DNA of 64,000 nt. Origin: Thiotrichales bacterium (GTDB taxonomy: Bacteria; Pseudomonadota; Gammaproteobacteria; Francisellales; CACEW01). The notes beneath the pieces are model-generated. The model did not search any database. It was not told the origin of the DNA and worked only from the letters and a program-made list of their open reading frames with translations. This document shows positions 1-64,000 of this stretch, one piece after another. Numbering within the stretch: the first letter of the stretch is position 1; every line of letters begins with the position of its first letter. A program made the translations under genes and the position numbers. The stretch spans positions 447 to 64,446 of the forward strand of contig CANJQG010000007.1 of assembly GCA_947476405.1 (NCBI GenBank), read 5' to 3'.

Positions 1-26
1 TAGACGTAAAGATAAATTTAAGGTAA
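1..26 (+). CDS. rpsJ: 30S ribosomal protein S10, 3' end (partial)
   Basis: Frame 3 reads ...DVKINLR*, resembling the S10 C-terminus (E. coli ...VDVQISLG). It lies directly upstream of rplC as in the S10 operon. Only 7 codons are visible. Confidence 0.5.
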
Positions 27-105
27 TATAAGCGCCCTTGTGTTTTAAGTGGCAATCAACAATAGTCAACCGTTACTGTTGTCGTGATAAAAAAAGGAAT
101 TAAAA

Positions 106-735
106 ATGAAATTAGGTTTAGTGGGCTACAAATGTGGCATGTCCCGCATTTTTACCCCAGAAGGTAAGGCAGTCGGTGTCACTTTAATTAAAGTTGAACC
201 GCACTTTGTCACCCAGCACAAAACGCTGGAAAAGGATGGCTATGTCGCAACGCAAGTTACGACTGCTTCCAAAAAGCGTTCACATATCAATAAAGCTCAG
301 GCGGGTCATTTCGCTAAAGCAGCGGTTGAGCCAGGAATGGGATTATGGGAATTCCCCATCGAAAAATCAGATTTGGCTTTGGGTCAAAGTTATCATTTAG
401 AGATTTTTTCGGAAGGTCAAAAAGTTGATGTTCAAGGGGTGACCAAAGGACGTGGTTTTGCGGGGACAGTAAAACGCCATCATTTCAGAACTCAAGATAT
501 GACCCATGGTAACTCACGTGCGCATCGTGTTCCAGGCTCTATTGGCCAAAATCAAACGCCCGGCCGCGTCTTTAAAGGCAAAAAAATGTGTGGACATTTA
601 GGTGTAGATAACCGAACCATGCAAGCGCTTGAAATTATGAAAATTGACGTTGAGCGTAATCTTCTCGTGATTAAAGGAAGTGTTCCTGGTTTTGAAACCA
701 GTCAACTGATTATTACCTCAACAGTGAAAGGCTAG
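106..735 (+). CDS. rplC: 50S ribosomal protein L3
   Basis: 209 aa. The N-terminus [17 protein letters not shown] matches the L3 signature. Position fits S10 operon order. Confidence 0.97.
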
Positions 736-745
736 GAGCGGTAGA

Positions 746-1351
746 ATGGATTTAGCAGTTTTAAATAGTGATCAAAAGGTAGCGGTTTCTGACGCAATTT
801 TTGATCGAGCCTACAACAAATCATTAGTGCACCAAGTCGTGACTAGCTTTATGACCACTGCTCGTCAAGGGACTAAAGCCCAAAAGACCCGCGCTGAAGT
901 GAGAGGCGGTGGAGTCAAACCCTGGAAACAAAAGGGAACAGGTCGAGCACGTGCGGGAACGAGCAGAAGTCCATTATGGCGAAAAGGGGGCGTTATTTTT
1001 GCTGCAAAACCGCGTGATTTTGAGCAAAAAGTTAATCGTAAAATGCATCGAGCTGCAATGGCAGTTGTGTTGTCCCAATTAGTGCGTGAAGGTCGTTTGC
1101 TTATAGTTAATCAATTTGATGTGGCCACACATAAAACGAAAGATCTTGTTAATCAATTGAAGAGCATGGATTTGACCGATGTTTTAATTGTGGTTCCAGA
1201 AGTAAATGAAAAAATGTATTTAGCTGCACGGAATGTGTATGGTTTGGATGTCAGAGATGCCTACGATATCGATGTTGTAAGCTTGGTCGCTTACAAAAAA
1301 GTATTGATGACCGCTGATGTATTGAAAAGTCTTGAGGAGAAATTAGCATGA
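746..1351 (+). CDS. rplD: 50S ribosomal protein L4
   Basis: 201 aa. QGTKAQKTRAEVRGGGVKPWKQKGTGRAR is the conserved L4 core. Confidence 0.97.
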   Translation: MDLAVLNSDQKVAVSDAIFDRAYNKSLVHQVVTSFMTTARQGTKAQKTRAEVRGGGVKPWKQKGTGRARAGTSRSPLWRKGGVIFAAKPRDFEQKVNRKMHRAAMAVVLSQLVREGRLLIVNQFDVATHKTKDLVNQLKSMDLTDVLIVVPEVNEKMYLAARNVYGLDVRDAYDIDVVSLVAYKKVLMTADVLKSLEEKLA

Positions 1352-1650
1352 GTCGTGAGAGATTATTAAAGGTGCTTGTTTCCCCCTTAATGACTGAGAA
1401 AACCTATAGTTTGGGCTCAGATAAAGTGGCTCAAGTTGCTTTTAAAGTTTTAAGATGTGCAAACAAATTAGAAATTAAAAAGGCAGTGGAGTTAATGTTT
1501 GATGTTAAAGTCGATCGTGTTTGTACTTTGAATGTCAAAGGCAAGTCGCGTCGTTTTGGTCGTAGTATTGGCAGAACGCAGGACTGGAAAAAGGCGTATG
1601 TGCGTCTTCAGGAAGGTTCCAAAATTGATTTTGGTACAGGCGAAGCTTAA
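1348..1650 (+). CDS. rplW: 50S ribosomal protein L23
   Basis: 100 aa. ERLLKVL...DWKKAYVRLQEG is L23-like. The start forms an ATGA overlap with rplD. Confidence 0.96.
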   Translation: MSRERLLKVLVSPLMTEKTYSLGSDKVAQVAFKVLRCANKLEIKKAVELMFDVKVDRVCTLNVKGKSRRFGRSIGRTQDWKKAYVRLQEGSKIDFGTGEA

Positions 1651-1675
1651 GTAAAGCGCGGAAAAGGATTTTAAA

Positions 1676-2497
1676 ATGGCAGTAATTAAATGTAAACCGA
1701 CCTCTCCAGCGAGACGTCACATGGTAAAGATTCAGACGCCTGGATTGCATAAAGGGAAGCCTTTTGCAGCCTTGGTTGTTCCGCAGTCAAAAACGGCAGG
1801 CCGGAATAGTGGTGGCCGAATCACTGTGCGCCATCATGGTGGTGGTCATAAACAGCATTATCGTTTAATTGATTTCAAAAGAAGTTATGATGGGATTCCA
1901 GGAATTGTAGAGCGTTTAGAATATGATCCTAATCGTACAGCGCATATTGCTTTGATTAAATATTCAAATGGTGCTTGGGCTTATATTATTGCGCCTAAAG
2001 GCTTAAATGCGGGTGATTCAGTCGATTCAGGAAGTGAAGCTGCAATTAAAGTGGGAAATGCATTACCCCTTCGTAATATTCCAATTGGTAGTTTTGTTCA
2101 TTGTGTTGAAATGAAACCGCTGAAGGGTGCTCAGTTGGCACGTACAGCGGGTGCTTCAGTCCAGTTGATTGCAAAAGAAGGTCAATATGCTATTCTGCGT
2201 TTGCGTTCCGGAGAAATGCGTAAAGTTTTAGTTGATTGTAAGGCAACAATCGGTGAAGTATCTAATTCAGAACATAATTTGCGTGTTTTAGGTAAAGCAG
2301 GTGCTTCTCGTTGGCGCGGTGTTCGCCCAACAGTGCGCGGTGTGGTCATGAACCCAGTTGATCATCCACATGGTGGGGGTGAAGGTAAGACTTCAGCAGG
2401 GCGTCATCCTGTTTCACCCTGGGGTCAAAAAACGAAAGGTTATAAAACTCGTCGTAATAAGCGCACGAGCAATTTAATCATGCAACGTCGTAAATAA
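1676..2497 (+). CDS. rplB: 50S ribosomal protein L2
   Basis: 273 aa. [14 protein letters not shown] is the L2 signature. Confidence 0.98.
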
Positions 2498-2513
2498 GTA
2501 GAGAGGAGTTAAC

Positions 2514-2786
2514 GTGCCACGTTCATTAAAAAAAGGTCCATTTGTTGATGTGCATCTTCTAAAGAAAGTCATTGATACCGTTGAGACCAAAAGCAAAAAG
2601 CCCATTAAAACCTGGTCTCGTCGTTCGATGATTATTCCAGATATGATCGGTATAACCATTGCCGTTCATAATGGTCGTCAACATGTACCAGTATTTGTCA
2701 CAGACAATATGGTAGGTCATAAATTAGGTGAGTTTGTTCCAACAAGAACATTCCGCAGTCACTCCGGTGACCGTAAAGCGAAATAG
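2514..2786 (+). CDS. rpsS: 30S ribosomal protein S19
   Basis: 90 aa with a GTG start. [12 protein letters not shown] matches the S19 N-terminus. Confidence 0.97.
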
Positions 2787-2797
2787 GCGAGGATAAA

Positions 2798-3142
2798 ATG
2801 GAAGTTTGTGCACACTTAAGAAATGTGAGAATGTCTGATCAGAAGGCGCGCCTTGTGGCAGATCTAGTTCGAGGCAAGCCTTTGGCTCAGGCATTCGATA
2901 TTTTGACATTTAGTTCAAAAAAAGCTGCAGTCTTTATCAAAGCTGTGATAGAATCGGCTGTCGCAAATGCTGAACATAATCATGCTCAGGATGTCGATGA
3001 TTTAAAAGTCGCGCGGATTATTGTCAATCAGGCAGTTAGTTTCAAGCGTTTTCGCGCAAGAGCAAAGGGTCGTGGTAACCGAATTACAAAAAGAGGTTGT
3101 CATATTTCGGTTTGGTTGGATGCGAATACAATAAAAGGATAA
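2798..3142 (+). CDS. rplV: 50S ribosomal protein L22
   Basis: 114 aa. [15 protein letters not shown] is the L22 motif. Confidence 0.96.
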
Positions 3143-3148
3143 TGTGAG

Positions 3149-3874
3149 ATGGGACAAAAATCAAATCCAATTGGCTTACGTTTAGGAATCGTCCGTGACT
3201 GGAATTCCGTTTGGTATGCAACAACAAAAGATTTTGCAAAAAAATTAATTGCAGACATCCGTGTACGCGAATATCTCAATAAAGAATTGGCACAAGCTTC
3301 AGTAAGCAATATTCGCATCGAACGCCCTGCTGATAACATTAAGGTCACTATTTATTCGGCCCGTCCAGGTGTGATTATTGGTAAGAAAGGTGAAGATATA
3401 GAGCGTTTGAAAGCAGGCGTTAAAAAAATTACCGGCGTTTCTTCTCATATCACGATTGAAGAAGTCAAAAAACCCGAATTGGATAGTAAGCTCGTTGCAA
3501 TGAGTATTGCTCAGCAGCTTGAGAAGCGTGTTATGTTTCGTAAAGCAATGAAGCGTGCAGTTCAAAATGCAATGAAAGCTGGGGCATTAGGTGTAAAAAT
3601 TTGTGTATCAGGTCGTTTGGGTGGTGCTGAAATTGCTCGCTCAGAATGGTGTCGTGAAGGACGCGTGCCTTTGCATACATTAAGAGCCAATATTGATTAT
3701 GCTATTTTTGAAGCCCACACAACTTATGGTGTGATTGGCGTCAAAGTATGGATTTTCAAAGGCGAAGTTTTGGGAAATAAAAAAATTCATCAAAATCAGC
3801 CTACTAATCAACAATCAGCTGATGATGAGCGTTCAGAAAAAAGAGCGCCTCGTCGTGTTCGAGGAGATAAATAA
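3149..3874 (+). CDS. rpsC: 30S ribosomal protein S3
   Basis: 241 aa. [14 protein letters not shown] matches the S3 N-terminus. The C-terminal tail is basic and acidic. Confidence 0.97.
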
Positions 3875-4287
3875 TGCTGCAGCCAAAGCGCACAAAATTT
3901 CGTAAACAGCATAAAATGCGCAACCGTGGAATTGCTACACGTGGCGCAGCTGTGAGCTTCGGTGAATTTGGTTTGAAGGCGATGGGCCATGGCCGTATCA
4001 CTGCACGTCAAATTGAGTCCGCACGTCGTGCGATTAATCGTTGCTTAAAGCGGGGCGGAAAAGTTTGGATTCGTATTTTCCCTGATAAACCGATTACTCA
4101 AAAACCACTCGAAGTGCGAATGGGAAGTGGAAAAGGAAACGTTGAGTATTGGGTTGCACAAATTCAGCCCGGAAAAGTGTTATATGAAATTGAAGGCGTT
4201 CCAGAAGCTTTAGCACGTGAAGCTTTCAAGCTTGCCTCTGCTAAATTGCCGATTGAAACCACATTTGTAACAAGGACGATACTATAA
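3874..4287 (+). CDS. rplP: 50S ribosomal protein L16
   Basis: 137 aa. [14 protein letters not shown] matches the L16 N-terminus. Confidence 0.97.
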
Positions 4288-4475
4288 TGAAAGCAACAGA
4301 AATGAGAGAAAAATCTGCTGCCGAATTGAAGCAGTTGGTTGAAGACCGTTTGAAAGAGCAGTTTAATCTGCGTTCACAACGTGCAATGCGTCAAACCATC
4401 AAGTCACATCAATTTGGTATTGCACGTAAAGATATTGCAAGAGCAAAAACTGTTTTAACAGAGAAGGGTGAATAA
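4287..4475 (+). CDS. rpmC: 50S ribosomal protein L29
   Basis: 62 aa. [25 protein letters not shown] is L29-like. Confidence 0.95.
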
Positions 4476-4476
4476 G

Positions 4477-4749
4477 ATGGCAGTTCAACAGTTAGATTCA
4501 CAAAAAATTGTGAAAACAGTAGAAGGCGTAGTCACGAGTGACAAAATGGATAAAACCGTTGTTGTGATGGTAGAGCGTAAAGTACGTCATGCGAAATATG
4601 AGAAAATTTTAACACGCTCAACTAAGTTTCATGTTCATGATGAAGAAAATATAGCTAAAACAGGCGACAAGGTTCTGATTAAACAATCACGTCCTCGTTC
4701 AAAAACAAAAGCTTGGGCTTTAGTTAGTATAGTTGAGAATGCCAAGTAA
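4477..4749 (+). CDS. rpsQ: 30S ribosomal protein S17
   Basis: [18 protein letters not shown]...KFHVHDE is S17-like. The ATG at 4477 lies 1 nt after the rpmC stop with AAGGG upstream. The ORF track's GTG at 4468 is an alternative start. Confidence 0.93.
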
Positions 4750-4771
4750 TTGATTTTAAAGGGGGTGTATT

Positions 4772-5140
4772 ATGATTCAGATGCAGACAGAAATGAGCGC
4801 CGCCGATAATAGTGGTGCAAAGATTGTCGAATGTATCAAGGTATTGGGCGGTTCAAAAAGACGCTATGCCCGCATTGGTGATATTATTAAAGTAACGGTC
4901 AAAGAAGCGATTCCACGTGGCCGCGTTAAAAAAGGTGATGTTTTATTTGCGGTTGTTGTAAGGACAAAAGCAGGTGTGCGTCGTTCAGATGGTTCTTTGA
5001 TTCGGTTTGATGGTAATGCTGCAGTTTTGTTGAATGCCAAATACGAGCCTATTGGAACACGTATCTTCGGTCCTGTGACACGCGAATTGAGAACAGAGCG
5101 TTTTATGAAGATTGTATCCCTCGCGTCAGAAGTGTTATAA
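4772..5140 (+). CDS. rplN: 50S ribosomal protein L14
   Basis: 122 aa. MIQMQT..ADNSGAK matches the L14 N-terminus. Confidence 0.97.
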
Positions 5141-5149
5141 GGTGAAGAG

Positions 5150-5473
5150 ATGAAAAAAATTGTAAAAAATGATCAAGTGATTGTCATCACAGGAAAAGAC
5201 AGAGGCAAAGTAGCAAAAGTACTCCGTACCTTAGGCGATCGCGTTTTGGTTGAAGGCCTCAACATGGTTAAAAAACATGTGAAACCCAATCCCAATAAAA
5301 ATGTTGAAGGGGGCATCATCAGCAAAGAGGCATCTATGCATCTTTCCAATGTTGCACTTTATAATCCTGAAACAAAAAAGGCAGATAAAGTCGGTATCAA
5401 AGTTTTAGAAGACGGCAGCAAAGCCCGTTTTTTTAAGACGAATGGTGAACTTATTAAAACAGTGAAAGGTTAG
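5150..5473 (+). CDS. rplX: 50S ribosomal protein L24
   Basis: 107 aa. [13 protein letters not shown] (KOW motif) and [17 protein letters not shown] are L24-like. Confidence 0.96.
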
Positions 5474-5483
5474 GATAAATATT

Positions 5484-6023
5484 ATGGTTCGTTTAAGAGA
5501 TCATTACCAAAAAAATGTAATTAAAGCATTGCAGGATCAATTTAAGTATGAAAATGTCATGCAAATTCCTAAAATTCAAAAAATTACTTTAAATATGGGT
5601 GTGGGCGAAGCGTCGAAAGACAAAAAGCTGATCGATCATGCTGTGACTGATTTGACCACGATTTCCGGTCAAAAACCAATTGTCACCATGACGCGTAAGT
5701 CAATTGCAGGATTTAAAATTCGCGAAGGCTGGCCGATTGGTTGTAAAGTTACTTTGCGAGGCGCACGCATGTATGAGTTTTTGGATCGTTTGATTGCGAT
5801 TGCAATTCCACGTATTCGTGACTTTCGCGGTTTAAGTGGCCGTTCGTTTGATGGTCGTGGAAACTATAGTATGGGTGTCAAGGAACAAATCATATTCCCT
5901 GAGATTAACTACGATAAAATTGATGGAATCCGCGGTTTGGATATTACCATTACAACCAGTGCAAAAACAGATGCTGAAGCAAAGGCTTTGCTTTTAGCGT
6001 TCGGTTTTCCATTAAAGGATTAG
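5484..6023 (+). CDS. rplE: 50S ribosomal protein L5
   Basis: 179 aa. The sequence is L5-like throughout ([20 protein letters not shown]). Confidence 0.97.
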
Positions 6024-6034
6024 AGAGAGGATTT

Positions 6035-6340
6035 ATGGCTAAGCAGTGTATTATTGAGCGCGAAGCAAAGCGCGAATTGTTAGTGGTAAAGTATGCTAAA
6101 AAACGGGCTGAGTTAAAAGCCTTAATTAGCAGCATGAATGCTTCACAAGAGGATAAATGGGATGCGCAAGTTGCGTTGCAAAATTTACCCAGAAATTCAA
6201 GCGTGGTGCGTTTGCGTAACCGCTGCCAACTGACAGGTCGTCCACGTGGCGTGTATCGTAAGTTTGGCTTGGGTCGTAATAAATTGCGGGAAATGGCAAT
6301 GTTTGGCGATATTCCCGGTTTAACAAAAGCAAGTTGGTAA
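6035..6340 (+). CDS. rpsN: 30S ribosomal protein S14
   Basis: 101 aa. [19 protein letters not shown]...IPGLTKASW matches the S14 C-terminus. Confidence 0.96.
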
Positions 6341-6350
6341 GGATAGAATC

Positions 6351-6743
6351 ATGACAATGCAAGATCCAATCGCAGATATGATCACACGCGTGCGAAATGC
6401 ACAACGGGCGCATCATCCTGATGTTTCCATGCCTTCTTCAAAATTGAAGGTTGCTGTGGCAAAATTGTTGAAGAAAGAAGGTTTTATTGAAGATCTCTCA
6501 GTGAGCAAAGAAGTGAAGCCTGTTTTAATGTTGAAGCTTAAATATTTTAATGAGCAGCCCGTGATTGGTACTTTGAAAAAAGTCAGCACGCCTGGTTTAA
6601 GAATTTATCGTCATTCTGATGATATTGCAAAAGTAATGGGTGGCTTTGGTGTGGCTGTAGTTTCAACCTCAAAAGGGTTGATGACCGATCATCAGGCAAG
6701 AAAACTAGGTTTGGGCGGCGAAGTTTTATTTGTTGTTGCTTAA
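6351..6743 (+). CDS. rpsH: 30S ribosomal protein S8
   Basis: 130 aa. [15 protein letters not shown] matches the S8 N-terminus. Confidence 0.96.
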
Positions 6744-6761
6744 GAAATAAGAGGTTTTAAG

Positions 6762-7295
6762 ATGTCAAGAATTGCAAATAAACCTGTCATTGTTCCTAAC
6801 GGTGTGACCGTTACGGTTCAGGGCAATAAAGTGGATGTGAAAGGGGCTAAAGGTGAATTATCCTTTCAAATTCATGGATCCATAAAGGGTGTATTAAATG
6901 GATCAGAGTTGGCGATTGAGTTTAATCGTGAATCTCAGGAATCAAGAATGCATGCTGGTTCAGCACGTGCTAATATTGCTAATATGGTGATTGGCGTGAG
7001 TCAAGGTTTTGAAAAGAAGCTAACTTTGGTTGGCGTAGGATATCGTGCAAAAGCACAGGGTTCAATGTTGAGTCTCTCGTTGGGTTTTTCTCATCCAATT
7101 GATCATGAGGTGCCAAAGGGTGTTACTGTTGATACCCCTTCACAAACTGAGGTGATTTTAAAGAGTTCAGATAAAGCTTTGTTAGGTCAAGTGGCTGCCG
7201 ATATTCGGTCTTATCGCCCACCTGAACCATATAAAGGAAAGGGTGTACGTTATTCAGATGAAGTAGTGCATTTGAAAGAAACCAAGAAAAAATAA
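6762..7295 (+). CDS. rplF: 50S ribosomal protein L6
   Basis: 177 aa. MSRIANKPV..VDVKGAKGEL and PEPYKGKGVRY are L6-like. Confidence 0.96.
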   Translation: MSRIANKPVIVPNGVTVTVQGNKVDVKGAKGELSFQIHGSIKGVLNGSELAIEFNRESQESRMHAGSARANIANMVIGVSQGFEKKLTLVGVGYRAKAQGSMLSLSLGFSHPIDHEVPKGVTVDTPSQTEVILKSSDKALLGQVAADIRSYRPPEPYKGKGVRYSDEVVHLKETKKK

Positions 7296-7310
7296 TTAAT
7301 GGTGGGATGA

Positions 7311-7664
7311 ATGGAAAAGAAAGAAGCAAGATTGAGAAGAGCAAAGCGCATAAGACAGCATCTAAAAGAGTTGCGTCAAGTGAGTGTTTCAGTACATCGT
7401 ACACCGAAGCATATTTACGCTTATTTGATTTCAGATGATCGCAGCAAAACCTTAGCTGTTGCATCCACCATCGAAAAAAGTGTGAAGGATACGTTAAAAG
7501 CGACAGGCAATGTCGATGCAGCGACTGTCGTTGGCAAGTTGATTGCAGAACGTGCGCTCGCATTAGGCATTACTGAGGTGGCTTTTGATCGTTCAGGATT
7601 TAAATATCATGGTCGCATCAAAGCTTTAGCAGATGCAGCACGTGCAGCCGGTCTTAAATTTTAA
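7311..7664 (+). CDS. rplR: 50S ribosomal protein L18
   Basis: 117 aa. [21 protein letters not shown] matches the L18 C-terminus. Confidence 0.96.
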
Positions 7665-7676
7665 GGATTATTAGAT

Positions 7677-8195
7677 ATGTCAACTGTAGAACAACAAGCA
7701 GAAGCTTTAGGTGCCCAAAGTGGTTATGTAGAGAAATTAATTTCTGTACAACGTCACACCAAGGTCGTAAAAGGCGGACGGATCATGACATTTGGCGCTT
7801 TGGTCGTCATTGGAGATAAGAAAGGTCGTGTGGGTTTTGGTCATGGAAAAGCACGTGAAGTCCCCGTTGCAATTCAAAAGGCAATGGATGCTGCACGTAA
7901 AAACATGGTTACGATTCATTTAAATAAAGGCACACTTTGGCATCCGGTTAAAGAAAAATACAGTGCTTCCATTGTCTATATGCAACCCGCCTCTGATGGT
8001 ACTGGAATTATTGCTGGTGGCGCCATGCGTGCTGTGTTTGAAGTCATGGGTGTCCATAATGTATTAGCTAAAACCTATGGTTCAACGAATCCAGGAAATG
8101 TAGTTCGTGCAACCGTTAATGGCTTATTAGCAATGAGTTCGCCTGAGAAGATCGCAGCGCGTCGTGGAAAATTAGTCGAAGAAATCGTAGGATAA
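7677..8195 (+). CDS. rpsE: 30S ribosomal protein S5
   Basis: 172 aa. [24 protein letters not shown] is the S5 core. Confidence 0.96.
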
Positions 8196-8199
8196 AAAA

Positions 8200-8385
8200 A
8201 TGACAAAAGCAGCAATGGTTCAAGTCAAATTAATCGCAAGTGCAGTCAATCGTATTGAACGTCATAAAGCGTGTGTTCGTGGTTTAGGTTTAAAGAGAAT
8301 TGGTCACGTTGTGGAAGTTCTGGATACGCCTGAAAACCGTGGAATGATTAAGAAAGTAGCCTATCTACTGAAAGTTGGGGAATAA
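8200..8385 (+). CDS. rpmD: 50S ribosomal protein L30
   Basis: 61 aa. [23 protein letters not shown] is L30-like. Confidence 0.94.
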
Positions 8386-8387
8386 AG

Positions 8388-8834
8388 ATGTCAGTGCAAG
8401 AAATGCAATTAAATAATTTGGCACCTGCGGAAGGTTCTAAGAAAGCGCCCCGTCGTTTGGGTCGAGGAATTGGTTCTGGAACAGGTAAAACTGCAGGTAA
8501 AGGTCATAAGGGTCAACGTGCACGTGCAGGTGGATACCATAAAGTAGGCTTTGAAGGCGGACAAATGCCTATTCAACGCCGCTTGCCAAAGTTTGGTTTT
8601 GTGTCACTAAAAGCTTTGGCAACGGGTGAAATTCGTTTATCAGAGTTAAATTCTTTGCCAGTTGATGAAGTAGACTTGGTCGTTTTGCAACAGCATGGTT
8701 TGATTAGCAGCAATATAAAATATGCAAAAGTTTTTTTATCAGGGACCATTGAGCGCGCAATTACCATACAAGGTTTAGCTGTAACAGCTGGAGCGCGTAA
8801 AGCAATAGAAGAAAAAGGCGGCAAAGTTTTATAA
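8388..8834 (+). CDS. rplO: 50S ribosomal protein L15
   Basis: 148 aa. [19 protein letters not shown] is the L15 motif. Confidence 0.96.
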
Positions 8835-10123
8835 TGGCCGAACTCCGGAAGCGCATATTTTTTGTTTTAATTGGCATCATCGTATACAGATTTGGTGCCT
8901 ATATTCCTGTGCCCGGAATCGACACTTCTAAGTTGGCTACTTTTTTTCAATCAGAAAACAATACAGTTTTGGGCTTATTTAACGTTTTTTCAGGGGGCGC
9001 TTTATCTCGTTTAACTATTTTCGCTCTTGGAATTATGCCTTATATTTCTGCATCTATTATTATTCAACTTTTATCAGCAGTTGTTCCTAGATTAACAGAG
9101 TTAAAGAAAGAAGGGGCCGCGGGTCAGCGTAAAATAACCCAGTATACACGTTATGGCACTTTATTTCTTGCCTTTTTTCAGTCAATGGGCATGGCTAAAT
9201 ATTTAGTGAATCAAGGCTTGGCGTATAGCGATAGCTTGTCATTTTATTTTGTGGCGATTATTACACTATCGACTGGAACCCTCTTCCTGATGTGGTTGGG
9301 GGAGCAAATAACAGAGCGTGGAATTGGAAATGGGATTTCACTGATTATTTTTTCCAGTATTATTTCTGGAATTCCTACTGGGCTAGCCCATACGTTTGAT
9401 CAGGCACATGATGGAAATTTAAGTCTTATTGCTTTGTTGATGATCATGTTTGTTATTGTTGCTGTGACTGTTTTTGTGGTCTTTATGGAGAGGGCGCAGC
9501 GAAAAATTTTAGTAAATTATGCAAAGCGCCAGCAGGGGAATAAGCTATATGCGGCACAGTCTAGTCATCTCCCTTTTAAAATTAACATGTCCGGTGTGAT
9601 TCCTCCTATTTTTGCTTCAAGTATTTTGTTGTTCCCTTCCAGTATTAGTCAGTGGTTCGGTTCATCACCACACTTTCATTGGCTAGCTGAAATTGGGCTT
9701 ATGTTGGCTCCAGGTCAGCCGTTGTATATCGTTTTTTATACTGTTGCTGTTGTTTTCTTTTGTTTCTTTTATACGGCAGTTATTTTCAATCCACGTGAGA
9801 CTGCCGATAATTTGAAAAAGTCGGGTGCTTTTATTCCAGGAATTCGTCCTGGTGAACAGACAGCAAGTTATATTGATAAGGTCTTATCAAGATTGACTTT
9901 GGTTGGTGCAATTTATATTACCTTGGTGTCTTTGCTGCCGATGTTTTTGATGATTGAGTGGAATGTTCCTTTTTATTTTGGAGGGACGTCATTGTTGATT
10001 GTGGTTGTAGTCATGATGGATTTTATGGCACAGGTACAATCGCAATTGATGTCCAATCAATATGAGTCGCTTTTGAAAAAGGCGAACTTAAAAGGAACTG
10101 CCCGTAATGGTTTAATGAGCTAA
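8834..10123 (+). CDS. secY: preprotein translocase subunit SecY
   Basis: 429 aa polytopic protein. [10 protein letters not shown] and [16 protein letters not shown] are SecY motifs. Position after rplO fits. No in-frame start exists further upstream (stop at 8798). Confidence 0.96.
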
Positions 10124-10139
10124 TGTTTAGGAGTGTGTG

Positions 10140-10253
10140 ATGAAAGTAAGTCCTTCAGTCAAGCCTATTTGTAGGAAGTGTAAAGTAATTCGCCGCAAAG
10201 GAGTGGTGAGAGTGATTTGCAGCGATGCAAAGCACAAACAGAGGCAAGGATAA
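10140..10253 (+). CDS. rpmJ: 50S ribosomal protein L36
   Basis: Absent from the ORF track because it is too short. My own translation gives [37 protein letters not shown], which matches L36. It sits in the canonical position after secY. Confidence 0.9.
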
Positions 10254-10256
10254 GAC

Positions 10257-10285
10257 TTGTTTTTTATGTGGAAGTGGGTTATGAT
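10257..10285 (+). promoter_or_regulatory. candidate sigma70 promoter of the alpha operon (TTGTTT-17-TATGAT)
   Basis: Hexamers read at 10257-10262 and 10280-10285 in the 81-nt gap between rpmJ and rpsM. In E. coli the alpha-operon promoter and S4 leader lie in the equivalent position. Confidence 0.35.
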
Positions 10286-10334
10286 ACTGCCCCTTCTTGT
10301 GTTTAGTTTTTTGGTTAATTAGGAGTAACAACGA

Positions 10335-10694
10335 ATGGCTCGTATAGCCGGTATAAATATTCCAGACAATAAGCATATTTCGATAGGCTTAACGTATATC
10401 TTTGGTTTAGGACGTCCTACTGCATTAAAAATTTGTGCAATAGCGGGCGTGGTTCCCAGTCGCAAAGTGAGTGCGCTCACAGATGCTGAACTTGAAACCA
10501 TTCGAACTGAAGTCGGCAAGTTTAAGATTGAAGGGGATCTTCGTCGAGAAATCTCTATGAATATTAAACGTCTCAGCGATTTAGGTACTTACCGTGGCAT
10601 GCGTCATCGTAAAGGCTTGCCTGTGCGCGGGCAAAGAACTCGCACGAATGCGCGGACCCGTAAAGGTCCACGTAAGCCAATGCGTAGCAATTAA
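10335..10694 (+). CDS. rpsM: 30S ribosomal protein S13
   Basis: 119 aa. [14 protein letters not shown] and [18 protein letters not shown] are S13-like. Confidence 0.97.
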
Positions 10695-10707
10695 GGGGAA
10701 GATTTAA

Positions 10708-11094
10708 ATGGCTAAAGCAAAACCAGTTGTTAAAAAAATAAAGCGTGTCATTCATGATGGAATGGCGTATATTCATGCGTCTTTTAATAACACCATTGTG
10801 ACCGTGACCGATCGTCAAGGTAATTGTATTGCCTGGGGTACTTCGGGTGGAACCGGTTTTCGAGGTTCTCGTAAAAGTACACCTTTTGCAGCACAAGTTG
10901 CTGCTGAGAAAGTGGCGGATATTATTTTGCAGTTCGGCATGAAAAATATGGATGTATTTATTAAAGGGCCGGGTCCAGGCCGTGAATCTGCAGTGCGTGC
11001 ATTTTTTTCAAAAGGGATTCGCATTAATAGTATTACCGATGTGACCCCGTTGCCGCATAATGGTTGTCGTCCTCCCAAAAGACGTCGTGTTTAA
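10708..11094 (+). CDS. rpsK: 30S ribosomal protein S11
   Basis: 128 aa. [16 protein letters not shown] and [16 protein letters not shown] are S11-like. Confidence 0.97.
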
Positions 11095-11117
11095 TAGAGT
11101 AGTTTAAGGAATCGATT

Positions 11118-11738
11118 ATGGCTAGATATATTGGTCCCAAGTGTAAGCTCGCAAGACGCGAAGGCACGGATCTGGGTTTAAAAAGCGGCGCAAAAGCGCT
11201 AGATGCAAAATGTAATATGCATAGTCCTCCTGGGCAGCATGGCGCACGTCGCGGTCGTTTATCTGATTATGGTTTGCAGTTGCGTGAAAAGCAAAAAGTT
11301 AAGCGTATTTATGGTGTTTTAGAAGGTCAATTCCGCCGTTATTACAAAGAAGCTGCCCGCTTAAAAGGCTCAACCGGTGAAAATTTGTTGTGTCAATTAG
11401 AGGCGCGTCTTGATAATGTAGTTTATCGTTTAGGTTTTGCCTCAACTCGTGCTGAAGCGCGTCAATTGGTCGGGCATAAATCTATCCAAGTAAATGGTAA
11501 GTCCGTCAATATCGCTTCCTTTCAAGTAAAGCCTGGGGATGAAGTGGCTGTTCGTGAAAAATCTAAAACACAAGCGCGTATTCAGTTTGGTTTAGAGATG
11601 TCAAAACAACGCGCTGTCCCTTCTTGGATTGATTTGGATGAGAAGTTATTGAAGGGTGTTTTTAAATCCTATCCAGATCGTGCAGACTTGCCTGCAGAAA
11701 TCAATGAGCAGCTCATTGTCGAATTGTATTCGAAATAA
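11118..11738 (+). CDS. rpsD: 30S ribosomal protein S4
   Basis: 206 aa. [19 protein letters not shown] matches the S4 N-terminus. Confidence 0.97.
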
Positions 11739-11764
11739 TCCTGATCAAGTGTGTGGAGAATCTA

Positions 11765-12748
11765 ATGGTAAAAGAAATGGATGATATTTTAAAGCCTAAT
11801 ATGGTGGAAGTGAAAGAAGTCACTCAAAACCGTTATAATGTGGTTTTGGAGCCTCTTGAAAGAGGTTTTGGTCATACTTTGGGCAATGCATTGCGTAGAA
11901 TTCTATTGTCATCGCTGCCTGGTGCTGCCATCACTGAAGTCACGATTGATAAAGTTTTACATGAATTTTCTGCGGTAGATGGCGTCAAGGAAGATGTGGT
12001 AGAAATCGTCTTGAACCTAAAAGGAGTGGCGATTCAATTTGATGGCGATGCGCCACAGGCTAAATTAACGCTTCATAAAAAAGGTGAGGGCATCGTTAAA
12101 GCTGGAGACATTATCACTACAGCTGATATTACGATTATGAACCCTGATCATATCATTGCATACGTCACTAAAAATGGTGAATTAAAAATGAATTTGACTG
12201 TTTCGCGCGGGATGGGCTATGTTCCAGCCCCTACGATTGATAAGAAGTTAAATAAAGAAATTGGTTTGATTTCATTGGATGCTTCTTATAGTCCCATTCG
12301 TAAAGTAAGCTATTCTGTTGAAAATGCACGGGTTGAGCAGCGTACTGATTTAGATAAATTGATTATTGAAATTGAAACCAATGGTACGATTTCACCAGAA
12401 GTTGCAATCCGTCGTGCAGCGACGTTATTGCATGAACAGATCAGCGTTTTTGTTGATTTAGAAGCACCTAAAACTGCACGCTTGCCACAATCTGCTTCAG
12501 GTATTGATCCATTCCTTTTGCGTCCGGTGGATGACTTGGAATTGACCGTTCGTTCAGCTAATTGTTTAAAAGCGGAAGATATTTTTTTCATTGGTGATTT
12601 AGTTCAACGCTCGGAAGCTGAGCTGTTGAAAACGCCTAACTTGGGCAAGAAATCATTAAATGAAATCAAGAGTATTCTGGCCAAACATAATCTGGCTTTG
12701 GGTATGGTTGTTGACAATTGGTCCTCAGAAAATTTAGGTCAAGAGTAA
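11765..12748 (+). CDS. rpoA: DNA-directed RNA polymerase subunit alpha
   Basis: [23 protein letters not shown] is the RpoA signature. The ATG at 11765 has GGAG 6 nt upstream. The ORF track's GTG at 11753 is an alternative start. Confidence 0.96.
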
Positions 12749-12768
12749 GAATTTAAGGGTAAAATAAA

Positions 12769-13164
12769 ATGCGTCATCAAATGAAAGGTAGAAAGTTCCA
12801 TCGTACATCCAGCGCTCGTAAGGCTTTGTTTAAAAGTCTTGCTATTGCATTGTTTGAACATGAGCTCATTAAAACAACATTGCCTAAAGCCAAGGATATG
12901 CGCTCTATTGTTGAGCCGTTGATTACTTTGGCTAAAGTAGACACCGTCGCTAATCGTCGTTTGGTTTCTGCACGTTTAGGTAATGATGCAGCAGTTAAAA
13001 AGTTGTTTGAAGTGATTGGTCCTCGTTTCAAAGAACGTCAAGGGGGATATACCCGTGTTTTGAAATGTGGTTTTCGTAAAGGCGATGCCGCTCCCATGGC
13101 GTATATCGAATTAGTCGATCGCCCTGATGTTGAAGCAGTTGTGGATGCATCCGAAGAAGCATAA
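12769..13164 (+). CDS. rplQ: 50S ribosomal protein L17
   Basis: 131 aa. [21 protein letters not shown] and [27 protein letters not shown] are L17-like. Confidence 0.97.
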
Positions 13165-13852
13165 ATCTAGTGCATTTGTTATACACCGTTATCCTTATCA
13201 GGATAGCGGTTTTTTATTAAAAATTTTTAGTCAAGAAATGGGCTTATTAACCTTAGTTGCTGCACATGCTAAACGGCCAAAGTCAGCCTGGTATGGTATT
13301 CTTCAGCCCTTTCAACCTTTGCTGATTCAAATTAAAGGAGAGGGTGAGGTTCAAGGCCTCAAGCAAGCAGAGCCTGCTGATGCTGCGTTTATTTTGCAAG
13401 GCGATGCCCTCTGGTCTGGCTTTTATTTGAATGAATTATTATTGTCTTTCTTAATGCCACATGATCCTCATCCTGACTTGTTTAATGCCTATCAGGTTGT
13501 ATTGTCTGCTTTGCAAAGCCCTGATTCTGATAAGGCTTTACGTTTTTTTGAACTTTGTCTTTTTCGGGAAATGGGTTTCTTGTTTGATCTTCCAGATGAA
13601 ATTATTCCAGATTTCTATTATCAACTTCAACCACATGATCTGCCCCAGTTGGTTGATTCAGATTTTGCGCTTAAATTGCCAACCTGCTTTCGCGGTGCGG
13701 ATTTGCTGTCGATTTATAAGGCAAAATTGGATAATGAACATATCCTAAAAGTTGCTAAACGGTTCTCACGCATTCATTTGGATTTTTATCTTCCAAAAGC
13801 ACAGTTAAAGACGCGTGAAATTTTTAAAGCATTAGCTTTAAAGGAGGATTGA
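13145..13852 (+). CDS. recO: DNA repair protein RecO
   Basis: The protein is colinear with E. coli RecO (AFVIHRYPY.., [52 protein letters not shown]). The start is uncertain: ATG at 13145 or 13127. Both overlap the rplQ 3' end. Confidence 0.85.
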
Positions 13853-13853
13853 C

Positions 13854-14384
13854 TTGAAAAAATTGTTTATGATCATGATTTTTTTCATTTTGTCTGGCTG
13901 TATAAGTGTCCCGCAAAAATCAACTTCGACGGGAGCTATTGAGCTACAAGGCCTATTTGCTATCGTAACGCCGAAATCTAATCAATCAGGTCATTTTATC
14001 TGGGAGCAAGCAGGCTCCGCCGATTTTTCTCTTGAGCTCTATGGGCCATTAGGTTTGGGAGCAACCACCTTGATTCAGCAAAATGGCTTGGTTACACTAG
14101 AAACAGATCAAGGTAAAAAATATACAGCCACTTCTCCTGAAGCGCTATTGCAAAATACCCTAGGTTGGTCGATGCCGATTCACGGGATGCTTTATTGGTT
14201 GTTGGGCATTCCCGTTCCCACGGTTCCCTTTTCTGCCCAATATAACGCCGTAAAGCAAATCTCAGATTTGACGCAGTCTGGCTGGCAGATTCACTATCAA
14301 TGGGGGGTGGGTGCTATTTATCCAGAGCGAATTGTCATGCAACGTCAAAGTATACGTTTGATTGTTCTTATCAGCTCATCTTAA
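13854..14384 (+). CDS. lolB: outer-membrane lipoprotein LolB
   Basis: TTG start with AAGGAGG 6 nt upstream. It has a lipoprotein signal with lipobox LSGC. The body is LolB-like (LELYGPLGLGA..., GWSMPIHGMLYWLLGIP). Confidence 0.8.
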   Translation: MKKLFMIMIFFILSGCISVPQKSTSTGAIELQGLFAIVTPKSNQSGHFIWEQAGSADFSLELYGPLGLGATTLIQQNGLVTLETDQGKKYTATSPEALLQNTLGWSMPIHGMLYWLLGIPVPTVPFSAQYNAVKQISDLTQSGWQIHYQWGVGAIYPERIVMQRQSIRLIVLISSS

Positions 14385-15016
14385 ATAACGTAAGCCAGTT
14401 GAATCATAACGCGTGCCTGCACTTTCATAATGCTCTTCATGAGGCTGGATAATTCAACCGCGCCGAGAGCATGTGCATTTTTCGCATGACGAGCTTCATC
14501 TTCTTGCATGACGCTAATAATGGCACGACTTTTATGATCTTGCGGTGATAAAAACTGTTGGTGATTTTGAAGATGTTCGAGTACTTGCTTTTCGGTTTCT
14601 TCTACAAATCCGAGGCTGAGTGAGTCATTTTTTTTAGCGCTTAAATAGCCTAGTAAAAATGAAAAAGTATACCAAATAGGGTTTAAATAGCTGACCTTTG
14701 TATTGAGCTCATTTAAACGTTCATGACACCAAAGTAAATGATCGACTTCCTCTGTGGCAGCTTGATGCAGATGTGATTTTAACTCGGCATTGCCTGTCGC
14801 TAAGGCTTGCCCGCGATAAAGAGCTTGTGCACAGACTTCGCCGGTATGGTTGACGCGCATGCAGCCTTGGCTTACCTTGATTTCGGTCGGAGTTAATTCA
14901 GGGTTAATACGGCTTTTTCCAGGTGAGATGTGCCTGCCTAAAAATTGATGGAGCATGGTATCAAGGCCATGTTGGACTTCTATCAGAAAAAAATCGACTT
15001 TTCGAAATTGACGCAT
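14381..15016 (-). CDS. coq7: demethoxyubiquinone hydroxylase (Coq7 family di-iron protein)
   Basis: 211 aa. RVNHTGEVCAQALYRGQ and EEVDHLLWC...EDEARH are di-iron ligand motifs typical of Coq7. Confidence 0.85.
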   Translation of the reverse strand: MRQFRKVDFFLIEVQHGLDTMLHQFLGRHISPGKSRINPELTPTEIKVSQGCMRVNHTGEVCAQALYRGQALATGNAELKSHLHQAATEEVDHLLWCHERLNELNTKVSYLNPIWYTFSFLLGYLSAKKNDSLSLGFVEETEKQVLEHLQNHQQFLSPQDHKSRAIISVMQEDEARHAKNAHALGAVELSSLMKSIMKVQARVMIQLAYVI

Positions 15017-15040
15017 AGCAAAGGATCCTTATTTTGACTT

Positions 15041-15070
15041 AAAAAAATCCCCGCCAAAGCAGGGATTTTT
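15041..15070 (-). terminator. rho-independent terminator downstream of the RRM protein gene
   Basis: On the minus strand ATCCCTGC-TTTG-GCGGGGAT forms an 8-bp stem including one G-U pair. It is followed by a run of 7 T. It starts 20 nt after the stop codon. Confidence 0.7.
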
Positions 15071-15086
15071 AGTATCAGTAGACCGA

Positions 15087-15566
15087 TTAGTAGCTGCTTC
15101 TTCCGCCGCTATCTCCTCTGCCGCCGCCATCACGACCACCGCCGTAACCGCCGCCGTTTCCGCCACCAGAGCGTCCGCCGCCGTAACCGCCGCCATTACC
15201 ACCACCGTAACCGCCGCCGTTTCCGCCACCAGAGCGTCCGCCGCCGTAACCGCCGCCATTGCCGCCACCGCCGTAGCTTCCACCGCCAGAGCGACCACCA
15301 CTGCCACCAGAGCGTGATTCTTGTGGGCGAGCTAAGGAAACGATAATATTTCGTCCTTCCATGCTAGCACCATTTAATTTTTCGATTGCTTGTGTTGCTT
15401 CTTCAGCAGTTGACATTTCGACAAAGCCGAAGCCTTTGCTGCGACCATCTTCATTATTGATGATCACTTTAGCGGAAACGACTTGACCGATTTCAGCAAA
15501 AATGCCTTGAAGGTCTTGGTCTTGCACGGTGTAGGGCAATGAGCCTACAAATAACTTTTTAGTCAT
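15087..15566 (-). CDS. RRM-type RNA-binding protein with glycine-rich (GGY/RGG) C-terminal tail
   Basis: RNP-2 (LFVGSL) and RNP-1 (KGFGFVEM) motifs lie in aa 1-82. Residues 85-159 are GGGNGGGYGGGRSGG-type repeats. Confidence 0.9.
   Translation of the reverse strand: MTKKLFVGSLPYTVQDQDLQGIFAEIGQVVSAKVIINNEDGRSKGFGFVEMSTAEEATQAIEKLNGASMEGRNIIVSLARPQESRSGGSGGRSGGGSYGGGGNGGGYGGGRSGGGNGGGYGGGNGGGYGGGRSGGGNGGGYGGGRDGGGRGDSGGRSSY
15090..15314 (-). repeat. in-frame tandem repeat encoding the Gly-rich tail (about 45-nt unit GGGNGGGYGGGRSGG, about 3 copies plus degenerate flanks)
   Basis: Repeated ccgccgccgtaaccgccgcc... blocks are visible at 15130-15290. Confidence 0.8.
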
Positions 15567-15655
15567 GAATTATCCTTTATTTTACTTTAACACCCTTCAG
15601 AATCAGAACACAAACTCACAAAGGCAACTTATCCTGCTTTTTGCAAGATCGGGGC

Positions 15656-15683
15656 AGTATACCATCTTTTTGTCAAAGTACAA
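15656..15683 (-). promoter_or_regulatory. candidate promoter for the RRM protein gene (TTGTAC-16-TGgTATACT)
   Basis: Read on the minus strand. It would give a leader of about 90 nt. Confidence 0.3.
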
Positions 15684-15697
15684 AACATAATCGAGTG

Positions 15698-18202
15698 TTA
15701 AGCCCCTAATGCTTGGGTAATAATTTCGGTTAAATCAGGAGAGAGGGATGGGGTCTTCCGTAATTTTAGTATTTCGGAACGCATGAGGTCTGCATAAGGG
15801 GCTTCATAATGATTATAACTAATCAGTGTTTTAGTGAGTCTGGCCGCCACCATTGGATTCATTGCATCTAGTTTGGAAATAAAAGCACCCAGTAACGCGT
15901 AGCCTGCTCCATTTTTTTGATGAAACTGATAAAAATTTTGTGCGAACGTTAAGACTAAGCTATAGACTTTATTCGGGTTCTTCCAGTTGAAAGCTGGATG
16001 CATCATGAGCAGAGAGACATTTTTAACTGTATCAGGCATTTTACTTGCAGCTTGAACAGCAAACCACTTATCCACAACAAGGGGATATTTTTGATAAAGG
16101 GTATAAAATTGGTTAATATAATCTGTCTTGAAAGGCGCATTTGAGTTGACAATAGCAGTCAGTGCACCTAAACGATCTGTCATATTTTGAGCCTGATCAA
16201 ATTGGGTTTTAGCCTCTGTATATTCGCCCGCAGCGCAGAGATGCATAAGACACATATTTTTGAGACTGCGATCGCCTACGCTATCATGCTGGTCAGTGTT
16301 CTGATAAATTGATTTAAATTCGGAAATTAAGTGCGTATTGATCATTTGAAGCAAGGTTTCGCGTGATTGAATCAAGATTTCAGGGTTAATTTTAGATTGC
16401 ATTTCAGCCAGAGACTTAATGCTGGGGATGCTAATCAGTTCCGCCACTAAAGCAGGATTTTTTGAGGCTTCTTTTAAAATGGTGCGAATCGGTGCCAGGG
16501 CTTTAGAGGGATCCGCTTCATGCAAAATAATTTGTGCCATAAAGCGCTGGCCTGCATCCCAGCGATTGAATAAATTAGAGTCATATTCCCACAGCAGGGC
16601 AAGCTCTTCCAAGTGATAATCATAAAAAAGTTTCACGGGGGCAGAAAAGTCACGCAGTAAAGAGGGGATGGGGTGCTCCGTCACATTTTCCAAAACCAGT
16701 TGCGCTTTTTGTTCTTTTAAGCTGTAAATCAGCTCATCGCCAATGGGGTGCCCTGTTTTGCTGAGCAAGCCCAGTTTGATGGGAATATGGAAGAGGCGGT
16801 CTTGCTCAAAATAAAGTGTAAATGTTTTAGCCTGGGGGTTGTAGAGGCTTTTAACTTTGACAATCGGGGTCCCTGCCTCGCTGTACCAATTTTTGAAAAG
16901 GCTGAAATCGACTTGATTGGCATCTTCCATGGCTTTGACAAAATCATCGCAGGTAACGGCTTGTCCATCGTGACGTTCGAAATATAAGTCCATTCCTTTG
17001 CGAAAGCCAGGCTCGCCCAAAAGGGTATGCTGCATTCGAATGACTTCAGAGCCTTTCTCATAAACAGTAACCGTGTAAAAATTATTCATTTCGACATAGG
17101 AATCAGGGCGAATTGGATGCGCCATGGGGCTTGCATCTTCTGCAAACTGGCTAGAGCGAAGGGTATTGACTTCGGAGATGCGTTTTAAAGTCCGGCCATG
17201 ATAATCCGCGGTAAATTCATGTTCACGGAATACGGTCAGGCCTTCCTTTAAGCTGAGCTGAAACCAGTCCCGGCAGGTGACGCGATTACCAGTCCAATTG
17301 TGAAAATATTCATGTCCAATGACTGCTTGCACAAGTTGATAATCCATGTCTGTCGAGAGCGCATGATTAACCAAAATATATTTTGTATTGAATACATTCA
17401 GGCCTTTATTTTCCATTGCCCCCATGTTGAAATCTTCCGCTGCAACAATCATGTAGACATCTAAGTCATATTCACGTCCAAAGCGTTTTTCATCCCAGCT
17501 CATTGCGTCTTTCATGGCCTGTAAGCCATATTCGCATTGATTAATGGAAGTGGGGTCACTATAGATTTCGAGTTGCACGGTGCGACCGCTCATGGTCACA
17601 AAAGGGGTGGAAATTTTGGATAAATTGCCTGCAACTACAGCAAATAAATAAGACGGTTTTTTGAAAGGATCGTGCCATACTGCAAAATGACGGTGCGCGC
17701 CAACAGGGCCTTGTTCAATCAAATTGCCGTTTGATAATAAGATGGGATAGCGCGACCGATCAGCAATAATTTTAGTGGTAAATAAAGTCATGACATCTGG
17801 CCGATCTAGATAAAAGGTAATGCGTCTGAAGCCATGTGGCTCACACTGTGTGCAGAAGATGCCCCCTGATTTGTAGAGGCCTTCCAGTTTGGTGTTGGAT
17901 TCTGGATGGATGCGTGAAACAATGGTTAAGGTAAAGGCTTGTGGCAGATGATGAAGGGTCAGCGCTGTATCGGTCCATTCATAGTTTTTAGAGTCAATAT
18001 GCTGATCGTTTAATTTTAAAGTGAAAAGCTCTTGATCTTCCCCATCTAAAACCAGCGGGATCTCTGCTGAAATAGCCTTTTCCCGGACCATCTGCATGAC
18101 ATTCGTAACCAAGGTTTCATGTTCTTGAATATCGAACGTGAGATGTGTAGATAAAATGGCATAATCAGACGGTTTATAATCTTTACGATAGTGAATATTC
18201 AA
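15698..18202 (-). CDS. pepN: aminopeptidase N (M1 family)
   Basis: 834 aa. It has the GAMENKGLN exopeptidase motif and HEYFHNWTGNRVT...LSLKEGLT (HEXXH-E zinc site). Confidence 0.97.
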   Translation of the reverse strand: MNIHYRKDYKPSDYAILSTHLTFDIQEHETLVTNVMQMVREKAISAEIPLVLDGEDQELFTLKLNDQHIDSKNYEWTDTALTLHHLPQAFTLTIVSRIHPESNTKLEGLYKSGGIFCTQCEPHGFRRITFYLDRPDVMTLFTTKIIADRSRYPILLSNGNLIEQGPVGAHRHFAVWHDPFKKPSYLFAVVAGNLSKISTPFVTMSGRTVQLEIYSDPTSINQCEYGLQAMKDAMSWDEKRFGREYDLDVYMIVAAEDFNMGAMENKGLNVFNTKYILVNHALSTDMDYQLVQAVIGHEYFHNWTGNRVTCRDWFQLSLKEGLTVFREHEFTADYHGRTLKRISEVNTLRSSQFAEDASPMAHPIRPDSYVEMNNFYTVTVYEKGSEVIRMQHTLLGEPGFRKGMDLYFERHDGQAVTCDDFVKAMEDANQVDFSLFKNWYSEAGTPIVKVKSLYNPQAKTFTLYFEQDRLFHIPIKLGLLSKTGHPIGDELIYSLKEQKAQLVLENVTEHPIPSLLRDFSAPVKLFYDYHLEELALLWEYDSNLFNRWDAGQRFMAQIILHEADPSKALAPIRTILKEASKNPALVAELISIPSIKSLAEMQSKINPEILIQSRETLLQMINTHLISEFKSIYQNTDQHDSVGDRSLKNMCLMHLCAAGEYTEAKTQFDQAQNMTDRLGALTAIVNSNAPFKTDYINQFYTLYQKYPLVVDKWFAVQAASKMPDTVKNVSLLMMHPAFNWKNPNKVYSLVLTFAQNFYQFHQKNGAGYALLGAFISKLDAMNPMVAARLTKTLISYNHYEAPYADLMRSEILKLRKTPSLSPDLTEIITQALGA

Positions 18203-18273
18203 TGCTGTTTCCTTGGTTTTTCTAAGAATAAATTATAATATAAAAGCAGATGCGGCGCCACTTAGGAGAAGGT

Positions 18274-19029
18274 ATGTTATTAAAGCAGATTGTAGATTCA
18301 TTAAATAATTTTTTAAAATCAGAGGACATTGCGGATTATTGTCCTAATGGCTTGCAGATTGCTAACTCTGGCGTGGTTCATAAAGTCTGTACTGCAGTGA
18401 CTGCATCCCTTGAAGCAATAGAAGGTGCCGCGCAGTTAGGTGCCAATTTATTGCTGGTACATCATGGGTATTTTTGGAAAGGCGAGAGCCATCCGATTGT
18501 GGATATGAAATATCATCGGATTGCCGCTTTGATGAAGCATGATATCGCGTTGGTGGCGTATCATTTGCCACTCGATATTCACCCAGTATTAGGTAATAAT
18601 GCGGAGATCGGTCGACATTTGGGCTTGAAAATCAAGGAGTGGGGGCGGCCAGATGGGCGCTTGCCTTTGGTTGCCTTGTCTGAATACCCAGAAGGGCAAG
18701 ATTTGGATCGTGTTGTCCAGCAATGTGAGCTTATATTTCGTCGCACACCGCTGGTCATCGCTGGGGGGACTCATCCCATTCGTCGTATTACGTGGTGTAG
18801 TGGTGGCGCACAGGATTATATTTTAGAGGCTAAAAAAATGGGTGCGGATGCCTATATTTCAGGTGAGGTCTCTGAGCGTACGTATTATCAAGCGCGTGAG
18901 CTGGGGATTCATTATCTCGCCTGCGGGCATCATGCTACAGAGCGCTTTGGAATTCAGGCTTTAGGCGAATGGTTGCACCAGCAATTTAAGTTGCCTGTGA
19001 CGTTTTTAGAGAGTGAGAATCCTGTTTAA
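18274..19029 (+). CDS. Nif3-like dinuclear metal center protein (YbgI family)
   Basis: CPNGLQI, TAVTAS, LLLVHHGYFWKGE and YHLPLDIHPVLGNNA match E. coli YbgI. The ATG at 18274 is preceded by GGAGAAGG. The ORF track start 18250 is an alternative. Confidence 0.88.
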   Translation: MLLKQIVDSLNNFLKSEDIADYCPNGLQIANSGVVHKVCTAVTASLEAIEGAAQLGANLLLVHHGYFWKGESHPIVDMKYHRIAALMKHDIALVAYHLPLDIHPVLGNNAEIGRHLGLKIKEWGRPDGRLPLVALSEYPEGQDLDRVVQQCELIFRRTPLVIAGGTHPIRRITWCSGGAQDYILEAKKMGADAYISGEVSERTYYQARELGIHYLACGHHATERFGIQALGEWLHQQFKLPVTFLESENPV

Positions 19030-19906
19030 GAATATAGATTGTGCCTGGGAAATCCCAAAATTGTGAATTTAAAATATAGGTTGTGGCAGGGCAATCCAGT
19101 GGGCTTCCGCAGCCTTTAGGGTAAAATTCAATCGAAACGCTGGGTGCACTGCCATTGTGGGGGATGCTTGCAATGAAGGTTGCAAGGGTTCTCGGAGTAT
19201 TGGGGTCAGAGAGGTCTTTGCCTGTTCTGAAGATGCTGTCATTAGAGCCTGCGTGATGGTCATGTGAAAATAACTTGAATTCATTCAGGGTGTATTCGGT
19301 ATTGCTGTTCATCAAGGCACTGATACGATTGTAACGAAGAGTGCTGCCTTCTAGATCACCGATATTATTGGGAAAAAAAGCGGGGAATTCATAATTATTA
19401 GTATGATAGAGAGGGCCTATATTACTGACCGTGACAAAATATTTTCCTTGGGGGGCGAGTTCAATGCTCGCGGTTTGGGTACGATCTGCGAGTAAATAGA
19501 ATTCAGGATAGAGATGCGTGGCAATCAGCAGTGGTAAATGTCCTAAAACTTCAGCGACGGTTTTGTCTTGCGTTAACACGGCGCGCATAAAGGCATCGCC
19601 ATCGGCATAAGACGCATTGGCTGGCGGATTGGGTGTAGCCATATTCACAATGGCCAAACCATATTCATTGATGCCTGAACGTATTATATAAGGCTCATCT
19701 GATTTTTGCTGCGAGACCATTCCTAAAAAAGAATAGCCTTGATTGGGATGAAATGCCACTACACTTTGGATATCAGGATGTTCATCACGGTTTTTGGCAA
19801 TTAATGTTGTTTGATTAGCGCCGTCAACACTGGCAAAGGTTGTGCAAGCGAAAGTGCTTTGCCCGCTGAAGAGTATGATCAATAATGTAGTAAGCAGTTT
19901 TTTCAT
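18986..19906 (-). CDS. secreted Ntn-type amidohydrolase (peptidase C45 / choloylglycine-hydrolase-like)
   Basis: A signal peptide is followed by A-CTTF and then KNRD, the pattern of N-terminal-Cys nucleophile hydrolases. The family call is from motifs only. Confidence 0.55.
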   Translation of the reverse strand: MKKLLTTLLIILFSGQSTFACTTFASVDGANQTTLIAKNRDEHPDIQSVVAFHPNQGYSFLGMVSQQKSDEPYIIRSGINEYGLAIVNMATPNPPANASYADGDAFMRAVLTQDKTVAEVLGHLPLLIATHLYPEFYLLADRTQTASIELAPQGKYFVTVSNIGPLYHTNNYEFPAFFPNNIGDLEGSTLRYNRISALMNSNTEYTLNEFKLFSHDHHAGSNDSIFRTGKDLSDPNTPRTLATFIASIPHNGSAPSVSIEFYPKGCGSPLDCPATTYILNSQFWDFPGTIYILKQDSHSLKTSQAT

Positions 19907-19909
19907 GAT

Positions 19910-20980
19910 TTAGTGCCTGATGTCTTTTTTGATTTGTAAAATAGTATTCAGGGAAATGCCTGTTGATTTTGAGATTAGATCAACATCCGCGTCATTGAGT
20001 AATAAAGACGCAACGATATTGCGGCGCTCCACTTCGCGGCCTTGTTCAATACCTTGTTCAATACCTTGTTCGATGCCCTGTTCGATGCCTTGTTCGATGC
20101 CCTGTTCGATGCCTTGTTCGATGCCCTGTTCGATGCCTTGTTCGATGCCTTGTTCGATGCCTTGTTCATATCCTTCTTGCCTTCCATATTGGAATCCTTG
20201 GATTCTACCTTGTTTTCTTAATTGTTCTCCGTAAGTCATGATGAGTGGCTCCTCTTCTGGTAATTCTTGTAATAATAAGGCAATAAGCTTGTCGGCATTG
20301 TCGTCGTTTCCACATGCTTCGATAAGATAGTGTAACATATTTTGGAGGTAAAAATCATCTTCGATTCGTCGCCAAAGTGAAACAAGTTTTTTGATTTTTC
20401 TCGAAAGCTCGGCATCGCGACAGTGTTTAAAAAGGAATTCCATGAGCGCTGCTTTGCCATGTTGTTCAATTTTTTCATCAGGCAAAATAGTCAGATCAAT
20501 CAAATGAAATGGTTTAAATAAAAATTCTTGCGCGAGCTTAGGATTTTCAAAGCAATCAAACAGATAAGTTGAATGCGGATAGGGTGACTTTTCGCCATGA
20601 TAAAGGCAGATATTAATAATAATGGGTAGTTTTCCCTTATTTTGTTTGATATGTTGCCGCATGAGTGCAACATCATATTCAAGATAGCGAAAGGCCATCA
20701 ATGGGTCGTCAGTTGATTGATGTTCCAGTAAAAAGTACAGATAGCCTAAGTGTCCATCAATTTCAGCTTCATAAATTAAGTCGCTTTCACGGTGCTTCAG
20801 TTTTTTAGATACAAAAGATTTGTCGGTGAGTCGAAGTGTATCCAGATTAATCTTTGCAAGCAGTTCTGCAGGAAGTGTTGACTTTAATAAATCTAGTGTA
20901 ATTTTGACATCCGTACACATCGATTTAAACAGGGCATCATGGGGGTTTTGAATCTGATCAGGCTTTGATTTTTTGGACAT
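19910..20980 (-). CDS. Rpn-family recombination-promoting nuclease / putative transposase (PD-(D/E)XK, YhgA-like) with (QGIE)n tract
   Basis: N-terminal DALFK..., ESDLIYEAEIDG..YLYFLLEHQS and the AFRYLEY pattern are typical of Rpn/YhgA-like proteins. The C-terminus carries 10 QGIE repeats. Confidence 0.75.
   Translation of the reverse strand: MSKKSKPDQIQNPHDALFKSMCTDVKITLDLLKSTLPAELLAKINLDTLRLTDKSFVSKKLKHRESDLIYEAEIDGHLGYLYFLLEHQSTDDPLMAFRYLEYDVALMRQHIKQNKGKLPIIINICLYHGEKSPYPHSTYLFDCFENPKLAQEFLFKPFHLIDLTILPDEKIEQHGKAALMEFLFKHCRDAELSRKIKKLVSLWRRIEDDFYLQNMLHYLIEACGNDDNADKLIALLLQELPEEEPLIMTYGEQLRKQGRIQGFQYGRQEGYEQGIEQGIEQGIEQGIEQGIEQGIEQGIEQGIEQGIEQGIEQGREVERRNIVASLLLNDADVDLISKSTGISLNTILQIKKDIRH
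20033..20164 (-). repeat. 12-nt in-frame tandem repeat, 10 x QGIE + QGRE
   Basis: Alternating ccttgttcgatg / ccctgttcgatg units are visible on the plus strand. Confidence 0.9.
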
Positions 20981-21104
20981 GATTAAGCTTACCTTGTTAA
21001 AATTTGACTATATTATATAAAGTTAATAAAATGGTCAATATGCGGATATACACGAAGGTAAGAGGAATGATAAGATGTCCGAAATATAAAATAGGAATAA
21101 AAAA

Positions 21105-22457
21105 ATGGCTAAAACGAAAACCCAATATGTCTGTCAATCCTGTGGTGCATCGTCTCCAAAATGGGTGGGGCAATGTGTGGATTGTCAGCAGTGGAATACC
21201 TTGATTGAAGAGCGGATTGAAGCGGCGCAGACCAAAGCCATGGCTAGTTATGCGGGTGTTGAATCACTCGAATGGGTCACGCTGGATCAAGTATCGGTTC
21301 GTGAGTATGAGCGGATTTCATTGGGGATGGAAGAGTTAGATCGCGTGATGGGTGGCGGTTTAGTGCAAGGATCCGTCACTTTGATTGGTGGAGATCCTGG
21401 CATTGGAAAATCTTCTCTTTTATTACAAGTCTTTGCGTATTTGAGTCAGCATTATTCTGTTTTATATGTCTCTGGTGAAGAATCGTTAGATCAGATTGCC
21501 CTGCGCGCCCGGCGTATGGGCTTGTCGACTAAAAATTTTCATCTGGTTGCCGATACGCATGTGCGCGCGATTATGGACGGCATTAAAAAGCATCGTCCCA
21601 AAATGGTCGTGATTGATTCGATTCAAACCATGCAAGTGGAGGAGTTGACGGGTGCGCCGGGTGGGGTGACTCAAGTTCGTGAGTCTGCTGCTTTATTAAC
21701 GCGTATGGCCAAGCAAAACAATGTGGCGGTATTTTTAGTGGGTCATGTGACCAAATCAGGGGAAGTAGCCGGGCCGCGTGTGCTCGAACATATCGTTGAT
21801 ACAGTCATTTATCTGGAGGGCCAGCAAGATGGCCGTTTTCGGTTACTGCGTGCTTTAAAAAATCGTTTTGGTCCCGTGAATGAACTCGGCGTTTTTGCGA
21901 TGACTGACAAAGGATTGAAAGAAGTTAAAAATCCCTCCGCTATTTTTTTAAGTCGTAACGAAATTTTACCCGGAAGTTGCGTCGTCAACATCTGGGAAGG
22001 CACGCGCCCCATGCTGCTTGAGGTGCAGGCATTGGTGGATGATAATCACTTTGGTGCGCCGAAGCGTTTGGCCATTGGCTATGACCTGAATCGTTTAAAT
22101 ATGTTGCTCGCGATTTTACACAAACACGGCGGCGTTGAAATCGGCCAGAGCGATGTCTTTGTCAATGTCGTCGGCGGCGTTAAAATCAGTGAGACCAGTG
22201 CAGACTTAGGAATGATGCTGGCTATTCTCTCCAGTTTTAAAAATAAAGTCTTGCCCCAAGATTTAGTTGTTTTTGGAGAGGTCGGCCTATCAGGCGAAAT
22301 CCGCCCCGTCCCTTACGGTCCCGAGCGTTTAGCAGAAGCCGCAAAGCACGGTTTTAAGCAGGCCATTATTTCAAAAGCCAATTTTAATAAAGAAGCCGCT
22401 TCAAAAATTAAATTGCAAGTCGTGAATAATGTGCGTGAATTGATTGCGCTCATTTAA
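21105..22457 (+). CDS. radA: DNA repair protein RadA
   Basis: 450 aa. It has an N-terminal zinc ribbon (YVCQSCGASSPKWVGQCVDCQQWNT), Walker A (GGDPGIGKSS), the KNRFG motif and a Lon-like C-terminus. Confidence 0.97.
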   Translation: MAKTKTQYVCQSCGASSPKWVGQCVDCQQWNTLIEERIEAAQTKAMASYAGVESLEWVTLDQVSVREYERISLGMEELDRVMGGGLVQGSVTLIGGDPGIGKSSLLLQVFAYLSQHYSVLYVSGEESLDQIALRARRMGLSTKNFHLVADTHVRAIMDGIKKHRPKMVVIDSIQTMQVEELTGAPGGVTQVRESAALLTRMAKQNNVAVFLVGHVTKSGEVAGPRVLEHIVDTVIYLEGQQDGRFRLLRALKNRFGPVNELGVFAMTDKGLKEVKNPSAIFLSRNEILPGSCVVNIWEGTRPMLLEVQALVDDNHFGAPKRLAIGYDLNRLNMLLAILHKHGGVEIGQSDVFVNVVGGVKISETSADLGMMLAILSSFKNKVLPQDLVVFGEVGLSGEIRPVPYGPERLAEAAKHGFKQAIISKANFNKEAASKIKLQVVNNVRELIALI

Positions 22458-22467
22458 GATATTCACA

Positions 22468-23991
22468 TCACTCATACTGTACAACTGTACAATCCTGCAT
22501 TGTAGTTGGAGTAGTATGACTTGTTTGGGATGCCTTATTTTTTGGACGGGCACAGGGGAGGTGCTCATGCAAAGCATTGAATATTTTACCTGGCGAAGGA
22601 AGGTAGCTATACAGCCAGGTCAGAGTTGATCCTTGGGCTATGGGGGCTGTTTCTATGGCGTCTTTTTTGAAATCGCTTTCTGAAGGATGGGGAGTATGGG
22701 TTGAAAGACCAGCGCCAGAGCCATAGCCAGCGCCAGAGCCATAGCCAGCGGCAGAGCCAGGGCCAGCGCCAGGGCCAGCGCCAGGGCCAGCGCCAGAGCC
22801 AGCGCCAGCGCCAGGGCCAGAGCCAGAGCCAGCGCCAGAGCCAGCGCCAGAGCCAGCGCCAGAGCCAGCGCCAGCGCCAGGGTGATTCGCTACTAATAGC
22901 CTTAGTTCTTCTGGACTAGGCGCGCGACGGCAACAAGAAGTCATCAATTTAAATAATTTTCTCGGAATATCAGACGCATTTATCAGAGTATCAAGCACTT
23001 TAGTGTCTCGTATGGCTGCATTTATTTTAGGACATATGTTTCCAAGTGCTGCTATTACGATGAAGATATAGCTAAGTATTTTCATGGCCTCCTCTTTAGA
23101 GCTATTTGCAGTAAGATTAAAAAAAAAGTTAGGCACCACTGAGCATATCGCCAAGGCTACAGAAGCCCCTATTTTTTTAAAGCTGATTATTGTTTGCTGC
23201 GTAGAAGAATTGCGATTGCGTAGTTTGTCAATGATTGCGTTAAGTACTGAGTTTGTGTCAACTAATGCTTGCATGAACGGGGCCAGTGAAAATATAGCAG
23301 AAAGGGCTTGCGTGCCATAGTTTGTTAAATGTTGATCTATCTCCCAGTGCAACAGTTTTTTTTCATTATATACTCTGTTTGGATTAGATGCGATAGCTGC
23401 AAATACAATAAGTAGGGTGCCGAATACTTTTCCCCTTTCATGAAATAACTTTTTGAATTCTTTTTTATTCATTAAAGCTGCTTTGGATAAATACATCAGT
23501 GATTGAACCAGGGTAAAGCCAAATAATATTTTAGCAGTTGTTTCCCTGTCTGTGGGATTGGTAATGCTATAAAATTGGTCTTTTTGAGATGTTGCTTCCT
23601 TGAAGGCGTCTTCGTGCATTGAGGCAATGCCAATTCCAGCTCCGGCTCCTAAGAGAATGTGAAACCCCTTTAGTAAATAAAATTTACAAGCGCCATCTTT
23701 ATTGCCGTTATCAACCTCATGATCATCAAGATAAGCCTGGTGGAAGGTAAGTAACTTTTTGAGGCCATCAGGTGCAGAATGGATGACTTGAGTTAATGGA
23801 GTAATCATTGCCAGAACTCCAAGTATTACAATACCCGCGGTGCCGATGCCATTATTTGTGCTCATTAAAGCAGGAACGCCCCAAAAATTTCGGAGTGTGC
23901 TAATAACCGCAGCAAAGATTAGTGTGTTTGATACACAAGTATATGCTGCGCCAGGGATTTTATTTATAGGGCATGTGATTTGACCAAACAT
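22468..23991 (-). CDS. polytopic membrane protein of unknown function with C-terminal (GAGS/GAGP) low-complexity tract
   Basis: 507 aa with multiple hydrophobic segments in aa 1-350. A Gly/Ala/Ser/Pro repeat spans aa 371-429. No recognisable family. Confidence 0.7.
   Translation of the reverse strand: MFGQITCPINKIPGAAYTCVSNTLIFAAVISTLRNFWGVPALMSTNNGIGTAGIVILGVLAMITPLTQVIHSAPDGLKKLLTFHQAYLDDHEVDNGNKDGACKFYLLKGFHILLGAGAGIGIASMHEDAFKEATSQKDQFYSITNPTDRETTAKILFGFTLVQSLMYLSKAALMNKKEFKKLFHERGKVFGTLLIVFAAIASNPNRVYNEKKLLHWEIDQHLTNYGTQALSAIFSLAPFMQALVDTNSVLNAIIDKLRNRNSSTQQTIISFKKIGASVALAICSVVPNFFFNLTANSSKEEAMKILSYIFIVIAALGNICPKINAAIRDTKVLDTLINASDIPRKLFKLMTSCCRRAPSPEELRLLVANHPGAGAGSGAGSGAGSGAGSGSGPGAGAGSGAGPGAGPGAGPGSAAGYGSGAGYGSGAGLSTHTPHPSESDFKKDAIETAPIAQGSTLTWLYSYLPSPGKIFNALHEHLPCARPKNKASQTSHTTPTTMQDCTVVQYE
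22705..22881 (-). repeat. hexanucleotide-based in-frame repeat encoding GAGAGSGAGS...GAGPGAGP...GYGSGAGYGSGAG
   Basis: gccagagccagcgccagg-type periodicity is visible directly. Confidence 0.9.
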
Positions 23992-24168
23992 AGCGCGCTC
24001 CTTTTTAATGACATTTGTTTATATCTCATATTTTTGCATGCTTATCAATATTATACCATTACTTCATCTATAGGGCAATGAAATATATATTTTTATGTTG
24101 CGGTATCTTTGTTTGCACTCTGAAAAAGATGTGATAAAATGTTCTGTTTTTCAATAATGGACTAAACA

Positions 24169-25062
24169 ATGAGACTAGCAGGAATCGAAGCAGGTGGGAC
24201 GAAGTTTATTTGTGTGATGGGGGATGAGACTGGCAAAATCATTGATCGGGCGGAATTTCCGACTCAGACACCCGAGGTGACTTTGGCGCAGGTGATTGCC
24301 TTTATGGCTGAACATCATGCGCAAGGAAAGCTCGATGCGATTGGCGTGGGGTGTTTTGGACCGATTGATCCGCTGCGTGGGTCCAAAACCTATGGTTATA
24401 TTACTTCTACGCCCAAAATGGCTTGGCAGAATTGTGATATAGTCGGGCAGTTACAGGCGGCGTTTCCGGCTGTTTCGATTGGATTTGATACGGATGTGAA
24501 TGTGGCGCTTCTGGGTGAAATGCGCTGGGGGCATGCGGTAGGTTTGACCGATGCGATTTATCTGACAGTGGGAACGGGAATTGGAGGCGGTGTGCTGGTC
24601 AATGGTCAGCTGCTTCATGGCGTCATGCATTCGGAAATGGGGCATGTGCTGCTACCCCATGATCTTGTTAGAGACCCTTTCGTAGGCTGCTGCCCTTATC
24701 ATCATGATTGTCTGGAGGGGCTTGCATCAGGTCCTGCTTTAAAGGCGCGCTGGAAGGTGGATTCTGCGATGCAATTGCCTGAGCATCATCCGGCCTGGGC
24801 ATTAGAGGCTGAATATCTGGCAGCTGCGATGATGAACTATTTGCTTTGTTTTTCCCCGCAAAAAATTATTTTAGGGGGCGGTGTGATGAAGCAAAGACAT
24901 CTATTAGATTTAATCCATCAAAAAACCCGTCAATTGATGAATGGGTATCTTAAAAGCGCAAATATGGAGTCTCTTGAACGGACGATCGTGTTGGCTAAAT
25001 TGGATCAAAATGCCGGGGCGTTAGGTTCGTTGGCTTTTGCGGCGCAGTGTGTTCATGAGTAA
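24169..25062 (+). CDS. ROK-family sugar kinase (fructokinase/Mak-like)
   Basis: N-terminal GIEAGGTKF is an ATP-binding motif. GIGGGV and the Cys/His cluster GHVLLPH...CCPYHHDCLEG are typical of the ROK zinc site. Confidence 0.85.
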   Translation: MRLAGIEAGGTKFICVMGDETGKIIDRAEFPTQTPEVTLAQVIAFMAEHHAQGKLDAIGVGCFGPIDPLRGSKTYGYITSTPKMAWQNCDIVGQLQAAFPAVSIGFDTDVNVALLGEMRWGHAVGLTDAIYLTVGTGIGGGVLVNGQLLHGVMHSEMGHVLLPHDLVRDPFVGCCPYHHDCLEGLASGPALKARWKVDSAMQLPEHHPAWALEAEYLAAAMMNYLLCFSPQKIILGGGVMKQRHLLDLIHQKTRQLMNGYLKSANMESLERTIVLAKLDQNAGALGSLAFAAQCVHE

Positions 25063-26139
25063 GCGGATCACACAGAACAAAATCAGCAAGGGATAAAGCC
25101 AGTTTAAAATGGGTGAAGCCAGTGCGATGATTCTGTTAAAGCCCAATAAGGACATGGCATACATGATGAGGAGCGTGGTCACCAGGCAGATGAATCTAGG
25201 TACTTTTCCGCGCCCAATAAAGCGATAGAAATAGTGGCTTGAGACCTCGGTTAAGGCTGATGCCGTCGCAATGCAGGTGAGTGCAATGCACAGGCCGACA
25301 AACCATTCGCCAGCCTGGCCAAAAATCAAAAATGAAATCGCGGAGACCATGGATGCAGTGGGAACATTCTGCAGACCCTGAGCATGTAACCAGGCAGAGA
25401 TCATGAATCCGGTATAAACCAAGGTCAGTAAAATGCCGCCGGTGAGACATGATTTTAAAGTGATTGCTGTGGCATGCGTTTTAAAATCAATGCCGTGTTT
25501 TTGACAGCGAGAGATAATGGCCTGATAAATAACGCCACCAAAGAAGAATGCCGCCAATAAATCCATCGTATTATAACCGCTTGAAAGGGCGTTACTGATT
25601 TGGTCAATTGCAGAAAGGGGCGTTGCGATGGCGTGTTGTCCTGTCCAGATTGCGCTGATAATCAATAAGACAAAAACCGTGATTTTAACCGGCCCTAATA
25701 TTTTTCCTAATATTTCAGTGAGATGTGACTGTTTAAGCGTAATTAAAAACACAATCAGAAAATAAAGTGCACTAAAAATAGCAGGGTGCTGTAGGGGGCC
25801 TGGCATCCAGTTTTGCATGGAGCCAAAAGTGACGGTTTCGGTTCGGGGTGTCGCAAATAAAGGGCCAATAATTAAAATTAAAAAAGTAATCACCAGAAAT
25901 GCTAATGGCTTGCTGAGAGGTGAAAAAAATTTCCAATAATCCCCTTTAAACAAAGTGATCGTAAACACACCTAAAAAGGGCAATCCCACGCCAGCCAGAA
26001 TAAAAGCCAGCCATACGCCAATTAGATGATGCCCTGCATGACTGCCTAACATGAGTGGAAATACTAAGTTTCCTGCGCCAAAAAACATTGCAAATAAAGC
26101 GATGCCATTGGTCAGTGCAATTTTATTTTCTTGTTTCAT
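25021..26139 (-). CDS. brnQ: branched-chain amino acid transport system II carrier (LIVCS family)
   Basis: 372 aa polytopic protein. FAMFFGAGNLVFPLMLG is the BrnQ signature. Confidence 0.88.
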   Translation of the reverse strand: MKQENKIALTNGIALFAMFFGAGNLVFPLMLGSHAGHHLIGVWLAFILAGVGLPFLGVFTITLFKGDYWKFFSPLSKPLAFLVITFLILIIGPLFATPRTETVTFGSMQNWMPGPLQHPAIFSALYFLIVFLITLKQSHLTEILGKILGPVKITVFVLLIISAIWTGQHAIATPLSAIDQISNALSSGYNTMDLLAAFFFGGVIYQAIISRCQKHGIDFKTHATAITLKSCLTGGILLTLVYTGFMISAWLHAQGLQNVPTASMVSAISFLIFGQAGEWFVGLCIALTCIATASALTEVSSHYFYRFIGRGKVPRFICLVTTLLIMYAMSLLGFNRIIALASPILNWLYPLLILFCVIRLLMNTLRRKSQRT

Positions 26140-26489
26140 TTTTGTCTTAAATGGCGGAGGGAAAGGGAGTCAGATTTTAGCCTACAAGCCTTATGTTTGC
26201 TTGTATTTTTTTGAGAGAGTGTCGAGGATGCCCCCAATAATGCCCCCAAAAAGTTTCGTCTAAAAGTAGTCTCGCGTTTTCTCCATGTCCTTTTTAAGAG
26301 TCCTTTGGTTTTTTAAACCAGATTCAGTTTACAATGCGCTGATTTTAAACGCAAGTGCTTGCTTTCTATAAAATGGGAATCGAACCAAAATCCTTAATTA
26401 TGCACATAAACTCGCGCATGACCAGGCTCTTGCCCTGCTTGCAAAAAGACAGGATAATAGGGGTAATCATTTTCAAATCACTGGGACTC

Positions 26490-27182
26490 ATGGAATCTTC
26501 GAGCAATAATGCCGCCTTTAGTTCCTTCAAAGATTTACAGGCATTGAAAGAGTCATTCAAAAAACCTGTGCAGACCAGCAAGAAAAAGCATCACTCCAAT
26601 TTTGAAGAGGCCAAGCAGGTGTTGAAGCAATTGAAAAAGACTTATCCAGTGGTTTTCAATGCCAATAAACCTTTGCCATTGGCGCTTGGAGCTGCAAAAG
26701 AGATTGCAAAAAATCTGCCGGAACTTTCTGCCTCCGTGTTGAGATTAGCGTTGGCCATCTGGACGAAGCAAGAAATCTATTTGCAGGCAGTGATTGCGGG
26801 TGGTGATCGATACAATCTCGATGGCTCGGTTTCGGGTGCAGTCCAAGAAGCGGAGAAGGAATACAGTCAAAAAATGCTTGAAAGAAAGCAGGCAAAACTA
26901 GAAAATAAACCAGGCGAAAACTATTGGGTCTATATTCTCGAATGCAGCAATGGCGCTTTTTATACCGGATGGACAAACGATTTAGAAAAGCGTTATCGCG
27001 ACCACTGCGAAGGCGGTGGGGCCAAATATACGCGCAGTTTTAAGCCTGTAAGAATTGCTCAAAAATGGCAGTTTGGCTCGCAGTCCTTGGCAATGCAAGC
27101 GGAGGCGCAAATTAAGAAATTGGCTCTTAAAGACAAAAAGAAAATAATCGACAGTCCTTCGTTATTCACAATCGCACAATAA
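26490..27182 (+). CDS. ProQ/FinO-domain protein fused to a GIY-YIG (YhbQ-type) nuclease domain
   Basis: The ProQ/FinO-like segment is LKKTYPVVFNANKPLPLALGAAKEIAKNL..SVLRLALAIWTKQEIYLQAVIAGGDRYNLDG (about nt 26601-26849). The GIY-YIG segment is YWVYILECSNGAFYTGWTNDLEKRYRDH...AMQAEAQIKKL (about nt 26919-27140). The ATG at 26490 is preferred over the ORF-track start 26355, whose extra 45 aa look non-coding. Confidence 0.8.
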   Translation: MESSSNNAAFSSFKDLQALKESFKKPVQTSKKKHHSNFEEAKQVLKQLKKTYPVVFNANKPLPLALGAAKEIAKNLPELSASVLRLALAIWTKQEIYLQAVIAGGDRYNLDGSVSGAVQEAEKEYSQKMLERKQAKLENKPGENYWVYILECSNGAFYTGWTNDLEKRYRDHCEGGGAKYTRSFKPVRIAQKWQFGSQSLAMQAEAQIKKLALKDKKKIIDSPSLFTIAQ

Positions 27183-27206
27183 CATAAAACAGCGTTTTTA
27201 AATATG

Positions 27207-27235
27207 TTGACTTGATGGGGCGGGTCTGCTAATGT
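27207..27235 (+). promoter_or_regulatory. cassette promoter P1 (TTGACT-17-TGcTAATGT)
   Basis: The -35 lies within ATGTTGAC, and there is an extended -10 TG. An upstream ACATAAAAC (27182-27190) is partially complementary to TATGT (27203-27207). Confidence 0.5.
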
Positions 27236-27263
27236 TTGCTTATTCAATGAAGGAGCGCGCACG

Positions 27264-28019
27264 ATGAGAATCACACTCAGGGCCAGGATAAGACATCCCG
27301 TAAAGTTTGAGTTTTATGATGACAGTAATAAAGTAATCGGTGTGCTCGACAGCCAAGAAGTGCGAGAGGTCAACACAATTAATGACGAAGATCGTTTCAA
27401 ATTTGCAATGGTTACAGACAATTTAACAGCCTGTGAAGATCTGTTCAAATGTGGTTATGAAAATCTCGAAAAATTGCCATTTTATGTGCCCAAAGAATTT
27501 ATGGATACATTGGGCGAGTTAGTTGTGGCTGCTCACAAAAAGAAAATCCCCTTCAAGCCTTCGCAAAAAATGCTTCGCGCGCTTTACCGCGAGGCCGAAC
27601 GCTTGCGCGCGCAATTGCGCATAGAAGGCGAAGACATGCCGGATATTTTAAAATATAAGGAAATTTTCAAGCTTGAAGAAGATCCAAAAATGCAGGATCT
27701 CAAAGCAAGTTCTGGCGCTAAAATTATGGCGGCAATGCTACAAATTAACGGCCCTTTCTTCGATCAATTTAATGAGATTGCGGCGGCAAATTATGGAAAG
27801 ATAAATCACAGTGTCAAAATACATCGCATTCAAGGTTACGCTCGCGGCCTTGATGAGCCGAGCAATTGGGGCTGTGCTGTAGCGCTAGAAGTTTTAAAGA
27901 AAAATAAAATCGACGTGTTCAAATTGGGTATTGATGAGGCAGTCATCAAGGAGATATGGCTCAAATCCAATAAGCAAGACGGTGAAGCCAGATTCAACGC
28001 GTTATTTAAAGGCGCATGA
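27264..28019 (+). CDS. hypothetical protein (251 aa), leading-region gene
   Basis: ORF with GAAGGAG 8 nt upstream of the ATG. No family recognised. Confidence 0.7.
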   Translation: MRITLRARIRHPVKFEFYDDSNKVIGVLDSQEVREVNTINDEDRFKFAMVTDNLTACEDLFKCGYENLEKLPFYVPKEFMDTLGELVVAAHKKKIPFKPSQKMLRALYREAERLRAQLRIEGEDMPDILKYKEIFKLEEDPKMQDLKASSGAKIMAAMLQINGPFFDQFNEIAAANYGKINHSVKIHRIQGYARGLDEPSNWGCAVALEVLKKNKIDVFKLGIDEAVIKEIWLKSNKQDGEARFNALFKGA

Positions 28020-28246
28020 TGAGCGGGCTATCCCTGTTTGGTTTGTTTGCTGTTGGTGCAATGTTGATATGTTATGCGCTGGAGCATCGCAGTCATTGGT
28101 TTATTCTGGCCTTCGCTTTTGCCTGTGGCTTGGCGTCTATCTATGGGTTTCTTCAAGGTGCTTGGCCCTTCGGGCTGGTTGAAGCTGTGTGGGCATTGGT
28201 TGCCTTGCATAAATGGCATAAGAGTGTCAGTAAAAATAAACATTAA
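28016..28246 (+). CDS. small membrane protein (76 aa, 2 predicted TM helices)
   Basis: ATGA start/stop overlap with the upstream gene. Two hydrophobic stretches. Confidence 0.55.
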   Translation: MMSGLSLFGLFAVGAMLICYALEHRSHWFILAFAFACGLASIYGFLQGAWPFGLVEAVWALVALHKWHKSVSKNKH

Positions 28247-28264
28247 AAAACGTATCTTTATATG

Positions 28265-28292
28265 TTGACATTGTAAGTTCACATGATATAAT
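28265..28292 (+). promoter_or_regulatory. cassette promoter P2 (TTGACA-16-TGaTATAAT)
   Basis: Consensus -35 and -10 with an extended -10 TG. An upstream ACATTAAAAA (28240-28249) is partly complementary to the TTTATATGT adjoining the -35. A conserved leader hairpin GCCCC-GAA-GGGGT lies at 28329-28341. Confidence 0.6.
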
Positions 28293-28362
28293 GGCTCTGT
28301 GATCTACTAAAAGGCCACAAAACACAACGCCCCGAAGGGGTAACAGCAAGGAGAGAGACATC

Positions 28363-28905
28363 ATGTCAACCGCAACATATTCAATCGCAAGTAGTAGTTT
28401 TAGCCAGTCCAAAAGCAAAGCCTGTTTTTTTATTTGCCGCAGCGGCCACCCGCAAGATGCCGCAAAGTATTTTCTAGCCATGCATAAGTGCGCCAATAAA
28501 TGGGGCGGCTATGCTGAGCAATTTTTGCGGGCCAACGAGCTTGCAGAGTTCACCGATAATCATGAGGCCAATGATGATACTCAGTACAGATACACCCTTG
28601 AAGAAAATGGGGTTTTGACTGTTCATCAAGTCAGTTTTTATAAGCGGAAAAAGTGGGGGGTCCTGTTTGTTGGTATGTGGTACGATTTTATCAATGAGTT
28701 TTTAGCCCTCCCTTTTGAAGAGCGTCTATTTCAGTTTACAGATTCTGAGTTTCTTGCCACATACAAGGTGATGACCATAAAAGAGGCGATTAAAGCAGCA
28801 TGCGAAAGCATTGACAATTATTTGCTCAAAGATGAGATCGGTGACTGCCTAATGAAGCATAGAAAGGAGTTCAATTCCCCTGATATAAAACAGCTATTTA
28901 AATAA
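28363..28905 (+). CDS. hypothetical protein (180 aa), leading-region gene
   Basis: ORF with AAGGAG 9 nt upstream. No family recognised. Confidence 0.7.
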   Translation: MSTATYSIASSSFSQSKSKACFFICRSGHPQDAAKYFLAMHKCANKWGGYAEQFLRANELAEFTDNHEANDDTQYRYTLEENGVLTVHQVSFYKRKKWGVLFVGMWYDFINEFLALPFEERLFQFTDSEFLATYKVMTIKEAIKAACESIDNYLLKDEIGDCLMKHRKEFNSPDIKQLFK

Positions 28906-28986
28906 AGAAAATCAGTTTATTAATATCTTTTTGAGAGTGTCTGATAAGTCGCTAATAATTAACATAAAAAAGATTTACTTTTTATG

Positions 28987-29015
28987 TTGACATTGGCGCG
29001 CACCCTTGATATACT
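28987..29015 (+). promoter_or_regulatory. cassette promoter P3 (TTGACA-17-TGaTATACT)
   Basis: Consensus -35 and an extended -10. A perfect 9-bp inverted repeat ACATAAAAA(28962-28970)/TTTTTATGT(28979-28987) abuts the -35. The leader hairpin GCCCC-AAT-GGGGT lies at 29052-29064. Confidence 0.6.
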
Positions 29016-29078
29016 GATTTTGTAGCCTAATGAGAGGTTGCAAAAGCAAAAGCCCCAATGGGGTAACAGGAGATGAAA

Positions 29079-29582
29079 ATGAGTGATATCAAAATTTATG
29101 TAGCAGACTTAGCCGCTTACAATAACGGCAAGCTTCACGGTGTTTGGATCGATGCAACCCAAGATGTTGACACCATCCAAGATCAAATCAATCAAATGTT
29201 AGCAAGTAGCCCTGAAATATCAGCAGAAGAGTGGTCAATCCATGGGTCGGAAGGTTTCGGTGAATATCGTTTAGGAAAGTCAACCAGCATCGAGACTGTC
29301 CACGAAATTGCAGAATTTATTGTAGAGCACGAAGACGTTGCACTTGCAGCCCTTCAATATTATAGTGACGTTAGCGAGGCCAAAGAAATGGTTGAAGATC
29401 ACTATCACGGCTGCCATTATTCAGAAGAAGAATTTGCAGAACAGCTTTATGCTGACTGTTATGAAATCCCCGAACACCTCCAGTATTACATCGATTATGA
29501 AAAGATAGCGCGTGACTTATTCATGGACGGCTATATTTCGATAGATGGCGAAGGTGGTCAAATTCACGTATTTTCAAACTAG
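29079..29582 (+). CDS. ardA: antirestriction protein ArdA
   Basis: IYVADLAAYNNGKLHGVWIDA... followed by an acidic body (EEFAEQLYADCYEIPEHLQYYIDYEKIARDLFMDGY) is the ArdA family pattern. The ATG at 29079 is better spaced from AGGAG than the ATG at 29073. Confidence 0.85.
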   Translation: MSDIKIYVADLAAYNNGKLHGVWIDATQDVDTIQDQINQMLASSPEISAEEWSIHGSEGFGEYRLGKSTSIETVHEIAEFIVEHEDVALAALQYYSDVSEAKEMVEDHYHGCHYSEEEFAEQLYADCYEIPEHLQYYIDYEKIARDLFMDGYISIDGEGGQIHVFSN

Positions 29583-29631
29583 AAAAACAAGGGCGGCTAA
29601 AGGCTGCCCGCACTCAATTAGAGCAAGGACA

Positions 29632-30072
29632 ATGATCATGACAATAGCAGCAGCAAACACTAAGCCAGGGGCCAACCCCAGCCTTAAAGCGCCCCAGGTA
29701 TCCAAAGCAAAAATATTCGGCCTGAAGCAATGGGCAATGCTCAAATACTCTTTCTCAATTGAACGTGCCTTGATTCATATGATCACCGCAGCGGTATTAT
29801 TCGGCTTGGCTTTATTTGTAAAAAACAGTCATGCAGTGGCAGGTGAAGGCTATATTTACGCGTGGTTGCTTTTTGCAGCCGCAGGAGTGCAGGCCTTCAG
29901 GGCTTGCCTTCACAGCATGACCCCCGTGGTGATTTTATTTCTGATTGGCTTTGGGGGTCAGTACCTTTTGCAAAGTCATGTTGACATTCATCTTACGAAG
30001 GAATATTTGCAGACTATTGCGGGCGCTGGGGTAATTGGTCTTGTAGTTTGCTGCTACTACAGATTAAGATAG
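29632..30072 (+). CDS. small polytopic membrane protein (about 147 aa), unknown function
   Basis: About four hydrophobic segments. The ATG at 29632 is preceded by AAGGA. The ORF-track start 29545 overlaps ardA and is unlikely. Confidence 0.6.
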   Translation: MIMTIAAANTKPGANPSLKAPQVSKAKIFGLKQWAMLKYSFSIERALIHMITAAVLFGLALFVKNSHAVAGEGYIYAWLLFAAAGVQAFRACLHSMTPVVILFLIGFGGQYLLQSHVDIHLTKEYLQTIAGAGVIGLVVCCYYRLR

Positions 30073-30097
30073 AGGCTTATTCCAGAATCAGAACTCT

Positions 30098-30673
30098 ATG
30101 AACGCAGAAAACAAAAAAGGCAAAAAAATCGGGCGACTGTTTTTAAAGGCAGTCGTCATTTTGTTTCTGTTGATTCTGCTTGTCATCGCCTTGCTGGATA
30201 TTTTTTCTGTGGCCGTGATATCGCTCGGCTATTATTTCAATTGGTCGTCATCAATGCCCATCGGTTTATACAAGGTGAGCGCGCCAACCAGTTTAAACCG
30301 TGGTGATGATGTCGTGGTCTGCTTGCCGCAATCAGTGGGAAGCATCGGCCTAAAGCGCGGATATTTAAACCCTGGCAGCTGTCCAGGTGGATACAGCCCC
30401 ATTATCAAAGAGCTCGCTGCCATGCCTGGCGATAACGTCACACTGACGCCTCAATTAATTGTGGTGAATGGTCAGGTTTATGATGCGCCTCTACACAAGC
30501 AAGACACAGACGGGCTACCTCTTGAGAGTGTACCCAGAGGCATCAACTCTCAAACGCCGGATTATTGGCTTTACGGCAAGGGTAGCCCTTCTGATTCTTG
30601 GGACTCACGCTATTGGGGAGGGGTAGGCCGAAGCAGCATTATTAAAAAGGCTGCTCCGGTACTGACCTATTAG
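30098..30673 (+). CDS. traF: conjugative transfer signal peptidase TraF (S26 family, pilin-maturation type)
   Basis: SSSMPIGLY, GDDVVVCLP, RGYLNPGSCPGGYSPIIKELAAMPGDNV and SWDSRYWG match the RP4/Ti TraF pattern. Confidence 0.85.
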   Translation: MNAENKKGKKIGRLFLKAVVILFLLILLVIALLDIFSVAVISLGYYFNWSSSMPIGLYKVSAPTSLNRGDDVVVCLPQSVGSIGLKRGYLNPGSCPGGYSPIIKELAAMPGDNVTLTPQLIVVNGQVYDAPLHKQDTDGLPLESVPRGINSQTPDYWLYGKGSPSDSWDSRYWGGVGRSSIIKKAAPVLTY

Positions 30674-30888
30674 GTTTTTAAAAACGCATTGATTCCCTTG
30701 GATTGAAAAAGCATCCGAGAGCCAGGCTCTCTCGCTAATTCCTCAACAATGGAAATCAGCGCCCCTAATATCACATCTTTTGATTCACGATGTAGGCCTG
30801 ATTTAATAATCAAGCCTCCATACTTAATCTTGAGGTGAGTTTTTGCGCGCTCCTGTTCATCACGTACCTTGCTATACTCTTTTTCCAT
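30670..30888 (-). CDS. traD: TraD-like small conjugal transfer protein (Ti-plasmid type)
   Basis: 72 aa. KIKYGGLIIKSGL....VILGALISI resembles the Ti/Rhizobium TraD core (K-I-x-LGGL-V-KAGL....LLGAL). This comparison is from memory. Confidence 0.55.
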   Translation of the reverse strand: MEKEYSKVRDEQERAKTHLKIKYGGLIIKSGLHRESKDVILGALISIVEELAREPGSRMLFQSKGINAFLKT

Positions 30889-31168
30889 TTTTGACAGCCT
30901 CCTTTTTAACAGTTTCAGGCTGTCCAGCTTCAGGACTTTTAGGCGGCCTCACAGAGATTTTTAGAAATTGCTCTCTTAAAAATCCAGTGTCATGGTCGCC
31001 GAGGTTGCATTCAAGGCAAAGTTTGCCGAGCTCATGAATCCGTTTTTTGACGGCTTGCTCATAAGCTTGGGCTGCGTGTTCAAGCGCGGCTTTGCGTTTT
31101 TGCATGATGAGGTGAGCATAAGAGGTTTTATTCTCTTCGCTGGTTTGGGTGTCGATTTTATCGGACAT
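30872..31168 (-). CDS. traC: TraC-like relaxosome accessory protein (Ti-plasmid type)
   Basis: First gene divergent from traA across the oriT region, as in Ti plasmids. HELGKLCLECNLGD..FLREQF resembles the TraC pattern. The ATG at 31168 has GGAG 9 nt upstream. The ORF track start is 31216. Confidence 0.45.
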   Translation of the reverse strand: MSDKIDTQTSEENKTSYAHLIMQKRKAALEHAAQAYEQAVKKRIHELGKLCLECNLGDHDTGFLREQFLKISVRPPKSPEAGQPETVKKEAVKNGKRV

Positions 31169-31433
31169 AGTGATTATCTCCATCTTGTTTATACCAAGAT
31201 AGAGGAACGTGTGCATTTTGGACTATACCACATTTAGTGGGTAAAAGTCAAATTTTCCTGAACGGTTTTCAGCAACGGATTTTAAACTAAATTTCAACAT
31301 CAGGTGGGCTTTTAAAAAGTGCCATTTTTGAGGAATTGCAAAATCAAGCAATGACGAGACTTACAAGCCTATTTACCCCCATTTGTAACAAAATAAGGAT
31401 GCTTTTTTAAAAACCCCCTTGAACCTCTGCGAA

Positions 31434-31507
31434 AGGCGACTTTGCTCGCCTGTAGCTAAACTCACCCTCGCCTGGCAGGGTGCGCAATATACATTGCTTT
31501 CGAATGT
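31434..31507 (-). other. candidate oriT (MOBQ/Ti-like nick core plus inverted repeats)
   Basis: The minus strand reads ACATT-CGAAAGC-AATGT-ATATTGCG-CACCCT (31507-31477), resembling RSF1010 GTAAGTGCG/CCCT and Ti TATAATTGCG/CCCT cores (recalled from memory). Inverted repeats are AGGCGA..TCGCCT (31434-31451) and CACCCTcGCCtGGCAGGGTG (31463-31482). It lies between divergent traC and traA. Confidence 0.5.
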
Positions 31508-31565
31508 GCTACATTTGCCATCCCGACTAAGTTTTTAATTAATTTTTTAAGCAAAGGAAGGTTGC

Positions 31566-34500
31566 ATGGCTATCGAGTTTGCTAGATGTGTAGTGTATTC
31601 CCGTTCGCAAGGCAAAAATGCCGTGCAAGCGGCTGCCTACCGTTCAGCATCTATCCTCTTCGATGATCGTACAGGGATGACTTTCGATTATCGCGATAAG
31701 CCGAATGTTGCCCACTCAGAGATCCTGCTTCCCGCTGGTGCAGATGCCGCATTTGCCGATCGTCAATTTCTCTGGAATGAAGTAGAGCGGGTTGAGATCC
31801 GTCGTGATGCTCAGGTTGCGAAGGATTATATTTTGGCCCTTCCCAAGGAATTGACCCTTGAGCAGAACATTGCGCTAGCCCGCCAATTCGCGCACGATCA
31901 CTTTGTCAGTAAAGGCATTCCCGTCGATCTCAATATTCACGTTGAAGACGGTAATATCCATGCGCACCTGCTGACCACCACCCGTCGCTTAGTCGGCAAG
32001 CATTTTTCGCTGAAAGCACGGGATCTCAATCCAGAATTCAATCAAGGGATCGTTGTTAAAAAAGACCCTTGGGGCGGCAAGTGGCGGGATGCTCAGGATA
32101 AGTTTTTTAAAGACAATGGGATTGATTTGGAAGTTGACCCAAACCACCTAATCCCCACACGCCATCGCGGCAGACCGCAGAATGACGATCGTGCGGAATA
32201 CCTGGATCAAGACAATCAGATGCGCCACGAAATGGAGAGGGAAATTGCCCTCAATGCACCCGCATCGCTTTTGAATATCATGAGTGAGCGCTATTCAGTA
32301 TTCAGCGATCGCGATTTGGCCTGCGTCGTCAATAAAGCCACGAATACCCCTGAAGAATTTGAGCTGGCAATATTGAGGGTCAAAGCCCATCCAGACCTCA
32401 TCACCCTTGGCCCTGGTGATGATGGACGCCTGCGCTATGCCACCCGTCAGTACATCAAAATGGAATGGACGATGGAAGAGCAGGCAGTGAAACTCAGTAA
32501 GGCCGAGCACCACATGGTGGCCTCCTGGAGATTGAAGGAGCAAATCGAAAAATACGATCTCAATAAAGGCCAGCAAGCCGCCCTCGAACATATCCTGATG
32601 GGTGGTGATATCGCTTTGGTGGTCGGTAAAGCTGGAACAGGCAAATCTTACATGATGAACGCCGCGCGTGAAGTGTGGGAGGCTGAAGGCTATCGCGTTA
32701 TAGGCGTTGCCGTTGCAGGGATTGCATCGGAAAGTTTAGAGTCCGGCTCAAATATTAAGAGCTCCACCATCGCCTCATTCAAGTACAAACTGGAAAAGGG
32801 AAAGCTCACCCTGGGTGAAAAAGATGTGATTGTTCTGGATGAAGCAGGGATGGCAGACAGTCGCGATCTCTCCAGGATTGTTGATCAGGTGCGCGCGGCA
32901 GGAGCGAAGCTCATTCTGGTCGGTGACCCCAGCCAAGTGCAAGCGGTTGGCCCAGGCGCACCATTCAGAGCCTTACTCGAAAGATTAGGCTTTGCGGAGC
33001 TGACCGAAATCAAACGCCAAAGATCCCTCGACGATCGACTTGCCACCACAATGCTCTCAATGGGTAAGGTTGGCGTTGCACTGGATAATTATGCCCATAA
33101 AGGTCAAGTCTTCTTGAGTGAAACCGAAGCCGCTAATCTGGATATGCTGATGAGTAAGTGGGGTCAACACATCACTGCCCGTGGCATTGGTGTCATGAAT
33201 GAAACCATTATTCTGGCCCACCGCAACGAAGACATTACCATCCTGAATCAACGCGCCCGCCAACAGCTCATCGAGGCAGGTATTTTAAAAGGAAAAGCCC
33301 ATGCCTTTGAAGTCAAAGATAATCGCGAAGGTCAGAAAGATAAGACCAAGCAAATCGAGTTGATGGTCGGTGAGCGGATTCTGTTTTTAGAAAATAGCTG
33401 GAAGCTGAATGTGAAGAATGGCCACTTTGCAACGATCACTGAAATAAAAGGCACTCAAATCACCGCAGTGATTGGCGAAGGTAAGAAAGCCAGAACAGTA
33501 AAATTTGATGGCAAAGAATATCAAAACTTTGACTATGGCTATGCGGCCACCGTTCATAAAAACCAGGGTGTCACCGTTGATACATCCTTCCTCTTCGTTG
33601 GTGGAAAATATTGGAGTCGCAATTTGATTTATGTGGCACTGACCCGTCACCGCGATTATGCCTATATCTTTGCGGATAAAGTCACCCATACCAATTTTGA
33701 AACCCTTAAGAAAAATCTGAGTCGCCTATCCATCAAAGATACGGTCATCGACTTCCCTCTAAATTACGCCATCCGCAGAGGCCTTGATCCAGATAAGGTC
33801 ATGGGTCAATGCCTGAATGCAATGAATCTCGCCAGGGGAAAAATTAAAGACACCTGGAGTTTCTTGGCTGATGTTGAAGCCTATAACGAAAAATTGGATC
33901 GTGTTAAAAAAGATGAGCTCAAAACCACTCGCCGTCAGGATGCGGTTGCAGTGGCGGTTTATGCTGATTTGAAACGTGGTGTAGGCACAGGCTGGTCGGA
34001 GATGAAGCGCAGCGCCATCCCAGGCAAAGATTTTAGCGAACACGCCGAATACGGCAAAAACTATGACCTGATGATCGCACGGAATAAGCAGGCGCATTTG
34101 CTCTATAACGAAGCCCACAAATATGAATTAGCGATGGAGCTCAACAATGTCAGCTTGGATGAACTGAAACGTTACAGCGCATCGCATGAAGCCAGAGAAC
34201 GGGTGCTACGCTATGAAGAGTTGGCTAAAAAAGGCCATAATCTCGATGCAGGTAAAGTCGCTGAAGAAATTAGGGCAGATGGCAGGTTACACGGCCAATT
34301 CATTCGGGAGCGTGGCCTAAGTTGGGATACGATCAACGCCCTGGGTAAACGTTATGCCACACTGACCCTTTTGCACTCCCTTGATCCAGTTGAACGCAAC
34401 AGACACCGCGAAGTCATGGAGTATCAGGGCAAAGGTAGAGCTTGCGTACAAGCGTTCAAGCATAAAAACCCTGATCCAGCCCTGGCATTGTTCGCTACCA

Positions 34501-37343
34501 GTGACCGCAATGCTGATGTGAAGGCGTTGAGAGTCCATCTTGCTCTGAGTGATTTAGACAAAGCCGCGCATCACTTATTCACGCATCAAGCTGAATATGC
34601 CAAAGCAATTGAGCAATTTAAAATCCCGCTGGATAAATTAGAGCGCGAAGCCAAACGTCATGAACACCGCCAAAGAGTGCTCGCATTCCTGAAAGCAGAA
34701 AAAGCAGGTCATATTCTCCTGAAAGAAAATATCGCCTTCAACATCAAGAAAGACCTGGCTGCCAACAAAAAAAGTTATGGCTCTGTGATCCGCGAGCTTG
34801 AATTTAAAGGCATGGAGTGGAAGAAAATTCATTTAGGTGCATGGGCTCATGATGAAAGGAGAAAACCGCTTCTTCATCCTGACCAAAAAGCGGCAGTCAA
34901 AGCGTATGCCGAATATCGTGCTGCGAATCGTGCAATCGGCAGAGCTGTACAAAGGAATAAAGACCTTATTAACGTGCGTACAGTGCCGTACACAATTGCG
35001 CTTCAAGCACCAAGTTTATTAACGCCAGAATGCCTCACCTTAATGCGTATCAACTTAATACAAAATGAGAAAAAATACGCAGCGCTTAAAAAGGCAGATA
35101 AGGTACGACGCAATAAAAAATACATGGTCATCAAGGGCGCAGTTTCAAACCGTGATGCAGCGGCTTATCGTCTATGGGATGAGATGATCGGTTTAGATGA
35201 ACGCTCTCTCAAGAAACTGGATATTGCACGCCTGAAAAAAGAAAGTGACACGCATACCAAACGTGAGGAAGTGAAAGCCTATGCTAAAGCTTGGCAGCCC
35301 CAATCCTTAAAAACCCAATTAGCTGCGAAAAAACTTCTCAATAACCCTGATTATGAAAAGCTGGTCAAAGAGCAGCGCCTACACTTCCGCATTGAGCCAG
35401 CGGTCAAAAACCTTGATAAACGCAAGGCACTTGCAGCACTCACACCAGAAAACCGTACGTTCTACAAAGAAGCCGAACACTATCGCAATTTAACTGCACA
35501 ATCAGCTAAAGCCTGGAAGCGTGCCTATGCTGCTACGAAGAGCAGTCAGGCAATTAGTGCCCTGGCTGTTAATACCAATATTGCCAAAGCCTTCGCTGAG
35601 CAAAAAAGCGAACTCGCCTTCAAAATTTATCAGAATTTTGAGCAATACAAGCCACATCTGGCGGCATTGGGTATTGATGAAGGTAAGCTGCAAAAAACAG
35701 CGCGTGATTATGGGGTCAAACAAACGTACGTAAATAAAGTACACGATTTACGCTCCAAAATAATGGGCGAAAATATCGAAGCTAAAAAAGAGACCTATAA
35801 CGCAGATCGTATTGGCGAGGCATTGATCAATATGGGTGAAAACTTCTATCAACAAGTGTTGGGAGATATCTACAGCAAGCCTAAACATAGCGGGCATAAT
35901 ATTCGAGTAGGCAAAAAAGGCTCCTTCTCAATTAATGTCAGTGGCCCACATGCAGGATCTTGGAAATCCTTTGAGTCTGGTGAAGGCGGTTACCCCATTC
36001 AGCTACTGATGAATGCCAATTATGGCTATGGCTTATCGTATGTGGATGCACTGGAAGCAGGAGCCAGAATTGCAGGGCTATCCGATTCACAGGCAAAAGA
36101 TATCACTTATATTCGCAAGCAAAAATCGGCTGAAGAGATTGAAGCTGAAGCGCGTACCCTTGCCTCAGAAAAACAACAGAGGATCGAAAATGCCCGCTAC
36201 TATTTCAAAACATCTCAACCCATTGCAGGCACTATTGCAGAGCGTTACCTGCGCGAAACACGCCATATCGAAGGTGATCTGTCAGGCTTTAGATTCCATC
36301 CGCGTGTAAAAGACCCGCAGAGCAAAGCTTATTATCCCGCTGCCTTAATCGCCGCTAAAAATGAGCAAGGCCATATCACGGCTACCCAAACTATTTTGAT
36401 TGATCCAGCTACCGCCAAAAAAGTAGATAAAGCTGAAGTCGATGTGCCAAAACGCACAAGAGGAGTGATCTCAGGCTCAGTGGCATTGATTCATAAAGGT
36501 GAGAGCAACAAAGTCATTATTGCTGAAGGGCCAGAAACCGCAGCATCTTTGATTAAAGCATTCCCTGATGCGAATATTTATGTGACGGTAGGGAATATTA
36601 GAAATGCTGAGCATTTAGCCTGGGTCGCCAAGAAGCATAGCACAGACACTTTCTATTTTGCAGCCGATAACGACGGAGAAAATCAGCGTCCAACCGAAGC
36701 ACTGAAAAAGGCAGCACAAAAGTTAGAGTCAGAGGGTATCAAGTGCTATAAAGCAACACCAAATCTCAGAGCCGTTGAGAAGCCAGATTATAACGACGTC
36801 CTGATTCATCAAGGTGTGGATGGTGTAAAACGTCAGATGAGCACCATGCGCCGAGTTCTCAACGAATCTGAGAAAATCAGCTTTGGCCTGACCCCGGTTA
36901 AAGCACAAGAAATCAAGCCAGAAAATAAACCTGTATTTTGGGTGTCTGGCGATAAGATTAGCTTGAGTGCGCCAGTACTCAAACAAGTCGAAGAATATGC
37001 AGCATTGAAAGAGCTGGAAAAAACCAAACGGCATGAGCTCAATAATCTGGTGATGGACAAAGGTAATCGGGCTGCGATTGATGAAGGGCATGCTCTCATC
37101 AAGACAGTCAAAGCCGATCAGTCTGTATTGCTGAGGGATCTCGCCAAACACGAAAAACTGTGGGAACAAGCGCGCTCTATGACCCCAGCAGGAGCAGGTG
37201 GCGTTAAGATCGATGCTGTTCAGATCAGGCGAAATTCTTTTGAGCCTAAAGATCTGAAGCAGCTGCATATTGAGGTACATTCGGCAGTACAGAGCCATAA
37301 GGCGAGCCTGAATCAAAATAAATCTGGAGGATGGTCTTATTAA
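31566..37343 (+). CDS. traA: conjugal transfer relaxase/helicase TraA (MobA/MobL relaxase + RecD-like helicase) with repeat-containing linker and C-terminal Toprim primase-like domain
   Basis: 1925 aa. The relaxase has catalytic Tyr context AAAYRS (aa 25) and HVEDGNIHAH (aa 125-134). The helicase has GKAGTGKS (aa 354-361), VIVLDEAGM, YAATVHKNQGVTVD and ALTRHR. The Toprim domain has IIAEGPETA (aa 1651-) and FAADNDGEN (aa 1698-). Confidence 0.92.
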   Translation: MAIEFARCVVYSRSQGKNAVQAAAYRSASILFDDRTGMTFDYRDKPNVAHSEILLPAGADAAFADRQFLWNEVERVEIRRDAQVAKDYILALPKELTLEQNIALARQFAHDHFVSKGIPVDLNIHVEDGNIHAHLLTTTRRLVGKHFSLKARDLNPEFNQGIVVKKDPWGGKWRDAQDKFFKDNGIDLEVDPNHLIPTRHRGRPQNDDRAEYLDQDNQMRHEMEREIALNAPASLLNIMSERYSVFSDRDLACVVNKATNTPEEFELAILRVKAHPDLITLGPGDDGRLRYATRQYIKMEWTMEEQAVKLSKAEHHMVASWRLKEQIEKYDLNKGQQAALEHILMGGDIALVVGKAGTGKSYMMNAAREVWEAEGYRVIGVAVAGIASESLESGSNIKSSTIASFKYKLEKGKLTLGEKDVIVLDEAGMADSRDLSRIVDQVRAAGAKLILVGDPSQVQAVGPGAPFRALLERLGFAELTEIKRQRSLDDRLATTMLSMGKVGVALDNYAHKGQVFLSETEAANLDMLMSKWGQHITARGIGVMNETIILAHRNEDITILNQRARQQLIEAGILKGKAHAFEVKDNREGQKDKTKQIELMVGERILFLENSWKLNVKNGHFATITEIKGTQITAVIGEGKKARTVKFDGKEYQNFDYGYAATVHKNQGVTVDTSFLFVGGKYWSRNLIYVALTRHRDYAYIFADKVTHTNFETLKKNLSRLSIKDTVIDFPLNYAIRRGLDPDKVMGQCLNAMNLARGKIKDTWSFLADVEAYNEKLDRVKKDELKTTRRQDAVAVAVYADLKRGVGTGWSEMKRSAIPGKDFSEHAEYGKNYDLMIARNKQAHLLYNEAHKYELAMELNNVSLDELKRYSASHEARERVLRYEELAKKGHNLDAGKVAEEIRADGRLHGQFIRERGLSWDTINALGKRYATLTLLHSLDPVERNRHREVMEYQGKGRACVQAFKHKNPDPALALFATSDRNADVKALRVHLALSDLDKAAHHLFTHQAEYAKAIEQFKIPLDKLEREAKRHEHRQRVLAFLKAEKAGHILLKENIAFNIKKDLAANKKSYGSVIRELEFKGMEWKKIHLGAWAHDERRKPLLHPDQKAAVKAYAEYRAANRAIGRAVQRNKDLINVRTVPYTIALQAPSLLTPECLTLMRINLIQNEKKYAALKKADKVRRNKKYMVIKGAVSNRDAAAYRLWDEMIGLDERSLKKLDIARLKKESDTHTKREEVKAYAKAWQPQSLKTQLAAKKLLNNPDYEKLVKEQRLHFRIEPAVKNLDKRKALAALTPENRTFYKEAEHYRNLTAQSAKAWKRAYAATKSSQAISALAVNTNIAKAFAEQKSELAFKIYQNFEQYKPHLAALGIDEGKLQKTARDYGVKQTYVNKVHDLRSKIMGENIEAKKETYNADRIGEALINMGENFYQQVLGDIYSKPKHSGHNIRVGKKGSFSINVSGPHAGSWKSFESGEGGYPIQLLMNANYGYGLSYVDALEAGARIAGLSDSQAKDITYIRKQKSAEEIEAEARTLASEKQQRIENARYYFKTSQPIAGTIAERYLRETRHIEGDLSGFRFHPRVKDPQSKAYYPAALIAAKNEQGHITATQTILIDPATAKKVDKAEVDVPKRTRGVISGSVALIHKGESNKVIIAEGPETAASLIKAFPDANIYVTVGNIRNAEHLAWVAKKHSTDTFYFAADNDGENQRPTEALKKAAQKLESEGIKCYKATPNLRAVEKPDYNDVLIHQGVDGVKRQMSTMRRVLNESEKISFGLTPVKAQEIKPENKPVFWVSGDKISLSAPVLKQVEEYAALKELEKTKRHELNNLVMDKGNRAAIDEGHALIKTVKADQSVLLRDLAKHEKLWEQARSMTPAGAGGVKIDAVQIRRNSFEPKDLKQLHIEVHSAVQSHKASLNQNKSGGWSY

Positions 37344-38168
37344 TCACCAGGGACTATCATCTTCTTCCATGCCATCTTCAGGGTCGTAGTCTTCAGCAGT
37401 CAAAATGGTCAAGACTTTACCGTATGAGCCAAGATCAATATACTCTTCTTGGATTTCGATATCTTTACTACCACCGCACCAGTCTTGAGTGGACATGGAG
37501 GCTTTGCCTTCTTTGCTTTGTGGAGATGCATCATATGTTGCTGACTCCCTTGGAATTGCATGTCCTTTTTGTGGCCAAGATAAATTTGGTATGTCTTTAA
37601 ATGCTTTAGAGGCTGAAAACCAGCAAACTTTATTGTTCTCGCTTAAAATAATTGCAGCTGGTATATCTGTGAGTTTAACATAGCGTAGGGCGGTAGATAT
37701 TAAGGATGTTTCAAAGCTATTGCTCAATGATTTTATTGCGGACATGCCTTCTGTTTTTTGCTTTTTTATCTGTGCTTTAAATAGGTTTTTTGGCATTAAT
37801 AAGTTTGCTGCAAACTCGTCAGCTTCTCGTTCATATGGATCATGAGAAAGATGCTCTCCTTTTGATTGATGATGCGTACTATTTTCAAGCAAATATTCAG
37901 GGTGTCCAGCTAGGCAGTAGTGTCCTAGCTCGTGAGCCACAGTAAAGCGCTTGAAGCGATCATTGTCAATCGCATTCGAGTATAGAATAATGAATTTGTC
38001 CCCCAGTTTATAAAATTGGCCAAAACAATTTTCTAAGGGTGCAGCTTCTACTATGATACCTTTTTTACTTGCAATCAAAAGTGGATCAACTGGTGCTTCT
38101 GTGATTTCGTATTCTATTAAAACTTGATTTGCAGCAGATTCTGCCTTGATTAGATTTGGCTTATTCAT
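37344..38168 (-). CDS. ImmA/IrrE-family metallopeptidase (COG2856-type)
   Basis: HEXXH appears in FTVAHELGHYCLAGH, followed by EREADEFAANLLMP. The start ATG at 38168 overlaps the XRE gene stop by 8 nt (ATGAATAA). The ORF track start is 38198. Confidence 0.8.
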   Translation of the reverse strand: MNKPNLIKAESAANQVLIEYEITEAPVDPLLIASKKGIIVEAAPLENCFGQFYKLGDKFIILYSNAIDNDRFKRFTVAHELGHYCLAGHPEYLLENSTHHQSKGEHLSHDPYEREADEFAANLLMPKNLFKAQIKKQKTEGMSAIKSLSNSFETSLISTALRYVKLTDIPAAIILSENNKVCWFSASKAFKDIPNLSWPQKGHAIPRESATYDASPQSKEGKASMSTQDWCGGSKDIEIQEEYIDLGSYGKVLTILTAEDYDPEDGMEEDDSPW

Positions 38169-38508
38169 CTGAAATTTTCTTATTCTTTTCTCTATCAATT
38201 AACATGTCGATAAAGCTTTGTAAAATAGCCCTATTATCATCATTTTGTACTTGATGTAAGTTGCGGTGGAGAACATCTGAAGTGCTATTAACGCTTTCAT
38301 TGAGTTCGTTTACGCGACCAATAAGATAGTCAGTGGAAACATCTAGCGCATCTGCAAGATTTTTTAGATTATCAAACGATGGTTTTCGTTTGTTATTTTC
38401 AAAAAGAGAGATGACAGAAGGAAGAAGTTTAGCTTTTTTAGCCAGGTCTCCTTGGCTTAGCCCTCTAATTTCTCTTGCCTTTCTAAGATTTTCAAAAAAA
38501 ACAGACAT
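38161..38508 (-). CDS. XRE-family helix-turn-helix transcriptional regulator
   Basis: 115 aa. LRKAREIRGLSQGDLAKKAKLLPSVISLFENNKRKPSFDNLKNLADAL is a classic Cro/C1 HTH. Confidence 0.85.
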   Translation of the reverse strand: MSVFFENLRKAREIRGLSQGDLAKKAKLLPSVISLFENNKRKPSFDNLKNLADALDVSTDYLIGRVNELNESVNSTSDVLHRNLHQVQNDDNRAILQSFIDMLIDREKNKKISDE

Positions 38509-38640
38509 ATCTCTTGACCTTTTGTTTGCGAAATGGTAATATTTTAAATGACGAAAACGATAGTATCTTTGACGTCTAATTAATTATAACGCTTGCAGAA
38601 TTAAAATGCGAGCTATTTCAACCAACAAAGGAGATTAAAA

Positions 38641-38937
38641 ATGAGCGATAGAAATGCTATCATAACAGCAATTACACAGCATATCGGCAAAGAAGGAGGG
38701 GGGCTTAGCGTTTGGTATGTTGGCATTGCATCAAATCCAAAAAAGCGTCTGTTTAGTGATCATAATGTTTGTGAAGTTAATGGAAAATGGATTCACCATG
38801 AAGCTGCTTCCCATACTGTGGCCAGAGCAGCCGAGCAATATTTCATTGATAGAGGCAGTAAGGGTGGGCCTGGTGGTGGAGATGAGCAGACCAAGTATGT
38901 TTATGCTTATAAGGTCACGGCTGAAACCAGAGAGTAG
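38641..38937 (+). CDS. hypothetical 98-aa protein with weak GIY-YIG-like motif
   Basis: GGAG is 7 nt upstream of the ATG. VWYVGIASNPKKRLFSDH resembles the GIY-YIG N-terminal motif. The function call is weak. Confidence 0.55.
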   Translation: MSDRNAIITAITQHIGKEGGGLSVWYVGIASNPKKRLFSDHNVCEVNGKWIHHEAASHTVARAAEQYFIDRGSKGGPGGGDEQTKYVYAYKVTAETRE

Positions 38938-38940
38938 TCA

Positions 38941-39057
38941 ATGAGTGTGCGGATTCGCATCGATCGTGAACAATTTAGCATGATATTTGAGTTGGCCAGC
39001 GTTGCTCATTTATTGCGCGTTTACGTTCAGATGCGAAACACCGTTCAAAATCGATAG
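38941..39057 (+). CDS. possible 38-aa ORF (MSVRIRIDREQFSMIFELAS..., RHH-like beginning)
   Basis: My own translation. It starts 3 nt after the previous stop. No clear SD. Speculative. Confidence 0.2.
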   Translation: MSVRIRIDREQFSMIFELASVAHLLRVYVQMRNTVQNR

Positions 39058-39173
39058 AGATGCCCAATTGCTGAGTTTGAAGTTTCAATTATACAGCGGT
39101 TTATTATGCAAATATGATGACACAAGTTAGTGCCACATAGTATAATGTTTAAGCGATTTCACTGGGCGTCATC

Positions 39174-39764
39174 ATGCAGTATATAGACTATTTTAAAGAT
39201 GCGGTGCAAAGAACTGGGGCTTTAGGGTTGGGAGAGCATAACTTTTCTTTCAAAACGGAGCATACGTATGAGGCTGAGCTTCAGGCCTGGGTTCTGCAAA
39301 ACTTTCGACCACGTAAAGAAGATTTATTCGCAAAATGTAATGTTGCCTGTCAGCAGATACTTACGAGGCTTCACAAAGAAACAGCAATCAAAGGTATCTT
39401 AACCATTGGGACAGTTATTCTTGGTGCGGAAGACTGTTTTTGTTCTGCAAATAAATTTGATGAGAATTTCATAGTGGCAGCCTTGAAGAAAGGAGTGGAT
39501 TCATTAGCGGGCATCAGCTATTCGCATCATGCATGGATTACTTTGGACTCGCAGGAAATATTTGATCCAACATTTCCAATTAGTTACCTGATGTTGCGTG
39601 GTCAAAATATTGATGATATGGAGGATGGTGTTCCAACAATTTTCAAACGATTTACGGACTTTTCAGGGGGCATGTATTATAAGCCAGTATTGGTTGGTGA
39701 TAGCTTTTACAGAATAGCTGATAAAACCAGATATGCCCTTGCTTTGAGTGAAACTATGATCTAA
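39174..39764 (+). CDS. hypothetical 196-aa protein, possible transglutaminase-like / papain-fold cysteine peptidase
   Basis: HAWITLDSQEIFDPT resembles the transglutaminase-core His...Asp segment, with candidate Cys at KCNVAC upstream. The fold call is tentative. Confidence 0.6.
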   Translation: MQYIDYFKDAVQRTGALGLGEHNFSFKTEHTYEAELQAWVLQNFRPRKEDLFAKCNVACQQILTRLHKETAIKGILTIGTVILGAEDCFCSANKFDENFIVAALKKGVDSLAGISYSHHAWITLDSQEIFDPTFPISYLMLRGQNIDDMEDGVPTIFKRFTDFSGGMYYKPVLVGDSFYRIADKTRYALALSETMI

Positions 39765-39786
39765 TAAAGCTGGTTGATGGTGTGCA

Positions 39787-39869
39787 GAATAAGCGCCAAG
39801 CACAGAGACGAAAACACCTGTATATGCCGATACAATGGTGAAGGAGTTCCATGTGCTTGGCGCTTATTC
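39787..39869. repeat. 83-nt compound hairpin: perfect 18-bp inverted repeat with structured 47-nt spacer
   Basis: GAATAAGCGCCAAGCACA (39787-39804) is exactly complementary to TGTGCTTGGCGCTTATTC (39852-39869). Inner pairing joins CACC/TGTAT (39815-39823) with ATACA/GGTG (39830-39840). Confidence 0.8.
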
Positions 39870-39893
39870 CGCGTTGGTTAATAAATCAAATCA

Positions 39894-39933
39894 GGGGTGG
39901 GCGTTTAGGAAAGAGAGAGTTTACGCCCACCCC
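39894..39933 (-). terminator. GC-rich hairpin, probable terminator of the minus-strand RHH operon
   Basis: GGGGTGGGCGT (39894-39904) pairs with ACGCCCACCCC (39923-39933), an 11-bp perfect stem. On the minus strand it is followed by the T-rich TGATTTGATTTATT. Confidence 0.5.
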
Positions 39934-39971
39934 GCATTTGATCAGGTGTGATTAGCACCTTCTTCTTCTTC

Positions 39972-40361
39972 CTAGCGAGGGAAGTCTTCTAAAATTTCGG
40001 TGGCAATTTGAGTGTGATAATCCTTTTCTAATGTGTGGCAAAGTTTCAGCAATACGTGCTGGTTGAGGGCTTTTTCCATGAGTCGTTTGCGCTCCCACTC
40101 CTGGTAGTCGGCGAATTTAATTAGGAGTGCTGGATCAGGCTTGAACGGCATTTCATTTTGCTGGTTTTGTAAAATGGGATTGATGAGGCAGCCGATAAGG
40201 CCTAATTCTTCAGCGCTTGGTGGTGCGGAGAAGCAGTGCAGGTCTAATATTGCATTCAGGTGGGCATTGATGTCTTGCTTTAAGATCTGCGCCTCTTTAA
40301 CCAAAAACAGTTTGGTAAAAAAAGAGCATTTTACGCGGATCATGTGCTGTTGGTTGCTCAT
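39972..40361 (-). CDS. hypothetical 129-aa protein with N-terminal RHH-like segment
   Basis: ATGA overlap with the upstream gene. MIRVKCSFFTKLFLVKEAQILKQDINAHLNAILDL shows a strand-helix-helix pattern. Confidence 0.6.
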   Translation of the reverse strand: MSNQQHMIRVKCSFFTKLFLVKEAQILKQDINAHLNAILDLHCFSAPPSAEELGLIGCLINPILQNQQNEMPFKPDPALLIKFADYQEWERKRLMEKALNQHVLLKLCHTLEKDYHTQIATEILEDFPR

Positions 40362-40639
40362 ACTGGTTCGCCTTGGCTGAGTTTGGCTAAAATGCGTTGC
40401 GCTTCGGTCTCAACATCAATTGTAGAGAAAAAATGTTTGAGATCCTTCACGGAATATCTGGTGAAGCGCATCAGGATTTCCAAGCGAATAGTCTCATGCT
40501 TTTGGACTGATGCTTTTAGGCTGGGCTTGATGGCCCTGTCTCCCTCGTCGTATTGTTTGTTCAGGCGCGCCATATTGAAGCGCTGCATGGCATAGTTGAA
40601 GTTTTCAGCTTCGCGAATTTCCCGTGCTTCTCTATACAT
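40358..40639 (-). CDS. hypothetical 93-aa protein
   Basis: The ATG at 40639 overlaps the upstream stop by 8 nt (ATGTATAG). The ORF track start 40720 would overlap by 89 nt. Confidence 0.55.
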   Translation of the reverse strand: MYREAREIREAENFNYAMQRFNMARLNKQYDEGDRAIKPSLKASVQKHETIRLEILMRFTRYSVKDLKHFFSTIDVETEAQRILAKLSQGEPV

Positions 40640-41114
40640 TTTTTTGCCCCGCGTTTTGGTTGAGGTGGTAAGCATCTGATATAGAGAGCATTGCAATGCG
40701 CTCCCGCTCCTTTGCTTCATCGATGACGCAGCTTTGAATCAGGGTGTCGCAGTGGTTGCGGAGTTCCATTTCAGGGGCGTTGGTAAAGCTGACTAAAAGG
40801 CGAAAAAGGATTTCTGTATTTAGAGAGTGGTTATCGGCACAGGCTGATTCAGTTAATAGGTCAATAATATTGCGACCAATATGTAGTTCATATTTTGCGG
40901 CGCTGTTTGAGATAATCTTTGCGTGCTGCAATTCAATTGCACGAACACGGTATTCGATATCATTGTAGAATGTTGCAAGTAGGCGTCGAGTCACTTCATT
41001 TTGGATTGAGCAGCGATTTGCCTCTGCTTCAATCTCCAGGGCCTCAAATAAAAAATCGCAGAGGGTCAGTTTAATGCAAGGATAGCTTTTGGCATCTTGG
41101 TGAATAGGTAACAT
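40632..41114 (-). CDS. tandem Arc/MetJ-type ribbon-helix-helix protein (two RHH units in one chain)
   Basis: The two units are IKLTLCDFLFEALEIEAEANRCSIQNEVTRRLLATF (aa 14-49) and YELHIGRNIIDLLTESACADNHSLNTEILFRLLVSF (aa 75-110). Both resemble Arc GRSVNSEIYQRVMESF. Confidence 0.65.
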   Translation of the reverse strand: MLPIHQDAKSYPCIKLTLCDFLFEALEIEAEANRCSIQNEVTRRLLATFYNDIEYRVRAIELQHAKIISNSAAKYELHIGRNIIDLLTESACADNHSLNTEILFRLLVSFTNAPEMELRNHCDTLIQSCVIDEAKERERIAMLSISDAYHLNQNAGQKNV

Positions 41115-41150
41115 TTTTATCTCCGTTTGTCATTAAAAATAAATCTTACG

Positions 41151-41279
41151 TTTAGATTAAAGCATCTAAATAAACAAATGTCTAGCTATATTTGCATTAA
41201 GCACCAATAAGTCAATGACGAATCGATGAAAAAAGATCTAAAAACGCGTTTTGTTTATTTTGAAAGATAGTGTTATACT
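41151..41279. promoter_or_regulatory. divergent control region with operator-like palindromes and a candidate promoter for the CI-like gene
   Basis: Palindromes: TTTAGAT-N6-ATCTAAA (41151-41170), AAATAAACAAA (41168-41178) versus TTTGTTTATTT (41250-41260), and perfect AAAACGCGTTTT (41241-41252). The candidate promoter is TTGTTT-17-TGtTATACT (41251-41279). Confidence 0.45.
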
Positions 41280-41309
41280 GGGATTTTTATAGATGAATGT
41301 GAGGCTATC

Positions 41310-41984
41310 ATGAATGAAATTAAGCTGCCCCCCGTTGATTCCAATCTGGATACCATTTCAAAACGCTTAAAATACCTCATTGATCAAGCAGGTGTTAAGC
41401 AGGCACATATTGCTAGGAAGCTTGGCGTATCGCGTGGCGCTGTTCATCATGTTCTCAATAGTGATGCGAAGAGTACGCGCGGTGCGGCTCAAAAGATAGC
41501 ATCACTGCTGGGCGTGGACTCAGAATGGCTACATACAGGGAAGGTGCCAGATAGCCAAGCTCAACAAAAGTCTAAGATGACTATCCCTGAGGGGCGAGAA
41601 TATGTTCCAGTTTACTATTTAGATCAATTGCTCATGCTCAGGCAAAACCTGGGGACTGAGGTTTCGCCACTTAGCTATATGATGCCTCAGCGCCAATATG
41701 AGCAGAAGGTTTTTGCTGTTCAATTAAGTATGCCATCAGCTCTACAAAAGTTTGAAGCTGGAGATATTGTGGTCTTTGCTGAGAAAGCCGTGGTCAAAAT
41801 GGGCGACTGGGTATTAGTTTATAATGCTGAAGAGGGACGGATGATTGTGGGTATGGTGACTTTCCATGAAGCCAATCAGGTCGTTGTTCTGCATCATAAA
41901 GTGGAGTCTCCCCTAGTCTTAAAACAAGGGTCAGACTCAATTGTTGGAGTATTTGTTGAATCAGCCAAATATGCCAGAGTTTAA
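41310..41984 (+). CDS. CI/LexA-like repressor (N-terminal HTH + S24-like C-terminal domain)
   Basis: The HTH is LIDQAGVKQAHIARKLGVSRGAVHHVLNS. The C-terminus FAVQLSMPSALQKFEAGDIVVFAE...GDWVLVYN resembles the S24 fold. The catalytic Ser/Lys dyad is not clearly conserved. Confidence 0.75.
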   Translation: MNEIKLPPVDSNLDTISKRLKYLIDQAGVKQAHIARKLGVSRGAVHHVLNSDAKSTRGAAQKIASLLGVDSEWLHTGKVPDSQAQQKSKMTIPEGREYVPVYYLDQLLMLRQNLGTEVSPLSYMMPQRQYEQKVFAVQLSMPSALQKFEAGDIVVFAEKAVVKMGDWVLVYNAEEGRMIVGMVTFHEANQVVVLHHKVESPLVLKQGSDSIVGVFVESAKYARV

Positions 41985-42005
41985 AACAACTAAGGAGGTT
42001 CCAAA

Positions 42006-42266
42006 GTGAGTAGAAATATAAAGCAGGTGACGCATGATCTGCTTCCCATTATTGAGAGCATTGATGACTTGTGGAAAGAAGTGCAAGCAGCACAACATGA
42101 GCTTTTTGAGAGTTTGAAGCCTGAACATCCAGAAATCAAGGAAGCTTTTTTGAATAGCATCAAGGCGATAAGCGTTTTGGGTGTCCATACACAAACTGCC
42201 CTGGACTATCTTGCAGAGATGGATGATGAGGCCGATAGCGAGGGGATGGAGAAGAGCTATTATTAA
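42006..42266 (+). CDS. small acidic hypothetical protein (86 aa)
   Basis: GTG start with AAGGAGG 8 nt upstream, 21 nt after the repressor gene. Confidence 0.6.
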   Translation: MSRNIKQVTHDLLPIIESIDDLWKEVQAAQHELFESLKPEHPEIKEAFLNSIKAISVLGVHTQTALDYLAEMDDEADSEGMEKSYY

Positions 42267-44851
42267 GAATGCTTATTAAGAGCCTTTTGGACGTCATGTT
42301 TGTCGAGCGCAATTAAGTATTCTGGCAGGTCATCAAAGTGCGATCCTGAGATTAAGTACAGGTGTTCATAGCCGTCTGCGTGTAATTTTTTAGCCAGGTC
42401 ACGCCCGTTAAGCTCTTGAATGCCAAAATCATTATCCAGGCAAATGGGGGTATCTTTTGCATATTTTTCATGCTCTTTGATGAATAGATAGGGGTCTTCA
42501 TAATATTTAACTTTTTTATCTGATAGCTTGTAATCAATGATCGTTTTCATAAAACGCGGCTTGTCGTCTACAATGATGATATCCACTGGCTCAATGGCCG
42601 TAACTTCCCCTGGAGCCTTAAGATTGATGGGTACTTCTACGGCTAATACTTTCGGCAAGACCTTCGCTCCCAATAAGGCTGCGCGTGTCACAATTTCCTT
42701 ATTGGCGTAGTGACTGGTTACCAGAACAGAGTGCTTGATTCCAGAAGCTTCCAGTGCATCCAGGCCATTCATTTTTTGATTGAGCAGTTCATAATCAGTC
42801 AGCAGAAAAGTTGTGCTTTTTTCAGATTCCGTTAAGCTGATAATATAATCCAGTGCTTCAGCACCTTGTTCAAAGTGGACGACCTGTAAATTGTTGGCCT
42901 TAGCAATATCTTGAAAGCGGTGATCCCAAGCTCTGTGAATAACGGTAGAATCATCATCTAATACAATGACGATAGAGCCAGGGATAATTTCAATTTGGTT
43001 GGCAATCCAACCTGGAGTTTTGAGGAGGCGAAAAATCAGTTTAATTGCGGTGCCCTCGCCTATGGCTGAGTGAATTTCCATGCTGCCCTTGTATCGTTGC
43101 AAGGTTTGATGTGCATGATTGAGGCCGATACCGTGCCCATTTTCCTTATCCGCAGTAACCGCCTCTTTATTCATGATGCGTGCGATGAGTTCTTGAGGCA
43201 TTCCCTTGCCATTATCAGCGATGGAAAGAATGACATGTTTATCCGACACATCTAGAGCCACTTGAATTCTAGCCACATCTTTGCAGGCATCCACAGCATT
43301 ATTGATCATATTTGACAGCATACGTTTAAATTCAGTTTGATTGCCAATGATGAAGGCGAAATGGGCTTTTGGAGTGAATTTTGCTTTAATCTTAATATCC
43401 CTATTGCGGTATTGCAGACGTTTTTCTGACAGTATTTCGAGGATTAATGTGGAGATTAAGAGTTCCTGCCATGGCATCTTGTCTGAATGGTCTATTCCTC
43501 TTTCTTCGGTAATGCGATATTGATTGGTCACATTGTTGGCAATATCCTGAATAGTCTGAGTTGCCTCACGAAGTACAATCCGCTCTTCTTCTGGAATTCC
43601 AGTGCATTTTTGGGTTAGAACCAGTAATGCAGCGACGGGGGTTAGCATATTATGGGCGACTTGCGTGGCAATTGCCCCCAGCTTCTTTTTGGCCTGATCT
43701 TTTTCTTCTTTGAATTTAAATGCATTGGCAATAAAAGCCTGGAGGAAAATAAACTCTTCGATGCTGGAAGGCTTATGATCCATAAGACTTTTATCCTTCT
43801 CGTGCATCAATACTTCGATATTTGCAGTGATTTTTTTGAATGGTGCTTCCAAAGTTTTTCCCATAAAAACAGACAAAGTGATCACAATAACGGAGTAAAT
43901 CATAATGAAAAGGGGCAGACTCAAAAACACGTCTTTATTGACGATGGAGAATGAATAGCCAATCACAAAGAACAGCAAGAAGCTAATGACTGATACGCTA
44001 AAAGACCAGAAAACCAATTTGCTTTTGATGCTGGTGTTCTGTCTTACCAAGCTATCAATTGTATAGCTTTTGTCTTTAAGCAAATACATCAGCCCAAATA
44101 AAATGAAGGCCAGTCCCAATAGCCAAAGCAATTCGCCATAGCCCAGCAGGATAACAGTTTGTGAAATGTATGAATAAATGAGAAAAAAATCTCCTGACAT
44201 CAGGATGATAAAGCCGGATAAGAGCAATGAGAACCCTCTATTCTCTGAGTACATCAGGCATAAAATTGCAAAGTCGAAAACAATAATCTGGGCGATAAAA
44301 GTAGAGGCCTGAGCAATGGTATCGTCAGTCCATGCTCCCAGCGCATAATTGATGGAGGACAAAAAGAGGGAAATCACGATGAGATTCATAATTGCAAAAG
44401 GGATCAGCATTTTAACGTAGCGCTTTCGGTTTGGGATGGCTCGACGCAGCACAGCAGAGAAAAATGTGATAATGGCATAGATCCACAGATAAAAGGGAAT
44501 CAGGTCAATCAAAAACGCTACCAGTTTTGAATTGGGGCCTGTGGTGTTTCGAAAATAGGTGACCAAATAAAAAGAGAAATCGTTGGCTAATAGTCCGATG
44601 TTGGCAATGAGCAGCCACTTCAAGACTTTTCGGTCTTCTGCGGCAGCATTTTTGTATATCCTAAAAACAACAATCAACATGAAGACATGCACTAAGAATT
44701 CAATTTGTGCAGCGATATGACTGATTTGATCTGGAGTTTTGAGTTGAAAGGACTGCATCAAAAATAGCAGGAGCCAAATAACCAAGCAAAAAGAAATAAC
44801 GCCAGTAATTGTGTTAAATTTTTTCATCATCGGTATTTTCAAATGTCCCAC
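42263..44851 (-). CDS. hybrid sensor histidine kinase (polytopic N-terminus, DHp, HATPase_c, two receiver-like domains)
   Basis: About 10 TM segments. H-box QVAHNMLTPV, N-box MINNAVDA, G1 DNGKGMP and G2 GHGIGL are present. REC-like segments are VIVLDDD...LLTDYEL and IIIVDD...ICLDNDF. The start may be the ATG at 44830 instead of the GTG at 44851. Confidence 0.88.
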   Translation of the reverse strand: MGHLKIPMMKKFNTITGVISFCLVIWLLLFLMQSFQLKTPDQISHIAAQIEFLVHVFMLIVVFRIYKNAAAEDRKVLKWLLIANIGLLANDFSFYLVTYFRNTTGPNSKLVAFLIDLIPFYLWIYAIITFFSAVLRRAIPNRKRYVKMLIPFAIMNLIVISLFLSSINYALGAWTDDTIAQASTFIAQIIVFDFAILCLMYSENRGFSLLLSGFIILMSGDFFLIYSYISQTVILLGYGELLWLLGLAFILFGLMYLLKDKSYTIDSLVRQNTSIKSKLVFWSFSVSVISFLLFFVIGYSFSIVNKDVFLSLPLFIMIYSVIVITLSVFMGKTLEAPFKKITANIEVLMHEKDKSLMDHKPSSIEEFIFLQAFIANAFKFKEEKDQAKKKLGAIATQVAHNMLTPVAALLVLTQKCTGIPEEERIVLREATQTIQDIANNVTNQYRITEERGIDHSDKMPWQELLISTLILEILSEKRLQYRNRDIKIKAKFTPKAHFAFIIGNQTEFKRMLSNMINNAVDACKDVARIQVALDVSDKHVILSIADNGKGMPQELIARIMNKEAVTADKENGHGIGLNHAHQTLQRYKGSMEIHSAIGEGTAIKLIFRLLKTPGWIANQIEIIPGSIVIVLDDDSTVIHRAWDHRFQDIAKANNLQVVHFEQGAEALDYIISLTESEKSTTFLLTDYELLNQKMNGLDALEASGIKHSVLVTSHYANKEIVTRAALLGAKVLPKVLAVEVPINLKAPGEVTAIEPVDIIIVDDKPRFMKTIIDYKLSDKKVKYYEDPYLFIKEHEKYAKDTPICLDNDFGIQELNGRDLAKKLHADGYEHLYLISGSHFDDLPEYLIALDKHDVQKALNKHS

Positions 44852-45432
44852 GCTCCCTTTAGTAGCGTATCTTTAAAGCACATATCTGTACAGTCAATTG
44901 TGCCGAGAATTTCAGCACCCTCGTGTTTCATAAATAGTTTTGCCGCGCGATTTGATTCCCATACCACAAAGACCTCGCGAGTACAGTGGTTTGCGCGGCC
45001 TAAGTTTTTTCTATAGTTGATCAAAGTTTTATATGCGCTTGATCCTCGATAGGGTTTTGCAATGGTGGTCGCATAGACAACATAGTCTGTGTCTAAGACT
45101 TGCCGAGTATAAAAGTGGTTAATTCGGTGGAAGGCAGACGCTAGGTCATTTTCATCTCGATACCAGTTCGGAGTGCTGTGCTCAACTTCTGCGATTTCAT
45201 CCCGTTTTGCAGCAATAAAAAATCCAACAACATCATCGTCGCAAACCAGAATATGAGTATACTCAGCATAGGGCTTGAGTGTTTGAACCTTTTGGAATGC
45301 AATCGGTTTAAGATTTAACTTATTTTTAAGCGATGCCAGTTCATAGTATCCAGTCTCAAAGAGTAAATGAGCGACTTGATCCAGCTGTCCTTCGTTTAAT
45401 TCGTTACCTGTAATAAAGTGAAAATTTTTCAT
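44839..45432 (-). CDS. GNAT-like protein (197 aa), function unknown
   Basis: ATGA overlap with the upstream PnuC-like gene at 45429-45432. VVGFFIA...TIAKPYRGSSAYKTLI resembles GNAT motif A. Confidence 0.55.
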   Translation of the reverse strand: MKNFHFITGNELNEGQLDQVAHLLFETGYYELASLKNKLNLKPIAFQKVQTLKPYAEYTHILVCDDDVVGFFIAAKRDEIAEVEHSTPNWYRDENDLASAFHRINHFYTRQVLDTDYVVYATTIAKPYRGSSAYKTLINYRKNLGRANHCTREVFVVWESNRAAKLFMKHEGAEILGTIDCTDMCFKDTLLKGAWDI

Positions 45433-46082
45433 GACCGCTTTCTCATGCTCCTCAGCCAGCGTGTGAAACAAATGATATTCAGCACAATCAATAATGAGAC
45501 TGCAATCATATTGTACCAGTTGTGGGCTTTATATGCCAAAAGGAGGGAGAGCAAGTCACCGATAATAAAATAGATCCAGCTTTCTATTTTTTTGTAATTC
45601 AGCTGGATGGAGGCGATGAGGAGAAAGGTAAAGCTAACCGCGTCTGTAATGGGGGCGATATCATTCACCCGATGCAAAATAGAGTACAGAATCGCTGCCA
45701 TCACAATAATAGCCAGTAGTGAGAACAAGTGCGCCTTGAGGGGCATTCTGGATGTGGCAATAACAGGATTGGGGTAAGATCGATGATGTCGGTCGTGTAC
45801 CATGCTGTAAAGCATTTGTTTTAGGCTGTGGTTTCGGTGACGTGTCCAAATAAAAAAGCCATAGGTGGAAACTCCTGCCTGAATGATTTGCATGGCCGCG
45901 TTAGCGTAGGCATGGTTGATAAACATTCCTACTGCAACAAGACCGTACGCGGGCCAATTCCAGAAAAAATTCTCAATTCTTTCGTGATAGCAATACCATA
46001 AGTTGATGAATGTAGCGATGATTGCGCAGATACCTAATGCGGTCATAGTAAGGGGCGTTTTGCTTTGATCAATGAGGGCCAA
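45429..46082 (-). CDS. PnuC-like nicotinamide riboside transporter family membrane protein
   Basis: About 7 TM segments. The aromatic/Asn-rich pattern (NLWYCYHERIENFFWNWPAYG, FFIWTR, KAHNWYN) is reminiscent of PnuC. The start is uncertain (TTG 46082 or ATG 46046). Confidence 0.55.
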   Translation of the reverse strand: MALIDQSKTPLTMTALGICAIIATFINLWYCYHERIENFFWNWPAYGLVAVGMFINHAYANAAMQIIQAGVSTYGFFIWTRHRNHSLKQMLYSMVHDRHHRSYPNPVIATSRMPLKAHLFSLLAIIVMAAILYSILHRVNDIAPITDAVSFTFLLIASIQLNYKKIESWIYFIIGDLLSLLLAYKAHNWYNMIAVSLLIVLNIICFTRWLRSMRKRS

Positions 46083-46160
46083 TACTACAGTGCATACGGG
46101 GTTAAATCAATTATTTTCGTGAAGATTGGTTGATTTTGTTAAATAAGGCCAATCTTTGAC

Positions 46161-47528
46161 TCACTGTTTGTATTGATCCAAAATGCCGTTGGCAATGTCT
46201 TTAATTTCCTGGCTTGCTCTGCGTAAAGCCAGTCGATCCGTTTCTGAGATAGTCTTGCTTTCATCGGCTAGTCCCAATAATGCCTCCGTTGGAGCATCCA
46301 CATCATGTGCTACTGCGGCGCACATTTCACCAAATTTCTTTTTAACGCGATCTTTTTCATCTCTAAATTCAAAGGCATTGACGATAAAATTTTGTAAAAA
46401 TATAAACTCATCAATCGTTGATGCGTGTTGGTTTAGCTGGGTTTTGTCGTTTTTATGCATGAGCACTTCGATATTATGGGTGAGTGTTTTAAATGGGGTT
46501 TCCAGGCGCTTTCCCATCCAGATGGAAAGCAATACCACCACGACAGCATAAGCGGATACGAAAAATGAAAGCCCGCCAAAAAGATCGTTATCAATCATGG
46601 AGAATGTGTGAAGAATAACAAAAAAGCCAAGAAAGCTGCCGACTGCCACTCCAAATGTCCATAGGACGAGTCTACTGCGAATAGCATTGATTCTATTGAA
46701 ATGGTTTTTGATGGAAAAAGATTGGTGTTTATCAAGCAATAAAATGCCAAACAGCATGAAAATCAATGCAAGAAACCATAGCATTACCGCGTAGTTTGAG
46801 ACCATGGGGTCTGCATTTCCAACGTAGGAATAGTTGAATAAAAATGCGCTGGAAAGGATGCACGCGACTCCAGTCAAAAAGAATTGCATTCCCAGGTCTT
46901 TGGCGCACATCATACATAATAGGGTGAGTTCCAGTAAAACCAATTCACAGAGGGAGGAAAAATTAAACAGAAACACGACATCTGAATAGATAGGGGAGAA
47001 GTTCAAGGCGGCAACAACCCCTAGAAAGGCTGACAGGTATGCATTATGGGAGTAGAAAAATAGCAGAATCAGCACTAAGTTTGCCGTGGCGAGTAAGGTA
47101 AATAAGATAAAAAAAGTGCTGTGTTTCAAAACATAGGAGAACAGTGATTTGCCCACAAAAACCATTAGAGTCAGTAGCCAGGTCAAATAAGGAAGATAAA
47201 ACAGCAGAAATCGAGCCCAGAGGCCAAGTGGATGGCCGTGTTTACTGGCGAGCATCATAATATGATAGGACGTTTGATTTACAAATAGGGCCAGCGTGGA
47301 TAGGAGGAGCCAAATAAACAGGCCCCTGTCAGCGGTATCTATTTTGCGAAATACCTTGATGGTATAAACAATGGTAATTGCTTGAATAATTAGCTCAATC
47401 AGATCAAACGAATATTTGACCTGGTAATGCGTCCAATCATGGGGAGAAACAACCAATAGACCCAATATCGCCAAAAAGATGACCGTGCAGGTTCCAAAAC
47501 AGATCGGGTAAACGGCGTTTTTCATTGT
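46161..47528 (-). CDS. membrane sensor paralog ending after the DHp (H-box) domain; lacks ATPase and receiver domains
   Basis: It is colinear with the N-terminal 470 aa of the 42263-44851 kinase (for example NIEVLMHKNDK..IDEFIFLQNFIVNAFEFRDEKDRVKKKFG..VAHDV). The stop falls right after ..DIANGILDQYKQ. The ATG at 47528 has GGAGGG 9 nt upstream. Confidence 0.75.
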   Translation of the reverse strand, partial: TMKNAVYPICFGTCTVIFLAILGLLVVSPHDWTHYQVKYSFDLIELIIQAITIVYTIKVFRKIDTADRGLFIWLLLSTLALFVNQTSYHIMMLASKHGHPLGLWARFLLFYLPYLTWLLTLMVFVGKSLFSYVLKHSTFFILFTLLATANLVLILLFFYSHNAYLSAFLGVVAALNFSPIYSDVVFLFNFSSLCELVLLELTLLCMMCAKDLGMQFFLTGVACILSSAFLFNYSYVGNADPMVSNYAVMLWFLALIFMLFGILLLDKHQSFSIKNHFNRINAIRSRLVLWTFGVAVGSFLGFFVILHTFSMIDNDLFGGLSFFVSAYAVVVVLLSIWMGKRLETPFKTLTHNIEVLMHKNDKTQLNQHASTIDEFIFLQNFIVNAFEFRDEKDRVKKKFGEMCAAVAHDVDAPTEALLGLADESKTISETDRLALRRASQEIKDIANGILDQYKQ

Positions 47529-47553
47529 ACATTCCCTCCATAATCTGGGCAGT

Positions 47554-48348
47554 TTAGACTGCAATGGGTGCTACAATTCTGGGGTGACACTGATAATTTT
47601 CAATAATAAAATCTTCAAATTTATAATCGAAAATTGAGTCTGGTTTGCGCGCTATTTTAAGCTGTGGCACTGGAAAAGGCTCCCGAGACAGTTGCAGTTT
47701 AGCTTGTTCCAAGTGGTTGCTATACAGATGTGTATCTCCGCCTGACCAGATAAACTCAGAGGGTTCCAGGTCGCATTGTTGCGCAATCATATAGGTCAGT
47801 AGCGCGTAAGAGGAAATATTAAAAGGAAGTCCCAAAAATACATCACAGCTGCGCTGATAAAGTTGGCAAGATAGTTTCTTTCCCGAAACATGAAATTGAA
47901 ACATTGCATGACATGGCGGCAGAGCCATTTCTCTGACTTCACCAGGATTCCATGCAACAACCATGAGAGGGGCGTCGCTTGGATTTGTTTTAATCTGATT
48001 GATAATATTGGTGATTTGATCAATCACTTGTCCATCGGGTGTTTCCCAGCGCCTCCACTGTTTGCCGTACACAGGGCCAAGGTCGCCATTTTCATCAGCC
48101 CACTCATCCCAAATGGTAACGCCATTTTCATGCAGATAGCGAATGTTGGTGTCCCCGCTTAAAAACCAGAGTAATTCGTGGATGATGGATCTGAGGTGGA
48201 CTTTTTTAGTCGTTACCAATGGAAATCCTTTCTGTAGGTCAAAACGTAGTTGTCGGCCAAATACGCTATAAATGCCAGTGCCAGTGCGGTCAGCTTTGAA
48301 TTCGCCGTGGTCTAAAATATCCTGCATTAGTTCAAGGTATTGTTTCAT
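47554..48348 (-). CDS. thyA: thymidylate synthase
   Basis: 264 aa. [25 protein letters not shown], the active-site PPCH and the C-terminal ..APIAV are ThyA-like. Confidence 0.97.
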
Positions 48349-48515
48349 TTTAAGAATCCTTTGCGCCCTAAAAAATTGTAGTGTTTATTCTACCATAAGC
48401 GTGATCTATGTGAAGACACGGGAGCCCTTAAATGTATTGATTTTTATGTGACACATCCTTGCTATTGTTTTTTGTTTTGAAGGATAATGGAGTCATAACA
48501 CAAGGCGATTTGACT

Positions 48516-48992
48516 ATGAAAAAAGAAGTGTGCTCAGGCAGTGTCAAGGATATCGATTTTATCTATGATGAGCTCAAAAAAGATTTTGATGAGCAGGGTA
48601 TTTTATACCGCTTCAAATATTCAAAGGATGAGTTTAGAGACTTGTTGTTTGGTGAGCGCCCCATTGCGAATGTACTGATTCTTTTGGCTGATGAGCAGCC
48701 AATTGGTTTTGCAATTTATGCGATTGACTGTAGAAACTTCACGGTGTTGTGTTCTTCGACCCTCTATATCAATGACTTGTACATCATAAAATCGCATCGA
48801 AGAGGAGGTGCGGCCACGTTTCTTTTTGAAGCGCTCAAGGACATTGCCAAGCAGGAAAAGTGCGGTAGGCTTGAAGGCATTGTGCTTAAAGATAATGAAG
48901 GTGCTATGGATTTTTATGAAAAATTCCTGCATGCCAGAGTGCTTTCTTCTTTCAATTATATGCGTTTGGAATTGGAAGAAAAGAGCAATTGA
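48516..48992 (+). CDS. GNAT family N-acetyltransferase
   Basis: Motif A is YIIKSHRRGGAATFLFEAL. The ATG at 48516 (MKKEV..) is preferred to the ORF-track start 48459. Confidence 0.8.
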   Translation: MKKEVCSGSVKDIDFIYDELKKDFDEQGILYRFKYSKDEFRDLLFGERPIANVLILLADEQPIGFAIYAIDCRNFTVLCSSTLYINDLYIIKSHRRGGAATFLFEALKDIAKQEKCGRLEGIVLKDNEGAMDFYEKFLHARVLSSFNYMRLELEEKSN

Positions 48993-49009
48993 TTGAGGCT
49001 TGCGCTTCC

Positions 49010-49645
49010 TTATCTCTCCAGGCTTGCTCGAATAGGTGACCCATCTACTTCCTTTATGTTTAAAGGATAAATGCGGGCGTAATAAAGTCCGGCAGGAACC
49101 TCTTTTAACTCAAGATTTTCGACAATCAGGACGTCATGAGAAAGCAATTCGCGATGGACGGCAAAGCTATCATCTCCATGTGCATCCACGCTTAAGTAAT
49201 CTATGCCAACGATTTTTACTTTTTTCTCTCGAAGATATTGGGCTGCTGCTGGGCTAATTGCAGTGTACTCTTCCACATATTCTGTGATTGCAGAATTGGG
49301 GGTTTTAAAGAAAACAATATCTCCCTCCTGAATATCTTGGCCAGCCAAATTTTCAGGGTAGATTAATGGTGTGCCAGGGCCAACCTCAATTACAAGGCAG
49401 CGCCCCATTAAATGTGACAGTCTAAAGTCAGCACTGGTTTTGCCGCCTCGAATAAAGTGAGCGGGGAAGTCGATGTGTGTTCCTGCATGATTGCTCATAT
49501 GGATATGGAGTAAATTACAAGCATCCTCTTTATCAAGGCTGGAAATGCACTCTTTTGAAAATGCGGGATCTCCTGGATAGATTAGCATCCCAGAGTGAAT
49601 GAGCTTGGTAATATCATAAAAGACAACAGGAGCAGAAAATAGCAT
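49010..49645 (-). CDS. cyclase-family protein (kynurenine formamidase-like)
   Basis: HAGTHIDFPAHF matches the HxGTHxDxPxH cyclase/arylformamidase motif. Confidence 0.85.
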   Translation of the reverse strand: MLFSAPVVFYDITKLIHSGMLIYPGDPAFSKECISSLDKEDACNLLHIHMSNHAGTHIDFPAHFIRGGKTSADFRLSHLMGRCLVIEVGPGTPLIYPENLAGQDIQEGDIVFFKTPNSAITEYVEEYTAISPAAAQYLREKKVKIVGIDYLSVDAHGDDSFAVHRELLSHDVLIVENLELKEVPAGLYYARIYPLNIKEVDGSPIRASLER

Positions 49646-49710
49646 GGGTTCCCTTTGGGTATGTGTTGCATTTTATTTTAGCACATTTTTTTTACCTGCG
49701 TTTCTGAATA

Positions 49711-50025
49711 CTAATGCCGAGGCGTGCTCTCAATTCTTGAAATCATATTTTTTGACTCTTCAAACATTTTCTGCAAATCGACAAGTTCAGCCTGTTGTTC
49801 TGCTGTAAGTTCTTTCTTGTGCCAGTTTTCAATATTATTGGCAAACCAGTCAAATTGATCATTCAAATACGCTTTTATTTTTTCAAAGTCGGAGCGCTTG
49901 GAATCTTCCTCGAGATTTTCAAGGGTTTCAGTCAGCATATTATTAAATAATTTAATTAGATTGATGAAGTCAGTAATGACGCTAGCTGGAAGGTCATTTA
50001 AGTCATCGATCATAGATTTTTCCAC
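49711..50025 (-). CDS. hypothetical acidic helical protein (about 100 aa)
   Basis: ORF only. The start is either GTG 50025 or ATG 50013. Confidence 0.45.
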   Translation of the reverse strand: MEKSMIDDLNDLPASVITDFINLIKLFNNMLTETLENLEEDSKRSDFEKIKAYLNDQFDWFANNIENWHKKELTAEQQAELVDLQKMFEESKNMISRIESTPRH

Positions 50026-50178
50026 TTGTCACCAAATTTTATGTATATTTAAAGTTTCGTTGACATAAATGATAGCAATAATTATTTAAATAAGCAAATT
50101 TATTACACATGATGATATTGTTTTTCGTTATTTATAAATAAAGTATACAAATGTTAAAATTCTGTAACAAATGTTCAA

Positions 50179-50207
50179 TTGACTAGTTTTATGCATGAGA
50201 ATATAAT
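50179..50207 (+). promoter_or_regulatory. near-consensus sigma70 promoter (TTGACT-17-TATAAT)
   Basis: Read directly in the AT-rich 217-nt intergenic region upstream of paralog A. Confidence 0.5.
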
Positions 50208-50242
50208 TGATCACATGGTTAGGTTAAAAACTTATAAAAAAA

Positions 50243-51385
50243 ATGAAAATAACAAAAGCATCATGGCCAAGTGTAAAAGACAATATTGCCAATTGTTCTC
50301 CAGAGTTAGTAAATCATCTTAATATTATTTTTAAGAAAAATCGTTCTCTTAGGACGTATATCGCAGAATATAAATATGGTGATGTGATTGCGCAGCAGGG
50401 AATGCTAGATTTGCAAGCATCAGAGCAAAAATTTGCCTTTGGCCTGGTTCTGAAGGGTGGATTGGAAGTCTTTATTCAAAATGATGAGGATGACTGCAAG
50501 GTAACAACGCTCGCGATGCTCCAGCCCGGAAATCTGCTTTTTTTACACGAAGATCTTGAGCCATCCTCGATCCCACTTGATTTGCAGTATGTCACCGCAG
50601 GGGCGCGATCCATTTTCTTTCTCGCCCAATTAGGTGATTCCGATCGTCTCTTCCATTTTTCCAAATTGAATAATACGCCGATGTGCATGCCAGCATCCAT
50701 TTTTCACCAGTGGGAACTTTTTAAGGCATTGGCCAGTGCTCGCAATTCCGATTGGAGCGCGAAGGTCATTTTATTTTCAGAAGATTGGCTTAATCAAAGT
50801 GGCAGTGCTGAACTTAAGCACTATCTGACTAAACAAGGTGTGCCCACTCCTGATTTTCAATCGCATCGGCAGGAAATTGATGCAGCAGTGGCGGGGGTCA
50901 TTCAACGAAAAAATGAAGTCCATGCAGGTCAAATCCTGAAAAATATTTTATCAATTGCCGCTGGGGATCTGCCAGGTTTCAGCTTTGCAGAAGATGAGAC
51001 CTTTGCCCCCGTTAAATTAATTCGTGAGGCCTTCGGTAAAGATTATGGTCTGGAACTGACAGAGCTCATGCAACCAGGTTATATCCGCGCAGGCGTCGAT
51101 TGCTTTTATTCGTTTGCGTTTAATAGTAGTGTTGATCAATACGCGCGTCATCATAAGAAAGGACGCCAGTCCAGTCTTGAGGTGATGCGCGAAACCCAAA
51201 ACCTATACAGTCGTCTGACGGAAGTCGGTGGCTGGCATCGAGGAGACATATATGACTTAGCCAAGTTAGAGTTTTTACATGCAAAAGCAAAACAGAATCT
51301 TTCGCCGGATCAAAAATCTAATCAGATCCACAGCAAGCAGTCCCCCTTTCTACGACAGGGCTGCATCTTAATTACTCCCCACTAA
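50243..51385 (+). CDS. hypothetical protein, paralog A (380 aa)
   Basis: It is homologous along its length to the next ORF. Shared motifs are SW..VK, Y.YG..IA, PGN(L/I)L, (V/L)TAG.RS(I/V), LPGF/IPGF...(K)(L/Q)I(R/Q)EA(F/Y) and a C-terminal FL..GC.(L/R)I. Confidence 0.75.
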   Translation: MKITKASWPSVKDNIANCSPELVNHLNIIFKKNRSLRTYIAEYKYGDVIAQQGMLDLQASEQKFAFGLVLKGGLEVFIQNDEDDCKVTTLAMLQPGNLLFLHEDLEPSSIPLDLQYVTAGARSIFFLAQLGDSDRLFHFSKLNNTPMCMPASIFHQWELFKALASARNSDWSAKVILFSEDWLNQSGSAELKHYLTKQGVPTPDFQSHRQEIDAAVAGVIQRKNEVHAGQILKNILSIAAGDLPGFSFAEDETFAPVKLIREAFGKDYGLELTELMQPGYIRAGVDCFYSFAFNSSVDQYARHHKKGRQSSLEVMRETQNLYSRLTEVGGWHRGDIYDLAKLEFLHAKAKQNLSPDQKSNQIHSKQSPFLRQGCILITPH

Positions 51386-51412
51386 AATAACTAAAAAAAG
51401 AGAGGTCTTATC

Positions 51413-52675
51413 ATGGCAGTTAAAATGTCGGTGTCGCCCTTTGTCGCCATCAAAAATCCAAAACCACAAAAGGCTATAACCGAAGTTTCCTGGAAGGAAG
51501 TTAAAAAAAGAGTGCAAGCAGTTAGGCCAGACCTGGTGAAAATATTGGATAAACTGGATTCACCCCACCCATTATTTCTCAATACCTACGGCTATGGCGC
51601 GACCATCGCTGACCCTCAAATGAACCCAGGCTTGAGCCTGATCTTGGAAAAGCGCTGCGAGCTCTTTTTTGAATATCCCGATATCAAACCCACCTACAGA
51701 GTTTATCGCCCAGGAAATATCCTGTGCGCCTGGCATATTTTTGCCGATAAAATGCAGCCGCAAGCGCATGATCTCTGGAAACTCACCGCAGGCTGCCGCA
51801 GTGTCTATATGCTCCCCAAAATTTCAGCATTGCGAAACCATAAAGTTATCCAGAAAAAATATGATATTGGGGTCGTCAGCCCACAGGAGCTTGATGATCA
51901 CTGGGATGTGTTTTATCTCATCGCTAACAGTAAAGTGAATAACCCTGAAAACTCCTGGAAGGCCACACTGCTGACCTTTCCAGATGAGTGGTTCACGCAT
52001 CGAGATGATCCCGCCTGGGCCCCATTTTATCACTGCATTGAACATTCACTGACAGAATATCGAACCATTGATGCAAAAGGCCCCTGGCTGGATTCAATAT
52101 TCGGTGGCCTCATGCGTGAAAAAGACATCAATATGACCGACCCGCTGAAAGAACAGATGAAAAGCTTAGTTTTGTTGGCCTCCAGCGGAATTCCTGGTTT
52201 TAGAGAGGCTGATGAGGAAGCGCTGCCCCTCAAGCAGATCCAAGAAGCCTACACCAAGCATTACGGCATCAAAGAATACGCGCCAATCATCGTTGCCCCA
52301 GAATATATGAATTGGCAGCCAGAAAAAAATCTGTACTATTCCTTGAACCATCCTACTTCCTACATGATTGCCCCTTACAGAAATAAGCGCAAAAGTATGG
52401 TGCGCTATATGTTTCAGCTGTATTGGAATTTTGAGAGATTGCGCAGTTATGTTTTTAAAAAACTGAAAGTATCTCCTGACTCTGAAATGTATCAAGTTCT
52501 GTCGCAATACGCCTTTGATTTTTATCATGATGAGGCTGTGGAATTTGATGTGTTCAAATTTCCTGAGCAGATTGTGAAGGATGATCCTGATTTTATGAAG
52601 TCCTGGCCTGGTCGTAGTTTGCAGGCGCATAGTTATTTTTTAAATGGGTGCGTGCGGATTCAGAGGAAAAGTTAA
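51413..52675 (+). CDS. hypothetical protein, paralog B (420 aa)
   Basis: See paralog A. The two genes are separated by 27 nt. Confidence 0.75.
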   Translation: MAVKMSVSPFVAIKNPKPQKAITEVSWKEVKKRVQAVRPDLVKILDKLDSPHPLFLNTYGYGATIADPQMNPGLSLILEKRCELFFEYPDIKPTYRVYRPGNILCAWHIFADKMQPQAHDLWKLTAGCRSVYMLPKISALRNHKVIQKKYDIGVVSPQELDDHWDVFYLIANSKVNNPENSWKATLLTFPDEWFTHRDDPAWAPFYHCIEHSLTEYRTIDAKGPWLDSIFGGLMREKDINMTDPLKEQMKSLVLLASSGIPGFREADEEALPLKQIQEAYTKHYGIKEYAPIIVAPEYMNWQPEKNLYYSLNHPTSYMIAPYRNKRKSMVRYMFQLYWNFERLRSYVFKKLKVSPDSEMYQVLSQYAFDFYHDEAVEFDVFKFPEQIVKDDPDFMKSWPGRSLQAHSYFLNGCVRIQRKS

Positions 52676-53172
52676 TTCTCTATCCGATAAAAGCGACATG
52701 AGGTGCCTTTAACGATTTCATCTTTATAGTGCTTCATGCCGCATTTTTCCATGACTCGCTGCGATGCTGTATGGGCAGCGGGCGCATAACCTATAATAAA
52801 GTCTGCTTTAATGTGATCCTTTGCCCAATGCAGAGAAGCGGTCAATACTTCTGACGCGTAGCCTTTATTCCAGAATGCCTTATGCAGCACATATCCAACC
52901 TCAATTTCACCCGTGTCAATGAGTCCAAAGCCAGCGCGCCCCACAAATTTCTGTGATTCCAATTCAAATACAGCGAAGCCGGGTATTCCTTTGTCACGGT
53001 AAAAATCTAAAAAATCTTGCATGCGTGCTGCACTCTGTTCAAGCGTTTGCACGCCATCTGGAAAAAACTGTCTGACCTCAGGATCGGCATTGAGTTTGGC
53101 CATCTCAGGTAGGTCAGATTTTTCGATGGGGCGTAAGCCTAAGCGCGCGGTTTGAATCATGTATTTTTTCAT
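52672..53172 (-). CDS. GNAT family N-acetyltransferase (RimJ/RimL-like)
   Basis: TARLGLRPIEKSD, NADPEVRQFFPDG and FWNKGYASE show the Acetyltransf_3-type pattern. Confidence 0.85.
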   Translation of the reverse strand: MKKYMIQTARLGLRPIEKSDLPEMAKLNADPEVRQFFPDGVQTLEQSAARMQDFLDFYRDKGIPGFAVFELESQKFVGRAGFGLIDTGEIEVGYVLHKAFWNKGYASEVLTASLHWAKDHIKADFIIGYAPAAHTASQRVMEKCGMKHYKDEIVKGTSCRFYRIEN

Positions 53173-54065
53173 GTCAGTCCTTGTGGCATCATTGAAGTGG
53201 GCAAGAAAAACTCAATAAACCGCTGTACTTTAGGTTTCATGTGCCGTGTCTGCGGATAGTGATAGTAAACGCTGGCATTGATGGCCTGATATTCCGAAAG
53301 CACTTCAATCAACTCACCGCGCTTTAACAAATCCTCCACCATATACAGCGGAAGTTGAATCAGGCCTAGATGTTGCTTGGCGCATTCAATCATCGAGGCA
53401 ACGCTGTTGACCTCCAGATAAGGTTGAAGTGAAAGCTGATATTTTGATTTCAGCTTGATGATCTGGTGATTGGGGCGCGCGATATGCGAAATATAATGGT
53501 GTTGATGCAGATCCTCCAGCGTTTGGGGAGTGCCTTTTTCAGCAAAATATTGGAGCGAGGCACAGAGAATATAGCGCGTAGTCGCCATTCTTTTTTGCAC
53601 GACTTCGCCTGGATTGGGAACAGGCAGGGCAAAACCCAGAGCAAGATCAATCTGCTCTTCAATAAAATTAGGCACGCGCTCGGTGGTATCAATACGCAGG
53701 GAGATTTTGGGATATTGCTCCAGAAAGCTTTTGAGTCTGGGGAAAATCAGTTTCTGTGCAAAATAACTAAAGGCGACGACATGTAAATGCCCCTCAGGCT
53801 CATCATGAAAGTGCTTGCAGAGGCTGCGCGCTTCATCCAATTCATGCCTTAGGCGAAGACATTGTTCCAAAAGTGACTCACCTTGGTCGGTCAGAGTAAT
53901 CCTCTGTTTATGGCGGGTGAAAAGCGTGATATTAAAATCAGCTTCCAGGCGTTTGATTTGTTTGCTTAATGCAGCCTTCGTCGTTTTGAGTTGGCTCGCA
54001 GCTTGTGTAATGCTACCCAATTGCGCTACATGCGTGAAAATTTCAAAGCGATCTAAATCAGACAT
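53169..54065 (-). CDS. LysR-family transcriptional regulator
   Basis: The LysR HTH is FEIFTHVAQLGSITQAASQLKTTKAALSKQIKRLEADFNITLFTR. The ATG at 54065 is preferred. It is divergent from the MFS gene. Confidence 0.9.
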   Translation of the reverse strand: MSDLDRFEIFTHVAQLGSITQAASQLKTTKAALSKQIKRLEADFNITLFTRHKQRITLTDQGESLLEQCLRLRHELDEARSLCKHFHDEPEGHLHVVAFSYFAQKLIFPRLKSFLEQYPKISLRIDTTERVPNFIEEQIDLALGFALPVPNPGEVVQKRMATTRYILCASLQYFAEKGTPQTLEDLHQHHYISHIARPNHQIIKLKSKYQLSLQPYLEVNSVASMIECAKQHLGLIQLPLYMVEDLLKRGELIEVLSEYQAINASVYYHYPQTRHMKPKVQRFIEFFLPTSMMPQGLT

Positions 54066-54165
54066 GATGTCAACTAAAAAGAAACACTTGTTGCATATTA
54101 TAGCACTATTTAGTTTTTTAAGAAACAACTATAATGGGGTATAGTTCAGAAAAGAGGATCAATAG

Positions 54166-55506
54166 ATGATGCAGAAAAATAACACGATTGCTTTAACGGC
54201 GCTCTGTCTGGGCTTTTTTATGGTGATTATGGACGTCACGATTGTGAATGTGGCTCTGCCCAGCATTGCCCTCAATTTGCATACGACGATTTCAGGTTTG
54301 CAATGGGTTGTGGCTGGATATACTCTGGTGTTTGCCTGCTTTCTGTTGTTTGCAGGTCACTTAGCCGATCAGATTGGCGCACGGAAAAATCTAATCGCTG
54401 GACTGGTGTTTTTCGTTATCACTTCTCTGGCTTGCGGATTGGCCCACACCATTCAGGAGCTCATTCTGTTTCGCCTCTTGCAGGGAGCGTCTGCAGCAGC
54501 ATTGGTGCCCTCATCACTCACATTGATCAAAACTCTGTATGAAGATAAAAAAGAGCTGGCGAAAGCAATTGGCATTTGGGGTGGCGTAGGTGGAATCGCC
54601 GCAGCGGCAGGCCCCGTATTGGGTGCGATTTTGACATATTGGATCAGTTGGCGTGCGGTATTCTTTGTGAATATCCCGATTGGCCTTTTTGCAATTATTT
54701 TGGTGATCCATTCAGTCGGTGAGTCGAAAATAAATCCTAATGTCCATTTCGATTTGAAAGGTCAGATCGCAGCAATCCTGATGATTGCCAGTCTGGCCTT
54801 TGTTTTGATTGAAGGCGGAGATCTTGGCTGGTCATCAATCATCGTGATGATTGCAGGTCTTGTTTTTGTGTTGAGTTTGATCACATTCATCCTGATTGAG
54901 CATCATGCCAGGCAGCCCATGTTTCCCTTGTCCTTTTTTAAATCCAGGCCTTTTACCATCTCAATGATCATCGGTATTTTTTTAAACGCCGGATTGTATG
55001 GCGAGCTTTTTGTACTGCCCCTCTATTTTCAGGGTGAACGGGGTTATAGCGTGATGATGACAGGCTTTGCGATTTTACCTTTGCTTATTTTAGTGGCGCT
55101 ATCATCGTATTCAGCAGGAAAACTGGCAAGTCATTATGGGCCGAAATTACCGCTTAGTTTGGGGTTAATCATTGGCGTGCTTGGATTTTTCAGTTTGTTG
55201 ATTGTGGGGCAGCATACGCCAAATTATGCGTGGTTGATTGCTCCTCTTGCAGCAGTTGGCTTTGGTACTGCATTGACGATGCCTGCTGCAACGATGATTG
55301 CGATGCACGCCTTGCCGCCAGATCGTGCGGGGATTGCCTCTGGCGCTTTTAATACCAGTCGGCAATTGGGCAGTTTAATTGGTGTTGCAGTGTTTGGAAC
55401 AGTGATTGCTGCATCTCAGAGTTTTATGCATGGGATGCATGTAACCCTGATTATTGCTGGGGTGCTCTTTTTCATTGGGTTTTTGTTGTCATCTTGGCTC
55501 AAATAA
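54166..55506 (+). CDS. MFS transporter, DHA2 (EmrB/QacA-like) drug:H+ antiporter family
   Basis: LTALCLGFFMVIMDVTIVNVALPSI and LFRLLQGASAAALVP are typical DHA2 motifs. The protein is polytopic. Confidence 0.88.
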   Translation: MMQKNNTIALTALCLGFFMVIMDVTIVNVALPSIALNLHTTISGLQWVVAGYTLVFACFLLFAGHLADQIGARKNLIAGLVFFVITSLACGLAHTIQELILFRLLQGASAAALVPSSLTLIKTLYEDKKELAKAIGIWGGVGGIAAAAGPVLGAILTYWISWRAVFFVNIPIGLFAIILVIHSVGESKINPNVHFDLKGQIAAILMIASLAFVLIEGGDLGWSSIIVMIAGLVFVLSLITFILIEHHARQPMFPLSFFKSRPFTISMIIGIFLNAGLYGELFVLPLYFQGERGYSVMMTGFAILPLLILVALSSYSAGKLASHYGPKLPLSLGLIIGVLGFFSLLIVGQHTPNYAWLIAPLAAVGFGTALTMPAATMIAMHALPPDRAGIASGAFNTSRQLGSLIGVAVFGTVIAASQSFMHGMHVTLIIAGVLFFIGFLLSSWLK

Positions 55507-55592
55507 ATCCGCAACATTCAGCTTTAAAGTAATTGATAAAATATTTTTATTGGGTGATAATGGTCGGCATCAATCATGCATCGTGGTGCAAC

Positions 55593-56768
55593 ATGAACAT
55601 TCATTTAATTATCATTCACAGCGGTGAAAACGTTGGCGATAAAAACCAATCTCTTGGTATTGCAACAGCTTTAGCCACTGAGCAATCAAGTGGCGTGGTC
55701 ACGCGTGAGGAATGCTCGGCCAAAGATCAGTCTATTGATGCCCTCAATGCAAAAATAGCAGCCGTACTGCATGAGGGGAAGCAGCTCATTTTGATTAGTG
55801 CAGGCTCAAGTGGTCTCAGCGTACTGCATGCATTAAAGCAGGCATTTCCAGATGTCAAAAGCATCTGGAGTGGGCATCAGGTATTTGCAGAAGTTGGGTT
55901 ATTTGAAAGTGCTGCGGCACCCGACGTGATGGCTTTTCCAAAGCATCAGCAGAGTTATATCCCTGAATATCTGAAGGCGAAAACGCAATTGGTCTTGACG
56001 GATGGGGTGCCGCATAATCTTTCTGCAAGCACAATTGAGGCAGACAGGGCAGCATTTATGAGTAAGCGCAGAACTTTGCCTGAGTTTATGAAAAAAACTG
56101 CGGTGGTAATTTTGCCGGGAGATGCGCCGGATATGCGTGGAATGGAGAAGATATTCACACCAGAAAATGCCCTTGCGTTAGCTGAGCGCGTTCATCGACT
56201 TTATCCTGAGTATGCCTTTGCGGTCACCAATAGCCCACGTACAGGAAAATATCTTGACCCCATCAATGCTCATCGAGCGGGCGGTATTGATCCTGTAACA
56301 GAAGCATTTGTAAAACGATTGGCTGAATTAAGCGGATGCACGCCTGCATTGTATGACTTTCAATTTGCATCACTTCCCAGTGCTTATAAGCCCTTGCTCT
56401 ATGCCGTAAAAACAAGCGCTGGAAGTATACTGCTCTGTCCAGGAGAATCCACCTCAATGGTCACAGAAACATTAGGCTATCTGCCACGTGAAAAGGTCGT
56501 CATTATGGAAGTGCCAGAAGTCATGAGCGAAGCGCATCATGAGCATTTAACAGAAGTGAGTCGAATGGGTGGCGTGCAGATACTTGAGTCTGCGGGAACT
56601 GTTGGTCAGTCAACAGCGATAGTGACAGAGCCTTCTACTGAGCTTGCAGCCAGTCAAATTGCAAAAAGGTTTATTGCGCCAGGATCATCCACTTCTTTTT
56701 TGTTTAAATCAAGCGCCGCCTCTTTGGAGGATTATGAGCCAGACAACAGAGAGTGGAGTCGTGAATAA
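55593..56768 (+). CDS. hypothetical protein (about 391 aa); possible ELM1/DUF1022-like fold
   Basis: IIIHSGENVGDKNQSLGIATAL resembles the N-terminal motif of ELM1-family proteins (weak, from memory). The start is uncertain (ORF track 55533). Confidence 0.5.
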   Translation: MNIHLIIIHSGENVGDKNQSLGIATALATEQSSGVVTREECSAKDQSIDALNAKIAAVLHEGKQLILISAGSSGLSVLHALKQAFPDVKSIWSGHQVFAEVGLFESAAAPDVMAFPKHQQSYIPEYLKAKTQLVLTDGVPHNLSASTIEADRAAFMSKRRTLPEFMKKTAVVILPGDAPDMRGMEKIFTPENALALAERVHRLYPEYAFAVTNSPRTGKYLDPINAHRAGGIDPVTEAFVKRLAELSGCTPALYDFQFASLPSAYKPLLYAVKTSAGSILLCPGESTSMVTETLGYLPREKVVIMEVPEVMSEAHHEHLTEVSRMGGVQILESAGTVGQSTAIVTEPSTELAASQIAKRFIAPGSSTSFLFKSSAASLEDYEPDNREWSRE

Positions 56769-56798
56769 TGCGCTGTCATAAGATTTTGGCCGAATGCT

Positions 56799-57845
56799 GT
56801 GGGTCGTAATGCCGCCATTGACCTGATCCGTGGCCTATCTATTTTAGCTGTGATTTTGGGCCACCTTTATATCCATCTACCCTTTGTCAATCAATGGCCG
56901 CAATGGATCGTGAATATTCTTTTCTTTGGCGGATATTATGGCGTTCGGGTGTTTTTTGTTGTTTCAGGATTTTTGATTGCCCAATCGATTATGAATAAAT
57001 GGGGTGGTTTGCCCCAAGTGAATCTGAAACGCTTTTATTTGATGCGCTTTGCCAGGATTGTACCCTGCCTCATCGCTTTGATTGTTATTTTAAGTGCCCT
57101 CGATTTATTTAAAGCCCCAGGCTTTACACTCGTTGGGGCAACATTGCCCCAGACTATTTTTGCTGCACTGACCTTTCGTCTGAATAATCTGGTTGCTGAG
57201 CTGAATGGGCATATTGTTGGTGCTTGGTTTGTTCTGTGGTCATTATCTGTTGAAGAAGTTTTTTATCTGTTTTTCCCCCTGCTGTGTCTAATTTTTAAAA
57301 GGGAGCGTTGGCTGATCTTGGTGCTTGGTATTTTTATTGTGATCGGGCCTTTTGCGAGAGTCTTTGGTACGAATGAAGGCTGGCAGGATTATTCATATCT
57401 GTCTTGCATGGATGGCATTGCGTTTGGCGTGTTGGCTGCTTTGTTCGTGGCTAAAAATCCCAATCTCAAGTCACGAGGCTTTGTTTTGTCAGGGTTGGGC
57501 CTGTTCGTACTGATCTTCTGTCTCAGGCAGGTGACTTATTTGCTGGGGCTAACCAAAGTGGGCCTCAATGTGACCGTTTTGGAATTGGGGATTGCTTTGA
57601 TGCTCATTGCGCTCAGTCCAAATACCTTGAGGTTAAGAGGCACACGGTTTTTGCAGTGGTATGGACGGAATAGTTATGAGGTTTATTTGACGCATATGCT
57701 GGTGATTACTGTAGGTGCGGCTATTTTTAAAGGAATTAGCTTGGTGCTGCCATTGTATGTACTGATGATTGTAATCAGTGGACTACTTGGCTACGCGGTT
57801 GCAAAGTATTATTCTGAACCTTTGAATCGTTGGATTCGCCAATGA
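56799..57845 (+). CDS. acyltransferase family 3 membrane O-acyltransferase
   Basis: GTG start. NAAIDLIRGLSILAVILGH and the polytopic architecture are typical of acyltransferase-3. Confidence 0.85.
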   Translation: MGRNAAIDLIRGLSILAVILGHLYIHLPFVNQWPQWIVNILFFGGYYGVRVFFVVSGFLIAQSIMNKWGGLPQVNLKRFYLMRFARIVPCLIALIVILSALDLFKAPGFTLVGATLPQTIFAALTFRLNNLVAELNGHIVGAWFVLWSLSVEEVFYLFFPLLCLIFKRERWLILVLGIFIVIGPFARVFGTNEGWQDYSYLSCMDGIAFGVLAALFVAKNPNLKSRGFVLSGLGLFVLIFCLRQVTYLLGLTKVGLNVTVLELGIALMLIALSPNTLRLRGTRFLQWYGRNSYEVYLTHMLVITVGAAIFKGISLVLPLYVLMIVISGLLGYAVAKYYSEPLNRWIRQ

Positions 57846-58735
57846 GTTTTGCGGAAAATTTATACGCATTGTATCCGGATCAGGCCAAAGATTGGCTTGC
57901 AGCCTTGCCTGCTTTTTTAAAAAGCACGTCAGCAAAGCTGGCTATTCAAATTGCTGCGCCTTTTTCAAACCTGACCTATCACTATGTGGCTCCTGCCACA
58001 TCTGCCGATGGCGAGGCTTTGGTTTTTAAGTGCGGCATTCCCAATAAGGCAATGCAGACTGAAGTTGCCGCTTTACAGCATTATGATGGAGTAGGTTGCG
58101 TGCGTTTGCTTAAAAGTGATGTTGAGCAGGGATGGTTGCTGATGGGAGCTTGTCAGCCAGGTATTCCCCTCTCTGCGGAAGAAAATGACGAGCTCGCGAC
58201 ACACACAGCCGTTCAAGTGATGCAGAAATTGTGGAAGCCAATCGCGTCTCAGTCAGACTTCCCATCAATTACAGATTGGTTGCAGGGTTTACATCGTATG
58301 AAAACAGATTCTCGCGCGCAGGCATTGATTCCAAGGTGCTTGTCTGACTTCGCCTTTCATACTGCGCAAGACTTACAGGTTTCATTGGGTGAGCCTATTT
58401 TACTGCACGGTGACTTACATCATGATAATATTTTATCCAGCAAGCGTGAGTCCTATCTTGCCATTGACCCCAAGGGCATTCTGGGTGAGGCGGAGTACGA
58501 AGTCGGTGCATTGGCGCGTAATCCCATTGATAAAATAGGCAAAATATCTGCACTGCCGCGTTTTTTAAAAAGACGTCTGGATCAACTTGCCGCTGAGACC
58601 GGATTTGATCGGCAGCGCATTTTGCAGTGGTCGATCGTCCAGGCGGTTTTAGCCGCGTATTGGCAGATTGAGGATGATTGTTCAGATGGGCGGCGATGGA
58701 TTCATTGCGCGGAGGCTTTGTATGAGTCAAATTAA
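57842..58735 (+). CDS. aminoglycoside/hydroxyurea-antibiotic-kinase family protein (APH(6)/StrB-like)
   Basis: LLHGDLHHDNIL...AIDPKGILGEAEYE matches the APH(6) catalytic region. ATGA overlap with the upstream gene. Confidence 0.78.
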   Translation: MSFAENLYALYPDQAKDWLAALPAFLKSTSAKLAIQIAAPFSNLTYHYVAPATSADGEALVFKCGIPNKAMQTEVAALQHYDGVGCVRLLKSDVEQGWLLMGACQPGIPLSAEENDELATHTAVQVMQKLWKPIASQSDFPSITDWLQGLHRMKTDSRAQALIPRCLSDFAFHTAQDLQVSLGEPILLHGDLHHDNILSSKRESYLAIDPKGILGEAEYEVGALARNPIDKIGKISALPRFLKRRLDQLAAETGFDRQRILQWSIVQAVLAAYWQIEDDCSDGRRWIHCAEALYESN

Positions 58736-59264
58736 AATAGCGATCAGACCTTCTGAATTGGAGGATGCTGAGGCCATATTTGCAATGGTGAAAGAGTCCA
58801 TTGAAACTACCTATCCAGTCCAAGGTTGGTGCCATTCTGGCTACACTTTGGAAGATGCCAAAGGCTGGATTGAACACAGTAAGGCCGCGCGTGAAGCAGG
58901 CAAAGAATATCACTTCGTCATTTATAATTCTGATTCAAATCGCCTGATTGGCACAACCAGCATTATTCGGGTGGATCAGGCAAATCAATTGGCGCAGACG
59001 GGTTATTTCATTCGTGAAAGCGAGCGCGGCAAGGGTTTTGCTGGGAAAGCTTGTTTATTAACGGTTGAATATGCTTTTCGTGAATTAAAGCTACATCGCC
59101 TGGAATTGCTGATCGCAACGCATAACACAAACAGTATGCGAGTTTCTGAAAAAATCGGTGCTGAACGCGAAGGTCTATTAAAGCAGCGTATTTATTGGGA
59201 TAATGGGATTTTTCACGATGCGTATTTGTACGCTTTGATTCATTCTGAAGGAACTAAACTATGA
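58722..59264 (+). CDS. GNAT family N-acetyltransferase (RimJ/RimL-like)
   Basis: IAIRPSELEDAEAIF, RGKGFAGKA and LHRLELLIATHNTNSMRVSEKIGAEREG. It overlaps the upstream gene by 14 nt. Confidence 0.85.
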   Translation: MSQIKIAIRPSELEDAEAIFAMVKESIETTYPVQGWCHSGYTLEDAKGWIEHSKAAREAGKEYHFVIYNSDSNRLIGTTSIIRVDQANQLAQTGYFIRESERGKGFAGKACLLTVEYAFRELKLHRLELLIATHNTNSMRVSEKIGAEREGLLKQRIYWDNGIFHDAYLYALIHSEGTKL

Positions 59265-59758
59265 TTGAATATCATATGACTCAAGAAGATGCTCAGTATT
59301 TCGCTGACTATTTTAAAAAATTAGGCTGGCATAAACCGCTTTCTCAGCTTGAGGCCTATATTGCAGAAGCACAGCAAGGAATTCGCACCAACCTGGTTGC
59401 TAAATCAAATGGCTTGCCGGTTGGTTATCTAACGATTTTATGGGAATCCGATCACCTCTATTTTCAGGAGCGCCATATTCCAGAGATCAAAGACCTGAAT
59501 GTATTCCCCGCTGAAAGAGGGAAAGGTTTTGGCAAGGCACTTCTGCAAGCAGCTGAAAAATATGTGTTTGAACGCAGTAAAACAGTGGGTTTAGGCGTGG
59601 GGCTGACGCGTGATTATGCGGTGGCACAAATTCTGTATGTAAAACAGGGCTATATCCCCAATGGTGAAGGTGCAACCTCATATCATGCCCCTCTTGAGTA
59701 TGGCAAAACCTGTCAGGTGGATGATGATTTGGTGTTGTGGATGGTGAAGCATGTTTGA
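59261..59758 (+). CDS. GNAT family N-acetyltransferase
   Basis: Motif A is FPAERGKGFGKALLQAAE. ATGA overlap with the upstream gene. Confidence 0.8.
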   Translation: MIEYHMTQEDAQYFADYFKKLGWHKPLSQLEAYIAEAQQGIRTNLVAKSNGLPVGYLTILWESDHLYFQERHIPEIKDLNVFPAERGKGFGKALLQAAEKYVFERSKTVGLGVGLTRDYAVAQILYVKQGYIPNGEGATSYHAPLEYGKTCQVDDDLVLWMVKHV

Positions 59759-61121
59759 AACCAAACGCCTTATTTTAAGAGCGTGGAGGGATGAGGATAT
59801 CGCACCCTTCGCAGCAATGAATCAAGATCCAGATGTCATGGAATTTTTCCCTTCTACTTTAGATTTTGATGGTACAAAAGCATTGGTTGAACGGATTCGA
59901 CAACATTTTAAGACGCATGGGTTTGCGGTGTTTGCAGTGGAGTTAAAAGCAACAGCTGAATTTATTGGGTTTGTGGGATTAATGATTCCTGGTTTTGAGG
60001 CCCATTTTACGCCGTGTGTTGAAATCGCCTGGAGAATTGCCAAGAAATTTTGGAATCAGGGCTATGCGACAGAGGCTGCAAAAATGGTGCTGCATCTTGC
60101 CTTTGAAAAACATAGTTTGGAAGAAGTGGTGTCCTTCACGCCCACATTGAATAAGCGTTCCATGAGAATTATGGAGAAGATTGGTATGCGGCATAATTTT
60201 GAAGATGATTTTGATCATCCCAAGCTTGCGAAAGATCATCCCTTATCCCGCCATGTTTTATATCGCTTGAGCGCAAAAGAATTTCAACAGCGTGATGTTA
60301 TTTTAAAAACAACCTTCTCTTTGTTCACCTGTTTTTGCAGAGGTGATTCTCAATCAGGAAATCTGGCTGCTATTGTTCAGGATTTCAAGGGTGATGCTGT
60401 AGAAAAACAAGCCTTTGCAGCAGAGTTAAATCTTCCAGTCACCGTTTTTATTGAAAATGCAGAGATTCCAATCCTACAGTTTTTTTATCCCAGCAGCGAA
60501 AGTGTTCTGTGTCTACACGGTGCGCTGGCCTCAGGAAAATACCTGATGCATCTACGAAAAACAGATACATTGACGGTGAAAATACAGTCTGGGCAAACTC
60601 TGAAAATGATGAGGCAAGGTGATCGTGTGCAGGTCTTGATGCCGCAGGCGGAGATTTTACCAGTAGAGATCAATGTCGCGAGCATCGCCAAAATGCTCCA
60701 GATCGATGCTGATCAACTCGATTCCAGTTTCCCATGCGTCGCTGCAAGTCTGGGGAGTCCAAAATTGCTTGTGCCCATCAAAGCTGCGGCAGCTCTCAAT
60801 CATCTGAAGCCCGATTTTGATTTCATCAAAAAATGGAGCATTGAGAATCAGGTCAATGGTCTCTATGTCTACAGCGCTGATGCTGCTCCTGGAGTTGATT
60901 TTATTGCGAGAGGGTTCAATCCGAAAGGCGGCTGGAATGAAGATGCAGCCACTGGGGTTGCAGCGGGTACATTAATTTCTGTTTTGCCGAAATCCACCCA
61001 AAAAGATTTTGTGATTGATCAAGGTGATACAATGGGGGCGCCCAGTCGCATTTATGTTTCTTTGGCTGAGGATCGGCAGATTTTAGTAGGTGGAGAGATT
61101 CATGAAACTACATGCAAATGA
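59751..61121 (+). CDS. fusion protein: N-terminal GNAT acetyltransferase + C-terminal PhzF-family isomerase-like domain
   Basis: aa 1-180 are GNAT (RLILRAWRDEDI, FWNQGYATEAA, NKRSMRIMEKIGM). From aa 190 on the sequence is PhzF-like (GNLAAIV, NLPVTVFI, LCLHGALA, ARGFNPKGGWNEDAATGVAAGTL). Confidence 0.78.
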   Translation: MFETKRLILRAWRDEDIAPFAAMNQDPDVMEFFPSTLDFDGTKALVERIRQHFKTHGFAVFAVELKATAEFIGFVGLMIPGFEAHFTPCVEIAWRIAKKFWNQGYATEAAKMVLHLAFEKHSLEEVVSFTPTLNKRSMRIMEKIGMRHNFEDDFDHPKLAKDHPLSRHVLYRLSAKEFQQRDVILKTTFSLFTCFCRGDSQSGNLAAIVQDFKGDAVEKQAFAAELNLPVTVFIENAEIPILQFFYPSSESVLCLHGALASGKYLMHLRKTDTLTVKIQSGQTLKMMRQGDRVQVLMPQAEILPVEINVASIAKMLQIDADQLDSSFPCVAASLGSPKLLVPIKAAAALNHLKPDFDFIKKWSIENQVNGLYVYSADAAPGVDFIARGFNPKGGWNEDAATGVAAGTLISVLPKSTQKDFVIDQGDTMGAPSRIYVSLAEDRQILVGGEIHETTCK

Positions 61122-62007
61122 AGTCCATATAAGCGAACAGCTTGTGAGAGGGCTGCTTGCGTCACAATTTCCGCAATGGGCGGATTTGCCCCTGATGCAA
61201 ATCAAACCTGCTGGAACAGACAATGTCATTTTTAATCTCGGTACTGAAATGTGTGTGCGATTGCCGCGCATTCCCAGTGCTGCTTCTGATATTGAAAAAG
61301 AGCAAAAATGGTTGCCGAAACTTGCGCCTCATTTACCATTCAAGATTCCCTCTCCATTGGGAAAAGGGTTGCCCAGCGAACATTATCCCTTTCATTGGTC
61401 GGTTTACAATTGGCTGGAAGGCAAAGATGCGCTGACAGCCAAGATTGCCGACTTCAATCAGCTTGCTAAAGATCTGGCTCAATTTTTAAAGGCTTTGCAA
61501 AAAATAGATACAGCAAGTGGCCCTTTAGCGATTCATCACAATCGTCGCGGCACACCGTTAGCTTGTAGGGATGTAGAGGTGCGTGAGGCCATTGTTGCTT
61601 TAAAAACAATGTTTAATCCAGAGGCATTGACTGCGCTGTGGGATGAAGCATTGCACGCGCCTGATTGGAAATGTAACCCTGTCTGGCTTCATGGCGATTT
61701 ATTGCCAGGAAATATTTTGATTCATCAAGGCTGTCTCAATGCAGTCATTGATTTCAGCGGTCTCAGCGTGGGGGATCCTGCTTGCGATCTAATGATTGCC
61801 TGGAATCTGTTGTCTACAGAAAGTCGTCAGGTTTTTCGAACAGAGCTGGGCGTTGATGATGCGACCTGGGCTAGAGGGCGTGGGCATGCGCTGTCTCAGG
61901 CGTTGATCTTTATTCCCTATTATCTGCATACTCATCCTGTAGGGGTAGAGCAAGCAAGACGGACGGTGCATAATATTCTTGCTGAAGCGAAAGGAGTTAA
62001 AGAATAA
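61102..62007 (+). CDS. aminoglycoside phosphotransferase (APH) family kinase
   Basis: GTDNVIFNLGTEMCVRLPR, HGDLLPGNILI and VIDFSGLSVGDPACDL are Brenner and activation motifs of the APH family. The ATG at 61102 has GGTGGAGAG upstream. Confidence 0.8.
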   Translation: MKLHANEVHISEQLVRGLLASQFPQWADLPLMQIKPAGTDNVIFNLGTEMCVRLPRIPSAASDIEKEQKWLPKLAPHLPFKIPSPLGKGLPSEHYPFHWSVYNWLEGKDALTAKIADFNQLAKDLAQFLKALQKIDTASGPLAIHHNRRGTPLACRDVEVREAIVALKTMFNPEALTALWDEALHAPDWKCNPVWLHGDLLPGNILIHQGCLNAVIDFSGLSVGDPACDLMIAWNLLSTESRQVFRTELGVDDATWARGRGHALSQALIFIPYYLHTHPVGVEQARRTVHNILAEAKGVKE

Positions 62008-62032
62008 CAGGGGGTGATTTTTATAATTTTTG

Positions 62033-62061
62033 TGGACATTTAAGGTTTTCTTGAGTATAAT
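62033..62061 (+). promoter_or_regulatory. candidate sigma70 promoter (TGGACA-17-TATAAT)
   Basis: Read directly, 69 nt upstream of the 62130 ORF. Confidence 0.45.
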
Positions 62062-62129
62062 GCGCATGCTAAAATAATAAATATATGCCTGTGCTTGGCC
62101 TGAAGCCATGATAAAACTGGAGAAAAATA

Positions 62130-63524
62130 ATGATGCGACCGGTTAACGATGTTGATGAAGTTGAAATCCCTTTATTAGCCGGAGCACCAGCGGCTCAGCG
62201 TCCTTTAGATCGGCGTATACTTAGATATTCTGCTCTCAGTTCAGCTTTTCTTGCAGTAGGGGGTCTTGGTCCTCAGTTTCTTTTAAGTAAATGGGCTACG
62301 CTGCTTGGGGTAAGATCTTTAGCAATAGGTTTGATTTCTGACGAAACTGGTGTGATTGAGCCGATGCTTTCCGATGATTTACCTCATTTGCAGGATGATC
62401 CTGGGGTGGTCGGGAATATTCGCAACACCTATTTTTCTCACGTATTATTTGGCTTGGCAGCGACCTGTTTGAGTATTCCAGTGGCTGTAATGAGTCCGCA
62501 ATGGATGCGCGCCTGTGGCATTGTTGATCTCGATGCAGCTGATACAGCGACTTTACAAAAAACGCTTGCTTATGATTACCCTGCAGCATTCATGAGTGTA
62601 TTTATAGACCTTTACCTGTTGTTTCTCTTTCAAGCGCGCAAAATGGAAAAAGCCACTGCCCTTATTGCAGTCTCAGAGCTAAGCCAGCTCGCTTTTATTG
62701 CCATTTTGACGCAGGCGACTGGCATGGGCTTTGAATTGGTTGGGCTTGCTAATTTGTCGAGTAGTGTTTTAGCCGGTTTATTGATTGCTTATTTTGAACT
62801 AAAAGATCCACCAATTGGTCAAAGCATTTTTAATCTCAAGACCCCCGCTACAGTCTCTTTGGCAGATAAAAGTAAACTGATGTTTAAATTGGGTACGACC
62901 ACTTGGTTAGCTGGAATGGCGGATAATTTAAGTGGAGTCTATTCAATGCGCTTTGCCAGTATTGGTCTTCAAGGTGCATTGGGAGTACTGGACGGTGCTT
63001 TTAGTAATGTTTCGAGTGTGGTGATGGATATTTTTTCTCCCTATATCGCCGAAAGTAGGGGGCAAGAGCGTCGACAGAAAGTTCTGTCCCAATTGGCCTG
63101 GGGAATTGCTCCTTCACTGGTGCTTTCCGCGATTGCCATTCCTTTTGCGAAGCCTTTAAGCCAGCTTCTGGATGGAGGTGCGCTCAGTGAAGAAAGTGAT
63201 GGTAGCTTAACAGGAAATGTGGCCCTGTATATGGCGGGATCATTGCTCGGTAATTTATTTGATATTCTCTATGCAACTTTTATTGATTGCGAATTAACGA
63301 CTTTTCCCGCTGCGATTGCATTTTTAACTAGCTTTTGGACGATTGGGTTTTGTTTTGCATTTGAGTCTCTGCTGGGCGATGACTCCAATATTACTGCCAA
63401 TGCGGCTGATTTATGTGGAACTGCTTTAGCATTAATCCCAGTCGCTTTTTATGCCTATCATAAATCTGATGCCTTATTTGGCAGCAATCAAGTTGAAGAG
63501 AACGTTGAAGCTGAAGTGGTATAA
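62130..63524 (+). CDS. polytopic membrane protein (464 aa), possibly a divergent MATE/MOP-type exporter
   Basis: About 12 hydrophobic segments, and the size is typical of MATE. No firm motif. Confidence 0.65.
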   Translation: MMRPVNDVDEVEIPLLAGAPAAQRPLDRRILRYSALSSAFLAVGGLGPQFLLSKWATLLGVRSLAIGLISDETGVIEPMLSDDLPHLQDDPGVVGNIRNTYFSHVLFGLAATCLSIPVAVMSPQWMRACGIVDLDAADTATLQKTLAYDYPAAFMSVFIDLYLLFLFQARKMEKATALIAVSELSQLAFIAILTQATGMGFELVGLANLSSSVLAGLLIAYFELKDPPIGQSIFNLKTPATVSLADKSKLMFKLGTTTWLAGMADNLSGVYSMRFASIGLQGALGVLDGAFSNVSSVVMDIFSPYIAESRGQERRQKVLSQLAWGIAPSLVLSAIAIPFAKPLSQLLDGGALSEESDGSLTGNVALYMAGSLLGNLFDILYATFIDCELTTFPAAIAFLTSFWTIGFCFAFESLLGDDSNITANAADLCGTALALIPVAFYAYHKSDALFGSNQVEENVEAEVV

Positions 63525-63560
63525 TCATGAATTTGTGGGAAATGGGGCGAGGACGAATAC

Positions 63561-64000
63561 ATGCATAAAACAACAGTAGAAAATGGTTTAACAACAGGGG
63601 TTCAGGTAGAAGGCGCTGAGGTTTTGCGGTTGAACATCCTGGATCGTATGGCTTTTCATATCGTTCCAAGTGTCAGTGTGGCGGTAGTTGATGGCGGGAA
63701 GTTAGACTTTGCAGAAACCTATAATTTAGATGCAGGGGATCGTATCGATCCAGAGACACAAATTCAAGCAGGCTCTATCAGTAAGCCCATTGCCGCTGTG
63801 GTAGCATTACAGCTTGTCGAACGTGGTATGTTGAATCTTGATGAAGATGTTAACGATAAGCTCACTTCTTGGAAGGTGCCTGAGAGTGAATTTACCAGTG
63901 GCACTGAAAAAGTAACATTGCGCCGTTTGCTGAGTCATACCGCAGGCACGAATGTTCATGGGTTTATGGGCTATAAATCATCTGAAGCAATCCCCGCATT
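63561..64000 (+). CDS. serine hydrolase / beta-lactamase-family protein (partial, runs off window)
   Basis: My own translation from the ATG at 63561 gives ...QAGSISKPIAAVVALQLVERGMLNLDEDV...LRRLLSHTAGT.., with an SxxK motif and a class-C-like context. It is absent from the ORF track because no stop lies within the window. Confidence 0.8.
   Translation, partial: MHKTTVENGLTTGVQVEGAEVLRLNILDRMAFHIVPSVSVAVVDGGKLDFAETYNLDAGDRIDPETQIQAGSISKPIAAVVALQLVERGMLNLDEDVNDKLTSWKVPESEFTSGTEKVTLRRLLSHTAGTNVHGFMGYKSSEAIPA

What the first reader, a model, noticed from the sequence alone, without database searches (positions are those of the whole stretch)
31434..31507. Candidate oriT with an RSF1010/Ti-like nick core on the minus strand
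This lies in the 349-nt gap between divergent traC-like and traA. The minus strand reads 5'-ACATT CGAAAGC AATGT ATATTGCG CACCCT-3'. The segment ATATTGCG/CACCCT resembles the MOBQ nick regions I recall for RSF1010 (GTAAGTGCG/CCCT) and pTiC58 (TATAATTGCG/CCCT). A short inverted repeat ends 8 nt before the presumed nick, as in R1162. Two stronger inverted repeats flank or overlap it: AGGCGA-N6-TCGCCT at 31434-31451, and CACCCTcGCCtGGCAGGGTG at 31463-31482. The relaxase N-terminus is MobA/MobL type (Tyr25, HxDxxxHxH), consistent with this class of nic site.
Basis: partly seen in the sequence, partly recalled or inferred. Interest (0 to 1): 0.55.

Follow-up and report, generated by a model that had tools for sequence, protein, structure and literature searches.

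The report
Transfer origin of a Ti-type relaxase
This short stretch is very likely the site where a DNA-cutting enzyme encoded next door nicks one strand to start conjugative transfer of a mobile gene block; it is a clear new example of a well-known kind of site, not a new mechanism.

Summary
On the minus strand, 31507-31477 reads ACATT-cgaaagc-AATGT-ATATTGCG/CACCCT, between a divergent traC-like gene and a 1925-aa TraA. TraA passes NCBI's Ti-type TraA cutoff and matches the MOBQ relaxase structures NES and R1162 MobA. In 66 related loci, TATATTGCGC occurs 56 times in 677 kb (about 1.3 expected). Of these, 54 lie just upstream of the relaxase gene on the opposite strand. An inverted repeat ends exactly 8 nt before the predicted nick in 42 of 46 distinct sites, and its arms covary (97% paired; 5 of 6 pairs changed on both sides). 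The same layout is present in RSF1010-type, pTiC58 and pSK41 oriTs. The predicted nick lies between G31483 and C31482 on the minus strand; this is inferred, not shown. The second inverted repeat (31463-31482) is an extended form of a family-wide pairing between nick+1..+3 and a distal triplet. In this clade the pre-nick hairpin is weak and the post-nick hairpin is strong. The site sits in a roughly 10.9-kb transfer-gene block with no coupling protein, secretion system or integrase in the window. Verdict: new member of a known kind; modest interest.

The parts
31482..31492 (-). Nick core 5'-GTATATTGCG/C-3'. The predicted cleavage is between G31483 and C31482 on the minus strand.
   Evidence: This is the only exact copy in the window. 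TATATTGCGC occurs 56 times in 677 kb of held sequence, and 54 of those copies lie upstream of TraA homologues on the opposite strand. It aligns with GTAAGTGCG/C of RSF1010, TAATTGCG C of pTiC58 and TAAGTGCG C of pSK41.
31491..31507 (-). IR1, the pre-nick hairpin ACATT-cgaaagc-AATGT. It ends 8 nt 5' of the nick. The proximal arm lies within the clade-invariant block AAGCAATGTATATTGCGCA.
   Evidence: In 42 of 46 distinct sites a stem of at least 5 bp ends exactly at -9; the mean is 5.7 bp against 2.7 in shuffles. The stem is 97% paired, and 5 of 6 pairs change on both sides. In the window itself it is only -1.2 kcal/mol.
31507..31511 (-). TAGCA box just 5' of IR1. It is conserved in most relatives and present in pSK41 as TTTAGCAC.
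31463..31482 (-). IR2, the post-nick hairpin CACCCT-gccaggcg-AGGGTG, which starts at nick+1.
   Evidence: It covaries within the clade: CACCCT/AGGGTG, CAGGGG/CCCCTG and AGGGC/GCCCT. Predicted energies are -5.3 to -7.2 kcal/mol. The family-wide pairing of +1..+3 with a distal triplet followed by A is found in 35 of 54 sites, against 11% at random positions and 0 of 5000 permutations.
31434..31451 (.). IR3, AGGCGA-N6-TCGCCT. The arms are conserved in the clade and the loop varies. It is a candidate binding site for an accessory protein.
   Evidence: Alignment A2; -5.3 kcal/mol, z -2.8. There is no covariation, so it is constrained as sequence rather than shown to be a structure.
31222..31251 (-). 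Promoter-like site TTGACT-18-TATAGT for traC and traD.
   Evidence: It is conserved in L003 and L001.
30872..31216 (-). traC-like accessory gene. The likely true start is the ATG near 31168.
   Evidence: hhalign of the family profile against pTiC58 TraC gives 95.3% probability, E 2.1e-8. Homologues follow the nick region in most loci.
30670..30888 (-). traD (Ti-type small TraD).
   Evidence: Pfam PF06412, 50.7 bits against a cutoff of 22.3.
31566..37343 (+). traA, encoding a MOBQ relaxase (Tyr25; His125, His132, His134), an SF1 helicase, and a C-terminal DUF7146 plus Toprim region.
   Evidence: dN/dS is 0.09 against L003.
30098..30673 (+). traF (Ti-type pilin-processing signal peptidase).
   Evidence: TIGR02771, 130.9 bits against a cutoff of 100.25.
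26490..37343 (.). Conserved portable block running from a finO/proQ-GIY-YIG gene through ardA, traF, traD, traC and oriT to traA.
   Evidence: It is collinear with L003 at 89.5% nucleotide identity only between these coordinates, and the flanks are unrelated.

Best explanation
This is the nic region of the origin of transfer of a Ti-type (TraA/TraC/TraD, MOBQ) DNA-processing module. The N-terminal relaxase domain of TraA recognises, on the minus strand, the proximal arm and hairpin IR1 plus the 8-nt single-stranded stretch ATATTGCG. It cleaves between G31483 and C31482, and Tyr25 becomes linked to the 5' phosphate of C31482. The minus strand is then unwound 5'->3' by the TraA helicase. traC, traD and the ardA-containing region enter the recipient first, and traA enters last. 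TraC and TraD probably bind the adjacent repeats (IR3, possibly IR2) to help melt the site and to repress the divergent promoters, as in Ti plasmids. The hairpin that begins at nick+1 (IR2) is the local, enlarged form of a pairing conserved across the family. It probably helps to extrude or position the scissile bond. Shown: gene family assignments, conservation, covariation, and layout identical to experimentally nicked oriTs. Inferred: the exact nick position, the roles of IR2 and IR3, and activity in this host.
For: TraA passes the TraA_Ti equivalog model, and its relaxase domain matches NES (E 5e-30) and R1162 MobA (E 7e-6). The core TATATTGCGC is found 54 times in the same place and on the same strand relative to TraA homologues, and only twice elsewhere in 677 kb. 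The hairpin is anchored 8 nt from the nick in 42 of 46 sites, with at least five arm variants. An unfitted pair count gives 97% paired, against 76% in shuffles and 22-49% in slid controls, with 5 of 6 pairs compensatory. RSF1010, where the nick was mapped (PMC4814116), has the same architecture and strand, as do pTiC58, pSK41, pGDIA01 and an Aquicella plasmid. Against L003 the intergenic region has 10 differences in 349 nt, and only one between 31423 and 31565, while synonymous sites in traA differ at 36%. The genes downstream of the nick, including ardA, are oriented so that the predicted T-strand is their template, as expected of a leading region. No Rfam family matches the gap.
Against: No experiment exists for this element or, as far as I could find, for any close relative. 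The window's own IR1 is weak (5 bp, -1.2 kcal/mol, no better than shuffles), and the single-strand fold prefers alternative pairings. The bases after the nick are CACCCT rather than the commonest CCCTT. No coupling protein, T4SS or integrase is present in 64 kb. The site may therefore depend on a helper encoded elsewhere, or the block may be a remnant. The nick positions in pTi and pSK41 rest on my memory of papers that are not held.
Confidence: 0.88

Rival explanations
1. The repeats are chiefly operators and promoter elements for the divergent traC and traA genes. The nick motif would then be a conserved but no longer used relic in a stranded, non-transferable gene block.
For: A promoter-like site lies in the gap. 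In Ti plasmids TraA, TraC and TraD repress both promoters at oriT (PMC3907764). No T4CP, T4SS or integrase is in the window, and IR1 is weak.
Against: traA is under strong purifying selection over its full 1925 aa (dN/dS 0.09). The nic region has one change in 143 nt at dS of about 0.5. The block sits in different flanks in two genomes, which implies recent mobility. Regulation and nicking are not mutually exclusive.
Confidence: 0.08
2. IR2 and/or IR3 are single-strand initiation (priming) signals. The Toprim domain at the C-terminus of TraA would use them to start complementary-strand synthesis in the recipient, and they would not be part of nick-site recognition.
For: TraA carries DUF7146 plus Toprim_3. 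Some MOBQ relaxases are fused to primases needed for transfer (PMC12857230). IR2 and IR3 are stable hairpins on the transferred strand.
Against: The pairing of +1..+3 with a distal triplet also occurs in relatives whose TraA is 850-1080 aa and lacks the Toprim extension, and in pTiC58 and pSK41. IR2 is therefore not tied to the primase domain. The evidence does not bear on IR3.
Confidence: 0.1
3. The resemblance to MOBQ nick sites is a chance match in an AT-rich intergenic region.
For: Within the window alone the motif is not enriched, and IR1 is not more stable than shuffles.
Against: There are 54 syntenic copies among relatives against about 1.3 expected, with covarying arms and fixed spacing.
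Confidence: 0.01

Closest known systems
oriT of Ti plasmids (pTiC58/pTiR10), between traA and traC, processed by TraA with TraC and TraD
   Same: The gene layout is the same: traD<-traC<-oriT->traA, with traF nearby. The strand is the same. A hairpin is followed by TATA(A)TTGCG C. The family consensus GTATATTGCGCCCTTGG differs from pTiC58 GTATAATTGCGCCCTTGG by a single-base indel. There is a post-nick CCC...GGGA pairing. TraA passes the TraA_Ti equivalog model.
   Different: The relaxase domain is only about 35% identical to plasmid TraA proteins. The window has CACCCT after the nick. IR1 has 5 bp against 7 GC-rich bp (-1.2 against -8.0 kcal/mol). There is no traG after traD, and no quorum-sensing tra box is evident. 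TraA is 1925 aa against 1100 aa and has an added Toprim region. The module is chromosomal in a gammaproteobacterium.
oriT of IncQ plasmids RSF1010/R1162 (MobA, MobB, MobC)
   Same: An inverted repeat, 8 nt, then the nick at TGCG/C. The accessory gene reads away from the nick on the nicked strand. There is a post-nick CCC...GGGA pairing. The relaxase fold is MOBQ with Tyr25 and three histidines (PMC6856555).
   Different: The pre-nick 8-mer is ATATTGCG against TAAGTGCG. The match to MobA is weak (E 7e-6). The accessory proteins are different (TraC/TraD against MobB/MobC). Here a helicase is fused to the relaxase.
oriT of staphylococcal pSK41/pLW1043, nicked by NES (structure 4HT4)
   Same: This is the best structural relative of the relaxase domain (E 5e-30). 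The site shares TTTAGCAC-hairpin-ATAAGTGCG CCCTTACGGGAT: the TAGCA box, the hairpin spacing, TGCG/C and CCC...GGGA. The literature reports an invariant core with a variable hairpin that sets specificity (PMC4993578), and the same pattern is seen here.
   Different: The host is Gram-positive, the accessory genes differ, and the hairpin is 7 bp and GC-rich.
TraA relaxase modules of Legionella genomic islands (for example the Lvh island)
   Same: These are the closest sequenced relatives (43-51% identity). They share the GTATATTGCG/C core, TraC-like gene and TAGCA box. PMC3864950 mentions a TraA relaxase in the Lvh island.
   Different: The Legionella sites have a stronger IR1 (6 bp, -4.3 to -4.5 kcal/mol), mostly CCCTT after the nick, a TraA of 850-1080 aa, and in 11 loci a T4CP gene nearby. 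I found no paper in the held library that describes their oriT.

Membership tests
MOBQ / Ti-type TraA oriT (nic region) | A cognate MOBQ relaxase with a catalytic Tyr and a 3-His motif is encoded next to the site. | tested here: met
   PF03389 at 1.8e-43; TIGR02768 at 716 bits against a cutoff of 590; NES 4HT4 at E 5e-30; Tyr25, His125, His132 and His134.
MOBQ / Ti-type TraA oriT (nic region) | The conserved nick core ...TGCG/C lies on the strand opposite the relaxase gene. | tested here: met
   GTATATTGCG/C at 31492-31482 on the minus strand. It aligns with RSF1010, pTiC58 and pSK41 and is invariant in 54 relatives.
MOBQ / Ti-type TraA oriT (nic region) | An inverted repeat lies 5' of the nick and ends about 8 nt from it. 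| tested here: met
   ACATT/AATGT ends 8 nt from the nick. The spacing is identical in 42 of 46 relatives and the arms covary. The window's own stem is weak.
MOBQ / Ti-type TraA oriT (nic region) | The site lies between divergent relaxase and accessory-protein genes (traA | traC, traD). | tested here: met
   TraD by Pfam; TraC by hhalign at 95% probability.
MOBQ / Ti-type TraA oriT (nic region) | The relaxase cleaves strand- and site-specifically, with covalent 5' attachment. | not testable with these tools
   This needs in vitro nicking or primer extension.
MOBQ / Ti-type TraA oriT (nic region) | The site is sufficient in cis for mobilisation. | not testable with these tools
   This needs a mating assay.
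Self-transmissible conjugative element (ICE or conjugative plasmid) | Its own coupling protein and mating-pair formation genes. | tested here: not met
   Pfam and NCBIfam scans of ORFs from 14 to 52 kb found none, and tblastn with pTi TraG found no hit in the window. Only traF is present.
Integrative mobilisable element | An integrase or excisionase and flanking attachment repeats. | tested here: not met
   No recombinase domain was found in 26-42 kb. The window has no tRNA gene. No convincing flanking direct repeats were found.

The most novel reading that the evidence does not exclude
A helix between the first three bases after the nick and a distal triplet is a conserved, previously unremarked determinant of MOBQ oriTs, from IncQ through Ti and pSK41 to Legionellales. 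In this Francisellaceae-labelled clade it has grown to 5-7 bp, while the classical pre-nick hairpin has decayed. The relaxase would then cut at the foot of a hairpin, a layout closer to rolling-circle Rep substrates than to textbook relaxase substrates. The two TraA paralogues that coexist in each genome share the 19-nt core and would be kept apart by this post-nick hairpin.
Probability: 0.2. Interest if true: 0.55.

Novelty: new member of a known kind. Interest (0 to 1): 0.3.

Why it matters
The result gives a precise, testable oriT and nick coordinate for a family of Ti-type relaxase modules. This family is widespread in Legionellales and related uncultured gammaproteobacteria, and I found no published oriT for it in the held library. 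It gives a simple search pattern for annotating such elements: hairpin-ATATTGCG/C, opposite traA. It also points to a portable oriT-plus-relaxase block that has no secretion machinery of its own. Such a block could mobilise adjacent chromosomal DNA if a helper T4SS is present. The covarying post-nick pairing is a small but checkable addition to the picture of how MOBQ relaxases read their sites.

Tried and rejected
- Searching the window alone for the motif with mismatches showed no enrichment.
- Energy folding of the 96-nt single strand gave only z -2.1 and preferred alternative hairpins, so it cannot decide the structure.
- A generic test for any stem starting at nick+1..+3 was not significant: mean 2.7 bp against 2.3 at random positions. 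Only the specific triplet test was significant.
- A blastn of the Legionella-type 55-mer against PLSDB found nothing.
- A literature search for the core sequence returned only chance hits.
- Cook & Farrand 1992, Cho & Winans 2007, Edwards 2013 and Perez-Mendoza 2006 are not held.
- BLASTP of the 114-aa ORF against pTi TraC was not significant on its own (E 0.31); a profile was needed.
- MAFFT could not put different loop lengths into one register. The tool-based pair count therefore used the largest single-register class.
- A look-up of the thymidylate synthase gave only unnamed metagenome contigs, so the host stays 'Francisellaceae-labelled MAG'. G+C of 41-46% over most of 20-48 kb argues against Francisella proper; that judgement rests on my own knowledge.
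- I rejected a known RNA family, a tRNA-linked island and a terminator.

Full report
**1. The observation.** On the minus strand the region reads 5'-TGTAGC ACATT cgaaagc AATGT ATATTGCG CACCCT gccaggcg AGGGTG ...-3'. ACATT is at 31507-31503, AATGT at 31495-31491, ATATTGCG at 31490-31483 and CACCCT at 31482-31477. The two other inverted repeats are at 31463-31482 and 31434-31451. The gap between the 114-aa minus-strand ORF and traA is 349 nt.

Taken alone, none of this is statistically remarkable. The 11-mer with up to two mismatches is found 19 times in the window against 18.5 expected. The 5-bp hairpin is no more stable than shuffled sequence (-1.2 kcal/mol, z -0.55).

**2. The neighbours.**
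- The 1925-aa protein at 31566-37343 has MobA/MobL, SF1-helicase (AAA_30), DUF7146 and Toprim_3 domains.
- It scores 716 bits on NCBI's Ti-type TraA equivalog model, against a cutoff of 590.
- Its first 250 residues match the two solved MOBQ relaxases: NES of pLW1043 (E 5e-30) and MobA of R1162 (E 7e-6). Tyr25 aligns at the catalytic position.
- The histidine triad is H125, H132 and H134.
- Divergently transcribed are a TraD (Pfam PF06412) and the 114-aa ORF. That ORF has no Pfam hit and only E 0.31 against pTiC58 TraC by BLASTP.
- A profile of the equivalent small ORFs from related loci matches pTiC58 TraC at 95% probability, E 2e-8.
- A Ti-type TraF peptidase follows.

The layout is therefore traD<-traC<-gap->traA, as in Ti plasmids.

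**3. Comparative test.** A scan of one genome per species with a relaxase-domain alignment returned 66 loci.
- Two are near-identical modules in MAGs labelled Francisellaceae or Francisella (L003 99%, L001 96% amino-acid identity).
- One is at 73%.
- Three are at 58%. These are paralogues in the same three MAGs.
- About 55 are Legionellales at 40-51%.
- A few are more distant.

In the 677 kb then held, TATATTGCGC occurs 56 times, against about 1.3 expected. Of these, 54 lie 40-125 nt upstream of the relaxase start on the opposite strand. Distant alphaproteobacterial and Rickettsiaceae relatives keep (G)TATATTGCG/T. The loci without the motif end within about 130 nt of the gene (L002, L005, L008, L048, L052).

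In 42 of 46 distinct sites, a stem of 5-9 bp ends exactly 8 nt before the predicted nick. The mean is 5.7 bp. For shuffled 5' flanks the mean is 2.7 bp, and the highest mean in 2000 trials was 3.7 bp. The 3' arm comes in at least six versions (GAATGT, CAATGT, GTTTGT, AGATGT, GTTTGC, CAACGT), each matched by its partner.

I then made an unfitted count on the 18 distinct sequences that share one register. It gives 97.2% paired cells, against 76% in shuffles (0 of 500) and 22-49% when the partner is slid. Five of six pairs change on both sides.

**4. Reference origins.** I checked the recalled references against real records.
- RSF1010 reads ...GAGAAACCGGTAAGTGCG/CCCTCCC, with the slash at the mapped nick (PMC4814116). 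An IncQ1 plasmid shows the flank CCCTCCCCTACAAAGTAGGGTCGGGATT, with mobC reading away from it.
- pTiC58 reads CGTCGCgtcaGCGACGTATAATTGCGCCCTTGGATCCGCTCTCGTCGAGCGGCGGGATC on the strand opposite traA.
- pSK41 reads TTTAGCACGCGAACGgaaCGTTCGCATAAGTGCGCCCTTACGGGAT opposite nes.
- pGDIA01 and an Aquicella plasmid read hairpin-ATAAGCGCG CACT.

The consensus of the present family, GTATATTGCGCCCTTG, differs from pTiC58 by one base of length. The CA that follows the nick in the window also occurs in seven other relatives and in pGDIA01 and Aquicella.

Wetzel et al. state that the Ti oriT core is related to RSF1010 and that the nic site mapped by Cho and Winans lies in the most conserved part (PMC4700958). 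The exact pTi and NES nick positions rest on my memory, because those papers are not held.

**5. Selection.** Against L003, traA has dS of about 0.50 and dN/dS of 0.09. Amino-acid identity falls from 99.6% in the relaxase domain to 80-89% in the C-terminal third. The 349-nt gap has only 10 differences, and only one between 31423 and 31565. That one is the T/C at 31477 in the post-nick stem. Synonymous sites differ at 36%. The nic region is thus under strong constraint.

**6. The other two repeats.**
- *IR2 within the clade.* In the window's clade, IR2 begins at nick+1 and changes sequence while keeping its pairing: CACCCT/AGGGTG, CACC-CCG/CGG-a-GGTG, A-AGGGC/GCCCT-T, CAGGGG/CCCCTG. Predicted energies are -5.3 to -7.2 kcal/mol.
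- *The same pairing across the family.* The first three post-nick bases are matched by their reverse complement followed by A within 30 nt in 35 of 54 distinct sites. By triplet: CCC/GGGA 23 of 34, CAC/GTGA 7 of 7, CTC/GAGA 3 of 5, CCG/CGGA 1 of 1, CAG/CTGA 1 of 1. The rate at random positions is 11%. When the triplets are permuted among sites the mean is 17.3 sites and none of 5000 permutations reaches 35.
- *Reference oriTs.* RSF1010, pTiC58 and pSK41 all show CCC...GGGA. The variable spacing (3-19 nt) argues for an intrastrand or cruciform structure rather than a dimeric protein site. A generic stem-length test was not significant, so this rests on the triplet covariation only. I found no description of it in the held library.
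- *IR3.* AGGCGA-N6-(T/C)CGCCT has conserved arms and a variable loop in the clade. This shows sequence constraint but not structure. A binding site for TraC or TraD is the simplest reading; that is inference.

**7. A clade peculiarity.** The pre-nick hairpin is marginal in this clade: window -1.2, L006 -2.3, L004 -0.4 and L001 -3.5 kcal/mol. Elsewhere the values are -4.3 to -4.5 in Legionella, -4.7 in RSF1010, -7.7 in pSK41 and -8.0 in pTiC58. Yet the proximal arm is part of an invariant 19-nt block, AAGCAATGTATATTGCGCA.

The three MAGs each carry two TraA paralogues that share this block but differ in IR2. This suggests that IR2, or the accessory proteins, separates the two systems. That is inference.

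**8. Context and mechanism.** L003 is collinear with the window only from 26490 to 37343. The right boundary is exactly the traA stop, and the flanks are unrelated. The block contains a finO/proQ-GIY-YIG gene, unknown ORFs, ardA, traF, traD, traC, the oriT and traA.

No coupling protein, T4SS gene, integrase or tRNA gene was found in the window. Eleven Legionella loci do have a T4CP homologue within reach. The block is therefore best seen as a portable DNA-processing module that needs a helper mating apparatus. The presence of traF hints at a P-type pilus system; that is inference.

With the nick on the minus strand, transfer proceeds towards lower coordinates, so ardA lies 1.9-2.4 kb into the leading region. 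All genes there except traC and traD are on the plus strand, so they are templated by the incoming strand. Two repeated promoter-operator units lie in front of orf180 and ardA: TTGACA-17-TATAAT and TTGACA-17-TATACT. This orientation is what is expected of a leading region and independently fits the strand assignment.

**9. Verdict.** This is a new, uncharacterised member of the MOBQ/Ti-type oriT family, with the nick predicted between 31483 and 31482 on the minus strand. It is ordinary in kind. The points worth a specialist's attention are the covarying post-nick pairing, the weak classical hairpin in this clade, the unusually long TraA with a Toprim extension, and the absence of any mating machinery near the module.

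Noticed in passing
window 31566-37343 (TraA residues ~1000-1925): TraA here and in L003 is 1925 aa, whereas most relatives are 850-1080 aa (L011 is 1778 aa). The extra C-terminal part carries DUF7146 and Toprim_3, giving a relaxase, helicase and primase-like triple fusion. It evolves faster than the relaxase domain (80-89% against 99.6% identity to L003).
   Followed up: partly
window 26490-37343: The block shared with L003 ends exactly at the traA stop and starts just before a finO/proQ-GIY-YIG gene, and the flanks are unrelated in the two genomes. No integrase, T4CP, T4SS or tRNA gene is anywhere in the 64 kb. How the block moves and integrates is unexplained.
   Followed up: partly
L003/L004, L001/L006, L002/L005: Each of three MAGs carries two TraA paralogues, one of the window type and one at 58% identity. 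Where the upstream region is available (L004, L006), their oriTs share the 19-nt core AAGCAATGTATATTGCGCA but have different post-nick hairpins.
   Followed up: partly
window 28226-28273 and 28948-28995: Two 48-nt repeats (77% alike) each hold a near-consensus promoter (TTGACA-17-TATAAT; TTGACA-17-TATACT). Each promoter is overlapped by an inverted repeat, AACATnAAAAA...TTTnTATGTT. They lie in front of a 180-aa ORF and ardA in the predicted leading region and are probably co-regulated by one repressor.
   Followed up: no
window 26355-27182: This ORF combines a ProQ/FinO RNA-chaperone domain with a GIY-YIG nuclease domain. Judging from where homology with L003 begins, its real start is probably near 26490.
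   Followed up: no
L017, L023, L030, L058 and other Legionella loci, about 33-50 nt after the nick: A further conserved element, TTCGCTGCGCTCA or TTCGCTTCGCTCA, follows the post-nick pairing in many Legionella sites. It occupies about the same position as IR3 (AGGCGA-N6-TCGCCT) in the window's clade, but the sequence is different.
   Followed up: no
window 37344-38508: An ImmA/IrrE-type M78 peptidase and an HTH repressor pair lie directly after traA but outside the block shared with L003. This could be a regulatory module of a neighbouring or larger mobile element.
   Followed up: no
L002 79-111 and L005 about 50-128: The upstream regions of these two TraA genes are replaced by a shared sequence (GGTAGGTGGGAACGCCACATTACTGCAACGCTCCCCCATAAAAACCGTACA) that runs to the contig ends. 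It looks like the end of a repeated insertion element that has displaced or split the oriT.
   Followed up: no
window 19910-20980: A YhgA-like Transposase_31 (Rpn-type) gene lies between chromosomal genes about 5.5 kb left of the module.
   Followed up: no

Follow-up and report, generated by a model that had tools for sequence, protein, structure and literature searches.

A tandem pair of paralogous genes from a large family in Legionella- and Francisella-like bacteria, possibly encoding a two-subunit ligand-binding enzyme

Two adjacent genes, termed A and B, are located in the window (the whole 64,000-nucleotide stretch of DNA analyzed), downstream of an AT-rich region. The features of the locus are as follows.

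49711 to 50025, minus strand: small ORF of 104 aa, divergent from gene A, without family assignment
50026 to 50242, unstranded: control region of 217 nt, AT-rich, common to the small ORF and gene A
50179 to 50207, plus strand: putative sigma-70-type promoter for the A-B operon, TTGACT-17-TATAAT
50243 to 51385, plus strand: gene A, 380 aa, trimmed and divergent paralog (A clade; ORF list, BLASTP, multiple alignment)
51400 to 51405, plus strand: ribosome binding site GAGAGG for gene B, within the A-B gap, read from the sequence
51413 to 52675, plus strand: gene B, 420 aa, paralog near the family consensus (B clade; ORF list, BLASTP, multiple alignment)
52672 to 53172, minus strand: GNAT acetyltransferase (Acetyltransf_3, RimJ/RimL-type), convergent to gene B (Pfam E 1.4e-32)

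The ORF coordinates agree with the first-pass annotation in that the two reading frames, of 380 and 420 aa, are separated by 27 nt. The proposed homology was also recovered; BLASTP aligned A and B from the N-terminus to approximately residue 325 of A (E 1e-19, 22% identity over 339 residues), and the C-terminal F..GC.I block said to be common to both proteins aligned in the multiple alignment. Eight shared motif blocks had been listed. Five were found literally in both proteins, while three are real but have a spacing that was off by one as written. Both proteins matched the family HMM (E 1.2e-84 for A and 1.7e-121 for B). The plus strand between A and B showed no terminator-like site, and the pair are the sole genes of their own operon in the window. 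The GC content of the pair matches that of the genome, and the pair lies within a syntenic chromosomal block common to the window and the loci L010 and L002.

The last 4 nt of gene B, including its stop codon, are also part of the GNAT gene, which is convergent, i.e., not co-transcribed with the pair. The nearest PDB chains are 3fbu and PA3944. A homolog in L010 is located two genes upstream of the pair. In 20 other loci, a SAM methyltransferase gene in convergent orientation takes the place that the GNAT gene has here. The GNAT protein is possibly a functional partner of the pair. The small divergent ORF goes with the pair in the closest relatives; L001 has it too, and the ORF in the corresponding divergent place in L002 is 51% identical. 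The window ORF has a dN/dS of 0.18 and no match in Pfam or PDB; a single weak PADLOC match was to spbK (E 8e-6).

The spacer upstream of A is as AT-rich as described, with 20.7% GC compared to 43% for the window, which places it in the lowest 0.03 percentile of 217-nt windows. The promoter that had been proposed matches the consensus at 11 of 12 positions and is the best site in the region, where the total number of promoter-like matches (10) was not above that expected by chance (8.7 ± 3.2). The two hexamers, like the distance between them, are conserved in L002, a species with A and B proteins that are only 52–56% identical, and the spacer is approximately 70% identical to its L002 equivalent, with several conserved blocks. 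The 100% identity of the spacer to that of strain L001 was rejected as a sign of constraint because the two strains diverge in a mosaic pattern, and identical tracts longer than the spacer occur at other sites. The valid evidence for spacer conservation is the comparison with L002. Rfam searches of the window and of the spacer gave no match.

The two proteins belong to a large family. An exhaustive profile search identified 1,094 clusters (50% identity) of relatives of approximately 440 aa, and 591 of the at least 1,094 clusters were found at E ≤ 1e-30. This corrected a family size that had looked tiny in a word-indexed homolog search, which returned only 4, 7, and 11 matches. Among 72,556 plasmids, the family was present only on those of Legionella (27–29) and Francisella (1). 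The family has its hosts in Legionella- and Francisella-like bacteria, and it is carried on transferable plasmids of these organisms as well. The statement that the pair fits no known family holds, as no profile library or solved structure covers it. Pfam had no match to A or B at E ≤ 1, and Pfam and NCBIfam searches with A, B, and many relatives gave nothing consistent. PADLOC had no match at E ≤ 1 for A, B, P0019, P0025, and P0050, and a PDB sequence search with 13- and 74-sequence profiles gave only CooA (E 0.03) and then nothing. Literature searches based on the locus tags and accessions of pLPL, or pairing Legionella with YcaO/TfuA, turned up no account of the family. No homology was found between family members and recurrent neighbors, and a 414-aa neighbor in L008 that was considered as a paralog was rejected. 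A family of this extent that is strongly constrained and absent from Pfam-A, NCBIfam, PADLOC, PHROGs, and PDB is a well-delimited object with testable residues and partners.

The genes had been described as fast-diverging. This was not found; relative to a 96.6%-identical strain, dN/dS was 0.062 for A and 0.020 for B, and A and B are real genes under strong purifying selection. The A clade and the B clade are each monophyletic, and the order A then B is kept in all nine loci checked (the window, L001, L002, L003, L009, L010, L074, L075, and L076). The A/B duplication is therefore a single, ancient event. Independent adjacent duplications were found in L006, L014, L017, L019, L027, and L048, and these suggest a self-associating protein. 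The fixed A-then-B arrangement would provide a test case for how such a protein turns into one of two subunits.

AlphaFold2 models were obtained for A (pLDDT 79.6, pTM 0.81) and B (pLDDT 72, pTM 0.76). The N-terminal 100 aa or so had been suggested to resemble a cNMP-binding barrel. This is borne out by the models, in which Foldseek against PDB matched an eight-stranded beta-barrel (jelly-roll) to CRP, NtcA, GlxR, and PKA with a probability of 1.0 (E 2e-4 for A and 2.6e-3 for B), but the resemblance is not significant at the sequence level, where PF00027 (cNMP_binding) matched 1 of 74 members (E 0.061) and hhalign of the family to E. coli CRP gave E 0.12. The N-terminal barrel is predicted with confidence to have a CRP/cNMP-binding-like fold. 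The remaining approximately 250 residues form a mixed alpha/beta domain in the models, for which Foldseek searches with the complete models found no structural match in PDB (both models) or BFVD (model A); only the barrel was matched. TM-scores to cyclic nucleotide-binding (CNB) structures are low (0.28 on the query), since about two thirds of the protein is without a counterpart.

The predicted barrel resembles the effector domain of CRP/FNR proteins and other CNB domains (PF00027; Clr 7pza, M. tuberculosis CRP 3mzh, NtcA 2xhk, and PKA RI 5kjz) in having eight strands with helices before them, whereas the family has no significant sequence match to them. In one weak hhalign alignment, beta4-beta6 of the family are placed on CRP residues 43–79, and a near-invariant Arg-Ser before the next strand would then correspond to R82-S83 of CRP. 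By the same alignment, the phosphate-binding cassette (G-E...R-[ST]-A) appears only in part; the Arg-Ser is present (R 97%), the Gly-Glu is replaced (consensus FGL) with the Glu absent, and the distance from cassette to Arg-Ser is about 24 residues, compared to 11 in CRP-type proteins (about 10 in the motif). Unlike the CRP/FNR transcription factors, the family lacks a C-terminal HTH and has the mixed alpha/beta domain in its place. By analogy, the architecture of a CNB-like barrel joined to a larger non-DNA-binding domain resembles that of the M. smegmatis cAMP-binding acyltransferase 4orf, which was among the Foldseek matches for B (rank 22, covering only the barrel, 110 columns), although the partner domain of the family is neither GNAT nor any recognized fold. 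Cupin-fold enzymes also have a small beta-barrel, and StrC and cysteine dioxygenase were weak Foldseek matches for B (E 0.2–0.3). The CRP-type matches were, however, 100–1000 times stronger, and the family barrel is without the conserved His/Glu metal triad of cupins; among 215 sequences it contains no conserved His, with E75 as the only conserved residue of this kind and R122 as the only other conserved position of note.

Over the same 215 sequences, conservation was 99% for E75 and 97% for R122 in the barrel, where R122 is followed by S123, and 100% for Y268, 95% for S290, and 97% for H346 in the alpha/beta domain, which is the better-conserved part of the protein. Gly, Pro, and aromatic residues make up most of the invariant positions, which is suggestive of structural roles. 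The Cys of the GC.I block had been put forward as catalytic, but Cys374 is only 89% conserved and is substituted by A, V, or L. Judged by conservation, E75, R122, Y268, S290, and H346 are better catalytic candidates. All five are kept in A, which is without several family-conserved W, Y, D, and P positions and carries P128A and K129Q in the MLPK motif. In B, the TAG.RS..MLPKI motif is intact, as is every polar residue conserved across the family. Neither a catalytic motif nor a known enzyme fold was recognized in the two proteins, and this, like the unmatched alpha/beta domain and the non-polar character of most invariant positions, speaks against an enzyme.

Neighboring genes were counted in 60 loci, as raw counts without a genome-wide frequency baseline. 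They differ considerably from one locus to the next. In 20 of the 60, the member had a SAM methyltransferase next door, with two unrelated folds represented; in related organisms, this adjacency may partly come from shared descent. A NAD-binding protein of approximately 480 aa was found at +1 in nine loci, and the transporters nearby were of the POT (10) and MFS (12) types. Several members are found in enzyme-type operons, an arrangement that speaks for an enzyme, as opposed to the pair in the window, which is alone in its operon with the GNAT gene convergent. In pLPL an ATP-grasp ligase gene and a member overlap, and genes for ThiS, ThiF, YcaO, and TfuA come next. In L009 genes for a PLP decarboxylase, PGA_cap, penicillin amidase, an aminotransferase, and a 149-aa protein precede A and B in this order, all of them tightly spaced. 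L008 has a member, the 414-aa protein, a methyltransferase, MFS, and PhyH, and in L007 a member is followed by SBP_bac_5 and permeases.

We consider a two-subunit cytoplasmic ligand-binding enzyme that acts on an amine- or peptide-type metabolite to be the best explanation for A and B, with a probability of roughly 0.35, and "niche-specific enzyme" is the most plausible reading left of the earlier suggestions. A and B would be co-transcribed and co-inherited subunit types of one protein, which would be a heteromer, with B as the canonical form and A as a trimmed derivative. Each chain is predicted to have the CRP/cNMP-binding-like barrel set inside the alpha/beta domain, with R122-S123 at the putative position of the phosphate-binding Arg-Ser of CRP, and the barrel may hold a small anionic ligand. 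The protein would chemically process an amine-, amino-acid-, or peptide-type metabolite and may work with neighboring N-modifying enzymes (GNAT here, SAM methyltransferases elsewhere) and with MFS, POT, and ABC transporters.

The same barrel could instead belong to a non-catalytic sensor, in which it detects a metabolite, and protein contacts made by the C-terminal domain pass the signal on to neighboring enzymes, transporters, or regulators. In favor of this, the only module that can be recognized is the barrel with which CRP/FNR regulators bind effectors, the invariant residues are mostly non-polar, and regulators are common neighbors; a divergent GerE/LuxR-type small protein was found in L006, L023, L038, and L011, LysR in the window and L004, XRE regulators near members on plasmids, and two-component or GGDEF-EAL genes in the largest neighbor cluster. 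Two-component genes are, however, abundant in any genome, and the counts are raw. Screening of 74 members revealed neither an HTH nor any other output domain, the better-conserved C-terminal domain carries the invariant Tyr, Ser, and His, and several enzyme operons begin with a family member. A sensor appears unlikely. We regard as still less probable that the pair is cargo of conjugative elements with a role in conflict or establishment, such as anti-defense, exclusion, or a toxin/antimicrobial module with self-protection. Conjugative Legionella plasmids account for 25 to 27 of the 28–30 plasmid matches, tra, trb, or virB genes adjoin a member in L009, L010, L011, L012, L071, L072, and L075, AlpA and ProQ genes adjoin one in L076, on a plasmid of L. 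israelensis a member diverges from traY, at a site which we take to be where an F-type leading region would begin, a relaxase gene lies 13 kb upstream of the pair in the window, and the plasmid module (a member, then a convergent methyltransferase, a 64–66-aa ORF, and MFS) resembles a producer/export or resistance cassette. On the other hand, A, B, and three relatives had no PADLOC or PHROGs match, no family members were found in viral contigs, the window pair has a chromosomal setting and genomic GC content, and strong purifying selection was seen without the rapid turnover typical of conflict genes.

The YcaO, TfuA, ThiS, and ThiF proteins act together in thioamitide RiPPs (PMC9576775). Links of a family member to this gene set were found twice independently, in L006 and pLPL, and could mean that the family is a new class of RiPP-type peptide maturation enzyme modifying a short ribosomal precursor encoded nearby. 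The class-I methyltransferase neighbors are nearest to the peptide N-methyltransferase BamL and a daptide methyltransferase, and the 64–66-aa ORF, which has a common C-terminal ACE motif, lies between methyltransferase and MFS on three Legionella plasmids. The methyltransferase similarities are weak, however (E 1e-4 to 4e-3), tblastn with the plasmid peptide found it in only two plasmids, neither the window nor most metagenomic loci have a conserved short ORF alongside the pair, and no RiPP recognition element was detected. We give this explanation little credence. The proposal that the pair are secreted effectors of the Dot/Icm type is the most improbable. It would fit a family that is unannotated, has an AT-rich flank here, and is concentrated in Legionella-like organisms, but no secretion evidence of any kind was found. 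According to the sequences and models the proteins end in a family-wide conserved, buried core beta-strand, F..GC.I, and not in a disordered tail with a flexible signal. The searches revealed no eukaryotic-like domain, the 64-kb window showed no Dot/Icm genes, the family is present on a Francisella plasmid, and the dN/dS of 0.02–0.06 and the embedding of members in metabolic operons also argue against effectors.

The enzyme reading can be extended, tentatively and with some doubt, to a heteromer with an unseen catalytic domain that produces or alters a metabolite of amine or peptide origin, which might be a ribosomal peptide, and that is spread by conjugative elements among Legionella- and Francisella-like bacteria. 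If true, both the enzyme class and the natural-product pathway would be new. About two thirds of each protein lacks a structural relative, and members repeatedly lie beside conjugation genes, in the company of methyltransferases and transporters. Elucidating the chemistry of the family could uncover an enzyme fold not seen before, as well as a metabolic or competitive trait that is mobile in relatives of two genera of pathogens.

The pair of ORFs A and B lies among the following features of the window.

50243-51385, + strand, ORF A, 380 aa
51413-52675, + strand, ORF B, 420 aa
50026-50242, spacer upstream of A, 217 nt
49711-50025, - strand, small divergent ORF, 104 aa, conserved in L001 (a second strain) and L002 (locus of a relative)
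52672-53172, GNAT, between B and the ELM1-like gene
53169-54128, LysR, between B and the ELM1-like gene
54166-55506, MFS, between B and the ELM1-like gene
55533-56768, ELM1-like gene (PF06258)
59751-61121, + strand, fusion of GNAT Acetyltransf_3 and a PhzF-like part, 456 aa
31566-37343, + strand, MobA/MobL relaxase, AAA_30/PIF1-like helicase, DUF7146 and Toprim primase in one protein, 1,925 aa

A and B were found to be tandem homologs, as the first-pass annotation had proposed, with a BLASTP match of E 1e-19 (22% identity over 339 residues) and alignment also at the C-terminal F..GC.I block in the multiple alignment. Five of the eight shared motif blocks it listed are literal in both proteins; the rest are real, with a spacing off by one as written. 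The 27-nt gap between the ORFs contains GAGAGG eight bases 5' of the ATG of B, and no terminator-like site was found on the + strand between A and B. The GC content of A (43.7%) and B (44.5%) equals that of the window. A has a dN/dS of 0.062 relative to L001, which is 96.6% identical to the window over 12.5 kb; the values for B and the small divergent ORF are 0.020 and 0.18. A and B are thus real genes under constraint, and the description of the pair as fast-diverging does not hold.

The upstream spacer has 20.7% GC compared to 43% for the window (lowest 0.03 percentile), and no other site in the region is as promoter-like as TTGACT-17-TATAAT at 50179-50207, in agreement with the AT-rich, near-consensus promoter region described before; the total count of promoter-like sites in the region was not above chance. 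The spacer is 100% identical in L001. This is no evidence of constraint, because window and L001 diverge in a mosaic pattern, with stretches outside the spacer identical over as much as 886 nt, and constraint read from this identity was dropped. The informative comparison is L002 (2760-2964), where the spacer is about 70% identical while the flanking proteins are 51-56% identical (A 56%, B 52%, small divergent ORF 51%), and where conservation extends to both promoter hexamers, the distance between them and several blocks further upstream. The blocks conserved between window and L002 include TCTGTAACAA.TGT just 5' of the -35 hexamer and GTTTC.TTGACAT.AAT; they are candidate operator sites of a regulator. 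Rfam had no match for the spacer.

Neither A nor B had a match at E<=1 in Pfam-A or NCBIfam, or any in PADLOC or PHROGs, and relatives were likewise without match (74 in Pfam, 10 in NCBIfam). A word-indexed search found just four relatives for B and seven for A. When 1.84 billion representatives were scanned exhaustively with a profile, 1,094 clusters passed E<=1e-3, of which 591 passed E<=1e-30. None of ten clusters examined carried a name. The typical member is about 440 aa long, with a common N-terminal W..R..V...NP.L and C-terminal F.[RKN]GC[IV].I, and B fits the family profile far better than A (1.7e-121 vs 1.2e-84). Among 72,556 plasmids searched, members were found only in Legionella (27-29 records, mostly conjugative) and on one Francisella plasmid, always annotated as hypothetical protein; no member was found in viral contigs. 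All 53 family loci of at least 5 kb have 29-46% GC. In Legionella sp. PC1000 plasmid pPC1000_2 (L012 6750-8089) the member is split into ORFs of 80 and 373 aa that both match the family profile, probably a frameshifted copy.

The AF2 models of A (pLDDT 79.6, pTM 0.81) and B (pLDDT 72, pTM 0.76) are usable as predictions. Foldseek against the PDB returned only cyclic-nucleotide-binding barrels of the CRP/FNR/PKA type. Model A reached a best E of 2e-4 and model B one of 2.6e-3, with a query TM of about 0.28. A BFVD structure search added nothing. The cNMP-binding-like barrel suggested earlier stands as a predicted fold (about residues 38-126 of A), whereas its likeness is not significant at the sequence level. 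The mixed alpha/beta domain, predicted to comprise the first strand (2-6) and residues 130-380 of A, had no structural match in Foldseek. In a non-significant hhalign register (A 69-107 on CRP 43-79) the near-invariant R122-S123 may take the position of the phosphate-binding R82-S83 of CRP. The polar residues that stand out as conserved among 215 sequences of the family are Y268 (100%), E75 (99%), R122 and H346 (both 97%), S290 (95%) and Y43 (90%). The Cys put forward as a catalytic candidate is conserved in 89% and replaced by A, V or L, which makes it a weaker candidate. B keeps the family signature [TS][AS]GARS.FMLPKI; A has A128 and Q129 where the signature has P-K, and the A clade as a whole has lost about 40 residues and several of the conserved W, Y, D and P positions. 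The family architecture and the C-terminal domain are absent from every library searched. Its barrel is of a ligand-binding kind already known, here in a new context.

In a neighbor-joining tree the A-type proteins group apart from the B-type proteins, each type in a clade of its own, and the A-then-B tandem was found in every A/B-clade locus examined: the window, L001, L002, L003, L009, L010, and L074, L075 and L076, contigs taken specifically to test this order. The L009 partners are 29% identical (E 9e-30). There was thus one old duplication, with strict co-inheritance since. Independent adjacent copies outside the A/B clades (L006, 60% identity; L014, L017, L019, L027, L048) fit a self-associating protein that may have turned two-subunit.

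Neighbors of the family in 60 non-redundant loci
SAM methyltransferase directly downstream, mostly convergent: 20 loci
Class-I fold methyltransferase: 17 of those 20
Tetrapyrrole-methylase fold methyltransferase: 3 of those 20, Legionella plasmids
MFS transporter: 12 loci
POT peptide symporter: 10 loci
NAD-binding protein of about 480 aa at +1: 9 loci
RimL-type GNAT: 3 loci, A/B clade only
YcaO/TfuA/ThiF: 2 loci

BamL, a peptide N-methyltransferase, and the daptide methyltransferase are the nearest, if weak, matches of the class-I methyltransferase, and the ATP-grasp neighbor is amino-acid ligase-like. Single operons with a member are rich in enzymes. A peptide-type ABC importer follows the member in L007. 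The order in L008 is member, a 414-aa protein of unassigned family, methyltransferase, MFS and PhyH, and in L009 PLP decarboxylase, PGA_cap, penicillin amidase, aminotransferase, a 149-aa protein, A and B. The best-supported reading, with a probability of about 0.35, is that the family would be an enzyme that binds a ligand and acts on a metabolite of the amine or peptide type, because its recurring partners are amine- or peptide-modifying enzymes and peptide/drug transporters, and because the novel domain and the barrel alike contain invariant polar residues. The CRP-like barrel is the sole known element and CRP-family membership fails at the sequence level. A non-catalytic sensor is an unlikely reading. 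Conjugation genes adjoin the member in L009, L010, L011, L012, L071, L072 and L075, and a role tied to conjugative elements appears somewhat less likely still.

A role as RiPP maturation enzyme is improbable and would be a special case of the ligand-binding enzyme; some of the rival readings could hold alongside that one. On the Legionella pneumophila Lens plasmid pLPL (L011, 5913-12119) the member is in an operon with ATP-grasp ligase, ThiS, ThiF, YcaO, TfuA and a 61-aa ORF, its gene overlapping the ligase gene and a POT symporter lying upstream, which is likely a thioamide-forming pathway. The pLPL YcaO and TfuA genes were entered as unknown function in the 2011 genome paper (PMC3218107). 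Three Legionella plasmids carry an ORF of 64-66 aa flanked by the MFS gene and the tetrapyrrole-methylase-fold methyltransferase:

L071 8128-8322, - strand
L012 8890-9087, - strand
L072 8084-8284, - strand

The copies have MS..EK..Y at the start and, close to the C-terminus, an ACE motif in common; tblastn detected the ORF on two plasmids only. They are candidates for a precursor peptide or small partner protein. The secreted effector proposed from the sequence is highly improbable and found no support: A and B end in a conserved core strand, selection on them is strongly purifying, and relatives are found in metabolic operons. The family is large, clean and taxonomically striking, with testable residues and partners.

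The pair lies in a chromosomal block, with upstream genes common to L010; the titles of the nearest genomes name them as Francisellaceae or Francisella MAGs. L001 (CAMARA010000001.1) is titled a Francisella tularensis subsp. holarctica MAG. F. tularensis has a GC content near 32%, compared to 43% for the L001 stretch, and the title is probably a mislabel. When window 40630-53171 is compared with L001 142-12682, each 250 nt of 46.5-48.5 kb differs at 0-1 positions, and much of 50.4-53.1 kb at 17-32 per 250 nt; this strong mosaic suggests recombination of the A-B-GNAT segment with a more distant lineage. GNAT, LysR and MFS look like an insertion in the window lineage, since in L002 a gene 74% identical to the ELM1-like gene (5499-6686) lies directly 3' of B. 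Together with 48459-48992 and 52672-53172, the fusion at 59751-61121 brings to three the RimL-type or related GNATs that lie within 12 kb of the pair. The small divergent ORF had no Pfam or PDB match and one weak PADLOC match (spbK, positions 56-126, E 8e-6); other family loci have an unrelated GerE/LuxR-type small protein at its position. The 1,925-aa relaxase-type protein 13 kb upstream of the pair resembles the transfer protein that an integrated mobile element would carry.
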